Origin: Eledone cirrhosa
Lineage: Eukaryota
Length of the DNA stretch: 64,000 nt
Assembly (NCBI GenBank): GCA_964016885.1
Contig: OZ024741.1
Location: 308,016,001-308,080,000, forward strand
Direction of reading: 5' to 3'
The translations under genes were made by a program, and so were the position numbers. The notes under the pieces are model-generated. The model was not told where the DNA came from. It searched no databases and worked only from the letters and a program-made list of their open reading frames with translations. Of the stretch, positions 1-64,000 are shown in pieces. Every line of letters begins with the position of its first letter. Position 1 is the first letter of the stretch.

Positions 1-975
1 AGATGTATTCAACATTTTTTAGATGAATAACACAGGAAAACAGAGTCAAGATAAAACCTAATTAATATACACTTATATTTTACAAATTATTATAATTATT
101 TTTTTAAAATTAGTTAACCTATAATTAATATTCTACTACTAAGAACTACATAATTTTATTTCCCCTTTACAGCTATCTTTTCCTAAAATTTATACCAATA
201 AGTATACATATAAACTATTTTAATTTCCTGTTATGAATCTAAATTCCCTATAATCTATATAAGTTTGTTATTTCTCACTAATACATTTATACCCCCCCCC
301 CCCAAAAAAAAATGTTTTCTTCGTTTTTAACAACATTCTTTAATAACATCTAACTCTTATTTATATCTTTATGAATTAATATCATTTTATCCCTATAAAT
401 ATACCTATCAATTAAATTAATTTAATTTCTTTTTATAGATCTATATTCCTTATGTTTTAAATAGGATTGATATTTTTCACTAACACATTTATAGTAAAGT
501 TTTATTTTCCTTAGATTTTAACATTACCATTATTCTTTAATAACTTCAAATTTTCGTGTACCTTTCACCGGCTTGACCTATTTTCATCCCCAAAGTAATC
601 TTTTCATTCAAAATACTTTTTCCATTCAAAACTGAAGTCTGCATTCCTCTAACCCTAAATTAAATTTCTACTACTACTATTCTATCAACTTGACCACTTA
701 CTACTTTTCTATTGGTCAATTCAAAACCTGTTCCCAAACAGACCTATTATATTAAATCTTTGTTGGTTTTTTTCAATAAACAAATATCATTATTTCCGAA
801 GACAGCATATATATGTTTAGGTATGTATATTCCCTCTGATAGTTTGTAAAACTTTTACATAGATCTATATGATATACATACCAACACACACATATATATC
901 CTAGAAACGATCGTAAAATGATGAATTTTTAAATATAAGGAACTGTTTCTTTGTTTTTATTCATTGTTTTTATTA

Positions 976-1037
<62 letters not shown>

Positions 1038-1299
1038 CCATATGTATATATATCTGTATATATATACATACACACAAATACACACACACACATATATATA
1101 TGGATGGATGTGCGTGTGTTTCTGTGTGCGTGTGTGGGGTAGGGGGTGCACGCACGCGGGTATGCATTTATTTAATGTGGTCGTCGACTTGAACTGAAAA
1201 CCACTTTCTTGTCGCAGTCACCAATTTGTATCAGATATTATTTATTCGGTTATTAATCCTTGCATGACTACTAAGTCAAGACGATTTTGTTTGCTGAGG

Positions 1300-2480
1300 A
1301 GGCATGGAATTTGAACTGATAAACTACAAACAGTTGCTGCGTCCTTGTGTACTCGACTAACATGGATTTTCAGGCTTGTAGTAGACGTGTGATCAAACGT
1401 TCCTGATGGAATTGCATGCTTCTGAAAATCTTATCTTGGAGCCCTAACATGTATTATCTCATAGTTGATAAGACGGGCTTTTGAAAGCGTGGGTCCCCCA
1501 CTGACATTAAGCTGAGATTTCTTTTATAGGATCCTCGCATGGGACCAACAACTCGCATCTTTCTATCATGGTATTTCATCAGTTCGTGGACAAGATTATT
1601 GTTTCAAATTAAAGAAATCTTTCCCCGGTTACTGACCACCATTCACCCCTAATCAAAGTGAGATATTCTCAGCTTGCTGTGATCATGTTCAAAGACTATA
1701 GGTTGATTTTTGTGACATCACAAAATCTCTTTTTTAGGTTTTTATTTGGGGCGTTTACCGAATTCTAGTTCCCCACAGAGTTATAGTTCGGAAGTTTGAA
1801 ATCATTAAGACGGATGCTGTGACCAATTGAGTGCATGAAGTCCCTAATTACAGGAGCTTTGATATTTAGACAGCGTGCCTTTTCTAGTATTCTGTATCGG
1901 GTGTAAAGATCCCAGCTCATGTTCAAAGGATCTGGAGGCGTTATCAGTGTGACGTCTACGTCTAAGACGAGTACACCCATGATGTGATGATACATGCATT
2001 ATAACTACAAAGCTTAATAGAAGTTCTTATCTGAACAATTTGCTTTTTCGTGTACACTAAACGCAATAAAGGGTTTATCAGATTTAATGTTGATCTCAGG
2101 AAGCCATCTCCCGAGACAGAGTCACCAAAATACACAAACGAATTCACATCAAACCTGGTCCCCCGAACAAATATATTTGGTTCCACATACGACTCGTTTA
2201 GAGCAGATGAAAATATCACATTAATTTCTACAAGGTTATTGTAAGTTCAAAAGCGGTATAGGTATTGAAGATGAGATACATTATCTTTTGCATAATTTGT
2301 CTCGAGTGTGCCACAAGATCACGAACAACAGCATACAAGAAGATAGGAACTATTGTTATAAGGGTCTTCTAGTCACTTGAAGGTGATTCAAGTGTTGCAT
2401 GGCAGCGGAAAAAGATTCCTAAATAGCAGTTTCCTAAATGGAGTTTTTCTCCATAAATTATATCACTGATTTAAAATCAA
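1300..2480 (-). mobile_element. Decayed RTE-clade LINE, 3' half of RT/C-terminal region
   Basis: Minus-strand fragments VNSFVYFGDSVSGDG...RTSIKLCSYNACII, GHSIRLNDFKLP, GELEFGKRP..KKRFCD follow RTE/BovB ORF C-terminal motif order; many stops and frameshifts; ends approximate. Confidence 0.75.
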
Positions 2481-2789
2481 TTATCATTTTCTTACAAAAT
2501 AACAATGTGTGAAACGCAGCAAGGCGCGGGTAATTCGGCTAGTATTATATATAAATAAAGTACCAGTAATGCACTGGGTAATTTCTGGCCTTGTGCCTAA
2601 AGTAGAGACAATTATATATAAATATAGTAAAATAAAAAATATATATTTATTTATACATAGTATATATTTAACGATTCTATTCATATATTATTTACAATTT
2701 GAGAGTAGGCAGGTCTCTCTGGAATAGGGTGGGGGCGCTGAGAGTATTACATGGCCATGAGGGGGGGGGGGGTAGTTTGAGAACCTCTG

Positions 2790-3100
2790 TTGTAAAGGAA
2801 CCATAGATATGTTTGATGCCGGGCAACTACAAGAGAAGGAATACCCCTTTATAATGTATTTGTCGACATAATAAAAGCTTTCGATATGGTGATACACTGT
2901 GCAGAATCCTGGATAAATTAGGATGCCCACCAAAGTTTGTCAGTATATTTGTCTAACTTCACATTAGTATGAAGGACTTCTTCAACTTTATGTATATCCA
3001 ATCTGAACCTATCTCTGTGGATAATGGGGGCAAAAATGGACGACATACTCGCATCAAGCTTTTTATACGTCGTAACTCTAATTGACCATACATTTTCAGC
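2790..3100 (+). mobile_element. Decayed RTE RT fragment (domains 2-4), inverted relative to 1300-2480
   Basis: Reads GTIDMF..QLQEK..LYNVFVDIIKAFD..ILDKLGCPPKFVSI across frameshifts, typical RTE RT motifs. Confidence 0.75.
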
Positions 3101-3432
3101 GGGGGTTTGTGCCTCCGAGGAACCCTAATAGGGAGTTTAACCCCTATTAGGGTGTCTTAATATTATTGAAATTTGCTGAAATTTTGTGAATAGGCATCAT
3201 ATCTTGTCATTTACCTATGGTTTAAATTTCATATGAATCGAAAGGAAAACATTTTCAGCGGGAGTTTTGTGCCCCTGGGGAACCCTTTGATTAAAATGAA
3301 ATATACTTATCCAAGTACCCTGGGCAATGTAGTTTCAGAATATATATGGTTATGGGGGTCTATCTCCCAAACCATAGGAGTTCGTGAACAAACAAACAAA
3401 CAGACAGGAATACAACTTTTTATATATAGATA
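3098..3432 (+). mobile_element. Possible Helentron/DINE-like non-autonomous element
   Basis: Internal repeat cattttcagcgg..tttgtgcc..ggaaccct (~3092, ~3250) and a 3' end caaacaaacaaacagacag...tttatatatagat. Confidence 0.35.
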
Positions 3433-4159
3433 TACCATTTGATATTTGATATATTATTATATCATCTCTACCACACCCCCACCGTCCCCTGGACCTTCAC
3501 AACGACCCGGGATGGGGGGGGGGCACGGTGGTGCCAACCTTGAGAACCTCTGCTATACAAGATCTACACTAACAATGCGAAAATAACGTTTCTGCAATTA
3601 TTTTAAGAGTTTACTGAATATCTTCCAACTATTACGAGAAAGAAAATAGTCCAAACGTTACCTCAACATGACCTTGAAAAGCGTCATAAATATTGCGTCT
3701 TTCTAATATTGTGGAACCGTCGAAGCATTCCACACACTGACGATCAGTTAGGTCACAAGATCACCACATATACCCACGATGCTTAATACCCTTAGCAGAT
3801 ATATTATCAACTCCTGGTCTTTTATCTTGAATTGGTCAGTACAATCGCAGTTTTTACTTTTAAATTTAGAGCTATTCTTCATTTCTTTCATATCAAGCAA
3901 GTTCTTCTAATACCTCATGATATTTTGCGGATGGGAAGTCCGTGAAATATTCAGGCCATCGTTTTAGAGTATCTACAGTACCACTGATGACTATCTTTGG
4001 AGCAGAAAGGATCAATAGGTGATTGGTAAGGATATCTGTTTTAAAAAGCTATGCATTGTTTTGGAGACCTTTTCGTCCAGGGCTTGTTGAGTGTATATCA
4101 GTGGATATGTAGATAACTATGGTCATTTCTCCCCCTCGTGTTTTTTTGTATATATAGGA

Positions 4160-4220
<61 letters not shown>

Positions 4221-4222
<2 letters not shown>

Positions 4223-4572
4223 AAGTGAAGAATAACATGGTCAACATTATAAACAAGGAGATTTATTTACAGTCTGACAAGTGTTTCTATGATAGAGTAG
4301 TCTAAAAATTGCTAAACACTGAAGATAGTGAGACTTAATTTAAAATATATTGATCCTCCATCATTAAATCTCCTTGTTTATAATGTTGACCATGTTATTT
4401 TTAACCTTTTTATTACTCCAAGATATACTTACTTAGGAAAACAAGTGAAGTCATTTACTCGTCACCCACGTAAACCTCTTATTGAGACACACAGCACCGT
4501 ACGCTTAAACTATCCATCATAAGTAGTTTTCACAAACTCTTTATCGGATTACCTTTAACAATATATTGTTAC
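4221..4572. mobile_element. Penelope-like inverted pLTR fragment in (TA)n
   Basis: Inverted repeat 4221-4265 / 4365-4410; minus-strand hammerhead 3' half GAAAC-ACTT-GTC at ~4275-4287; right arm has an extra tail. Confidence 0.5.
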
Positions 4573-4595
4573 CCCCTCTCTCTCTCTCTCTCTCT

Positions 4596-4642
<47 letters not shown>

Positions 4643-4831
4643 ATTTCTCTCCCTCGTGTTTTTTTGTATATATTTGAGTATATATATATATATGTATACA
4701 TGTCATTTCTTTACTTCATGTATTTTTTTTTTTTGTATATCAAGCGTTAACCTAATATATACCTTCCATATACTGTACCGATTGTGTTGTTATTTCTGTT
4801 TACCTTTTACATATATATGTGTATATATGTG

Positions 4832-4888
<57 letters not shown>

Positions 4889-4998
4889 ATGGGTGTGGGT
4901 GTATATATATATATATATATACACCTCTCGCACGCAATTTTGTATTGCATGCGCGTTTATACAGTTGTCCTTCCTATTCCGTATAACCATGTCCATTA

Positions 4999-5036
4999 CG
5001 AGCTGAGGATCCGCTAAGGTGAAACAATTGTTCTCG
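4999..5036 (+). ncRNA. Minimal type I hammerhead ribozyme
   Basis: cgag-CTGAGGA-t cc gctaa gg t-GAAAC aatt GTT-ctcg: perfect stem I, palindromic short stem III, U.U at the base of stem II; predicted cut after 5032. Confidence 0.8.
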
Positions 5037-5065
5037 GTATGGTGAACTAATTGTTGTGTAACCAC

Positions 5066-5124
<59 letters not shown>

Positions 5125-5480
5125 TCACACACACATATATATATGTGTGTGTGTGGTTGTTTGTGTATGTTGTGTATGTGTATTTCAATCTACCTCATAT
5201 GTGTCTTTCTGCATTTTTTTTCCCTCACACCCCTCACTATTTCTCTATAGCTCTCTGAATATAAACATACACATGTTTCTCTAGACAAGCACCTACATCT
5301 ATAGCCACACGTGTACACACATACACTTGCATATACATATACATATGTATGTCATCTTTTCAGACACCCGACAGTGCTATGCATTCAAAACCATACATAC
5401 ACATACAGCTATATGTGCACACGCGCGCACACAACCACACACACACAAGCACCTACGCACACACACACAAATACCTACGA

Positions 5481-5572
<92 letters not shown>

Positions 5573-5843
5573 ATTCATATATGCACATATATGTACGCAT
5601 ATACACACATACACAAAACTCAGTACACATGTAAGTATGAATATATTTGCATATATGCATAATAAATAGCAGACGTGTTCGGAGAAATAATTTCTCTCAT
5701 GGATCGTGTGATATGGACGACAATATCTCGAGAGCTGTCGTACATGCTGACTGTATATGTCTTGTATACATTACATTATTAATCTGAATGCATGTAGATA
5801 CGGGTTCGTAAGTGTGTGACAAAATATATGCATATATGCGCTC

Positions 5844-5880
<37 letters not shown>

Positions 5881-5905
5881 TAAGTGTGTATGTATTTATT
5901 CATGC

Positions 5906-6033
<128 letters not shown>

Positions 6034-6138
6034 CATCGTTTAACATTCAGTTTTCCGATATATACAAATCATTAAATATATGTATATAAATGTTTATGAG
6101 TAGGTATGCAATTGTGAGAAGATATGTTGTATATTATA

Positions 6139-6212
<74 letters not shown>

Positions 6213-6361
6213 TATGTATATACATATATATATGTGAGTGTGTGTATATATATATATGTGTGTGTGTGTGTGCTTGAGTATTTATTCATATGTGCGCGTA
6301 AGCATATATGCCTATCGAAATACATAAATATCGTCATAGACATATGCACGCAAGTGCGCGC

Positions 6362-6429
<68 letters not shown>

Positions 6430-6740
6430 GCAGATTTACATTACATATACAGACATATGGTCATATATGACACATCGATTTTGAAAGACTTAAATCTCCC
6501 ATCTTAAAAGTCGACTTGTCTACTTGGGTGTGTGTATATATGTAAATACGTTATGTATATATATATATGTGTGTATATATATATACATGTATATATATAT
6601 ATATAGAGAGAGAGAGAGTGGGGAGAGCAAGAGAGAGGGAGACAGAGATAGAGAGAGATAGAGATAGAGATAGATAGATAGATAGATAGAGAGAGAGGGG
6701 TGGGGGGGGGGGGGAGAAAGAAGAAGTGAGATAGAGATAG

Positions 6741-6771
<31 letters not shown>

Positions 6772-6837
6772 GATAGAGAGAGAGAATGAGAGAGAGAGAG
6801 TGGGAGAGAGATAGAGAAAGATATATATGTATATTAT

Positions 6838-6919
<82 letters not shown>

Positions 6920-7455
6920 AGAGAGAGGGGGGAAAGAGAGAGAGAGTAAGAGGCGTGCATGTATTTGTGTATGTTTAAACAGCTAACCGCAATTGATGAA
7001 GATATAAAACCACTAGATATTAATGTAAAACAAAAGGCTAAGAGAAGAAATGGAAGCATATCTGAAGCATATCTAAGTGACATCTTTGTATAAGATGTTC
7101 CAACAACGCCATGTTCAACAAGAAAAAAGACAAATCATTGCAGTAAATACATAAACAAATAAACAAACATACAAATACATAAATAAATAAGTAAATAAAT
7201 AACTAAATATAAACAAAATCTTTTTCCAATGACAGAATGGAGCTGAGCCGAAGTGAACCCAGGGTCGGCCATTCCAGAAAATTTTCCCAGCCTGCTTAAT
7301 CCCAGCCAATTTATATGTACGTCAAGAAGGATTAGTCTGTCTTTGATTAGCACCGCAGTCAAAACCATTCTTGTGAGCAGCAACACTGAGAATGCCTGCA
7401 ACTATCGTCTTCTTTCTTCCATTTTCCACTGTACTTCTTTTTCTTCGAATCTATG

Positions 7456-7613
<158 letters not shown>

Positions 7614-7637
7614 CACACACATAGATAGATAGATAAA

Positions 7638-7712
<75 letters not shown>

Positions 7713-7757
7713 CACACACATAGATAGATAGATAGATGATATATATATATATATATC

Positions 7758-7792
<35 letters not shown>

Positions 7793-8845
7793 AATACTTC
7801 TATAATTCTATCTATATTTCTATCTATAATTTCTAGTATAACTAAGTCAGCCATTTTCTTTTTGTTTTTGATCCCGTTTCTTGCATTTATTTCGTAATTT
7901 TTCAGTTTTGATTTCATTTGCATTTCTTTTTCTTTCTTTTTTTTTTTTAATTTATTTATATATTTTCGTTCGTTCATTTCTTTCTTTTCGTGGTTCTTTC
8001 TTACTTCATTTCAGATTTATTTTGTTTACTTTCTCTTTCTTTTTCTATGTACTCTCTCTCGGTCACATTTTCTTCATGTCTTCCTACTTTTCTCTCTTTC
8101 CCCTCATTCATTCTTCCATTCTTTCCCTCTTTCCTTTGTTAGCTCTATTACTCTTATTATCTATCAATCTTACTAATTTCTACCGTTTCTTCTTCGTTTA
8201 TTTTCTTTTTCATTTTCTTTTATTTTATACTGTTTCTTTCATTTCATTTCATTCTGGGCTGTTACATCCTTTTCTCAGCTATTTTCTTTCCTCTCTCTTT
8301 TCGTTTTCATTCTTCGTGTTTGGGTTCGTTCATACTTCAAATTATTATTCACTTTGTCGTTTGCGTTTTCCTCTCTTCCTACTTTCTTCTTTCTCTCTAT
8401 CCTTCTTTCGTTCCTCCTCCCCCATTTCCCACCTTCGTTTTGTTGTCCATTTGCTGTTGTTATCGTTGCTTTATTTTTGTGGTTTGATTTTTGTTGTTTT
8501 TATTCATGTGATATTCCAGATAATTTACAGATTGCTAACAAGGGTCAAGTGACGAAGCTAATGCTTCAGTAAAGATTAGTGTGTAATGGCGTCCGTAGTG
8601 AAAAAAAAAGTCAAGGAAAAGAGAAAGAAGAATGGGCGAGGACTGAAAGTAGTCGGACGGAAGGAAATTTATAATGTGAAAAAAGAGGTTAAACAATTCG
8701 AAAGCAAGAAAGAGGAAGCGAAAGGAAAGAGATTAAGACAGAAAGAAACGGATTCTATGATTGAGTGAGAGAAAGAGAGAGATTGGTGAGGGGACAGAGC
8801 GAGAAGGAGAAAACGAGGAAAAATAAAAGAAATGTGTATATTGGA

Positions 8846-9075
8846 CCTCCGTCGGTTCAGACGTCGAGTGTTTTAGTTGTTCGAATAATGGAACATCTTC
8901 ATCGTGAAAATAACATGCAAGTGCCTGAGCATTCGACAGCCACATGTAATCTTAATGTATGTCTTAAGAAGAGTCAGCATGACACAGTATGTGACAAGAC
9001 TCGCCTTAGTAATACAGGCGCCTCTCCTTTTTGCAAGCTGAGTGGATTGGAGAAATGTGAAATCGAATGAGCGGG
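8846..9075. mobile_element. SINE fragment (same family as 36691-36870)
   Basis: Shares ctccgtcggtt..cgtgaaa.taacatgcaagtg.ctgagcattc..cagcatgacacag..tgtgaca with 36691-36870. Confidence 0.7.
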
Positions 9076-9115
9076 GATTGATTGGATTCTACCGACTTAC
9101 CTCTCTATTTCCCTA

Positions 9116-9159
<44 letters not shown>

Positions 9160-10339
9160 TCTACCTCACTATCTGCCTGTCTCATTCTCCATAGACTCTA
9201 TCTCCGACGAACGGAGGACGGTAGAGGGCTAATCCAGCATGAAACGTCATATAAAGCGACTTCGTCGACATCCAGAGCCTCTCCAAGAGCTTCGTCGCAC
9301 TTGTTCATCACTAAACCTCTATAGAACTCTACAGTTGAATTTCTACTGACTGCATTGCCCGCCTGGTAGAGGGCAGTCAGCGCCGGGAACATTCCAGATT
9401 TGTCTTTATTATTACTGTATGTGCCAAAAAGTAGAGACAATTATTACTGTATATATATATAAAACGCTCTTCCCTCTCTCTATAATAGATTATTCCTTCT
9501 CTCTATAATTTAACTGCTTTACTCATAATGTCGCTCTTCACTCTCTATATGAAAACACTGTTTTACACACCTCCCTATAGTTTCTTAGCTTTACTCTCTC
9601 CATCGCTCTTCCCTCTCTCCATAATAGATTATACCCCCTCTCTATAATTTAACTGCTGGAGGAGTCATTGGAGTTCCGTATTGACATACGACTTTTCTGG
9701 GGTATTTTAAATCGGCTTATTGCAAATAACAACCCGCAAAATAACACTTCATATAACAGATTAATGCTATAGACAGATGAATCGGAATTTTTAAATTATT
9801 TATCTTTTACGACTTTCATTGGTTAAATATTAATATGACAACACCCATAGTGTGGTACTTCTGACAATTTTGCCGAATACACTGCCAAGGATGAACCTTT
9901 TCCCCTCGGCGTCAGATATCCCATTAGATTTCCGGCGATCCCAATTCCCGGTGAGACCATGTTTTGCCATGCCATTAAAAAGTCACAAGGGCAAACATTG
10001 TCGGTGGCGGGCATCCATTTGGGGGAGCCATGTTTCTCCCATGGCCAACTTTATGTTGCCTGTTCCCGCGTAGGGAGCAGGAATGAACTTTTTGCTTAAC
10101 TCCTCAAGGTATGACACGCAATATCGTCTACAAATGGTAGGGTCACCCATGGCGGACAGATCTGACACCCAGCGGCATCAGGGCCAACATCTTGCAACTT
10201 TGGTCTGCTAAATTCGCTATTTGAAGATTATTAACCCATCATTGATTGTCCAAAATGCTAATTGGTTTGTAACTTTTAATAACCGGTTCAACTGCTTTAT
10301 GCACTTAATTGATAAGCTTATTCGCTTTCAAGTCACGTT

Positions 10340-10403
10340 TACCTGTATGTAACTTTTCATAGCAAATGAACAAACCCGAGCAACGCCGGGCTAAACTGCT
10401 AGT
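10340..10403 (+). mobile_element. Helitron 3' terminus
   Basis: Hairpin cccg-agcaacgc-cggg (10375-10390) followed by CTAG|T at 10399-10403; 5' end not located. Confidence 0.7.
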
Positions 10404-10704
10404 ATATATATATAAATATATAATATGTAGAAAGGATAACACACTAGAGAGAGAGAGAGTGTGTGTGCGATCAAAAAACAGGGAAACCACCAGTGTATGG
10501 AATCTATAAACTACGGAAGATAAGGTAGACACATAATAATTAAAAATATATATCAAAACGTGTATACGCACCTCTATAACTATATATCACACACGTACAA
10601 ATTCAAAAGGATTCGTTTCGCCACTATATTAGTGACTGAAATGTAAATACTAATGGGTCATCAGCGTGTGCTTAGCAGATACATTCTATATATATATATA
10701 CAGA

Positions 10705-10895
10705 AATAATTGTTTCTACTTTTGGCACAAGGCCAGCAATCATCCCAGTGTATTACTGGTACTTTATTTTATCGACCCCGTAAGGATGAAAGGCAAAGTT
10801 AACCTCGGCGGGATTTGAACTCAGTCCGTAAAGGGACGTAACTGTGCTGCAAACCATGGCGTCCGACCCTCTGCCGATACTGCCAATCCATCGCC
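10705..10895 (-). mobile_element. tRNA-derived SINE (family A, ~190 bp), full length
   Basis: A/B-box-like head (tggcagtatcgg; gagttcaaatcc), core gcctttcatccttacggggtcgataaa, tail gtgccaaaagtagaaacaattatt; TSD atacagaaataat. Confidence 0.9.
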
Positions 10896-10909
10896 ATTAT
10901 ATATACAGA

Positions 10910-11014
10910 AATAATTGTTTCTACTTTTGGCACAAGGCCAGCAATTATCCAGTACATTACTGGTACTTTATTTTATCGACCCCATAAGGATGAAAGGCAA
11001 AGTTAACCTCGACG
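10910..11014 (-). mobile_element. SINE family A, 5'-truncated
   Basis: Same core and tail as 10705-10895; flanked by the same 13-bp repeat. Confidence 0.85.
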
Positions 11015-11119
11015 ATATACAGAAATAATAAAGACAAATCTGGAATGTTCCCGGCACTGACTGTTCTCTACCAGGCGGGCAATGCAGTCAGTAGAAATTC
11101 AACTGTAGAGTTCTATACA

Positions 11120-11159
<40 letters not shown>

Positions 11160-11563
11160 CTCTAGTGTGATATCCTTTCTACATAGTGTATTTTGAAGAG
11201 CTCGGGATTCCTTTTCCTTTGAGCACATAATTTACAGGGAATAACGCAAGTCTATGACTCTGTTTATATCTGGATATAAATATATATACATATTTATGTG
11301 TGTGTATGTGGGGGGGGGGGTATGTGTGTGTGTGTGCGTGTGTATTTATTATTAGTACATTTTGCCTAAAAATAGTTCCAAACGTTTTGCACCATCTTTT
11401 GCTATAGTCGTTCTCTCCCTTGTTTTCTTCTGATTAACTGACCACACTAAAAGTGGATGTCGGCCATTAAATTGCGCCTATAATATCACTTCATTAACTT
11501 TTTTCCAGACGCTATATACAGACTTTGAATATCTATTTCTACACATATATACACACACGCACA

Positions 11564-11614
<51 letters not shown>

Positions 11615-12367
11615 TTATATTAGTGGAGAAGGTTGAAAATATTGGTTGCCAGGAAAAGTCAAAGAGGCACACACAACTACAATATTATCATTTAATTTTT
11701 ATATCAAATAAATAATTTTTTTCTTTTTAAATCCTATTTCTGTGTTTGCAATTGGCTGTAAGATTGTAAAGTTAAAATATGGATTAACGAATATATTTAA
11801 AAATTTCTTACCTTCTCCAATAAAAAAGATCAACAAGACATCAACAAAATAGAATAAGCTTCGGTTTTCCCACTCTCTCTCTATATATATAAACGTGCGC
11901 GTGTATCAGCGCAGCCGAAGGAACCTATAGCCACGGACCCACAGATAGAGCTTCCAAAACGAGCGGGGCTTTATGCCCAGCGAAGTCGAGGAAAGATACA
12001 ATCAACTTTCTTTTAGTTGGCAAAACTAGAAATAAGATAAAACAAACTTCTTTTTTGGGGCGTGAGAAGATTGAACTCTGGACAGTCTTTGATCAGAGTT
12101 ACACAATTATATAACCAGCAGTTGTACCACTTAACCGCTGAGACTGTTCGAAGTCACAGACATTTTAAAAAGTTATATTGCAAATATTAACCTTTGGATT
12201 ATTTATGGTCTTATCTACTTTACACTTATGTATTTATTTGTTGAAATATTTTACATTGTTAGATAACGGGTTCGGTTATTCTATCAATTATTAAAGACTA
12301 GAATTTACTTTTATTTATTTAATTATTATCATTCTTATCTGTACAAGTAACTAATTCTCTCTCTCAT

Positions 12368-12507
<140 letters not shown>

Positions 12508-12533
12508 CATACATACATATATATATATATTAC

Positions 12534-12627
<94 letters not shown>

Positions 12628-12631
<4 letters not shown>

Positions 12632-13252
12632 GATACTGGCATTTAATGTCCGTTAAAGGTTCTTGGCACTACCATTGTTACTATCGCTTTCCTCTAGCCA
12701 TGGGACTTGGAGACATGAGCCGAATGCTATCATTCTATTATACATCGACTGCAGTGGGACTGCTCTTTCTAATAACCATCTTTTCATTTCTTATAATTTT
12801 AAGTGTGAGACACTTTGGCTGAGGGGTTTTGACGGGAACGAAAGGATTGTTTTCTATATCCCCGCCACCACGTAAAGTTTGTAATTCGGTGGCTGGTCGG
12901 TGGACATAATTGTATCGGATTCCAGTTGCTAATCACTTTACTGGGTTGGTCGTCACAAACAATCATAGGTGGCAGGGGCTGGGGTTTGGATTCTGTCGAT
13001 CGATTGGTTATTGATTAGGCGATACCTGCTGATGAAGCCACATACGCCGAAGATGCATTGCTGCTTAATATATGCAGACAGAGGGTGCAGTGCAACCTAC
13101 TGCTGCATTAAGTGTGGCCGAAACTCGAATCCGGGAACTATTATAAGCACCCGTTTTACGTGTGTTATATTGAAGCGAATAACTATGTGTATACTCTGGG
13201 AATCTATCCTACATTACCTATTGAGTACGCTGAGATACAACCGGTCCTGGCA
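12628..13252 (+). mobile_element. (TA)n-flanked non-coding unit carrying a hammerhead (Penelope pLTR/retrozyme-like)
   Basis: Bounded by TA tracts; contains the hammerhead at 13023-13135 and a subterminal tattgagtac motif also seen (reverse strand) at ~13325 and ~50382. Confidence 0.55.
13023..13135 (+). ncRNA. Type I hammerhead ribozyme with long stem II insert (slightly degenerate)
   Basis: cctg-CTGATGA(13029)-a gccacat...gtgtggc c-GAAAC tcga ATC-cggg; stem III one change from palindrome actcgagt. Confidence 0.7.
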
Positions 13253-13423
13253 TATGTATATATATATGTATATATATAACAAAGGAATTGTGGTAAGGAA
13301 CCAAATGGACCATAACGTACCAGAGTACTCAATACTTAGGGTAGTAGAATGGGAAATAGGAAAAAGTTTGACCCCGACGGCTATTTCTGGACTAAAAAAT
13401 ATATGTATATATATGTATATATA

Positions 13424-13480
<57 letters not shown>

Positions 13481-14269
13481 ATAATAATAAATTTGAAGAC
13501 TAAAATCCAAAGAGAGCTCGATCAGGATACATATATATCAAATATATAAGAACCGAAGAGCAAATATTTATTAAAATAAAATATATATATATATATTTAT
13601 ATATATATATATATTTATATGTACATGTATATGTATATGTACATGTATATGTATATAAAGTTTTGCTCTGGTCTCCCTATCACCTTTCCGGGGTTGACAA
13701 AATAAACTACCAGTTATTTTAAACTCATATTCTAAACATTCATCTCTGAAACCTTTATCTTCTTTCCTGCTTTATGAATTTCATTAAATATCTATATAAT
13801 ATTCTTCTATACAGGCTTCGTTTATTCTATCATTTGTCAGACACTACTTTTAATATTATTTATTTTCATACATTTCCCCGGAAACAATTAATGATTACTG
13901 CTAAAATTCACAACCGGCGCGGCTGAGAACGGAAACCTGTTGAAAAAGTGAATCCTCTGTTCGATCTTCCAAAACCAATAACTTGCATGCTCCGCAAGTG
14001 GATTTTGTTGATTTCGGATTTACAGAACCTAGCGGAGATATTGCATAATATCGACGCGATGGCCCAGGTCTGTCATATTTTCCTGAGTCAGTTTACTCGT
14101 TGCTTTGGCCCCTGCGGGTGGCTTACTGGTCGCTATCTTCAATTTGCAAAGCTGTCTAAACGTAATATTATTACTCTAAGGTAAAATACCTTATTGAGTG
14201 CTTAGCTGCACATTCCGATTGCATTCGTTAGCTTAGCTGGAGCCAGAGCTTCGATTATGCTGAACTTCC

Positions 14270-14357
<88 letters not shown>

Positions 14358-14393
14358 TAAATATATATACATATATACATATATATATATATA

Positions 14394-14464
<71 letters not shown>

Positions 14465-14494
14465 AACACATAAATATATGCATATATATATATA

Positions 14495-14556
<62 letters not shown>

Positions 14557-14976
14557 TTCTTTTTGTCATTTCACTCATCTACTGAGTCAGCTCTTGTAGA
14601 CATTCTCTAGATTCTGCCAACAATACAATACACTCCGTGAACTAAAATCTGGCCAAACATTGGATGCCAGGTTCGTTGCTGACAATTGCAGTTTTCACAG
14701 TGAAATCCATGATTAATTGAAAGAGGAATGATGACAGAATGCGTCACTGTTGAACGCTGGTGGCGATGTCAAAGAAGCTAGTCTCAAATACCGAATATTA
14801 GAAACAAAAGATGTATTTAACCAAATGCATGAAATTGGTGCAAAATTAGCGAACTCTTCTCTAAAGCTATATGTATATATATAAGTATGTATATATTTAT
14901 TGATGTGAGCGTGCATATGCATGTATATATATAAGTATATGCATGTATGTATGTATGTATGTATGTATGTATGTAT

Positions 14977-15402
14977 GTCAATGGCCATCCAAAATCACAG
15001 GGAGAGATGACCTTAGCCTTTGTCAAGGCAGAATTCTAGAAGAAAACTCTGATATAACACCTGCAACCCTGATGGTATCCAATGATGTTGACCTGTTCTT
15101 CTTTTTGGTAAATATCATCTTGGTTAAGAGAGTGGGACTGGCTTTGTGCAGTGCCTTTGCTCACTATAAAAGCTTCACGGCACAGGCATTGCTTTATATC
15201 TGGAGATCTCTCTGCACTTGTCGTCACATGGTACCATGGGCCCAGCACTATGTATCAATAATTGTCACAAGTGTAATGTTTGTACCAGAATTTTCAAGTC
15301 GCTGGCTGGACTAAAAAGTCACACTCGTTCAGCGCATTGGTAGGGGTTCTCCTACATGGATATAAAGTAGTGGCCGTACTCGAAAACGAGTTGGCAGCCA
15401 CC
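14977..15402 (+). mobile_element. Bipartite RTE-derived non-autonomous retroelement, 5'-truncated, in (TATG)n
   Basis: RTE 5'UTR-like motif ctag..gaaaactctgat; C-terminal Zn-finger remnant; 3' stem-loop actcg-aaaa-cgagt and (ATGT)n tail; near-identical to 56618-57037. Confidence 0.8.
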
Positions 15403-15480
15403 ATGTATGTATGTATGTATGTATGTATGTATGTATGTATGTATGTATGTATGTATGTATGTATCTATGTATCTATGTAT

Positions 15481-16004
15481 GTCAGGTGGCTCTTCAGCGC
15501 TACTGGTAACATGTAACCCAGTACAACCTGCGCATGGTCATATCGTTGGCGACCAAACCGACAACAACACCAAGCTTGTTTGGTGAGGAGGGTGATTTTG
15601 GACACCCAGTGGGATGAAAAACAAAAACATATCAAATGGCGGAGGACTTCAGGAGAGTCAACCACCATCCAATAAAGTTTTTCTTCTTTGTGTAGCGAGA
15701 GACTCCTAGTCTTCATTAAGACATCTTTCTAGAAGGTCACGTCGTTTGGATAATGATGTAGACCAGTTCTTCTTTTGTTCAAATGCATTCGATGTTCAGA
15801 GAATGGGATTGGCTCCGTGCAAAGCTTTTCCTCACTAAAAAAGTTTCAGGTACAGGCGTCGCTTGATATGTAACATTTTCTGCAATGCATGGCATTGTTG
15901 GACATAGCCAAGTCCCCAGCAGGACTAAAAAGCCACGTCCGTGATGCTCATGCTTATGAATCAAGCGATGGCATTACTCGAAATCGAGTCGTGGTCATCA
16001 TCAT
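15481..16004 (+). mobile_element. Diverged subfamily of the bipartite RTE-derived element, with full head
   Basis: Head gtcaggt..tactggtaacatgtaacccagtacaacctg; SPAGLKSHVRDAH remnant; 3' actcg-aaat-cgagt followed by catcatcat. Confidence 0.7.
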
Positions 16005-16169
16005 TCTGTATTTATGTGTGAGTGGGGACATAAATCCTCATAGAGACAGCAGCCGGGGAAGCGTATCCCCTCACCGGGTCTGAACAGAACCGATACATGC
16101 CAGAGAGAGAGAGAGAAAGAAAGAGACTGAGTGAGAGAGAGAGAGAGTGAATGAGTGAGAGAGAGAGGG

Positions 16170-16260
<91 letters not shown>

Positions 16261-17440
16261 TGGAGAAACGAGAAAGAACTATAAAACAACAATCTACCCT
16301 AGAATTGATTGGCACTTGTTTTATCGACCTTCATATGATGACATGCGAAGTTGACCTTGGCAAGTTAGTGAACGTTCTTGAGGAAAATCCCGAGAATTTT
16401 GTTTCGCAATCATATAAGAAACGATGGACATTGCTGTTAGTGGTTGTAGTTCGTGGGTCTGGTATTGGTGACGGGGGTTGTAGTTACTGTATTTGCGGTG
16501 ATGGTGGTGGTGATGATAGTGGTGCGGATATTGGGGATGATGGTTATGGTGGATGTATTTGCGTTGATGACGGCGTTTATGTTTGTGGCGGTGGGGCATT
16601 GTTGTTGTTGGTTGTTGTAGTGCGAATATTTGAGGTTATGGCGGCGGTTGTGGTGCGAATATTTGTTTGATAACAGTGTTGGTGGAAGTGGCGCTTGTGG
16701 TTTTCGATATCGACGTTGAAATACATGCAGGCGAAGCTTGCAGCAAAATGTGATATTAATGTTGGTGAATGCAGCGATGGCAGCGACAGCGGAGGTTGTG
16801 GTGGTGGCTGTGATAATGCACGACTCTGCAGTTTATTTTTTTGCAAAAGATGAAGTGGTAGATGGGCGGATGATAGAAGTAGTTAGAAGATGGGAAAATT
16901 GAAGATGGAAGATGAGTGGGTAGACATATTAAAGGAGGTGATGTTGCTGTTGTAGTTGTTGTTGTTATTGGTGGTGGTGGTGGTGGTGGTGGTTTGGTGG
17001 TAAGAGGCTGGTGTTGGTGACGGTGGTGAACCAAATTGAGGAGTTTCGGTATGCCTGAACAAGCGAATAAGATTTCTGTTAAGGTGGAATTGGGATTTCC
17101 GCATAACAGGCTTAATTAAAAAGAGGTTACGGGATCAACTGTTTTCAATATTGTCTCATCATACGACTGAGGGAAGGGGGTTTGGTGGAGGGCAGAGGCA
17201 ATAGATTGCAATAGATTAGGAGGGTGGCGGTGGTGATGACGTTAGTGGTGGTGGTGGTGGTTGTGGTAATGATGGTGGTGGTGGTGGTAGTGGTGGGGTA
17301 GTACTAATACTGGTGAGGCTGGTGAGAAATGGTGGAAAGCCTGTAGTTATTTGGAACTTAAGTCTCTTTGTCTGTCTACATGACCTGTCTATCTGTATCT
17401 CCGTCTGTCTCCCTGTCACCAGAATCTCCTCCCACCCGGC

Positions 17441-17497
<57 letters not shown>

Positions 17498-17565
17498 CGC
17501 TCGCTCTATCACTGTCATTATGTATGAGCATTTTATTTATGTATGTCATATATATATATACACAT

Positions 17566-17679
<114 letters not shown>

Positions 17680-17860
17680 CATGTTTAATTAGCGATAACA
17701 CTAAGACAGATTTTAGGCATAGTAGAGTTGTGTATGTGAAAACAGACATATATATATATAATACGTTTATATATAAGAAACATATGGGTAACCTCGGTGC
17801 TGCAAACAAAAAAAAAATTTTTTTCTCTATTTTCCTTGGTTAATATATCACAAAATTGCC

Positions 17861-17939
17861 AGTATGTTCTGAGAATGTCAGACAGCGCTGTTTCAAGATT
17901 TCTTAATCTTTCATCAGTGATACTCACTCAGAACATACT
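17861..17939 (-). ncRNA. Intact type I hammerhead ribozyme
   Basis: Minus strand: agtatgttctgag-tgagta-tca-CTGATGA-aagatt aaga aatctt-GAAAC agcgct GTC-tga-catt-ctcagaacatact; all three stems pair; predicted cut between 17881 and 17880. Confidence 0.9.
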
Positions 17940-18165
17940 ACCATGAAATAAACTACGGTGTATAAAGAATTTTGCGTGAGGAAGTCTTGTTGGAGGTGCT
18001 CATTTGCATGTAGAAAATAGGAAACATCGGCTGGAAATGGTCATTTGCATACAGTCGTAGCACTAAGAAATGGTCATTTGCACACAGTCGTAGCACTAAG
18101 GCAGCGTTTAAGTATAATTGCCGTATATAAGAGATAGATAGATAGATTATATACATAGATAGGTA

Positions 18166-18727
18166 TGTTTCTTTATTAGTCACAGGAGCACACAGGAAGG
18201 GGACAAATACAAAGGGGGAAGTTTACATACAATAAAAACGTGTAAAATACTATCACAAATGCAATTTAAAAATTAATCGATTTACCCCAATAGGGGGAGA
18301 CATTTCATATGGGTAACACATACCCCCGAAAAAATGTGCAACCCTCATCTCCAGGAGTACGGGGAGTTTGTACCCCTTTCCTCTCTTCCTCTTTTTCCTG
18401 AACCTACAGGCTGATATAGAGAGAAGGCCCATTCACTCGGGCCATTCTCCCCACTTTCACCCACCGTTCATAAAACTTGCTGGGTACAGCACCACTCTCT
18501 CCATCCTGATTCTTCTTCCAAAGTGGTATTTGAAAAAAAGAATCAGTTGTTGGCCAGAGAGAAAGGTGTCTGACCTCAGCCATTTTGACCTCGTCAACCA
18601 TACAACCTCGTTCGCCATAGCTATCACACAAAGGAAAACCGCCTGTCCTTCGTTTTTTGAAGGAGGGTGGCCGTTTGATCACAACAATGGACTCAGTGGT
18701 CACCCGGATTGGTCCCACCCACGACAA
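18166..18727 (-). mobile_element. Tx1/L1-clade LINE 3' fragment in (GATA)n
   Basis: Frameshifted C-terminus AVFLCVIAMANEVVWLTR..FKYHFGRRIRMER..FYERWVKVGRMARVNG, 3'UTR ending AATAAAG; GATA repeats at 18132-18162 and 18727-18744. Confidence 0.7.
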
Positions 18728-18884
18728 TAGATAGATAGATAGATACGGGCACACTCATACATTTGTAGTTGCGTATTATGATGTGGAGATCCTTTCATTC
18801 CAAAATTATTTGCGACACTATCTTGATGTATCAGAAATTATGGAAACACTGTATGAGACTGCAGATTGCAATGCTATGATGTTT

Positions 18885-21800
18885 TGTAGTGTGGTATGTT
18901 GTGATGTAGTGTGGTATTGTGTGGTATGGTGTGGTGTGATGTAGTGTGGTATGGCGTGATGTAGTGTGGTATGGTGTGATGTAGTGTGGTATGGTGTGAT
19001 GTAGTGTGGTATGGTGTGGTGTAGTGTGGTATGGTGTGATGTAGTGTGGTATGGTGTGGTGTAGTGTGGTATGGTGTGATGTAGTGTGGTATGGTGTGAT
19101 GTAGTGTGGGATGGTATGGTGTAGTGTGGTATGGTGTGATGTAGTGTGGTATGGTGTGATGTAGTGTGGTATGGTGTGGTATGGTGTGGTGTGATGTAGT
19201 GTTGTATGATGTGATGTAGTGTGGTATGGTGTGGTGTAGTGTGGTGTGATGTAGTGTGGTATGGTGTGATGTAGTGTGGTATGGTGTGATGTAGTGTGGT
19301 ATGGTGTGATGTAGTGTGGTATGGTGTGATGTAGTGTGGTATGGTGTGATGTAGTGTGGTATGGTGTGATGTAGTGTGGTATGGTGTGATGTAGTGTGGT
19401 ATGGTGTGATGTAGTGTGGTATGGTGTGGTGTAGTGTGGTATGGTGTGGTGTAGTGTGGTATGGTGTGATGTAGTGTGGTATGGTGTGATGTAGTGTGGT
19501 ATGGTGTGATGTAGTGTGGTATGGTGTGATGTAGTGTGGTATGGTGTGATGTAGTGTGGTATGGTGTGGTGTGGAATGGTGTGGTGTGATGTAGTGTGGT
19601 ATGGTGTGATGTAGTGTGGTATGGTGTGATGTAGTATGGTATGGTGTGATGTAGTGTGGTATGGTGTGATGTAGTGTGGTATGGTGTGGTGTAGTGTGGT
19701 ATGGTGTGATGTAGTGTGGTATGGTGTGGTGTAGTGTGGTATGGTGTGATATAGTGTGGTATGGTGTGGTGTAGTGTGGTATGGTGTGGTGTAGTGTGGT
19801 ATGGTGTGATGTAGTGTGGGATAGTGTGGTGTGGAATGGTGTGGTGTGATGTAGTGTGGTTTGCTGTGATGTAGCGTGGTATGGTGTGGTGTAGTGTGGT
19901 ATGGTGTGGTGTAGTGTGGTATGGTGTGATGTAGTGTGGTATGGTGTGATGTAGTGTGGTATGGTGTGATGTAGTGTGGTATGGTGTGATGTAGTGTGGT
20001 ATGGTGTGATGTAGTGTGGTATGGTGTGATGTAGTGTGGTATGGTGTGATGTAGTGTGGTATGGTGTGGTGTAGTGTGGTATGGTGTGATGTAGTGTGGC
20101 AGTGGTGTGGTGTAGTGTGGTATGGTGTGATGTAGTGTGGCAGTGGTGTGGTGTAGTATGGTATGGTGTGGTGTAGTGTGGTATGATGTGATGTAGTGTG
20201 GTATGGTGTGATGTAGTGTGGTATGGTGTGATGTAGTGTGGTATGGTGTGGTGTAGTGTGGTATGATGTGATGTAGTGTGGCAGTGGTGTGGTGTAGTGT
20301 GGTATGGTGTGATGTAGTGTGGCAGTGGTGTGGTGTAGTGTGGTATGGTGTGATGTAGTGTGGTATGGTGTGATATCGTGTGGTATGGTGTGATGTAGTG
20401 TGGTATGGTGTGATGTAGTGTGGTATGGTGAGGTGTAGCGTGGTATGGTGTGATATAGTGTGGTATGGTGTGATGTAATGTGGTATGGTGTGATGTAGTG
20501 TGGTATGGTGTGATGTAGTGTGGTATGGTGTGATGTAGTGTGGTATGGTGTGATGTAGTGTGGTAGGGTGTGATGTAGTGTGGTATGGTGTGATGTAGTG
20601 TGGTATGGTGTGGTGTAGTGTGGTATGGTGTGATGTAGTGTGGGATGGTGTGGTGTGGAATGGTGTGGTGTGATGTAGTGTGGTTTGCTGTGTTGTAGTG
20701 TGGTATGGTGTGGTATGGTGTGGTGTGATGTAGTGTGGTATGGTGTGATGTAGTGTGGTATGATGTGGTGTAGTGTGGTGTAGTGTGGTATGGTGTGTTG
20801 TAGTGTGGTTTGCTGTGGTGTAGTGCGGTATGGTGTGATGTAGTGTGGTATGGTGTGGTATGATGTGGTGTGATGTAGTGTGGTATGGTGTGATGTAGTG
20901 TGGTATCGTGTGGTATGTTGTGGTGTGATATAGTGTGGTATGGTGTGGTATGGTGTGGTGTGATGTAGTGTGGTATGGTGTGATGTAGTGTGGTATGGTG
21001 TGGTATGGTGTGGTGTGATGTAGTGTGGTATGTTGCGATGTAGTGTGGTATGGTGTGGTATGGTGTGGTGTGATGTAGTGTGGTATGGTGTGGTATGGTG
21101 TGGTGTGTTGTAGTGTGGTATGGTGTGATGTAGTGTGGTATGGTGTGGTATGGTGTGGTGTGATGTAGTGTGGTATGGTGTGATGTAGTGTGGTATGGTG
21201 TGATGTAGTGTGGTATGGTGTGGTGTGGAGTGGTGTGATGTAGTGTGGTATGGTGTGATGTAGTGTGGTATGGTGTGATGTAGTGTGGTATGGTGTGATG
21301 TAGTGTGGCATGATGTGATGTAGTATGGTATGCTGTGATGTAGTGTGGTATGGTGTGGTGGAGTGTGGTATGATGTGATGTAGTATGGTATGGTGTGATG
21401 TAGTGTGGTATGGTGTGATGTAGTGTGGTATGGTGTGGTGTAGTGTGGTATGGTGTGATGTAGTGTGGTATGGTGTGATGTAGTGTGGTATGGTGTGATG
21501 TAGTGTGGTATGGTGTGATGTAGTGTGGTATGGTGTGATGTAGTGTGGTATGGTGTGATGTAGTGTGGTATAGTGTGATATAGTGTGCTATGGTGTGATG
21601 TAGTGTGGTATGGTGTGATATAGTGTGGTATGGTGTGATGTAGTGTGGTATGATGTGATGTAGTATGGTATGGTGTGATGTAGTGTGGTATGCTGTGATG
21701 TAGTGTGGTATGGTGTGATGTAGTGTGGTATGGTGTGATGTAGTGTTGTATGGTGTGATGTAGTGTGGTATGGTGTGGTGAAGTGTGGTATGGCGTGATG

Positions 21801-24800
21801 TAGTGTGGTATGGTGTGGTGTAGTGTGGTATGGTGTGGCGTAGTGTGGTATGATGTGGTGTAGTGTGGTATGCTGTGATGTAGTGTGGTATGGTGTGATA
21901 TCGTGTGGTATGGTGTGATGTAGTGTGGTATGGTGTGATGTAGTGTGGTATGGTGAGCTGTAGTGTGGTATGGTGTGATGTAGTGTGGTATGGTGTGATA
22001 TAGTGTGGTATGGTGTGATGTAGTGTGGTATGGTGTGATGTAGTGTGGTATGGTGTGATGTAGTGTGGTATGGTGTGATGTAGTGTGGTATGGTGTGATA
22101 TAGTGTGGTATGGTGTGATGTAGTGTGGTATGGTGTGATGTAGTGTGGTATGATGTGATGTAGTGTGGCAGTGGTGTGGTGTAGTGTGGTATGGTGTGGT
22201 GTAGTGTGGTATGGTGTGATGTAGTGTGGTATGGTGTGATGTAGTGTGGTATGGTGTGATATCGTGTGGTATGGTGTGATGTAGTGTGGTATGGTGTGAT
22301 GTAGTGTGGCAGTGGTGTGGTGTAGTGTGGTATGGTGTGATGTAGTGTGGTATGGTGTGATGTAGTGTGGTATGGTGTGATGTAGTGTGGTATGGTGTGA
22401 TATCGTGTGGTATGGTGTGATGTAGTGTGGTATGGTGTGATGTAGTGTGGTATGGTGTGGTGTAGTGTGGTATGGTGTGGTGTAGTGTGGTATGGTGTGA
22501 TATAGTGTGGTATGGTGTGATGTAGTGTGGTATGGTGTGATGTAGTGTGGTATGGTGTGATGTAGTGTGGTATGGTGTGGTGTAGTGTGGTATGGTGTGA
22601 TGTAGTGTGGGATGGTGTGGTGTGGAATGGTGTGGTGTGATGTAGTGTGGTTTGCTGTGTTGTAGTGTGGTATGGTGTGGTATAGTGTGGTGTGATGTAG
22701 TGTGGCATGGTGTGATGTAGTGTGGTATGATGTGGTGTAGTGTGATGTAGTGTGGTATGGTGTGTTGTAGTGTGGTTTGCTGTGGTGTAGTGTGGTATGG
22801 TGTGATGTAGTGTGGTATGGTGTGGTATGATGTGGTGTGATGTAGTGTGGTATGGTGTGATGTAGTGTGGTATCGTGTGGTATGTTGTGGTGTGATGTAG
22901 TGTGGTATGGTGTGGTATGGTGTGGTGTGATGTAGTGTGGTATGGTGTGATGTAGTGTGGTATGGTGTGGTATGGTGTGGTGTGATGTAGTGTGGTATGT
23001 TGCGATGTAGTGTGGTATGGTGTGGTATGGTGTGGTGTGATGTAGTGTGGTATGGTGTGGTATGGTGTGGTATGTTGTAGTGTGGTATGGTGTGATGTAG
23101 TGTGGTATGGTGTGGTATGGTGTGGTGTGATGTAGTGTGGTATGGTGTGATGTAGTGTGGTATGGTGTGATGTAGTGTGGTATGGTGTGGTATGGTGTGG
23201 TGTGATGTAGTGTGGTATGGTGTGATGTAGTGTGGTATGGTGTGATGTAGTGTGGTATGGTGTGATGTAGTGTAGCATGATGTGATGTAGTATGGTATGC
23301 TGTGATGTAGTGTGGTATGTTGTGGTGTAGTGTGGTATGATGTGATGTAGTATGGTATGGTGTGATGTAGTGTGGTATAGTGTGGTGTAGTGTGGTATGG
23401 TGTGGTGTAGTGTGGTATGGTTTGATGTAGTGTGGTATGGTGTGGTGTAGTGTGGTATGGTGTGGTGTAGTGTGGTATGGTGTGATGTAGTGTGGTATGG
23501 TGTGGTGTAGTGTGGTATGGTGTGGTGTAGTGTGGTATGGTGTGATGTAGTGTGGTATGGTGTGATGTAGTGTGGTATGGTGTGGTGTAGTGTGGTATGG
23601 TGTGATGTAGTGTGGTATGATGTGATGTAGTGTGGTATGGTGTGATGTAGTGTGGTATGGTGTGGTGTAGTGTGGTATGGTGTGGTGTAGTGTGGTATGA
23701 TGTGATGTAGTGTGGTATGGTGTGATGTAGTGTGGTATGGTGTGGTGTAGTGTGTTATGGTGTGGTGTAGTGTGGTATGGTGTGATGTAGTGTGGTATGG
23801 TGTGATGTAGTGTGGTATGGTGTGATGTAGTGTGGTATGGTGTGATATCGTGTGGTATGGTGTGATGTAGTGTGGTATGGTGTGATGTAGTGTGGTATGG
23901 TGTGGTGTAGTGTGGTATGGTGTGGTGTAGTGTGGTATGGTGTGATATAGTGTGGTATGGTGTGATGTAGTGTGGTATGGTGTGATGTAGTGTGCTATGG
24001 TGTGATGTAGTGTGGCATGGTGTGGTGTAGTGTGGTATGGTGTGATGTAGTGTGGGATGGTGTGGTGTGGAATGGTGTGGTGTGATGTAGTGTGGTTTGC
24101 TGTGTTGTAGTGTGGTATGGTGTGGTATAGTGTGGTGTGATGTAGTGTGGCATGGTGTGATGTAGTGTGGTATGATGTGGTGTAGTGTGATGTAGTGTGG
24201 TATGGTGTGTTGTAGTGTGGTTTGCTGTGGTGTAGTGTGGTATGGTGTGATGTAGTGTGGTATGGTGTGGTATGATGTGGTGTGATGTAGTGTGGTATGG
24301 TGTGATGTAGTGTGGTATCGTGTGGTATGTTGTGGTGTGATGTAGTGTGGTATGGTGTGGTATGGTGTGGTGTGATGTAGTGTGGTATGGTGTGATGTAG
24401 TGTGGTATGGTGTGGTATGGTGTGGTGTGATGTAGTGTGGTATGTTGCGATGTAGTGTGGTATGGTGTGGTATGGTGTGGTGTGATGTAGTGTGGTATGG
24501 TGTGGTATGGTGTGGTGTGTTGTAGTGTGGTATGGTGTGATGTAGTGTGGTATGGTGTGGTATGGTGTGGTGTGATGTAGTGTGGTATGGTGTGATGTAG
24601 TGTGGTATGGTGTGATGTAGTGTGGTATGGTGTGGTATGGTGTGGTGTGATGTAGTGTGGTATGGTGTGATGTAGTGTGGTATGGTGTGATGTAGTGTGG
24701 TATGGTGTGATGTAGTGTAGCATGATGTGATGTAGTATGGTATGCTGTGATGTAGTGTGGTATGTTGTGGTGTAGTGTGGTATGATGTGATGTAGTATGG

Positions 24801-27800
24801 TATGGTGTGATGTAGTGTGGTAAAGTGTGGTGTAGTGTGGTATGGTGTGGTGTAGTGTGGTATGGTGTGATGTAGTGTGGTATGGTGTGGTGTAGTGTGG
24901 TATGGTGTGGTGTAGTGTGGTATGGTGTGATGTAGTGTGGTATGGTGTGGTGTAGTGTGGTATGGTGTGGTGTAGTGTGGTATGGTGTGATGTAGTGTGG
25001 TATGGTGTGATGTAGTGTGGTATGGTGTGGTGTAGTGTGGTATGGTGTGATGTAGTGTGGTATGATGTGATGTAGTGTGGTATGGTGTGATGTAGTGTGG
25101 TATGGTGTGGTGTAGTGTGGTATGGTGTGGTGTAGTGTGGTATGATGTGATGTAGTGTGGTATGGTGTGATGTAGTGTGGTATGGTGTGGTGTAGTGTGT
25201 TATGGTGTGGTGTAGTGTGGTATGGTGTGATGTAGTGTGGTATGGTGTGATGTAGTGTGGTATGGTGTGGTGTAGTGTGGTATGTTGTGGTGTAGTGTGG
25301 TATGATGTGATGTAGTGTGGTATGGTGTGATGTAGTGTGGTATGGTGTGGTGTAGTGTGGTATGGTGTGGTGTAGTGTGGTATGGTGTGATGTAGTGTGG
25401 TATGGTGTGATGTAGTGTGGTATGGTGTGGTGTAGTGTGGTATGGTGTGATGTAGTGTGGTATGGTGTGATGTAGTGTGGTATGGTGTGATGTAGTGTGG
25501 TATGGTGTGATGTAGTGTGGTATGGTGTGATGTAGTGTGGTATGGTGTGATGTAGTGTGGTATAGTGTGATGTAGTGTGGTATTGTGTGATGTAGTGTGG
25601 TATGGTGTGATATAGTGTGGTATGGTGTGATGTAGTGTAGTATGATGTGATGTAGTATGGTATGGTGTGATGTAGTGTGGTATGGTGTGGTGTAGTGTGG
25701 CATGGTGTGATGTAGTGTGGTATGGTGTATGTAGTGTGGTAGTGGTGTGATGTAGTGTGGTATGGTGTGATGTAGTGTGGTATGGTGTGATGTAGTGTGG
25801 TATGGTGTGGTGTAGTGTGGCATGGTGTGATGTAGTGTGGTATGGTGTATGTAGTGTGGTAGTGGTGTGATGTAGTGTGGTATGGTGTGATGTAGTGTGG
25901 TATGGTGTGATGTAGTGTGGTATGGTGTGGTGTAGTGTGGTATGGTGTGGTGTAGTGTGGTATGGTGTGGTGTAGTGTGGTATGGTGTGATGTAGTGTGG
26001 TATGGTGTGATGTAGTGTGGTATGGTGTGGTATGGTGTGGTGTGTTGTAGTGTGGTATGGTGTGATGTAGTGTGGTATGGTGTGGTATGGTGTGGTGTGG
26101 TGTAGTGTGGTATGGTGTGGTGTAGTGTGGTATGGTGTGATGTATTGTGGTATGGTGTGGTGTAGTGTGGTATGGTGTGATGTAGTGTGGTATGGTGTGG
26201 TGTAGTGTGGTATGGTGTGATGTAGTGTGGTATGGTGTGGTGTAGTGTGGTATGGTGTGATGTAGTGTGGTATGGTGTGGTGTAGTGTGGTATGGTGTGA
26301 TGTAGTGTGGTATGGTGTGATGTAGTGTGGTATGGTGTGATGTAGTGTGGTATGGTGTGGTATGGTGTGGTATGGTGTGGTGTGTTGTAGTGTGGTATGG
26401 TGTGATGTAGTGTGGTATGGTGTGGTATGGTGTGGTGTGATGTAGTGTGGTGTGGTGTGATGTAGTGTGGTGTGGTGTGATGTAGTGTGGTATGGTGTGG
26501 TATGGTGTGCTGTGATGTAGTGTGGTATGGTGTGATGTAGTGTGGTGTGGTGTGATGTAGTGTGGTATGGTGTGATGTAGTGTGGTATGATGTGATGTAG
26601 TATGGTATGCTGTGATGTAGTGTGGTATGGTGTGGTGTAGTGTGGTATGGTGTGATGTAGTGTGGTATGGTGTGATATAGTGTGGTATGGTGTGTTGTAG
26701 TGTGGCAGTGGTGTGATGTAGTGTGGTATGGTGTGATGTAGTGTGGTATGATGTGATGTAGTATGGCATGTTGTGATGTAGTATGGTATGGTGTGATGTA
26801 GTATGTTATGGTGTGGTGTAGTGTGGTATGGTGTGAAGTAGTATGGTATGGTGTGATGTAGTGTGGTATGCTGTGATGTAGTGTGGTATGGTGTGATGTA
26901 GTGTGGTATGGTGTGATGTAGTGTGGTATGGTGTGATGTAGTGTGGTATGGTGTGATGTAGTGTGGTATGGTGTGATGTAGTGTGGTATGGTGTGATGTA
27001 GTGTGGTATGGTGTGATGTAGTGTGGTATGGTGTGGTGTAGTGTGGTATGGTGTGATGTAGTGTGGTATGGTGTGGTGTAGTGTGGTATGGTGTGGCGCA
27101 GTGTGGTATGATGTGGTGTAGTGTGGTATGGTGTGGTGTAGTGTGGTATGGTGTGATGTAGTGTGGTATGATGTGATGTAGTATCGTATGGTGTGATGTA
27201 GTGTGGTATGGTATGATGTAGTGTGGTATGGTGTGATGTAGTGTGGTATGGTGTGATGTAGTGTGGTATGGTGTGGTGTAGTGTGGTATGATGTGGTGTA
27301 GTGTGGTATGGTGTGGTGTAGTGTGGTATGGTGTGATGTAGTGTGGTATGGTGTGGTATGGTGTGGTGTGATGTAGTGTGGTATGGTGTGGTGTAGTGTG
27401 GTATGGTGTGATGTAGTGTGGTATGATGTGATGTAGTATGGTATGGTGTGATGTAGTGTGGTATGGTATGATGTAGTGTGGTATGGTGTGATGTAGTTTG
27501 GTATGGTGTGATGTAGTGTGGTATGATGTGGTGCAGTGTGGTATGGTGTGGTGTAGTGTGGTATGGTGTGATGTAGTGTGGTATGGTGTGATGTAGTGTG
27601 GTATGATGTGGTGTAGTGCGGTATGGTGTGATGTAGTGTGGCAGTGGTGTGATGTAGTGTGGTATGGTGTGGTGTAGTGTGGTATGGTGTGATGTAGTGT
27701 GGTATGGTGTGGTGTAGTGTGGTATGGTGTGGTGTAGTGTGGTATGGTGTGATGTAGTGTGGTATGGTGTGGTGTAGTGTGGTATGGTCTGATGTAGTGT

Positions 27801-30800
27801 GGTATGGTGTGGTGTAGTGTGGTATGGTGTGATGTAGTGTGGTATGGTGTGATGTAGTGTGGTATGATGTGGTGTAGTGCGGTATGGTGTGATGTAGTGT
27901 GGCAGTGGTGTGATGTAGTGTGGTATGGTGCGATGTAGTGTGGGATGGTGTGATGTAGTGTGGTATGGTGTGATGTAGTGTGGTATGGTGTGATATAGTG
28001 TGGTATGGTGTGATGTAGTGTGGTATGGTGTGATGTACTGTGGTATGGTGTGGCGTACTGTGGTATGGTGTGGTGTAGTGTGGTATGGTGTGGTGTAGTG
28101 TGGTATGGTGTGATGTAGTGTGGTATGGTGTGATGTAATGTGGTATGGTGTGATATAGTGTGGTATGATGTGATGTAGTGCGCTATGGTGTGGTGTAGTG
28201 TGGTATGGTGTGGTGTAGTGTGGTATGGTGTGATGTAGTGTGGTATGGTGTGATGTAATGTGGTATGGTGTGATGTAGTGTGGTATGGTGTGATGTAGTG
28301 TGGTATGGTGTGGTGTAGTGTGGTATGGTGTGGTGTAGTGTGGTATGGTGTGGTGTACTGTGGTATGGTGTGGCGTACTGTGGTATGGTGTGGTGTAGTG
28401 TGGTATGGTGTGGTGTAGTGTGGTATGGTGTGATGTAGTGTGGCAGTGGTGTGATGTAGTGTGGTATGGTGTGGTGTAGTGTGGTATGGTGTGATGTAGT
28501 GTGGTATGGTGTGATGTAGTGTGGTATGGTGTGGTGTAGTGTGGTATGGTGTGGTGTAGTGTGGTATGGTGTGATGTAGTGTGGCAGTGGTTAGATGTAG
28601 TGTGGTATGGTGTGGTGTAGTGTGGTATGGTGTGATGTAGTGTGGTATGGTGTGATGTAGTGTGGTATGGTGTGATGTAGTGTGGTATGGTGTGATGTAC
28701 TGTGGTATGGTGTGGCGTACTGTGGTATGGTGTGGTGTAGTGTGGTATGGTGTGGTGTAGTGTGGTATGGTGTGATGTAGTGTGGCAGTGGTGTGATGTA
28801 GTGTGGTATGGTGTGGTGTAGTGTGGTATGGTGTGGTGTAGTGTGGAATGATGTGGTGTAGTGCGGTATGGTGTGATGTAGTGTGGCAGTGGTGTGATGT
28901 AGTGTGGTATGGTGTGGTGTAGTGTGGTATGGTGTGATGTAGTGTGGTATGGTGTGGTGTAGTGTGGTATGGTGTGGTGTAGTGTGGTATGGTGTGATGT
29001 AGTGTGGTATGGTGTGGTGTAGTGTGGTATGGTGTGATATAGTGTGGTATGGTGTGGTGTAGTGTGGTATGGTGTGATGTAGTGTGGCAGTGGTGTGATG
29101 TAGTGTGGCAGTGGTGTGATGTAGTGTGGTATGGTGTGGTGTAGTGTGGTATGGTGTGATGTAGTGTGGTATCGTGTGATGTAGTGTGGTATGGTGTGGT
29201 GTAGTGTGGTATGGTGTGGTGTAGTGTGGTATGGTGTGATGTCGTGTGGTATGGTGTGGTGTAGTGTGGTATGGTGTGATGTAGTGTGGTATGGTGTGGT
29301 GTAGTGTGGTATGGTGTGATGTAGTGTGGTATGGTGTGGTGTAGTGTGGTATGGTGTGACGTAGTGTGGTATGGTGTGGTGTAGTGTGGTATGGTGTGAT
29401 GTAGTGTGGTATGGTGTGGTTTATGTGTGGTATGGTGTGGTGTAGGGTGGTATGGTGTGATGTAGTGTGGTATGGTGTGATGTAGTGTGGTATGGTGTGG
29501 TGTAGTGTAGTATGGTGTGGTGTAGTGTGGTATGGTGTGATGTATTGTGGTATGGTGTGGTGTAGTGTGGTATGGTGTGATGTAGTGTGGTATGGTGTGG
29601 TGTAGTGTGGTATGGTGTGATGTAGTGTGGTATGGTGTGGTGTAGTGTGGTATGGTGTGATGTAGTGTGGTATGGTGTGGTGTAGTGTGGTATGATGTGA
29701 TGTAGTGTGGTATGGTGTGGTGTAGTGTGGTATGGTGTGATGTAGTGTGGTATGGTGTGGTGTAGTGTGGTATGGTGTGGTGTAGGGTGGTATGGTGTGA
29801 TGTATTGTGGTATGGTGTGGTGTAGTGTGGTATGGTGTGATGTAGTGTGGTATGGTGTGGTGTAGTGTGGTATGGTGTGATGTAGTGTGGTATGGTGTGG
29901 TGTAGTGTGGTATGGTGTGGTGTAGTGTGGTATGGTGTGATGTATTGTGGTATGGTGTGGTGTAGTGTGGTATGGTGTGATGTAGTGTGGTATGGTGTGG
30001 TGTAGTGTGGTATGGTGTGATGTAGTGTGGTATGGTGTGGTGTAGTGTGGTATGGTGTGGTGTAGTGTGGTATGGTGTGATGTAGTGTGGTATGGTGTGG
30101 TGTAGTGTGGTATGGTGTGATGTAGTGTGGTATGGTGTGGTGTAGTGTGGTATGGTGTGGTGTAGTGTGGTATGGTGTGATGTATTGTGGTATGGTGTGG
30201 TGTAGTGTGGTATGGTGTGATGTAGTGTGGTATGGTGTGGTGTAGTGTGGTATGGTGTGATGTAGTGTGGTATGGTGTGGTGTAGTGTGGTATGGTGTGA
30301 TGTAGTGTGGTATGGTGTGGTGTAGTGTGGTATGGTGTGATGTAGTGTGGTATGGTGTGGTGTAGTGTGGTATGGTGTGATGTAGTGTGGTATGGTGTGG
30401 TGTAGGGTGGTATGGTGTGATGTAGTGTGGTATGGTGTGATGTAGTGTGGTATGGTGTGGTGTAGTGTGGTATGGTGTGGTGTAGTGTGGTATGGTGTGA
30501 TGTATTGTGGTATGGTGTGGTGTAGTGTGGTATGGTGTGATGTAGTGTGGTATGGTGTGGTGTAGTGTGGTATGGTGTGGTGTAGTGTGGTATGGTGTGA
30601 TGTAGTGTGGTATGGTGTGGTGTAGTGTGGTATGGTGTGATGTAGTGTGGTATGGTGTGGTGTAGTGTGGTATGGTGTGATGTAGTGTGGTAAGGTGTGA
30701 TGTAGTGTGGTATGATGTGGTGTAGTGTGGTATGGTGTGATGTAGTGTGGTATGGTGTGGTGTAGTGTGGTATGGTGTGGTGTAGTGCGGTATGGTGTGA

Positions 30801-31085
30801 TGTAGTGTTGCAGTGGTGTGATGTAGTGTGGTATGGTGTGGTGTAGTGTGGTATGGTGTGGTGTAGTGTGGTATGGTGTGGTGTAGTGTGGTATGGTGTG
30901 GTGTAGTGTGGTATGGTGTGGTGTAGTGTGGTATGGTGTGGTGTAGTTTAGTATGGTGTGATTTTGTGTGGTATGGTGTGGTGTAGTGCGGTATGGTGTG
31001 ATGTAGTGTGGTATGGTGTGGTGTAGTGTGGTATGGTGTGGTGTAGTGTGGTATGGTGTGATGTAGTGTGGTATGGTGTGGTGTA
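18885..31085. repeat. Satellite array, 20-bp unit GTAGT-GTGGT-ATGGT-GTG(A/G)T built from pentamers
   Basis: ~12.2 kb continuous and nearly C-free on the + strand; variant units recur at kb scale. Confidence 0.98.
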
Positions 31086-32025
31086 GTGGGGCAGTGGTGG
31101 CGGTTGTAGCGGTGGCGGTGGTGACCTTCGTGGTGATTGTGGTTGTAGTAGCGGTGGGAGTAAGGGTGAGGATGAGGGGGATTAAGGTGGGGGTAGTTGA
31201 TGTGGTGGTGGTGTTGTTGTTACTGGTGGTGTGGGCAACATTCATAATAATATTCATGATAGTGAATAAGGCGTTCGGGATGGGGGTAATGGTTGTGGTG
31301 TGTTGTGATGGAGGCGATGGTGCAGGTTGTGGTGGTGGTGTGGTTTGTGGTGATGTTGATGGTGATGGATATGACGTTCGTGGTGGTAATGGTGGTGGTT
31401 GTGGTGGTGGTGTGTTGTGATGGTGGTGGTTGCGGTGGTGGTGTGTTGTGATGGTGGTGGTTGCGGTGGTGGTGTGTTGTGATGGTGGTGGTTGCGGTGG
31501 TGGTGTGTTGTGATGGTGGTGTTTGCGGTGGTGGTGTGTTGTGATGGTGGTGGTTGCGGTGGTGGTGTGTTGTGTTGGTGGCAATTGTGGTGGTGGTGGC
31601 AATTGTGGTCATGGAGATGTTGATGGTGATGTATATGACGTTCGTGGTGGTTGTGTTGTGATGGTGGTAATGGTGGTTGCGGTCGTGGTGTGTTGTGATG
31701 GTAATGGTGGTGGTTGTGTTGGTGGTGTCGTTCGTGGTGATGTTGATGATGATGATGATGGATATGACGTTCGTGATGGTAGTGTTGGTGGTGGTGTGTT
31801 GTGATGGTGGTAATGGTGGTGGTTGCGGTGGTGGTGTGTTGTGATGGTAATGGTAGTGGTGGTGGTGTCGTTCGTGGTGATGTTGATGATGATGATGGAT
31901 ATGACGTTCGTGATGGTAGTGTTGGTGGTGGTTAGTTGTGATGGTGGTAATGGTGGTGGTTGCGGTGGTGGTGTGTTGTGATGGTAATGGTGGTGGTTGT
32001 GATGGATATGACGTTCGTGATGGCA
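31086..32025. repeat. GGT-rich complex minisatellite
   Basis: Recurring blocks ggtggtgtgttgtgatggtggtggttgc and gatggatatgacgttcgtg. Confidence 0.85.
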
Positions 32026-33264
32026 ATAGTTATCTTACATCTTGACCTTTGTCTTCAGCTCGTTACTGGCAAACGTTAGTACATTGGTCAAGGGCGGGAG
32101 AAAGTTAATCAAGCACGAAGCTGGAACGACTGAGGAAATCGTCAGTGAAACCAGGAATCTTCGTCATCATCGGCACAACCCGCCATCACCGATATCGTCC
32201 TCACCATCATAGTAGCCACCACCATCATCGTCATCGTTACCAACGCTGCAATCCTTCATCTCTCTCATCGTCATCCTCTCTGTCATTGTCCTTATCGCTT
32301 CAACCATCATCGTCGACAACATTGTTCTTCTTCTTCTTCTTCTTCTTCTTCTTCTTCTTCTTCTTCTTCTTCTTCTTCTTCGTCGTCGTCGTTGTTGTAG
32401 TCGATATTGTTAATATTATTATTTAGCGATATTTGTGGTCAAAGCTAGCGTCAGGTCCAATTAGTCAAATGATTTGCTCGAGGAAATAAACAGAAATCCA
32501 TTGCGTATATACTAAAAAGTATGATTTAACCTTTTCTTTACCATATTTCTAATGAAACATACTACAAGAATTTGGAGGGATTTAGTAATATGATTAATCG
32601 ACTTTCCCCTCTCCCCAAATTGCTGGTCTTGTGCCTATAGTAGAAATCATTATTATGTTGGTGTTTAGACCATAACATAACAAAGTTTTTACATAAAATC
32701 ATAATGGAAGTTTTTATATATATATGGCGGCGAATTAGGAAAGACGTTAGGGTGTCGAATTAAAAATTCCCCGCAGTTGGTTTCAGCTCACTGCACGTTG
32801 AATACAAATCCCACCGGGATCAACTTAGCCGTTCACGCTTCCGAAGTCTATAAATAAAGTAATAGTGTCAATTCTTTTGCTTGCCCCCCCCCCTCTCGTT
32901 TTCTCTAATTCTTTGGAAAAATTCGTCCGGATTATGACCTGGAGAATGATGGGCAGCGACAGGTTTAAAGTACTAAAAATCCAGGGCAGGTTTCAGCCAG
33001 TTTGGAATCTTAGGGTTAAGAATGAAAATAAATATCTTACTGGTTATTAGAACTCGTGCAGTTCTGTTAGAAAATTACATGTCAGCCTTTCCTAATGTAC
33101 AACAGGTACAACTTAATAACTCTCCCTGTCCCCCACATGGTTACAAAGGTTGAGGTATTTTGTTCTGGTACGAAATCATCCGCATTCAATAGATGACAGA
33201 TATCTAAGCATGTTGGTTCTGGATGCCAATATTATAATAAAAAAAAAAAAGCTCCTTAAATATA

Positions 33265-34261
33265 CGAAGTTTGTCCCAAAAGTAAAGGTACTAATTTTCC
33301 TATGGACGTGATGGCAAGGCAGCCTCTCATTGGTGTATATAGGCGTGGTGGATATGACCTTCGCTACATGTACATACTTGTTTTGATATGATCCGTTGAG
33401 TCAGTTGTGAGTTATTGTTGTGTATTTAGACGTGTTTATAACCTCCGTTACGTTTGCGATGCAAGAAAATATTGAAAAACCGTACGCGAAAAAAATTTGT
33501 CTGGAACTAATTAAATCTACCACTAATTCTTTAAAACAAGCTTATGCAGATGCCTCTCTATCAAGAGGTAAGTTTTTTAAGTTGCACAAAACTTTCAAAG
33601 AGGACCGAGAAAATGTTGAAGACGTTCTGTTTGGAAGGCCAATCTCGTCAACAAGTGAACAAAATGTGGAAGTGGTGTGAACGATGATGGCGAAAGATCG
33701 CCGATTAAGTGTTAGGATTGTTGCTAAAGAAACAGGCTTAGATTAAAATGCAGTTCACAGAATTTTAATAGACCATTTTTACACGCGAAAAATGTGTACA
33801 AAACAAGTGCCTGATGAATAAAAAACAAAAAGCGAACCGACTGGAAATTTGTCAGGATTTGCTAGAAAGACTCGAAATTGAACCAAATTTCTGGGATAAA
33901 CTAATTATAGGAGATGAATCATGTTTTTTCAAGTACGATTCAGTGAAAAAACATCAAAGTGAGGAGTGGCACACAAAAAGTTCTCCTCCGAAAAAAGCAC
34001 ACACGTGCAGGTCCTGGGTGAAAAGGATGATTATTATTTTTTTCGACAGCCATGGTATTTGTTCATATAAAATATTTACATCCAAAACTTTGATTTCTAC
34101 CTCTTCCCTAAGTTAAAATGGAAGTTGAAGGATCATCATTTTGGACTGTGGAACACGTACAAATAATTGTAACCGACTCCTACGATCAATGAAAAATAAA
34201 TAAATAAAAACATACACCTTTAAATAAAACATTAGTACCCTTACGTTTGGGACAAACCTCA
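33265..34261 (+). mobile_element. Mariner (DD34D-type) transposon, internally deleted, transposase pseudogene
   Basis: TIRs cgaagtttgtcccaaaagtaaaggtactaat / attagtacccttacgtttgggacaaacctca with TA TSD at 33263 and 34262; HTH region (AY..SLSR..HK.FKE.RE.VED..GRP), IIGDES first D, DFYLFPKLK third D; second-D segment missing; stops present. Confidence 0.93.
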
Positions 34262-35212
34262 TATGCGTCACTTTAGCCACAAATGCATTGATTTTAACGG
34301 TCTGTTACCCACGTCATCAAATAAGTATCATGATTGTTTTCAGCAAATCTTCTCGTCTTCCGTTTCTTCATCGACTGTGTCATTTCTATTGCTATTCTCT
34401 GTGTCGTTGTTATGGTTGATTGTTTTTGTTCCTTTCGTTGATATATCTTGCTGTTGTTACTTTTGTTACTGTTGCTATTGTTGTTGCTGTTATTGCTGTT
34501 GCTGTTGTTATTGGAGCTCTCCTATCTTTTTAGCGGTACCTAGCTCTACCTTATCTAATCTGACAGCCAGAGTTTTTAAAACGGTAGGATGTGATTTGAA
34601 TGAGATTTGGCTGTTATTTGAAGTAATTCGAATCACCCGCATAGAGCCTGCCCCATTGCCTCAATTGTATTGTTTTTGTTATTGTGTTATTTTTATTTTT
34701 TGTGCAGCTGCTGCTGTTGCTCTTGTCTTCGTCGTCGCCATTGTCTTCGTCTACGTCGTCTTCATAGTCACCATCATCCATACCATTCTTCTTAGTCTTC
34801 TATATCCCGCTTCCTTATTTTCCTCCTACAAGGGCCGAAGATAGTGGGAGAAGAACTGGATAAAGTAACAAACAAATATAAACAAACAAAAACAACTAAA
34901 CAACAAACCAATAAACAAACAAGCCATCATTGCATAACACCGATCTCATGAATAATTCATTAGAAATCAATGTATCCATGGTAACTTCACTTTCACTCCC
35001 CCTTTCTAGAATCATTATCTCCCACCCTTCTTCTCTCCTTTTGCCTTTCGCCTTTCTTTTTCATTTCCTTTTCATTCCATTTCTCTCCCCCATTCCTTCT
35101 CTCTTTATCTCTTTATCTCTTAAACTAACTATCCGCAAACATACTCTGTCATCCTCTTTCCGTTTCTCTTCCCTTACTGCCCCCTCTCTCATTCCGTTTC
35201 TCTTCCCTTACT

Positions 35213-35289
<77 letters not shown>

Positions 35290-35367
35290 CCTTCTCTCTC
35301 TCCCCATCTCTCTCTCCTTCTCTCCCTCTCTCTCTCTACCTATCTATCTATCTTCCTCTCTCCACAT

Positions 35368-35439
<72 letters not shown>

Positions 35440-35805
35440 CCCTCGATCTCACACAATGTCACTTCTAGTCCCCAACCTTACCACCTATACTTTCTTTAAC
35501 ACTCTCTTCATTCCCAATGGAGGTGGGTGTTAGTGTAGCAAAGTAAGTGAGTATTGCGTGTGTGTTAGTGTAACAGTTGTTTACGAGATCGGTTGGTCCT
35601 TGCGGAGAGTGAGGTGGTGATACTAAACGAGTAGCTTGCTGGTATAATGTAGATTCACTCAGAGAGATGTATCTGTGGGTAAATCTGTAGTGAACATTGA
35701 ATAAGTAGTTGAAATAATAACTGGACTGGTTATTTAGTGGTTTCATAGAAAATTGGTGAAAAGTGACAGCTTGGGCAAATGGTTGTATATTTTAGATAAA
35801 TATAT

Positions 35806-35989
35806 TTGTTTCTACTTTTGGCACAAGGCCAGCAATTATCACAGTGCATTACTGGTACTATATTTTATCGACCGCGTAAGGATGAAAGGCAAAGTTAACC
35901 TCGGTGGGATTTGAACCCAGATCGTAAAGGGCCGTAACTCTATGCTGCAAAGCATGGCGTCCGACTCTGTACCGATACTGCCAATCCAC
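35806..35989 (-). mobile_element. SINE family A
   Basis: Full family A sequence; imperfect TSD tgtata.tttagata.atata at 35784-35804 and 35990-36010. Confidence 0.9.
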
Positions 35990-36690
35990 TGTATAGTTTA
36001 GATAGATATAATGCCGGCTAATTTATTTAATCTTTCTCGACAGGTAAACTGTCATTAGAGCTGGATGGATGCACTCGATAAACGAGTATTTTAGTTAGAG
36101 GGCTGATGAGGGCATATACGTTATTGGTTCGGTAAATCTGTTATAAATGGTAAAGTTAATAACTTTGTGAGTTAGTAAATTATTTCTCAGAAAATGAGTA
36201 GACGAATAGTTTGATTTTGGTATAGTACTCATGGGTAGGGGTCGAATTGACAGAGTCGTCAACACGTTAGATAGAATGCTTTGCAGTATTTGTTCCAGCT
36301 TTGAGTTCAATTCTCGCCGAGGTCAGCTTTATCTTTCATCCTTTGGAGATCAATAAAAAAAACTATCAGTCCAGTACCTGGGTCTATTCTCCCTCCATAT
36401 CCTTTTAGCGCTTCCTCTCTATCACACTCACCTTCTCTAAAAGAAACCGACTATTTTCAGACATGGAGAGGGATGAGCTCTGCCACATATATAATGCCCA
36501 AGATGTCACTACGGCGACCCTACGACTCCAACAGGGCCTGCGGGCCCAATCGTCTGTTCATCTGTCGATATCTCCATTGATCCTTCCATCTCTTCCCCCA
36601 TCCCTTACCCATCTATCCACCTATCCGTTCTTACGTACTTAAGTACGTACGCACATACATACATACATACATACATACATAGTAGCAGTA

Positions 36691-36870
36691 GTGGTACTCC
36701 GTCGGTTACGACGACGAGTATTCCTGTTGATACGATCAACGGAGCAGCCTGCTCGTGAAATTAACATGCAAGTGGCTGAGCATTCCACAAACACGCATAC
36801 CCTTAACGTAGTTCTCAGAGAGATTCAGCATGACACAGAATGTGACACGGCTGCCCCTTCAAATTGCAGA
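36691..36870. mobile_element. SINE fragment (same family as 8846-9075)
   Basis: Direct similarity to 8846-9075. Confidence 0.7.
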
Positions 36871-36879
36871 TATAACGCA

Positions 36880-37055
36880 GATACTAGGGCACAGGTTGAT
36901 AAGGTTTGTGTTAGAAGGGAACTCCTCGAGGAATGCATGAATCAACATTAAGTCCTGTTCTTTATATTTGTGAATATGTCAACATATTTTGACACCGTAA
37001 ACAGGAAACGTCTGTGGTATATTCCCATAAAGGTTGGTGGACTGAACAAATTCCG
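36880..37055 (+). mobile_element. Decayed RTE RT fragment
   Basis: VDKVCVRRELLEECMNQH*VLFFIFVNMSTYFDTVNRKRLW resembles RT domains 2-3. Confidence 0.6.
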
Positions 37056-37798
37056 GGCTCACTTCCACTTTTTTGATACGGGGGACCAAATGGTTTTCAA
37101 TAACCCGTTTTTTTTTTAGTAATCTTTTATTACATTTCTGCATGTGTCCTTTCATTTTAATTTAGTAAAGTGTGATTTGGGGTAGTCTTGGCTGCTGATT
37201 TTAGTTGGTTCAACCTTCGTTTTGATGTTCCTGCAATATATCTTAAACGGCTAGATAGTTGTTTAGCCCTAATCGAGAAGATGAGCTAGGCTATATAATT
37301 ACATCAAGCGGTCGTATATATAATGGTTCTTGCAAAAGCAGGGTGTATAAAATAAAATATAATAGAAATAAACTACCCCCCCCCCCAAAAAAAAAGCTGA
37401 TGTTATTGCCATTTACTCCCAAATTGCTTCAGTCTTCATAGAACAGACGTATGGTCAAAGGCGTTCCAGCCATGACCATCCCACCATTGTCATAGATCAG
37501 TGAATATTTTATTACACTGTCTATTGTATCTCAATATATTTCAGACGGTAAGGTATGCTATGAGGTAAATTTTACAGCGCTTTCGAGCAGATCGAGAGAC
37601 CGCCTTGGGGACATCTTCGGAATAGAAGCGGATACACCAGGTTGTCCAGAGTGTTTGGATAATATAAGGTTCTAAAACGATTAGCATGGATATGTGTTGA
37701 CAAAGATATGGGCATATAATTATAATGATAGTCATAACTTTTAAATGAGTACTAGACAAGAAAAAGAAAACATGAATGTATATAAAATTACATGGAAG

Positions 37799-38660
<862 letters not shown>

Positions 38661-38902
38661 AATGTGTGTGTAAGAGAAGGAGAATGGGGATTGTATCTAA
38701 TCGTGTATATATGGGTGTAGATGTCTGTATATATAAACAAATAATATAGTAATAAAAGAAAAGATGTTAAAATATGATAGAAATGGAATGAAACATGTTG
38801 AAATATGTGTGGAAATTAATAAATAAGTCATTGTAATCTCCGAGTGTCAGTATATTTGTTTGCTTGTATAGCGTATGTGTGACTATGTGTGTGGTTTCAG
38901 AG

Positions 38903-39078
38903 AGTATGGGTGGCTGTGTGTGTGTCTTTATAGTGTATGGGTGGCTGTGTGTGTGTCTTTATAGTGTATGGATGGCTGTGTGTGTGTCTTTATAGTGTAT
39001 GGATGGCTGTGTGTGTGTCTTTATAGTGTATGGATGGCTGTGTGTGTGTCTTTATAGTGTATGGATGGCTGTGTGTGT
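38903..39078. repeat. 31-bp minisatellite, ~5.5 copies
   Basis: Unit atagtgtatggatggctgtgtgtgtgtcttt. Confidence 0.92.
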
Positions 39079-39215
39079 ATTAATATGTGTGCCTATGAAT
39101 GTTGATATATTTATGCATACATACATATATACACGTGAGAATATATATATATATAGTCCGTCAAATATATATATATATATATATATATTTGTGTGTGTGT
39201 GTGTGTGTATCTATC

Positions 39216-39249
<34 letters not shown>

Positions 39250-39317
39250 AATATATATAAATAGTCCATTATATATATATATATATGTATTCATATATCA
39301 TATATATATATATATAT

Positions 39318-39367
<50 letters not shown>

Positions 39368-40135
39368 CGCACACGAACAAACATGTTGGATATCTAACAT
39401 TCAATTATCTCTGGAATATGTATTCATTGGAGCGATGATTAGTTGCAGACAGATGTGATATGTAGTAATAGATTCGTAACGGCCAAACCAACACCTTCAG
39501 CACAACCATCATCATAACTATCTCATTAATACAACGATCACCACCTCCACTACCACCACCATCATCACTACCACCACCACCACCACCACCATCACCACCA
39601 CCATCATCATCATCATCACCACCTTCACCATCCACCACCGCCATCATCACTACCACCGCCTTCATCATTCCCAACGACGTCGCCAACCTTGTTACATAAC
39701 TATATTTTATCCACACGTAAAAATTCACCACTGCCACCCCGCTCTCCGTTTCTAACTCCACCGAAACTACCGCCACCACCTCCACCATCACCAAGACCAC
39801 CACAACTACCACCACCACCACCACCACCACACCACCATCACTACAACAACCATTATCAACACCAACGACAACACCAGCACTAGTACCAATCAGCACAGCT
39901 TAACTCCTCCATCGCAATTATCGCTGCAGTCACACGCTAACTATTAAAATCATTATGCCATCATTAATGAAATGAATTCCACAACAAACTAAATCCAGCC
40001 GTAAATAAATAAAGAATGGAAGTAAATCCACCCAAGTAAGAACGCTTAATTGAAAAAAATAAAAAATAAAAGATGCGTTAGAGATTGCTAAGCCTGACCC
40101 TCCCTCCCCCTCTCTCCCCCCCTCTCTCTCTCTCA

Positions 40136-40167
<32 letters not shown>

Positions 40168-40204
40168 GTACATATCCTCACATATATATATATGCACACA
40201 CATG

Positions 40205-40249
<45 letters not shown>

Positions 40250-40462
40250 ATGTGTGTAGGGGGGGGGGGGGCGAATATATTATGTAAAAGAGAATGAAGT
40301 TTCAATTTAGAATATTTTTTTTATTCACCATGAAACGTGACACGTATTTCGTAGATGATCAGCTTGAGGTCGTAATCGATCAGGTTTTGGTATTATCTGC
40401 TCACCAGACACGTAGATTACAATCAAAACATTTTCCTATTCTCTCTCTATCTTTCTTTTCCT

Positions 40463-40816
<354 letters not shown>

Positions 40817-40839
40817 CGACACAGCATACTGAATATGTG

Positions 40840-41400
40840 AACCCTGCTACATTCCTATAGAGGAGGTTCCTTACTCCATTCATCCTTAATAGCCTCCATT
40901 AAAACTGTTACGCCCGCTGGTTGTTTGTCTGCGACAGTTTTTAGTGTGATTTAGGTCATGGATATTTCTAGGTCACACTAGTGTCGGAAACATAACCGTT
41001 TGAAGGTATTCTCACACAATCTTTGCTCTGCAGGATGCAACACCATCATACATGAATATGATGCATCAATGTTTGTGCATTTGTATCACCAATTTGTCCT
41101 TCAACAATTCCAAGTACACTTGGCCATTCATAGTTATTAAAAAAAGAGAACGTGAGGCGATGTTTTTGAGGATACATTTATCTCTTGAGGTGCGACCACT
41201 TCTCTTCTTGTCAAAATATGAGCTACAAATTTGGTATTTGTTAATATCATTATGATGAGAGAAACTTCACGCTCTGATTAATTTGTATAGAGCTACTATT
41301 TGGTATCCTTGAACGGTAAAACGTGAGGAGTTATTTGGTTTATCCATTTTGTTTCGTTTTTCACAAAATACTTGTTTCAATCTATTGCATCATCATCATC
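40840..41400 (-). pseudogene. Tc1-type transposase remnant
   Basis: Minus strand TMNGQVYLELLKDKLVIQMHKH*CIIFMYDGVASCRAKIV..*PRNIHDLNHTKN is a degenerate FMQDGAPCH / WPGNSPDLNPIEN; boundaries approximate. Confidence 0.75.
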
Positions 41401-42929
41401 ATTTAAATATTTGTAGCACAGTTATTTGCTAGTTTAAATGTTGTGCGTCTGATTTAAACCCTTGTTCTTGTCAAGTGTATATATTTCAAAAATGGGCAAA
41501 AACTCCTCATATTCTGACGTCCAAAGACGCTAAATAGCATCTTTGTAAGACACAAGTTACTCAGAGCGTAAGATATCTATCAAAATGGAGTGTAGCATGT
41601 ATGTATACAGTCTAGTAACGTTCTGCTTTTAAATCCTGCCGAGGTCATCTTGGCTTTTCCTCCTTCGGAAAGCAATAAAATAAAGCACTGGTCAAGTACT
41701 GGAGTCGATATCAACACCCCCACTCACCGTGAAAAGCATTGATGGCTTTGTGCCTAAATTAGAAATAATTATTAGTCCAGTGAATTCATATATTTAGATT
41801 GACTACGGTCAATTATTTCCAATCCTCATTTGCTAAAAACCAAAATACCAATAAATAAATAAGTGTATGTATCATTTTCTTATGTATAAATAAATAAATA
41901 AATAAATAATTTAATATGGTTGTCTACTGTTACTGCCTCTCATCTATCTGTTTAAGTATGATGATATTCCCTCCTCCACAAGAAGCTGCCTAGATTGGTA
42001 AAAGCGTAGTCCCTTAACTCCGCGTCTTAGAAATGTATCTATAGTTAATGTTTCCAGATACTGCAATCAACGTAATATTATACGTCATGTTTCTCCACGA
42101 GGACAAATTAGCTGGACAGAAACAAGAGAGAAAGTATAATATGAATAAATAGATATCGTCGTTGTATGGATTTCATTCTGCCCGCCATATTAAAAAATCA
42201 TTGAATGCAGACGACAGCTTCGTTGAAAATAAGATGTATTATAGATTAACATATATATAGAAAATTTTTCGTTTCGTTTTCTGCAAGAGATTAACGTTCC
42301 TAATAGAATTTTGTTATTTGTTACAAGAACCGATATCTGATCATCTGCTATCCTTTACTTGACCGCAGCGGTCAATAGCAATGCCGAACCTGAAACTCAG
42401 CCAATTGCTTGCCGGCTTTAATCTTTCTAAATGGTTGTGTGTGTGTGTGTCTGTGTATATGCGTGTGCGATGTGTAATATATGTGTGCGGTGTATATGTG
42501 TGTGCGGTGTGTAATATATATATATGTGGTAGTGTGTTTATGTGCATGATATTACACATGCGAATGTATGTGAGTGTGTTGCAGGGTTTCAAGTGATTCT
42601 GTATCTCATTGTGTACCCGTGCGTACTATCATATGCAACTGTTTGTAAGGGTGTAATATAAACACATGATCGCAAGTAGGCACGCACTCACACATATATG
42701 TATGTTCGTCTAGCTTTATAATTTCACAAAGTTTTACCAATAGAGAGAGAGAGACGGTTTCTAACATAGTTACAAGACTCTCTCATTGGAATTTACACAA
42801 CATCAACTAGGTAGATATGTATGTATGCATGCATGTGTAAATATGGATGTTATTGTATGTGTGGATGTGGATGTTTTGAGTTGTATGTGTGCATGTGTAT
42901 ATGTTTTGTATCTGTACATGTGTATATGC

Positions 42930-44810
42930 AGTTATTAGATGCAACATTTTTGGAATGTTTTACATATTTTTACTGTTCCATTAATGGATTGTACTTTTAA
43001 TTTCCTAACTAGTTGTGTTCTTTCTGTTCCTGTGAAGCCTAGCTTCTCAAGATTTGTATTGAGGCAGTTACTAACATATCCCAGTGCCCCAATAATAACA
43101 GGCATAAATCTGAAGGTATAGTCAGGGTGGAGTATCTGCAGATTTCTCATCAGTTCTGCATAAATGTTCTCCTTTTCACTAATCTTTGATATTATACTGG
43201 CATCTGTTGTGCATGCTTTCTTCTCCCTGTCCCATATCATAATATCTGGTCTGCTATGCCTGCATTTTATTGGGGTTTTTACTGGAACATTCCACCAGTA
43301 CTCTATGTACATGGATGTCTTCGACATTGCTGTAGCTTTTAATGTGTTTATTATCGGGGCTATCTTTTTTACGAACTGCATTGTACAGAGTTTTGGCCAC
43401 TGCATCATGCCTCATAGGTAGATAGTATCGCGATGACATCTTTGGACAGCTGCTGATGACATGGGTGATATCCTCGATGTTAGTTCTGCAGAGTCTGCAC
43501 TTGTTATCACATCTAGGTGTTTTGCCTGCATCCCTATCTCTTTTGTGAATCAGGTATTTCGTGCTAATCTCCTGTTCCTGGATTGCAAAAGCGTATCCTT
43601 CAAAGTGGGAGCCAATATAGCGGTTGTTGGTCCAAGATAGACTACTTTCCTTATCTATATTACTCTCACTCTGGAGCTTCCTGGCAACATATCCATGCAT
43701 GATTTTTTGCTGATAGGCATGCACTTTTTCATCCATGGATTCACTGCGATACTGCTGAGCGACATACCTGAGTGTGAGTTTTAGATTATCACACAGGGAA
43801 TATGTCTCGAGGAGTTCCTTCCCAACTCTCATGATCTTATCTGTTTCATTCAGATAGACTTGCTCGAGAAACGGGCTCCTACGCTTCGAGGTTCTTAGAT
43901 GTTGTCCAAGAGAGATGATGCGACATTCAAATGTTGTCTGGACTGATGTTAGGCATCTGCCTCTCTGCTTACGTTTCAAGTAAAGGCGGTCTATGTCACT
44001 GTTGATGTGGAAGTTTCCGGTGTTGTTCAGTATTTTTCGAGTTCCAACATCAACTGCTCGGATTTCGTCTATCGTCCAATTGAGTATTCCAAACCTTGGT
44101 GTTAGGACAGGCACAGCAAACACATTGTGAGCCATTGTTTTGTTCTACACAGAGAGTTCCGATGACCAGATCTTTCTTAATCGGGTGTAGTATTCCTGGT
44201 TACGCGTTCTTTATTACAGATACCATTATAGGATATGTTCTTATCTATCCCCAGGTATCTGTAGCAGTCCTCATCAGATATCGGTGAAACAGTTAGGCCA
44301 TTAATGACAATGTTGCTAGATTGGGTTGTTGTTTTTCCCCGCTTTACAGTCATGTATGAGCATTTATCTTGGCCAAACTCCATTCCTATATCCTTTGAGA
44401 ACGTTGTAACCAGGTCAATATTTTTCTTCATCCCATCCATGTTCTTGGCATAGAGTTTCAGATTGTCCACAAAGAAATTATGGGTTAGTTTCGTATTTCT
44501 GTCCTCCTGTGAGCCAATGATGTATCCCTCACATTTCTTGAACAGAAAGGACAAGGGGTTTAATGACAAGATGAATAATATCACAGAGAGACTGTCCCCC
44601 TGAAATATACCCATGCAATATTTTATTTTATCAGTGAAAGTAGAGTCCTCCCTCTCTGTCTTTAACCTTAGGATAGTAGCCCAAGAAGAAGACAGCCTCT
44701 CTATGTCTCTGACAATAATGTCTGGGACTTTAGCAAGTTGGAGGGCCTCTATCATCCAAGAGTGGGGAACAGAATCGAAAGCTTTCTTGTAGTCCAGCCA
44801 GACTGTAGTC

Positions 44811-44811
<1 letters not shown>
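42930..44811 (-). mobile_element. R4/Dong-type RLE non-LTR retrotransposon, 5'-truncated pseudogene (RT + CCHC + restriction-like endonuclease)
   Basis: WLDYKKAFDSVPHSW, GIFQGDSLS, FFVDNLKLY (catalytic DD mutated), YRYLG, DRLYLKR..GR, CRLC..HVISSC, RHD, RPDIMIWD; frameshifts; 5' junction abuts (TATG)n at 44812. Confidence 0.92.
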
Positions 44812-44841
<30 letters not shown>

Positions 44842-45119
44842 TGTATGTATGTATGTATGTATGTATGTATGTATGTATGTATGTATGTATGTGCGTACGT
44901 ATATATGTATGTATGAATGTATGTGCGTACGTATGTATATATGTGCGCATCTAAGTATGTATGTGCGTACGTATGTATGTATGTATGTATGAATGTATGT
45001 GCGTACGTATGTACGTGTGTATGTAGGATGAGTGTGTATAATTGTATATCTGCATATATAACTATCTGTAGTTGTGAAATATAGATATAGTGAATGTAAA
45101 TACGGACTGAATATATTTA

Positions 45120-45329
45120 CGTGTGCGTGTGTGTTCTTGTTTGTTTGTATGTGTTTGTGCGTGTATGTGTGTGCGTATATGTGTGTGTGTATGTGTGTGT
45201 GTGCTTGTATGTGTGTGTGTGTGTGTGTATGTGTGTGTGTGTGTATGTGTGTGTGTGTGTATGTGTGTGTATGTGTATGTATGTGTGTGTGTATGTGTAT
45301 GTGTGTGAGTGTGTATGTGTGTGTATGTC

Positions 45330-45362
<33 letters not shown>

Positions 45363-45680
45363 ATGTATGTGTATGTGTGTGTGTGTATGTGTGTATGTGT
45401 GTGTGTATGTCTGTGTGTGTATATGTGTGTGTGTATGTGTATGTGTGTATGTATGTGTATGTGTATGTGTGTATGTGTGTATGTGTGTGTGTATGTCTGT
45501 ATGTGTATGTGTATGTGTGTATGTGTGTATGTGTGTGTGTATGTCTGTGTGTGTATGTGTGTATGTGTGTATGTGTGTGTGTATGTCTGTGTGTGTATGT
45601 GTGTATGTGTGTGGGTATGTCTGTGTGTGTATGTGTGTGTGTGTGTATGTGTGTGTGTATGTATGGGTGTGTATGTGTGT
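45120..45680. repeat. (TG)n/(TATG) compound microsatellite
   Basis: Direct inspection. Confidence 0.95.
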
Positions 45681-45803
45681 GGTCCAATGACTAAATAAAA
45701 AATGTAAAAAGTACAAAAAATGTGAATCTATTGTGCGATGATGACAATCACGTCGATTGCGGTGGTGGCGCAATGATGACGATGGTGATAGTGGTGATAG
45801 TGG

Positions 45804-45845
<42 letters not shown>

Positions 45846-46585
45846 CGATGCTGATGATGGTGATGATGAAGATGATGACAGCGATGACAGTGATGACGAT
45901 GGTGATAAGGGTGATAGTGGGATGAGGATGATGATGATGATGATTAAGATGATGACAACGATGACGATGATGACGATGATGATAGTGATAATGGCGATCG
46001 TTGTATAATATTTCTGGCTGCTGATATAGTTTTAATACACGGTCAATCCTAAATATGTCGACATATGATGAGAAGCAGTCCAGTTGTGACCATCCCATCG
46101 TTTTATAGGTATTTAAGACAACATTTTCCTATGTGTTCCTTATCTATCCTGATGAAAGTAGAATGCTGTTTAAAGGGAAACTGGCTGCTATTTCAAGCCG
46201 CAAGTCAGTCCGTATCAAAGAGATGTTTATATCTATGGAGGTCTAGTGAGGTCTAAAGTCTGTCTTAAGCCAGGAGGCTAGTCAGGCCTGTGCTAATCCT
46301 AGTTTCGAGGCGTGAATCGAGTAATAGTACACGACTCCCCTGGACAGGTGTGGTCTCGAAATCCATCTCTCAAGACATAACACATAGCTGTTGCTGTATA
46401 AAGCAACAATATAGCCACCTCCATATGCTAGACAATGGGTTATAATATGAGGTGCGGCGTTCGTGCATTTATTTACAGATGTTATGTCAGTGTTGTTGGT
46501 GCTTTCGTTGTTTTTTTTATCTTAGATCCAGATAAAACCGCATTGTGCTATTAGTGTGTATAGTTCTACAGATAGAGGCATATAG

Positions 46586-46652
<67 letters not shown>

Positions 46653-46655
<3 letters not shown>

Positions 46656-47358
46656 CTTTGATAACTTTGATAGGTTTCGGCTAGTATTGGTCCAGGCCAT
46701 GTCTAACTTAATAGCACCACCTGGCGAAGTCTTACAAATCAGTGTTTGGGCACCATGGCCCATTCGAGCAGAGAGTTATTGTTTACGGAGGCATATCCGG
46801 GTGTAGGAGGCTTATCCGGGATTTCTTGAAGGAATTTATCAAAAGACTTCTTGAACTTGATGGGGTCTGTCTCTGCTTTGATGTGTTTTGGTGTAATGTT
46901 AAAGAGTGCAGGGCCAATTGGGGTGAAATAATTGTGCCGTATTGTTGTTATGTGATGCGAGTGTGATTTTTGTCGTGGGCGGATAGCACGGGGCCCAAGC
47001 CTTGAGTGTACACTAAAGGTGATGCCAACATCATTTGGGCTAAGCTGATGGAATATTTTCCACATCATGCAGATAATGTAGCGCTCACGGCGACGTTGAC
47101 GAGAATAAAGTTTGAGCTTTTCTAATCGACCCCAATAGTCAAGGCCTGTCATGCCAACTATCTTTTTTGTAATTGACTTTCGGGGTGCTTCAACTTTCAT
47201 GATACTTTGTTTCGTGTGGGGTGACCACAGTGGACAACAGTATTCAAGGTGGGGTCGGGCGAAAGTGGAGAAGAGAAGGACAACAGTGTGGATATCTCTC
47301 GACGGGAAAGTTCTGAGAATCCAGCAACAATTCTGCGGGCCATATCAACTTTGCTGTT
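46653..47358 (-). mobile_element. CR1/L2-group LINE 3' fragment
   Basis: [47 protein letters not shown]; short tandem tail (caaagttat); (TA)n on both sides. Confidence 0.88.
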
Positions 47359-47467
<109 letters not shown>

Positions 47468-47501
47468 GGATTTAAATGGATACAGTTTAGTTAAAAGGAA
47501 T

Positions 47502-47622
47502 TTATTGACACGTGTTTCAATAACAGTTACATAACCTGAAAACAGCTGCTATCTACAAAGTATTAGTTATGCAGACATTCAATATTTCAATGTTATTATC
47601 AACTGTCATTTCATCAGAATAA
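47502..47622 (-). ncRNA. Type I hammerhead ribozyme with 72-nt stem II loop, intact
   Basis: ttatt-CTGATGA-aatgacagtt...aactgttatt-GAAAC acgt GTC-aataa: 5-bp stem I, 10-bp stem II, palindromic stem III. Confidence 0.82.
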
Positions 47623-48096
47623 TTTTACTGAGGACCTGTTTGGTTTTTATAGATAATATTAGGAGGGAGGGGTGAAGTTGTTAGAAGAATAGTTGAGGGA
47701 GTGGTTTTTTGATAGCAGTGAGAATTTTTGGTGGCAGTGAGTAATTAGATTCCCATCTGTTGTTTTGACATTTTTATAGAATATATTATTGGTTATTTTT
47801 CTAAATCTATAGAAGGATTAGAGATAGTATAGATATGCATGGTTGGTTTTGTGTTTGCACTTAATTAACATTCAGACTTAAATTTTTCTTTCAAGTGTAC
47901 GTATCCTTTCGCCCACGCATTCACACACAAACATATATGCACACCTATACAAAATACATATACTCACATACACATACTTACATGCTCATACTTACATACA
48001 TATACACATGCACATATATATATATACATATATATACATATATACACCCCTCCCTCCTAATATTCTCTATAAAAACCAAACAGGTCCTCAGTAAAA

Positions 48097-48217
48097 TTAT
48101 TCTGATGAAATGACAATTGATAATAACATTGAAATATTAAATGTCTGCATAACTAATACTTTGTAGATAGCAGCTGTTTTCAGGTTATGTAACTATTATT
48201 GAAACACGTATCAATAA
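48097..48217 (+). ncRNA. Degenerate copy of the same hammerhead
   Basis: CTGATGA at 48102, GAAAC acgt ATC at 48201-48212; two stem II mismatches. Confidence 0.6.
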
Positions 48218-48364
48218 ATTCCTTTTAACTAAACTGTATCCATTTAAATCCTTCTATTTTTCTCCGGATTACTTTTGGAACTACAACTGGAACCGTCGAG
48301 CAAACTCTACGTGAGCTGTCCATCTACTGTGTGTAATATTTATATTACAACACTACGGAAAATA

Positions 48365-48429
<65 letters not shown>

Positions 48430-49136
48430 ATACAATAACAGAGAAAGCTTTAAGCTAAACTCTGACTGGCTACCATCTCACTCAACAAACATTAGGATAT
48501 ACGTTAGTATAATCCCAATTTTGTGTTTGGGGTGCTAACTATATGTATTTTGTTGAAAGCCAGTTGTATTATTTTATATGAGATATAATTAAAATTAAAA
48601 TATATCTCTCTTTCCAAACAATTGTTTCATTATAAGTTTTCTACAAGTTGGGAGAATGTTTCCGGTTTATGTAGAAGCCTACATATTTTTTTGTAAGAAC
48701 ACATGCAGGTGGGCACTTATAAATCATCATTGGAAGGCCATCAAACTTTGATATAAGAAAAAATTTCTTACCGCAGTTATTTTTCGTGTCAGCTAAGTTG
48801 ACCCTTCACGCATCATAATGACCGCCAAATTTGAAATTCCAGCACTCTTTAGAGTGAGGAATTTCACAGCGTCACGAAATATATATATATATATATATAT
48901 ATATAACTGTTTTGCAAGGTGTTTGATATTAAATCGTCTGTCGAAACAAATATTGTTATACTTGGGGAGGGACATATTGTTGTAATAATATTGCCAGAAA
49001 TAATAACAGAACACACTCACTGTTTGGTTGGTTTTCTCTTCTGTATCTTTTATATCTCCATAGTTAATTTATTTGGCAATCAACGTTTATCATTGACTGA
49101 CCAACGGTTAAAAATACAGATATAAATATATATATA

Positions 49137-49276
49137 TAGTCTATCAAAGTTCTTTCGTTGGTACTATTATGTTTCTCCTGTTGTATTGTAGACATGGCGT
49201 AGACATACAATACACAGGAGGAAACATAATAGTACCACTAATGATGTTGCAGATGTGCAACGAAAGGACATTGATA

Positions 49277-49281
<5 letters not shown>
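49137..49281. mobile_element. Palindromic MITE-like element in (TA)n
   Basis: Outer TIR tagtctatcaaagttctttcgttg / caacgaaaggacattgatagaata; inner arms tggtactattatgtttc / gaaacataatagtacca. Confidence 0.75.
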
Positions 49282-49331
<50 letters not shown>

Positions 49332-49479
49332 ACTATATTTTTACCGTTGGTCGATCAATGATAAACATTGATTGCCAAATAAATTAACTATGGAGATATA
49401 TAAAAGATACAGAAGTGAAAACCAACCAAACAGTGAGTGTGTTCTGTTATTATTTCTGGCAATATTATTACAACAATAT

Positions 49480-49670
49480 AGCGGTGGATTGGCAGTATCA
49501 GTAGAGAGTCGGACGCCATGCTTTGCACCAAAGAGTTACGGCCCTTTATGGTCTGAGTTCAAATCCCGCCAAGGTTAACTTTGCCTTTCATCCTTACGGG
49601 GACGATAAAATGAAGTACCGGTAATGTACTGGGTAATTGCTGGCCTTGTGCCAAAAGTAGAAACAATTAT
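49480..49670 (+). mobile_element. SINE family A with TSD
   Basis: Full family A; attattacaacaatat at 49464-49479 and 49666-49681. Confidence 0.92.
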
Positions 49671-49747
49671 TACAACAATATGACCCTCCCCAAGTATATA
49701 TATATATATACACATACATAAATATACACATATATATATGTATATAT

Positions 49748-50187
49748 GTATGATGGACTCTCCCGCCGATATCCGACGTATGAGTGTCCAACAACAAAAG
49801 TTAGAAATGTGAGAAAGCGAACTGAAGTTGAACTACCCACACAAAGTTTTGTTTTAAGTAGTGAAGGGTGGTGTAGGACCAACCACACTTTTGGAACTGA
49901 CGACACATTTCTTCGGTGCAAATGTTTGCCACAGAAAATACAACGACAGTCCTCAGCTTTTTACGCCTCCGAGTTTAACCTTTTCGTAAAAAAATAAAAA
50001 AAATAAAACTATTTGGATGGCCGTTGACTCGCCCTTTGCCGGGCCTTATATTTCACCCGCGGGGTATCCAAATATCTCCCTCCTCACCAAGCAAGCTTGG
50101 TGGGGTTGCCGGTTTAGTCGCCGACGACCCGACCATCAGAAAGGTTGTACTGGGTTACATGTTACCAGTAGCACTCGAGAGCAACCT

Positions 50188-50190
<3 letters not shown>
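49748..50190 (-). mobile_element. Bipartite RTE-derived element with the same head and a different 3' part
   Basis: Minus-strand head gtcaggttg..tactggtaacatgtaacccagtacaacc..gagtcaacggccatccaaa; 5' end abuts (TG)n. Confidence 0.7.
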
Positions 50191-50250
<60 letters not shown>

Positions 50251-50311
50251 GTACATATGTGTGTGTGTGTGTATATGTATATATGTATATATATATATGT
50301 ATATAGATATA

Positions 50312-50351
<40 letters not shown>

Positions 50352-50420
50352 GAAAGTTCGGAGGTAACCACAGTAAGTAAGGTACTCAATACATAGCAGA
50401 GTATAAAAGGTTTAATATAG

Positions 50421-50477
50421 ATGAGATTCCACAGGACTAGAACTGTTTCATTCTTTAGAAATCATCAGGAATCTCAT
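50421..50477 (-). ncRNA. Minimal type I hammerhead with a non-canonical GUG triplet
   Basis: atgagattc-CTGATGA-t ttc taaa gaa t-GAAAC ag ttctagtc ct GTG-gaatctcat: perfect 9-bp stem I; lies in a ~135-bp unit flanked by (TA)n. Confidence 0.7.
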
Positions 50478-50480
50478 TAA

Positions 50481-50523
<43 letters not shown>

Positions 50524-50848
50524 AAAGGTAAAGACCACCTTCGGTGACGAATGACCATGGCATTGACACCTAGAAAGTTCCTCTCCGAAGCAAAACTATG
50601 GGCAAGGGTGTTTGAAGAGCAGCAGTCGCCCATAAAACCCAGTCTACCACTCCATGCCACCGATGATGTCCAAGAGAGAGACAATGGGCAATACAGTTTG
50701 ATACGAGTGACGTCGCAACTCATTTCTCGAGCTGAGTAAACTGAAGTCTTGCTCAAGAACACAGCACGTCACCCTGTTCGGCAATTGAACTCACAACTCC
50801 CAATTGCAAGCCGATGATCTAACCACTAATACTTGCACGTTCCCTCCG
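50524..50848 (-). mobile_element. tRNA-derived SINE (second family)
   Basis: tRNA-like head on the minus strand (tagtggttag; gagttcaatt), body tgttcttgagcaag, tail ctttacctt; a related head fragment lies at 50960-51050. Confidence 0.7.
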
Positions 50849-51073
50849 CTATATATATATAAGGAACGATCGACTTTCGTCAAATCGGACCGAGGGAACA
50901 ATGTTTCCGTTGGTCTTTCCAATTGCTAATACTATCTATCGGTCGCAACTCCAGGTAGAAGGAGCAACGTGAAATAAAGTGTCTTGCTCAAGGACATAAC
51001 GCATCGCCTGGTCCAGGAATCGAACTCACAACCTTACGATTGCGAATCCAATATATATATATGTGTGTGTGTG

Positions 51074-51109
<36 letters not shown>

Positions 51110-51188
51110 AGTGTATGTGTATGTGTGTATATATTTATACACTCACTCTCTCATATATATATATATATGTATATGTATGTATATATGA

Positions 51189-51248
<60 letters not shown>

Positions 51249-51303
51249 TCATATATACATACATATACATATATATATATATATATATGAGAGAGAGTGT
51301 GTG

Positions 51304-51393
<90 letters not shown>

Positions 51394-52159
51394 AGAAAGA
51401 CATAAACAGACATTGAGTAGGTGAGACACAGGAAGAGAGAGGCAAACAGAGACAGGAACCCCCTGTTGCCTATCGTCTTCCATTCTTTGACATCGTTCGA
51501 CTGATTTGAAGAAATCAATATAATTTCAATGGAGGAGTCTCGTCTCTTAAAAGCTACAGCGTGGAGCAGGGCCGAAGGAAAAAATTGAAGTAAAGTTAAT
51601 AACAATAGATTTTTTTCATTTAGGTACAAGTCTAGCTATTTTGAATAAGAGGAAAGTTGATTAAATGGCCGCCAGCACCTGATTGACTGATACTTCATTC
51701 TATCGACACCAGAAGAAGAATTAAATACAAAGTAGACTTGAGATTTAAAATCAGAATGTAAGAAGCCAGTACAAATATCACAATGTTTTTTTTTCCTTTT
51801 AATCGAGAACTCTTGTCACCCGACAACCCCTTCATTAAAAGATAGAAAAGGTAACTTGTAGTGGCACCGTCCTGTTAAATGGCGTGTCTTAGGCATTTTA
51901 AACCTGGCAAAGCCCATCCCTCACCACGTTAAAACAAACACAACCGATTTCTTCCCGAGAAAGAATGAACAGACTGGTACTTTATTTATCGACCTTGAAA
52001 TTATGAACACACCGTTTCAACGTCCTCAGTCGACTCAGGGAGTTCACTGAATTTCGATGCAATAGTATCTACATATCCATGGTCCTGACTCCTATATTCA
52101 GCAACGCTTCCCACTTTATCCTGTAGGTCGACCTGGATATGCCAAATCTGTGGGCTTCT

Positions 52160-52345
52160 TTTAGAGTGATCACAGCTCCGATACTATGGACATGTGGCTG
52201 TAATGTCTCAGGAAAGAATTGCTGGACAGATTTTACGGACAAAACCAGCCGGCAGGAGACCTAGAGGTAGACCCCGATGGAGATATTCTCGCTTGGGGAT
52301 CCAGCCGGATCAGTTGGAAACGATTGCTTCTCACAGGATCCACTA
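52160..52345 (+). mobile_element. RTE LINE C-terminal fragment
   Basis: QLRYYGHVAVMSQERIAGQILRTKPAGRRPRGRPRW. Confidence 0.75.
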
Positions 52346-52924
52346 GAAGGAGTGTTTGAAGAATATGCCCCCCCCCCCCCCCCGCCCCACGACCCTATAA
52401 GGAATAAATGAGCCAAGAAGAAGAAGAAGAAATAGTGAAAGGCGAATTTGAGCTGGGCGGAATTTGAACTCAGAAATTAAAGAGCTAGAAGAAACACAGC
52501 TATTCATTTTGTACGACGTTCTAACGATTCTACCAATCCACCGGCAGGAAACATTTAATAACACAAACATGAGAAAGTGAAAGAACAAACAGAAAAGTAA
52601 AGAACCAAAACAGAAGAAAATGTTTAAAAAAAACAGTAAAAAATTCCTAAAAGAAAAATAATAACAAGAACAGAACACAACAAACAATGGGGACATTAGC
52701 AAAATCTAACAGACAAGGATTTAAATGAAAAAAAAAATGACAAAAAATGAATACGTAATAAACATCAAAATAAAGCAGAAAAAATAAAAATAAATATATG
52801 ATAAAAAATGTTATTCATTTATTTAATTTTTTAATCAACCATTAAGTGAATGTTAATTAAGATTTGACAAATTGAACAATTGAATGGTAGAAATTTACGT
52901 AGAGAGAGAGAATGAACTAAGAGA

Positions 52925-53284
52925 TGTGTGTGTGTGTTTGTCTGTGTTTGTGTGTCTGAGTATGTGTGTGAATGTATGTGCGTCTGTGTGTGGATGTGTG
53001 TGTTTGTGTATCTGTGTGTGTGTATGTGTGTGTTTGTGTATGTGTGTTTGTGTGTGTATCTGTGCGGGTCTCTCTGTGTGTATATGTATGTGCGTGTGTG
53101 TTTGCATGTGTGTCTGTGCGTGTATGTATGTATGTGTGTATGTACGTGTGTGTGTGTGTATGTGTGTGTGTGCGCGTGTGTGTGTATGTATGTGCTTGTG
53201 TATGTGTGTATGCATGTGTCTGTGTCTTTGTGTGTGTATATGTGTATGTGTGTGTGTGTATGTGTGTGTGTGTGTATATATGTG

Positions 53285-53317
<33 letters not shown>

Positions 53318-53320
53318 ATT
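52925..53320. repeat. Degenerate (TG)n tract
   Basis: Direct inspection. Confidence 0.95.
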
Positions 53321-53473
53321 CATACATGACTAGATACTCTGTTTACACGTTTACCGTTCTGCTGTCACTATACAGACAGACACAGGCACGGCACATGCAG
53401 AGTTTACACGTACACATATACATATACAAACATACAAATCTTCACACACACATATATAGATATATAGATGTGT

Positions 53474-53525
<52 letters not shown>

Positions 53526-53773
53526 GTGTGTGTGTGTATATATATGTATGAATGTATGTATGTATATATAGCAAGACCTCATTGTATATGATACAAACAT
53601 AGACAAGAGTGAGAAAAGAATTATGTCCCGCTGCGATTGGAACCTTTGACACCGACATCAGTTCCAACAACAGCAGCAGTAGTGCTGCAACAATCGATAC
53701 CACCATGACAAGCACCGGAGCGATCACTACCATTCCTGCAGTGCAACAGACAAATTAAGAAGGAAAAAGTCTG

Positions 53774-53810
<37 letters not shown>

Positions 53811-54004
53811 ACACTACCAGAGCATACGTTACTACCATCGTCACTTCCGTTAGCGCCAATGCTGACATCTGTGATAATAAAAGTACATTTTTTTTTCAGT
53901 TGTTATCTTGTCCATTTGCCTAGGTAGCTCTATATCACAATCTTCCTCTGTATATAGAAGTATATCCACGCATGTGTATGTATGTATATATGTATGTATG
54001 TATG

Positions 54005-55321
54005 TTTTCTCTTTCTCTTAATTTCGAGTATATTTTTTTGACCGGCCACCTTCCTGGTGGCAAGGTTGTAAAAGAAAAGAAATTGTCATCCCTTGAATCG
54101 GAAGAATGTTTTGCATATTTTGAAGGTGCCAGCTATCGCAGCCATTTGTAGACTATGAATTAGGGAGCTGCGCTTTTTGTCCGCAAATCCAAGTTCGGTC
54201 ATACTTTGGTCCAAGCGGGTTGGTATATAACCCGTAGCACCAATAATGATGGGTATGAAGCTAAAGGTGTATCTTGGATACTGGATTTGTAAGCTCCTCA
54301 TCAATGGTCCGTAGATGTCCTCCTTCTCCTGTATTTTTCTGACAACGTTTACATCAAGTGGGCAGCTGATCTCCACAACAGAACACGTTTTCAATGTGTG
54401 GTCCCAAACTACAATATCAGGCCGGTTGTGCTTTAATTTGGTGGCAGTTTTTATTTTCACGTTCCACCAGTATTCCTTAGTGCCATCTGTCTCAATATAT
54501 TCTTCCTCGTTTGTTGTTAATTTTGTTTTCCGAAGTGCGTTCCAGATAGTTCTAGCTATCCCATCGTGTCTCATGGGGAGGTAGTAGCGAGATGACATTC
54601 TTTCGCAGCTGGCAACAATGTGGCTTACATCCTCGATCTTTGTTTTACATAGCCTACATTTATTGTCAGCTGCTGGCCCTCCTCTTTTGTGCAGCAGATA
54701 TTTGGTAGGGAGTTCTTGTTCCTGTATTGCATAGAGATATCCCTCAAGGTGTGATGTCATAAACTTGTCGGAACTCCATGCCAGGCTTTTTGAGTGGTTT
54801 ATCCCCTCTATGGTCTGTGTTTTACGCCTCAAGTATCCATGCACAACTTTCTCTGTAAATTGGTCAATTTTTTTTTCTTGTTTGAACATTGAATAGGATC
54901 TTCCGATTTCTCTGGGTGAGAGATTTATATCAGGCTTTATTCCATATCTCTCCTCCAGATCAGTCACTATTCTAATGATATTTCTTTTTTCATGCTCATA
55001 AACCTGAGCAAGATGGTCGCCAACCTTTTTCCTCTGTTGAAGGTGTTGCTTCAGTGTTACTATCCGGGTCTCATATGTTGTTAATATTGATTTTAGACCC
55101 CGGCCACCTTCCTTGCGTGAGAAGTATAGCCTATCCACATCACCATTGATGTTAAAGTTCCCAGTAACACTGAGAAGTTTACGAGTTCTAACATCCATCT
55201 CACTTAGTTCTTGCAATGACCAGTTCAGTAGGCCAAATGTTGGCGTTATAATTGGCACAGCATAGGTATTGTGGGCAATGTATTTGTTGTATGCTGACAG
55301 TTCTGATCACCATATTTTTTT
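54005..55321 (-). mobile_element. R4/Dong-type RLE retrotransposon, 5'-truncated, open C-terminal ORF 54086-55258
   Basis: DVDRLYFSRKEGGRGL, IQEQELPT, CRLCKTKIEDVSHIVASC, RHD, HNRPDIVVWD..VVEISCPLD; 3'UTR hairpin gccacc-ttcct-ggtggc; (TATG)n on both sides. Confidence 0.93.
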
Positions 55322-55386
55322 GTATGTATGTATGTATGTATGTATGTATGTATGTATGTATGTATGTATGTATGTATGTATGTATG

Positions 55387-56361
55387 TTTTCCCTTTCTCT
55401 TAATTACGAGTATATTTTTTTTGACCGGCCACCTTCCTGGTGGCAAGGTTGTAAAAGAAAAGAAATTGTCATGCCTTGAATCGCAAGAATGTTTTGCAAA
55501 TTTTGAAGGTGCCAGCTATCGCAGCCATCTGCAGACTATGAATTAGGGAGCTGCGCTTTTTGTCCGCAAATCCAAGTTCAGTCATACTTTGGTCCAAGCG
55601 GGTTGGTATATAACCCGTAGCACCAATAATGATGGGTATGAAGCTAAAGGTGTATCTTGGATAATGGATTTGTAAACTCCTCATCAATGGTCCGTAGATG
55701 TCCTCCTTCTCCTGTATTTTTCTGACAACGTTTACATCAAGTGGGCAGCTGATCTCCACAACAGAACACGTTTTCAATGTGTGGTCCCAAACTACAATAT
55801 CAGGCCGGTTGTGCTTTAATTTGGTGGCAGTTATTATTTTCTGGTTCCACCAGTATTCCTTAGTGCCATCTGTCTCAATATATTCTTCCTCGTTTGTTGT
55901 TAATTTTGTTTTCCGAAGTGCGTTCCAGATGGTTCTAGCTATCCCATCGTGTCTCATGGGGAGGTAGTAGCGAGATGACATTCTTTCGCAGCTGGCAACA
56001 ATGTAGCTTACATCCTCGATCTTTGTTTTACATAGCCTACATTTATTGTCAGCTACTGGCCCTCCTCTTTTGTGCAGCAGATATTTGGTAGGGAGTTCTT
56101 GTTCCTGTATTGCATAGAGATATCCCTCAAGGTGTGATGTCATAAACTTGTCGGAACTCCATGCCAGGCTTTTTGAGTGGTTTATCCCCTCTGTGGTCTG
56201 TGTTTTACGCTTTAAGTATCCATGCACAACTTTTTCTGTAAATTGGTCAATTTTCTTATCTTGTTTGAACATTGAATAGGATCTTCCGATTTCTCTGGGT
56301 GAGAGATTTATATCAGGCTTTATTCCATATCTCTCCTGCAGATCAGTCGCTATTCTAATGA
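55387..56361 (-). mobile_element. Second, shorter near-identical R4/Dong copy (ORF 55469-56272)
   Basis: Same CCHC/RLE and 3'UTR, different 5' truncation; (TATG)n on both sides. Confidence 0.93.
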
Positions 56362-56449
56362 TGTATGTATGTATGTATGTATGTATGTATGTATGTATGT
56401 ATGTATGTATGTATGTATGTATGTATGTATGTATTATGTATGTATGTAT

Positions 56450-57037
56450 GTCAGGTCACCAGTTGGTGCTACTGGTAACATGTATCCCAGTACAACCTGT
56501 CTCATGGTCGGGTCGTTGGCGACTAAACTGGCAACCCCACCAAGGTTTCTTGGTGAGGAGTGTGACTTTGGACATCCTGCAGGACTAAAAACAAAACCTG
56601 TCAAAGGAGCTCTTAAGAGTCAATGGCCATCCAAAATCACCGGGAGAGATGACCCCTTAGCCTTTGTCAAGGCAGAATTCTAGGAGAAGGAAAACTCTGA
56701 TATAACACCTGCAACTCTGATGGTATCTTGTTCTTCTTTTTGGTAAATATCATCTTGGTTAAGAGAGTGGGACTGGCTTTGTGCAGTGCTTTTGCTCACT
56801 ATAAAAGCTTCACGGCACAGGCATTGCTTTATATCTGGAGATCTCTCTGCACTTGTCGTCACATGGTACCATGGGCTCAGCACTATGTGTCAATAATTGT
56901 CACAAGTGTAGTGTTTGTACCAGAGTTTTCAAGTCGCTGGCTGGACTAAAAAGTCACACTCGTTCAGCGCATCGGTAGGAGTTCTCCTACATGGATATAA
57001 AGTAGTGGCCGTACTCGAAAACGAGTTGGCAGCCACC
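56450..57037 (+). mobile_element. Bipartite RTE-derived element, apparently full length (~590 bp)
   Basis: Structured head, ctaggagaaggaaaactctgat motif, C2H2-like remnant CSVCTRVFKSLAGLKSHTRSAH, 3' stem-loop and (ATGT)n. Confidence 0.85.
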
Positions 57038-57083
57038 ATGTATGTATGTATGTATGTATGTATGTATGTATGTATGTATGTAT

Positions 57084-57482
57084 GTCATCTCTCCCATTTG
57101 TCAAGGCAGAATTCTAGGAGAAGGAAAACTCTGATATAACACCTGCAACCCTGATGGTATCCAATGATGTTGACTTGTTCTTCTTTTTGGTAAATATCAT
57201 CTTGGTTAAGAGAGTGGGACTGGCTTTGTGCAGTGCCTTTGATCACTATAAAAGCTTCACGGCACAGGCATTGCTTTATATCTGGAGATCTCTGCACTTG
57301 TCGTCACATGGTACCATGGGTCCAGCACTATGTGTCAATAATTGTCACAAGTGTAGTGTTTGTACCAGAGTTTTCAAGTCGCTGGCTGGACTAAAAAGTC
57401 ACACTCGTTCAGAGCATCGGTAGGGGTTCTCCTACATGGATATAAAGTAGTGGCCGTACTCGAAAACGAGTTGGCAGCCACC
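57084..57482 (+). mobile_element. Bipartite RTE-derived element, 5'-truncated with a short 5' inversion
   Basis: Near-identical to 56663-57037; starts with gtcatctctccc, the reverse complement of gggagagatgac. Confidence 0.85.
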
Positions 57483-57499
57483 ATGTATGTATATATGTA

Positions 57500-57875
57500 T
57501 AAGGGGCGGAAGAACTCATAAGAGTCAACGGCCATCCAAAAGTGTGTAAATATGTATATACACATGTACCGCGCGGTTAAACCACTGGGAGTGAAGGACC
57601 CCTAGCCTTTGTCAGGGCATTCTTCTAGGAGAAGGCAACTCAGGAAACTGGGATAACTCCGATATAAAACTTGCGGTTCAGTACTTACCGATGATGTTGT
57701 TCTTTTCTTCTTTTCGGGTTATAGCTACTGTCGCTCAGAGAGTGGGATTGGCTCAGTGCACAGTCTTTCCTCACTTTAAAAAATATCTTCACTCACAGGC
57801 ACTGCACGATAGAATTAGTTAATAATGGTATATCGTGCAATGGCCATACTCGATAACGAGGGGGCAGCCATCACG
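57500..57875 (+). mobile_element. Older diverged subfamily of the bipartite RTE-derived element
   Basis: gagtcaacggccatccaaa, tagcctttgtcagggca..ctaggagaagg, 3' ggccatactcgataacgagggggcagcc. Confidence 0.7.
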
Positions 57876-58699
57876 TATGTATCTATGTACGTATACATGC
57901 ATGTATTATGTATATATATATATATATATATACATACATACATACATATATACATACATACATATATGCTGTGTATATATATATGTGTGTCTGTGTGTGT
58001 GTGTGTGTGTGCATCGTGTACGTCATTTCAATACACTGCCCAATGACATTGTTATCCAAGTCTATACCACCTGTCACATTGAATTATTTTCTTTCGACTT
58101 CGGAGAGAATAATGTCAAAATGTCTATATATGTTTGTATGCGAATAGGACAATGTTAAGCTAATTACGCCTATCGAGGCAGAAACACATGACCATGGCTG
58201 AAGCTTGCTTCCGGAACAAAGCTCCAGTTGTCCTAGTATGTTAATTCATTGTGAATTTCTTCTTAGTTTGTCTTCCTTTCTCATTCAAAGTTCTAACCAC
58301 ACAAGTTGCTCACTGTATGCACCTGACTGGGATCCGGTAGTAACTGGTGGCCCTATTTTCTGTATCGATAGGTACACTGCAATAAGTTGGTGTAAAGCAA
58401 ACCATCAAATGTTTTATTTGATTCTTCCAGTTTGACATTATCCAAGTGATTAGAATATGTCACTTGATACATGGGACCATATTGTAACCCCATTGAAGAA
58501 ATTCCCTATGAACATACACCAAAGCGATATAAAACTGCAAGGAGTCAACCGAAACAATTACAGTTACCAGAATATGTTAAAACATTGTAGTTATAATATT
58601 TTGAGTGTACCCCACTCCCATTATCAGTTCCCCATTCAGATTTACCGCAACATATCAACCATTATACATATATGCAACCGTATGTTCTTATATATATAT

Positions 58700-58874
<175 letters not shown>

Positions 58875-58981
58875 GTTTGTATTTGTAAAGCCAAAACAAT
58901 GCAGGTATGGATATAGAATATAAATGCAAATGCAAAATATAATGTTGACAATTAGTCTTTTACCTTAAATTTATTTAAATA

Positions 58982-59018
58982 TCCTTAATTTTCGAGATAA
59001 TATCTCTTCTTCAGAGGG
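58982..59018 (-). ncRNA. Minimal hammerhead motif (very short palindromic stem III)
   Basis: ccct-CTGAAGA-a gagat att atctc-GAAA at TA-agg; lies in a ~180-bp unit between two (TA)n tracts. Confidence 0.6.
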
Positions 59019-59044
59019 AAGTAAAGTTGTTAAACCAACGTTCT

Positions 59045-59088
<44 letters not shown>

Positions 59089-59091
<3 letters not shown>

Positions 59092-59818
59092 ACGGTAATG
59101 AACTTCCCGCTCCATTGAGTGTTTTGTGACCGCCTCAAACTATTCGATTAGTATCTGCTATATTGCGGCTACAACTTCGATTCATACCTAATATTATTCT
59201 CCTAGCTTCATGTATCCGATTAATAACGTGTTAGTTATTTTTTGTTTATAAACGCTAGTTGAGAGATTTTATTTGAGGCTGTGGAAATCTCTTTTTTCAC
59301 ATCCTGAATATAACCGCCAATATTTCAGCCTGCTTCACATTCCTCTTTTGAGAAGTGTCACATGAAGACAGGCAAATCTACTACTAAGGTAGAAACTCTG
59401 TCTTTCACCAGACTGAACCTCGGTGGATACATGGAACAAAGCCTGCCCACGAAGGGAACTCCAGTTCCACCGTGGAAATGAACGCATAACTTGCATACGC
59501 ATTATGCAACTCGTGGTGTAGCTTACAGTGTTCCCAGAAACCTATCGAAGATTTTTATCGATTTCTATCGATTCTAATCGACTCCAGAGGGTCCAAGTTA
59601 GTCTTCAACATATTTGTATTTATCCTTGTTGCGGTATAAATATGGCCACTGCTTTTTGGTCGTTTTTATTAGTGTCACACTTTCTTAATTTTGTGGTTAC
59701 CCTGGACGATAATGTATTAACTTCTCGTTCCATTGAGTGCTTTGTAACCGCCTCAAACAACTCGATTATTATCTGCTATATTGTGGCTACAACTTCGATT
59801 CATACCCAATATTATAGA
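59089..59818. repeat. ~110-bp diverged direct repeats with ~615-bp period
   Basis: 59089-59197 resembles 59703-59815. Confidence 0.8.
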
Positions 59819-60445
59819 TAATAGAGAGTGACGAAGAGAAATAGAGGAAGGATCGACTCCAGCATTGGATTGATACATTTTATCGACTACGAAATACAAA
59901 GTTAGCCACGGCAGATTTTGAACTCGGGGCACATAAAGCAGGAAAGAATATCGCGAAGCAGTCGATGTTCTAACAACTCTGGCATTTCGTCACCCTCTAT
60001 AGTTTTCTTTATATATAATTTAATATATATTTTTTTTTTAGTTTATCTTCTAGAAATGTAGCTGTGGTGAACATTATTAGCTAAAGTACTTTAGTAATTT
60101 TGCATTTATCATTAGAACTAACAGTGTAACGACACATTTTCCTGCTTAATGATCACTACTATCACCAGCAACAGTAACAACAACATAGTCCTCTATCGCC
60201 TCCGATGTCAAACAAGTAAAACACGCACTTACACACAGACAGACACACACACAAACACACACACTGACAAAATCATACACACATTAACATACAACAAAAT
60301 AAATAAACGAAAAATAATTCGATGTGGCACGTGCCACGTGACCAGTTATTAACAACGTTTTGCACTAGTGAGCGAAGGAGACGGCCAACGACAGAGAAAG
60401 AGATATATATGTATATATATGTGTGTGTGTGTGGATATATATATA

Positions 60446-60499
<54 letters not shown>

Positions 60500-60829
60500 C
60501 ACTCTCTCTCTCACACACATATATGTATATAATGAAACTGGCCTCATGCTGATATTAATATGGTTTCATTTGCCAAACAAATGAAATACATAAAAACATA
60601 TGATGGTCCAACGTACATGCCTATCAGTCTTTAGTTAATTGGGGAAGACGAGAAAACGTTACGGAAGAGGTGGGGAAGCGAACAGATACGAACAAAAGGA
60701 TATTGCTTCAAAATATTATAATATATTTTATTATAATTGACCCAAACCTGAAACTTCTTCGTCAAGTCGAAAAATTGGTTCACACATATCATTAAACCAA
60801 GAAGATAGAAATCTTGTCAAACTGGATGG

Positions 60830-61410
60830 TGGAATACTAAATCAAGCTGATGGAATTTTTAACGTTTCGGCAGCTGGATGTATTCATCAAAAAAAGGAGC
60901 TTGACATTAAAAAGTTTGGTTTGTAATGAGCAAATGCAAAGTATATGGAAGAGATCTTCTACCCAGAAAAATCAAAGTATTATTCTTCAGAACATCTGTT
61001 GCGTCAGTATTGTTGTATGGATCTGGTGCAAGTACCCAGACACAAGCAGTTGAGAAGAAACTAGATGGTGGTTACACTAATATGCTTAGGGTTGTACAAA
61101 ACATAAACTGGCGTCAATCTATTACAAATTAGAGTTTATAAGGAAACTTACCCAAAATAACAACTACAATTGCTCAAAGATGGTTACGATTTACAGGAAA
61201 TTGCCTGAGAAGTAGGCAGGATATTATACACAAGCTACTATTGTAAAACGAATTCACGGGAGACACAATAGAGGAAGACCTGCTCGAACATTCATCGATC
61301 TACTCTCAAACTATACAAACCTTAGCAGAGAGCAGTTGCCTGGCTCAATGGAAGATCGTGAATTGTGGAGAGACGCTGTAAGGAATGTTCAACTGATGTC
61401 GTAATGATGA
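60830..61410 (+). mobile_element. Decayed RTE/RTEX LINE C-terminal fragment
   Basis: KIKVLFFRTSVASVLLYGS..KKLDGGYTNMLRVVQNINWRQSITN..WLRFTGNC..RGRP. Confidence 0.82.
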
Positions 61411-61939
61411 ATATTTACTACTTTATATTATGTTAATATATGAAATCATGATACTTAAAAGAAAAGGTACTTCGAGAGGAAAGCAAGCGTGCAGTTAATC
61501 AGCCACTTTGGAAGTTTGCCACACACACATACATGTGAGTGTGTGTATGTATGTGTGTGTGAGCGTGCGTATGTCGATTTGTGTGGATGTCTATGTATGT
61601 GTGTGTGTGATGTTATGCTACATTATGTTGCATTTCTTTTATTGTTTTGTAAATCCTGAGGGAATCGCAGGGGCACCGTATTAACATACGACGTTACTAA
61701 GGGATTTGATTAAAACCTGATGAAGCCCAATCTTCTTCAAGTCTGATTACAGCAGTTTTCTTCCTGAAAAGGATAGAGAGGGGGTAAATGAGTGAATGGA
61801 AGTGAGAAAGAGATATAGAGGAAGAGCAGGCCCTAGTACTTTACTGGTACTTTTTGTATCGACATCGAATGGACGAAAGACAAAGTTGATCTCGGCGGAT
61901 TTTGAACTCAATTGAGAGCATTATATTATACTATATATA

Positions 61940-62128
61940 CGATGAATTGGCAGTATCGGTAGAGGGTCGGACGCCATGCTTTGGCGCATAGAGTTACGGC
62001 CCTTGCCGTTCTGAGTTCAAATCCCGCCGAGGTTAACTTTGTCTTTCATCCTTACGGGGTCGATAAAATAAAGTACCAGTAATGTACTGGGTATTTGCTG
62101 GCCTTGTGCCAAATGTAGAAACAATTAT
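61940..62128 (+). mobile_element. SINE family A with TSD
   Basis: Full family A; attatattatactat at 61920-61934 and 62124-62138. Older diverged relatives at ~2545, 16290, 32725, 36255, 41620, 52400, 59850, 61835. Confidence 0.9.
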
Positions 62129-62739
62129 ATTATACTATTCTTTACCATTTCAGATTTGCCAACCTCTAAAAACACATATGGGAAGTGCCATGAAAATAAA
62201 GTGCCCCAAAATGGAGAGAAATGAGACAAAATGTGGAGATTTTATATAATGAAAGCTATACCCATTTCCACAAGAGCAGATATCTCTCACGCACCCCAAA
62301 GGCTATTGCAAATCTCCCCGTTGGGCGGAGGAGTTGACAGGTCTACCATTTCATAATATATTTCATAATGTATTAAGATATGTGTCCTTGAAAGTCTGAC
62401 CGAATAGGCTCGAGCCACAACACGCTCCTCGTTTGCTTTTTACTCATATTGTATCTAGGACTGTGATATCCATTTTGATCTTTTCTTTATGGTTTGTTTT
62501 GAGCGGGATTTAGCGATTATTTCTAACAGATTGAGCGACTGCATAGAGGCACCCTCGTTAGCTCGATTAAGATATATTATAATATCAGGTGTACAGCATG
62601 CATCGCCGGAAGTGAAAGATATCATCCATCTTAATGACATTTCCCACTTGCAGGATTGTGTTTCAAGCGGGGGTTTGTGGTGGTGAAGTATCGAGTTGAT
62701 AACTGAAACACAAAGAACATAAATATTAAATATTATACC

Positions 62740-62890
<151 letters not shown>

Positions 62891-62949
62891 TGTGCGCGTG
62901 CGTGTAAATGTAAGTGGGTTGTGTATTTATGCAGTTATGACTGCATATA

Positions 62950-63056
<107 letters not shown>

Positions 63057-63162
63057 TATATATATAAAACGTTACTGCACTGAATACAGATGAAAATAAA
63101 ATTTCCTGGTATTTTTAGATACATATATATATATATGTATATTCATACACAAACACGCACAT

Positions 63163-63228
<66 letters not shown>

Positions 63229-63236
63229 ATATATAT

Positions 63237-63362
63237 AGTAATAATAATAAATGTGAAGACTAAAATCCGAAGATGGCTCGATAAGGATTATATATATCAA
63301 ATACATAAAATATTCGTATTCGTTGCTTAAACTTTAATCTGTTATCTTAATAAATATATGCA

Positions 63363-63396
<34 letters not shown>

Positions 63397-63425
63397 TTAA
63401 ATAACAGATTAAAGTTTATTATTAT

Positions 63426-63430
<5 letters not shown>
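63237..63430. mobile_element. TIR/palindromic element in (TA)n
   Basis: Ends tagtaataataataaa / tttattattattacta; the left end is shared with 13477-13550. Confidence 0.65.
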
Positions 63431-63481
<51 letters not shown>

Positions 63482-64000
63482 GCACAAACATATAGAGAGC
63501 ACACAACTGTCGATGGAATCTATGCAAACCTTAAGAAAATAAGGGACGGTGTAGTAAATGTTGATCTCTATCACTCTGAATGAAAGTGTGTGCAATTTGA
63601 ATGGGCAAATGCGTCACATACATTGTCACGCTGATTCTACAAGGAATTACAAGTGTTTGTGGAAAGCTCACCTCTTACACTATGCTACAAGTAGTGCCGG
63701 ATTTGGAACAAATGAGGCCCTGTGTTAGTTAATTTATGAGGCCCCTTACTTAGGCCATGACGCAGGTAAACACATTTTGAGGGTAGGAAGATGGACCCTA
63801 CCCTGATCAACGGCACCCTAATCACAATGGTAAATCCTGTTCCTGCTACAAGGTAGGCTAATAATTCAGGGGACCGGCTTGCCACAAGTATCACACGGAA
63901 TCAGCTTGAGAACTATATTAAAGGTACATGTTTGTGGAATACTCGATCATTTACACTTTATATGGGTTCCTAATTTTGACACAAGGCCAACAACTTTGGA

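Follow-up and report, generated by a model that had tools for sequence, protein, structure and literature searches.

In a 64,000-nucleotide stretch of the Eledone cirrhosa genome (hereafter the window), we found copies of two families, A and B, of R4/Dong-type non-LTR retrotransposons that very probably insert by sequence-specific target-primed reverse transcription (TPRT) into pre-existing (CATA)n microsatellites. Judged from its sequence, family A is best called an element that has the R4/Dong architecture and works like Dong but differs in its target, which is (CATA)n and not (TAA)n. Throughout, the sense strand of the elements is the CATA strand. Arrays are given without strand.

Two 5′-truncated family A copies were located head-to-tail on the minus strand. 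Copy 1 (54005–55321, −) corresponded to positions 2908–4224 of the full element and was 99.7% identical to the full-length copy L043. It contained the thumb region of the reverse transcriptase (RT), the CCHC knuckle and the restriction-like endonuclease (RLE), followed by an 81-nt 3′ UTR. Copy 2 (55387–56362, −) corresponded to positions 3250–4224 and its identity to L043 was 97.7%, so that it is likely the older of the two. The copies were 97.4% identical over 976 alignment columns, with unlike 5′ truncations and (TATG)n at each junction. This agrees with the sequence-only reading, which had described two near-identical copies of the same orientation with (TATG)n on both sides. The same reading treated each copy as separately bounded. 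The repeat was indeed present at all junctions, but the (TATG)16 array at 55323–55386 is both the 5′ flank of copy 1 and the 3′ flank of copy 2. Together with the imperfect (TATG)n array at 53975–54004 (3′ flank of copy 1) and the (TATG)17 + (TATG)4 array at 56364–56450 (5′ flank of copy 2), the pair thus has three arrays in all, and these are not independent evidence. A tandem duplication of a single insertion was ruled out by the 2.6% difference and the different 5′ ends.

A divergent third copy had been placed at 42930–44811. Its 5′ junction was confirmed to lie in a (TATG)20 array (44812–44891, with a degenerate continuation to ~44991) and in the same orientation as the A copies, but its 3′ end is in fact at 42705, ~230 nt beyond the stop codon. 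This 5′-truncated family B copy (42705–44811, −) was 94.5% identical to the full-length B copy L126 and gave an RVT_1 match. Its ~230-nt 3′ UTR is followed by CATAC at 42704–42700, meaning that the target is present at both ends, the 3′ one being short. The open reading frames noted by the sequence-only reading were found only in the A copies (stop-free over 406 and 298 aa, the stop in copy 1 lying six codons from the 5′ junction), whereas that of the B copy was split across three frames with stops. The 3′ UTR of the B copy (42705–42934) also carried fixed CA/CATA-rich tracts, suggesting that the element may have taken up an old downstream flank.

The complete family A element was 4,224 bp long, with a 633-nt 5′ UTR, one 1,169-aa ORF starting from Met, and an 81-nt 3′ UTR. 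An ORF of 1,160 aa or longer was kept in 26 of the 40 full-length copies; the intact copies had a mean pairwise divergence of 0.27% and included four identical pairs. Family A is therefore very young, in line with the recent activity proposed from the open frames. The protein had the features expected of the R4/Dong type, also as proposed: a single ORF with an RT (FVDD motif, the DD invariant across 86 aligned proteins), a C-terminal knuckle of the form C-x2-C-x8-H-x4-C and, beyond it, the RHD / RPD / E / K motifs of the RLE. The predicted catalytic and zinc residues (C980, C983, H992, C997, R1009, H1010, D1060, E1075 and K1091) were conserved over the 86 aligned relatives. The sole CxxC was at residue 980, and N-terminal zinc fingers were absent. 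Nor did the full-length ORF contain an N-terminal APE endonuclease, as the RT is preceded by a three-helix domain and a disordered linker, and the RLE motifs are C-terminal. The seven best PDB matches of the predicted structure (pLDDT 87) were R2 proteins (E from 2e-35 to 6e-29), followed by LINE-1 ORF2p. The three-helix domain was predicted for residues 11–82 with pLDDT 88. Its top matches were mostly Myb/SANT DNA-binding domains, e.g., TRF1 (Z 6.0, rmsd 3.5, 64 aligned residues) and Zeste (Z 5.9, rmsd 2.5, 64 aligned), although these matches were weak, with Z of 5–6 in the range that the tool calls common. The Rfam search of the 5′ UTR returned sub-threshold matches only, nearly all to simple repeats, and no ribozyme or RNA head.

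We searched the genome with the last 300 bases of the family A element; the best 40 of 954 candidates were scored and 30 loci were examined. At all 30, one of which was the window copy, CATA directly followed the identical last base. The corresponding search with the first 200 bases (best 40 of 624 candidates scored, 30 loci examined) gave the pentamer YATAC before the first base in 30 of 30 loci (CATAC in 28 and TATAC in two). Families A and B both terminate in AA ahead of CATAC.

The flank analysis covered 90 copies of family A (40 full-length, 50 truncated) in which both ends were present, with flanks of 80 nt or more. These were the best-scoring matches together with bystander copies. The queries were free of flanking sequence, so the flanks were unselected; the sample is biased to young copies, and the 3′-end search also to one contig. 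The 3′ flank was CATA-rich in 88 of the 90 copies, and the 5′ flank in 39 of the 40 full-length and 45 of the 50 truncated ones, compared with a background of 0.9% of 24-nt windows per strand in the 64-kb window. TATG-rich 5′ flanks, i.e., the opposite strand, were seen in no full-length copy and one truncated copy. The truncated copies are the telling class, since a truncated 5′ end cannot carry an RNA leader. With one copy counted per array, 32 of 34 truncated copies still had CATA at the 5′ junction. Among the five that failed the 5′ test, one was a short perfect array. A repeat at the 3′ end only, with random 5′ flanks, had been named in advance as the observation that would speak against target specificity; the truncated copies contradict such a tail-only reading.

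The 3′ junctions were also in register. Among 80 copies with ≥97% identity to the reference (the other 10 were left out), positions +1 to +4 beyond the 3′ end were C in 79, A in 80, T in 78 and A in 78, with a decay from +5. In 38 young full-length copies, positions −1 to −4 of the 5′ junction were invariant. Truncated 5′ junctions, on the other hand, occurred in all four phases, with a mean overlap between repeat and element of 2.0 nt vs. 0.83 nt expected (32 copies). Mixed CATA/TATA arrays were accepted.

Non-canonical 8-mers were common to the two flanks of the same copy (Jaccard 0.222 vs. 0.080 ± 0.017 after shuffling, maximum 0.157 in 10,000; 50 of 90 copies informative). The signal persisted when one copy was taken per array and the 40 nt closest to the 5′ junction were left out (0.243 vs. 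0.084 shuffled; 33 of 72 informative). Imperfections shared by both sides of a copy mean that the arrays most likely pre-existed the insertion, as neither a templated tail nor a short duplication would produce them. We also looked for empty sites by joining the sequence beyond both arrays (65 of 90 copies testable); the matches listed contained no unique empty locus, only arrays between other repeats. R4 of Ascaris makes a 13 bp target-site duplication. In family A such duplications are only hinted at: duplication-like matches between the flanks were found in 10 of 80 copies vs. 2.55 ± 1.5 after shuffling, with lengths of 8–14 nt in four full-length and 14–40 nt in six truncated copies, and the periodicity of the arrays is a confounder.

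A different origin of the arrays would be that the element makes the repeat itself as a 3′ tail, and that the 5′ arrays arise only when new copies land in the tails of earlier ones through RNA–DNA pairing, with little protein specificity. Such crowding is real: 68 of the 90 copies had an A, B or S-type neighbor within 300 nt (S is a short non-coding repeat sharing the arrays, see below), and all 93 such neighbors kept a fixed orientation relative to the CATA strand. The 3′ repeat of a further family, C, moreover starts with a shared variant unit, as a partly encoded tail would. Nevertheless, 44 of the 90 copies had no A, B or S-type element within 300 nt upstream, and most of these still had a 5′ array. 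The 3′ flank of family A leaves the perfect repeat from +3 to +5 in a locus-specific manner, so at most about one unit can be encoded by the element. In R2, it is the protein rather than RNA pairing that selects the insertion site. We therefore regard the self-made tail as improbable.

Family B extends the specificity to a second, older family. In the genome search, the best 40 of 2,004 candidates were scored. The full length was ~4.1 kb, the copies were 86–97% identical to the reference copy L126, and the protein shared 46–53% identity with that of family A in the RT and the C-terminal part. None of the 16 long B stretches contained a whole ORF. CATA-rich sequence was found at 39 of 45 3′ ends and 33 of 51 5′ ends, and no 5′ end was TATG-rich; several of the 18 5′ ends that failed the CATA test look like internal breaks of old copies. 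Family B is older than A and uses the same repeat, strand and phase, which upholds the earlier proposal of a tetranucleotide specificity conserved across two families.

Relatives on metagenome contigs were distant (24–46% identity). Of 80 such relatives, many of them close kin, 25 reached the C-terminus; by eye, (TAA)n was near one of the ends in 16 of the 25 and (CATA)n in none. Single copies of five other metagenome relatives (L197, L198, L228, L236 and L243) ended in (AT)n, poly(A), (ACA)n, (GAT)n and (TCT)n. A genome search with one metagenome relative yielded family C (loci L274–L315), which is young and has a long 5′ UTR; its 1,141-aa ORF was present in 12 of 12 copies chosen for an intact ORF. 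In family C, TAA-rich sequence was seen at 49 of 53 3′ ends and, among the truncated 5′ ends, at 16 of 21, with CATA-rich sequence at none, while TAA-rich flanks were absent from either side of all 90 family A copies. We thus saw no cross-over between the targets.

The phylogenetic trees (77 and 38 rows) were quick and unrooted, and had no named R4, Dong or Rex6 among their rows; searches via protein relatives, a lepidopteran relative and cluster names gave no named Dong, R4 or Rex6 reference. We tried the OTU-bearing protein P0070 as a NeSL-like outgroup, but it fell inside the ingroup, which leaves the trees without a valid root. In these unrooted trees, A and B belonged to one long-branch group of otherwise unnamed proteins (SH-aLRT 100 with 77 rows and 94 with 38 rows), in which A was sister to an Argonauta protein and A and B were not sisters; C was placed amid TAA-flanked elements. 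The nearest named protein to A was from Argonauta hians, with 65% identity across 60% of the query length. It is likely that the lineage changed its target from the (TAA)n of classical Dong, still used by family C. Because A and B do not form a sister pair, there was either one old switch or two separate ones.

The least probable explanation, which we consider practically negligible, is that insertion is unspecific and the copies were merely retained in neutral, repeat-rich DNA. The genome (3.0 Gb) is extremely rich in simple repeats, as this explanation needs. Passive accumulation is contradicted by the fixed strand and phase. The commoner repeats were also avoided: the window had 176 (TA)n and 109 (CA)n arrays vs. 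11 of (ACAT)n, i.e., they are 16 and 10 times commoner, and yet (TA)n and (CA)n dominated one 5′ flank each among the 90 copies, and not a single 3′ flank. Neither the low divergence of the intact copies nor the clean partition from family C fits passive retention.

By analogy with R2 and R4, the insertion into a pre-existing array may proceed as follows. The C-terminal RLE would nick the TATG strand at TATG^TATG, with an uncertainty of one base because the last base of the element is A. The 3′ end exposed by the nick would then prime cDNA synthesis on the 3′ end of the RNA, and the 5′ end would be joined by pairing of a few bases with the upstream array. The predicted N-terminal Myb-like domain likely binds the repeat upstream of the cut. 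The target would remain on both sides of each insertion, letting later A, B and S copies pile up head-to-tail, the arrangement seen in the window.

It is also conceivable, if rather unlikely, that the element targets short CATA seeds and itself adds repeat units at the 5′ junction, through a template jump, slippage or an RNA leader that bears repeats, so that insertion would create much of the upstream array. The median (YA)n run was indeed longer upstream (66.5 nt) than downstream (28 nt) of the 80 copies (Wilcoxon p = 1.4e-4). The upstream runs were about twice as long both in full-length (70 vs. 32 nt) and in truncated copies (54 vs. 27 nt), and the 11 nt preceding full-length copies were nearly invariant. 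At one locus (L137/L193, G000:C7 near 24081400), a 77-bp stretch of the element's own 5′ UTR lay ahead of a full-length copy and was linked to it via an internal ATACATAC; this suggests a template jump, and such a join is expected of a jump by repeat-bearing cDNA. Against repeat addition, locus-specific imperfections upstream matched the downstream array of the same copy even at distances beyond 40 nt from the junction, and a need for upstream binding by the Myb-like domain would explain the asymmetry without any synthesis. Repeat addition at insertion and the targeting of pre-existing arrays are partly compatible.

Among known elements, Dong is the closest in kind. The accessible parts of PMC3812793 give TAA as the target of Dong of silkworm, mosquito and snail, and those of PMC7998251 give (TAA)n in most insects, molluscs and cnidarians. 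Like Bombyx mori Dong, DongAg, the snail DongBg and the ostracod Dong, as far as their accessible descriptions go, family A has a single ORF, an RT with a C-terminal RLE, and a microsatellite on both sides. The diverged SANT/Myb N-terminus without zinc fingers reported for R4/Dong (PMC7998251, accessible text) may have its counterpart in the weakly matched predicted three-helix domain of A. Unlike Dong, A is flanked by (CATA)n, with none of 90 copies TAA-rich, and falls outside a strict (TAA)n definition of Dong; it is only 30% identical to the TAA-type family C and sits on a separate long branch. R4-clade elements are mostly target-specific, according to the portion of PMC4640811 at hand. The R2 proteins (R2Bm, R2Tg) provide the best sequence and fold matches to A among solved structures, and the TPRT model. 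In contrast to A, whose single CxxC belongs to the C-terminal knuckle, R2 carries zinc fingers at its N-terminus and has 28S rDNA as its target, and the structural-alignment identity is 15–19%. Waldo of the R1 clade (WaldoAg1, WaldoAg2, WaldoFs1) uses ACAY microsatellites, including the repeat of A (PMC3812793, in the part accessible), but it is an insect element with an APE-type endonuclease, and the shared target would be convergence. Hero and Togen are RLE families specific for microsatellites, such as (TG)n in the case of Togen, but they belong to other clades and use other repeats (PMC4640811, accessible text).

Dong-R4 elements are expanded in cephalopods (PMC8967140 and PMC10294476, accessible parts). 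For O. vulgaris, the accessible text of PMC13282606 reports 51 Dong-R4 consensus sequences (92.7 Mb) and five families that were active recently, with 1,129 insertions and an average length of ~4.2 kb that matches A and B. Orthologs of A are probably among those families. The accessible portions of PMC13282606, PMC8967140 and PMC9115989 do not name the target site of octopus Dong-R4, and those of PMC7650587 and PMC13580325 add nothing further on a (CATA)n target. In the searchable literature we found no (CATA)n-specific R4/Dong element; Repbase, Dfam and most subscription papers lie outside it and could record the target. Family A would be the first tetranucleotide-specific R4/Dong in that literature, converging on the repeat of the APE-type Waldo.

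What families A and C offer is not a new mechanism, but a clean natural target switch with an in-genome control. Young elements that share an architecture and are still intact occur in one genome on two cleanly separated targets, (CATA)n for A and (TAA)n for C, so that domain swaps can test retargeting. What retargets a site-specific RLE retrotransposon, be it the N-terminal DNA-binding module, the endonuclease or RNA–DNA pairing, bears directly on R2-based gene insertion tools. Insertions inside microsatellites are likely missed by short-read callers. In the part of PMC9115989 accessible to us, MELT gave few non-reference insertions for the O. bimaculoides Dong consensus; if that element is of A's kind, the negative result for its activity may be a false negative. 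In octopods, (CATA)n markers often adjoin multicopy elements. A broader scenario, which we offer only tentatively, is that an undescribed R4/Dong branch moved from (TAA)n to (CATA)n in the distant past, survives in octopods in the form of several families, lengthens the upstream array with each insertion and so builds its own targets; together with a short retroposon of opposite polarity in the shared arrays, it would be a main engine of (CATA)n microsatellites in octopod genomes.

Element S, which shares the arrays with A and B, is a ~590-bp non-coding repeat at 56452–57040 (+), with a constant end at 57040 and a variable end at 56452. A second, truncated copy (57097–57485, +) is separated from the first by a (TATG)11 array (57041–57084). 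Further S or related families sharing (CATA)n arrays were observed at 14977–15405, with related pieces at 15499–15869, 50012–50257 and 57579–57875. The genome search gave 909 candidates; of 56 bystander copies, 47 kept the constant end and 24 reached the other one. One constant and one often truncated end make S likely to be a retroposon of opposite polarity. S also occurred in (TA)n. ARAGORN predicted no tRNA in S, Rfam returned sub-threshold matches only (nearly all to simple repeats) and no RNA head, and sequence comparison showed no end shared with A or B.

DNA near-identical to family A was also present in sequencing runs labelled as 17 organisms, 11 of them with at least a fifth of the words. 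RNA runs were absent from the matches listed, which has no bearing on expression. Among the matches listed, at least 45 contigs in the organism D run and at least two in the organism F run continued past the 3′ end of A with CATACATAC. CATA thus followed the 3′ end in two of four runs, and was not seen among the ends listed in the other two.

We must also note several other repeats in the window. An open frame of 201 aa (46742–47344, −) had no Pfam match and presumably resembles the C-terminal portion of a reverse transcriptase from another LINE. Inverted repeats of MITE-like or DNA-transposon-like appearance were located at 47462–48257 (213-bp arms, 97.7% alike), 48974–49479 and 40440–40782, two of them beside or around (TA)n. 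A dispersed repeat of ~200 bp, 88–95% alike and SINE-like in size, was found at 10693–11014, 35802–35989, 49476–49671, 61918–62131 and 2553–2626. Finally, a 12.2-kb satellite occupied 18885–31088, with a period of 20, ~619 copies and 89% matches.
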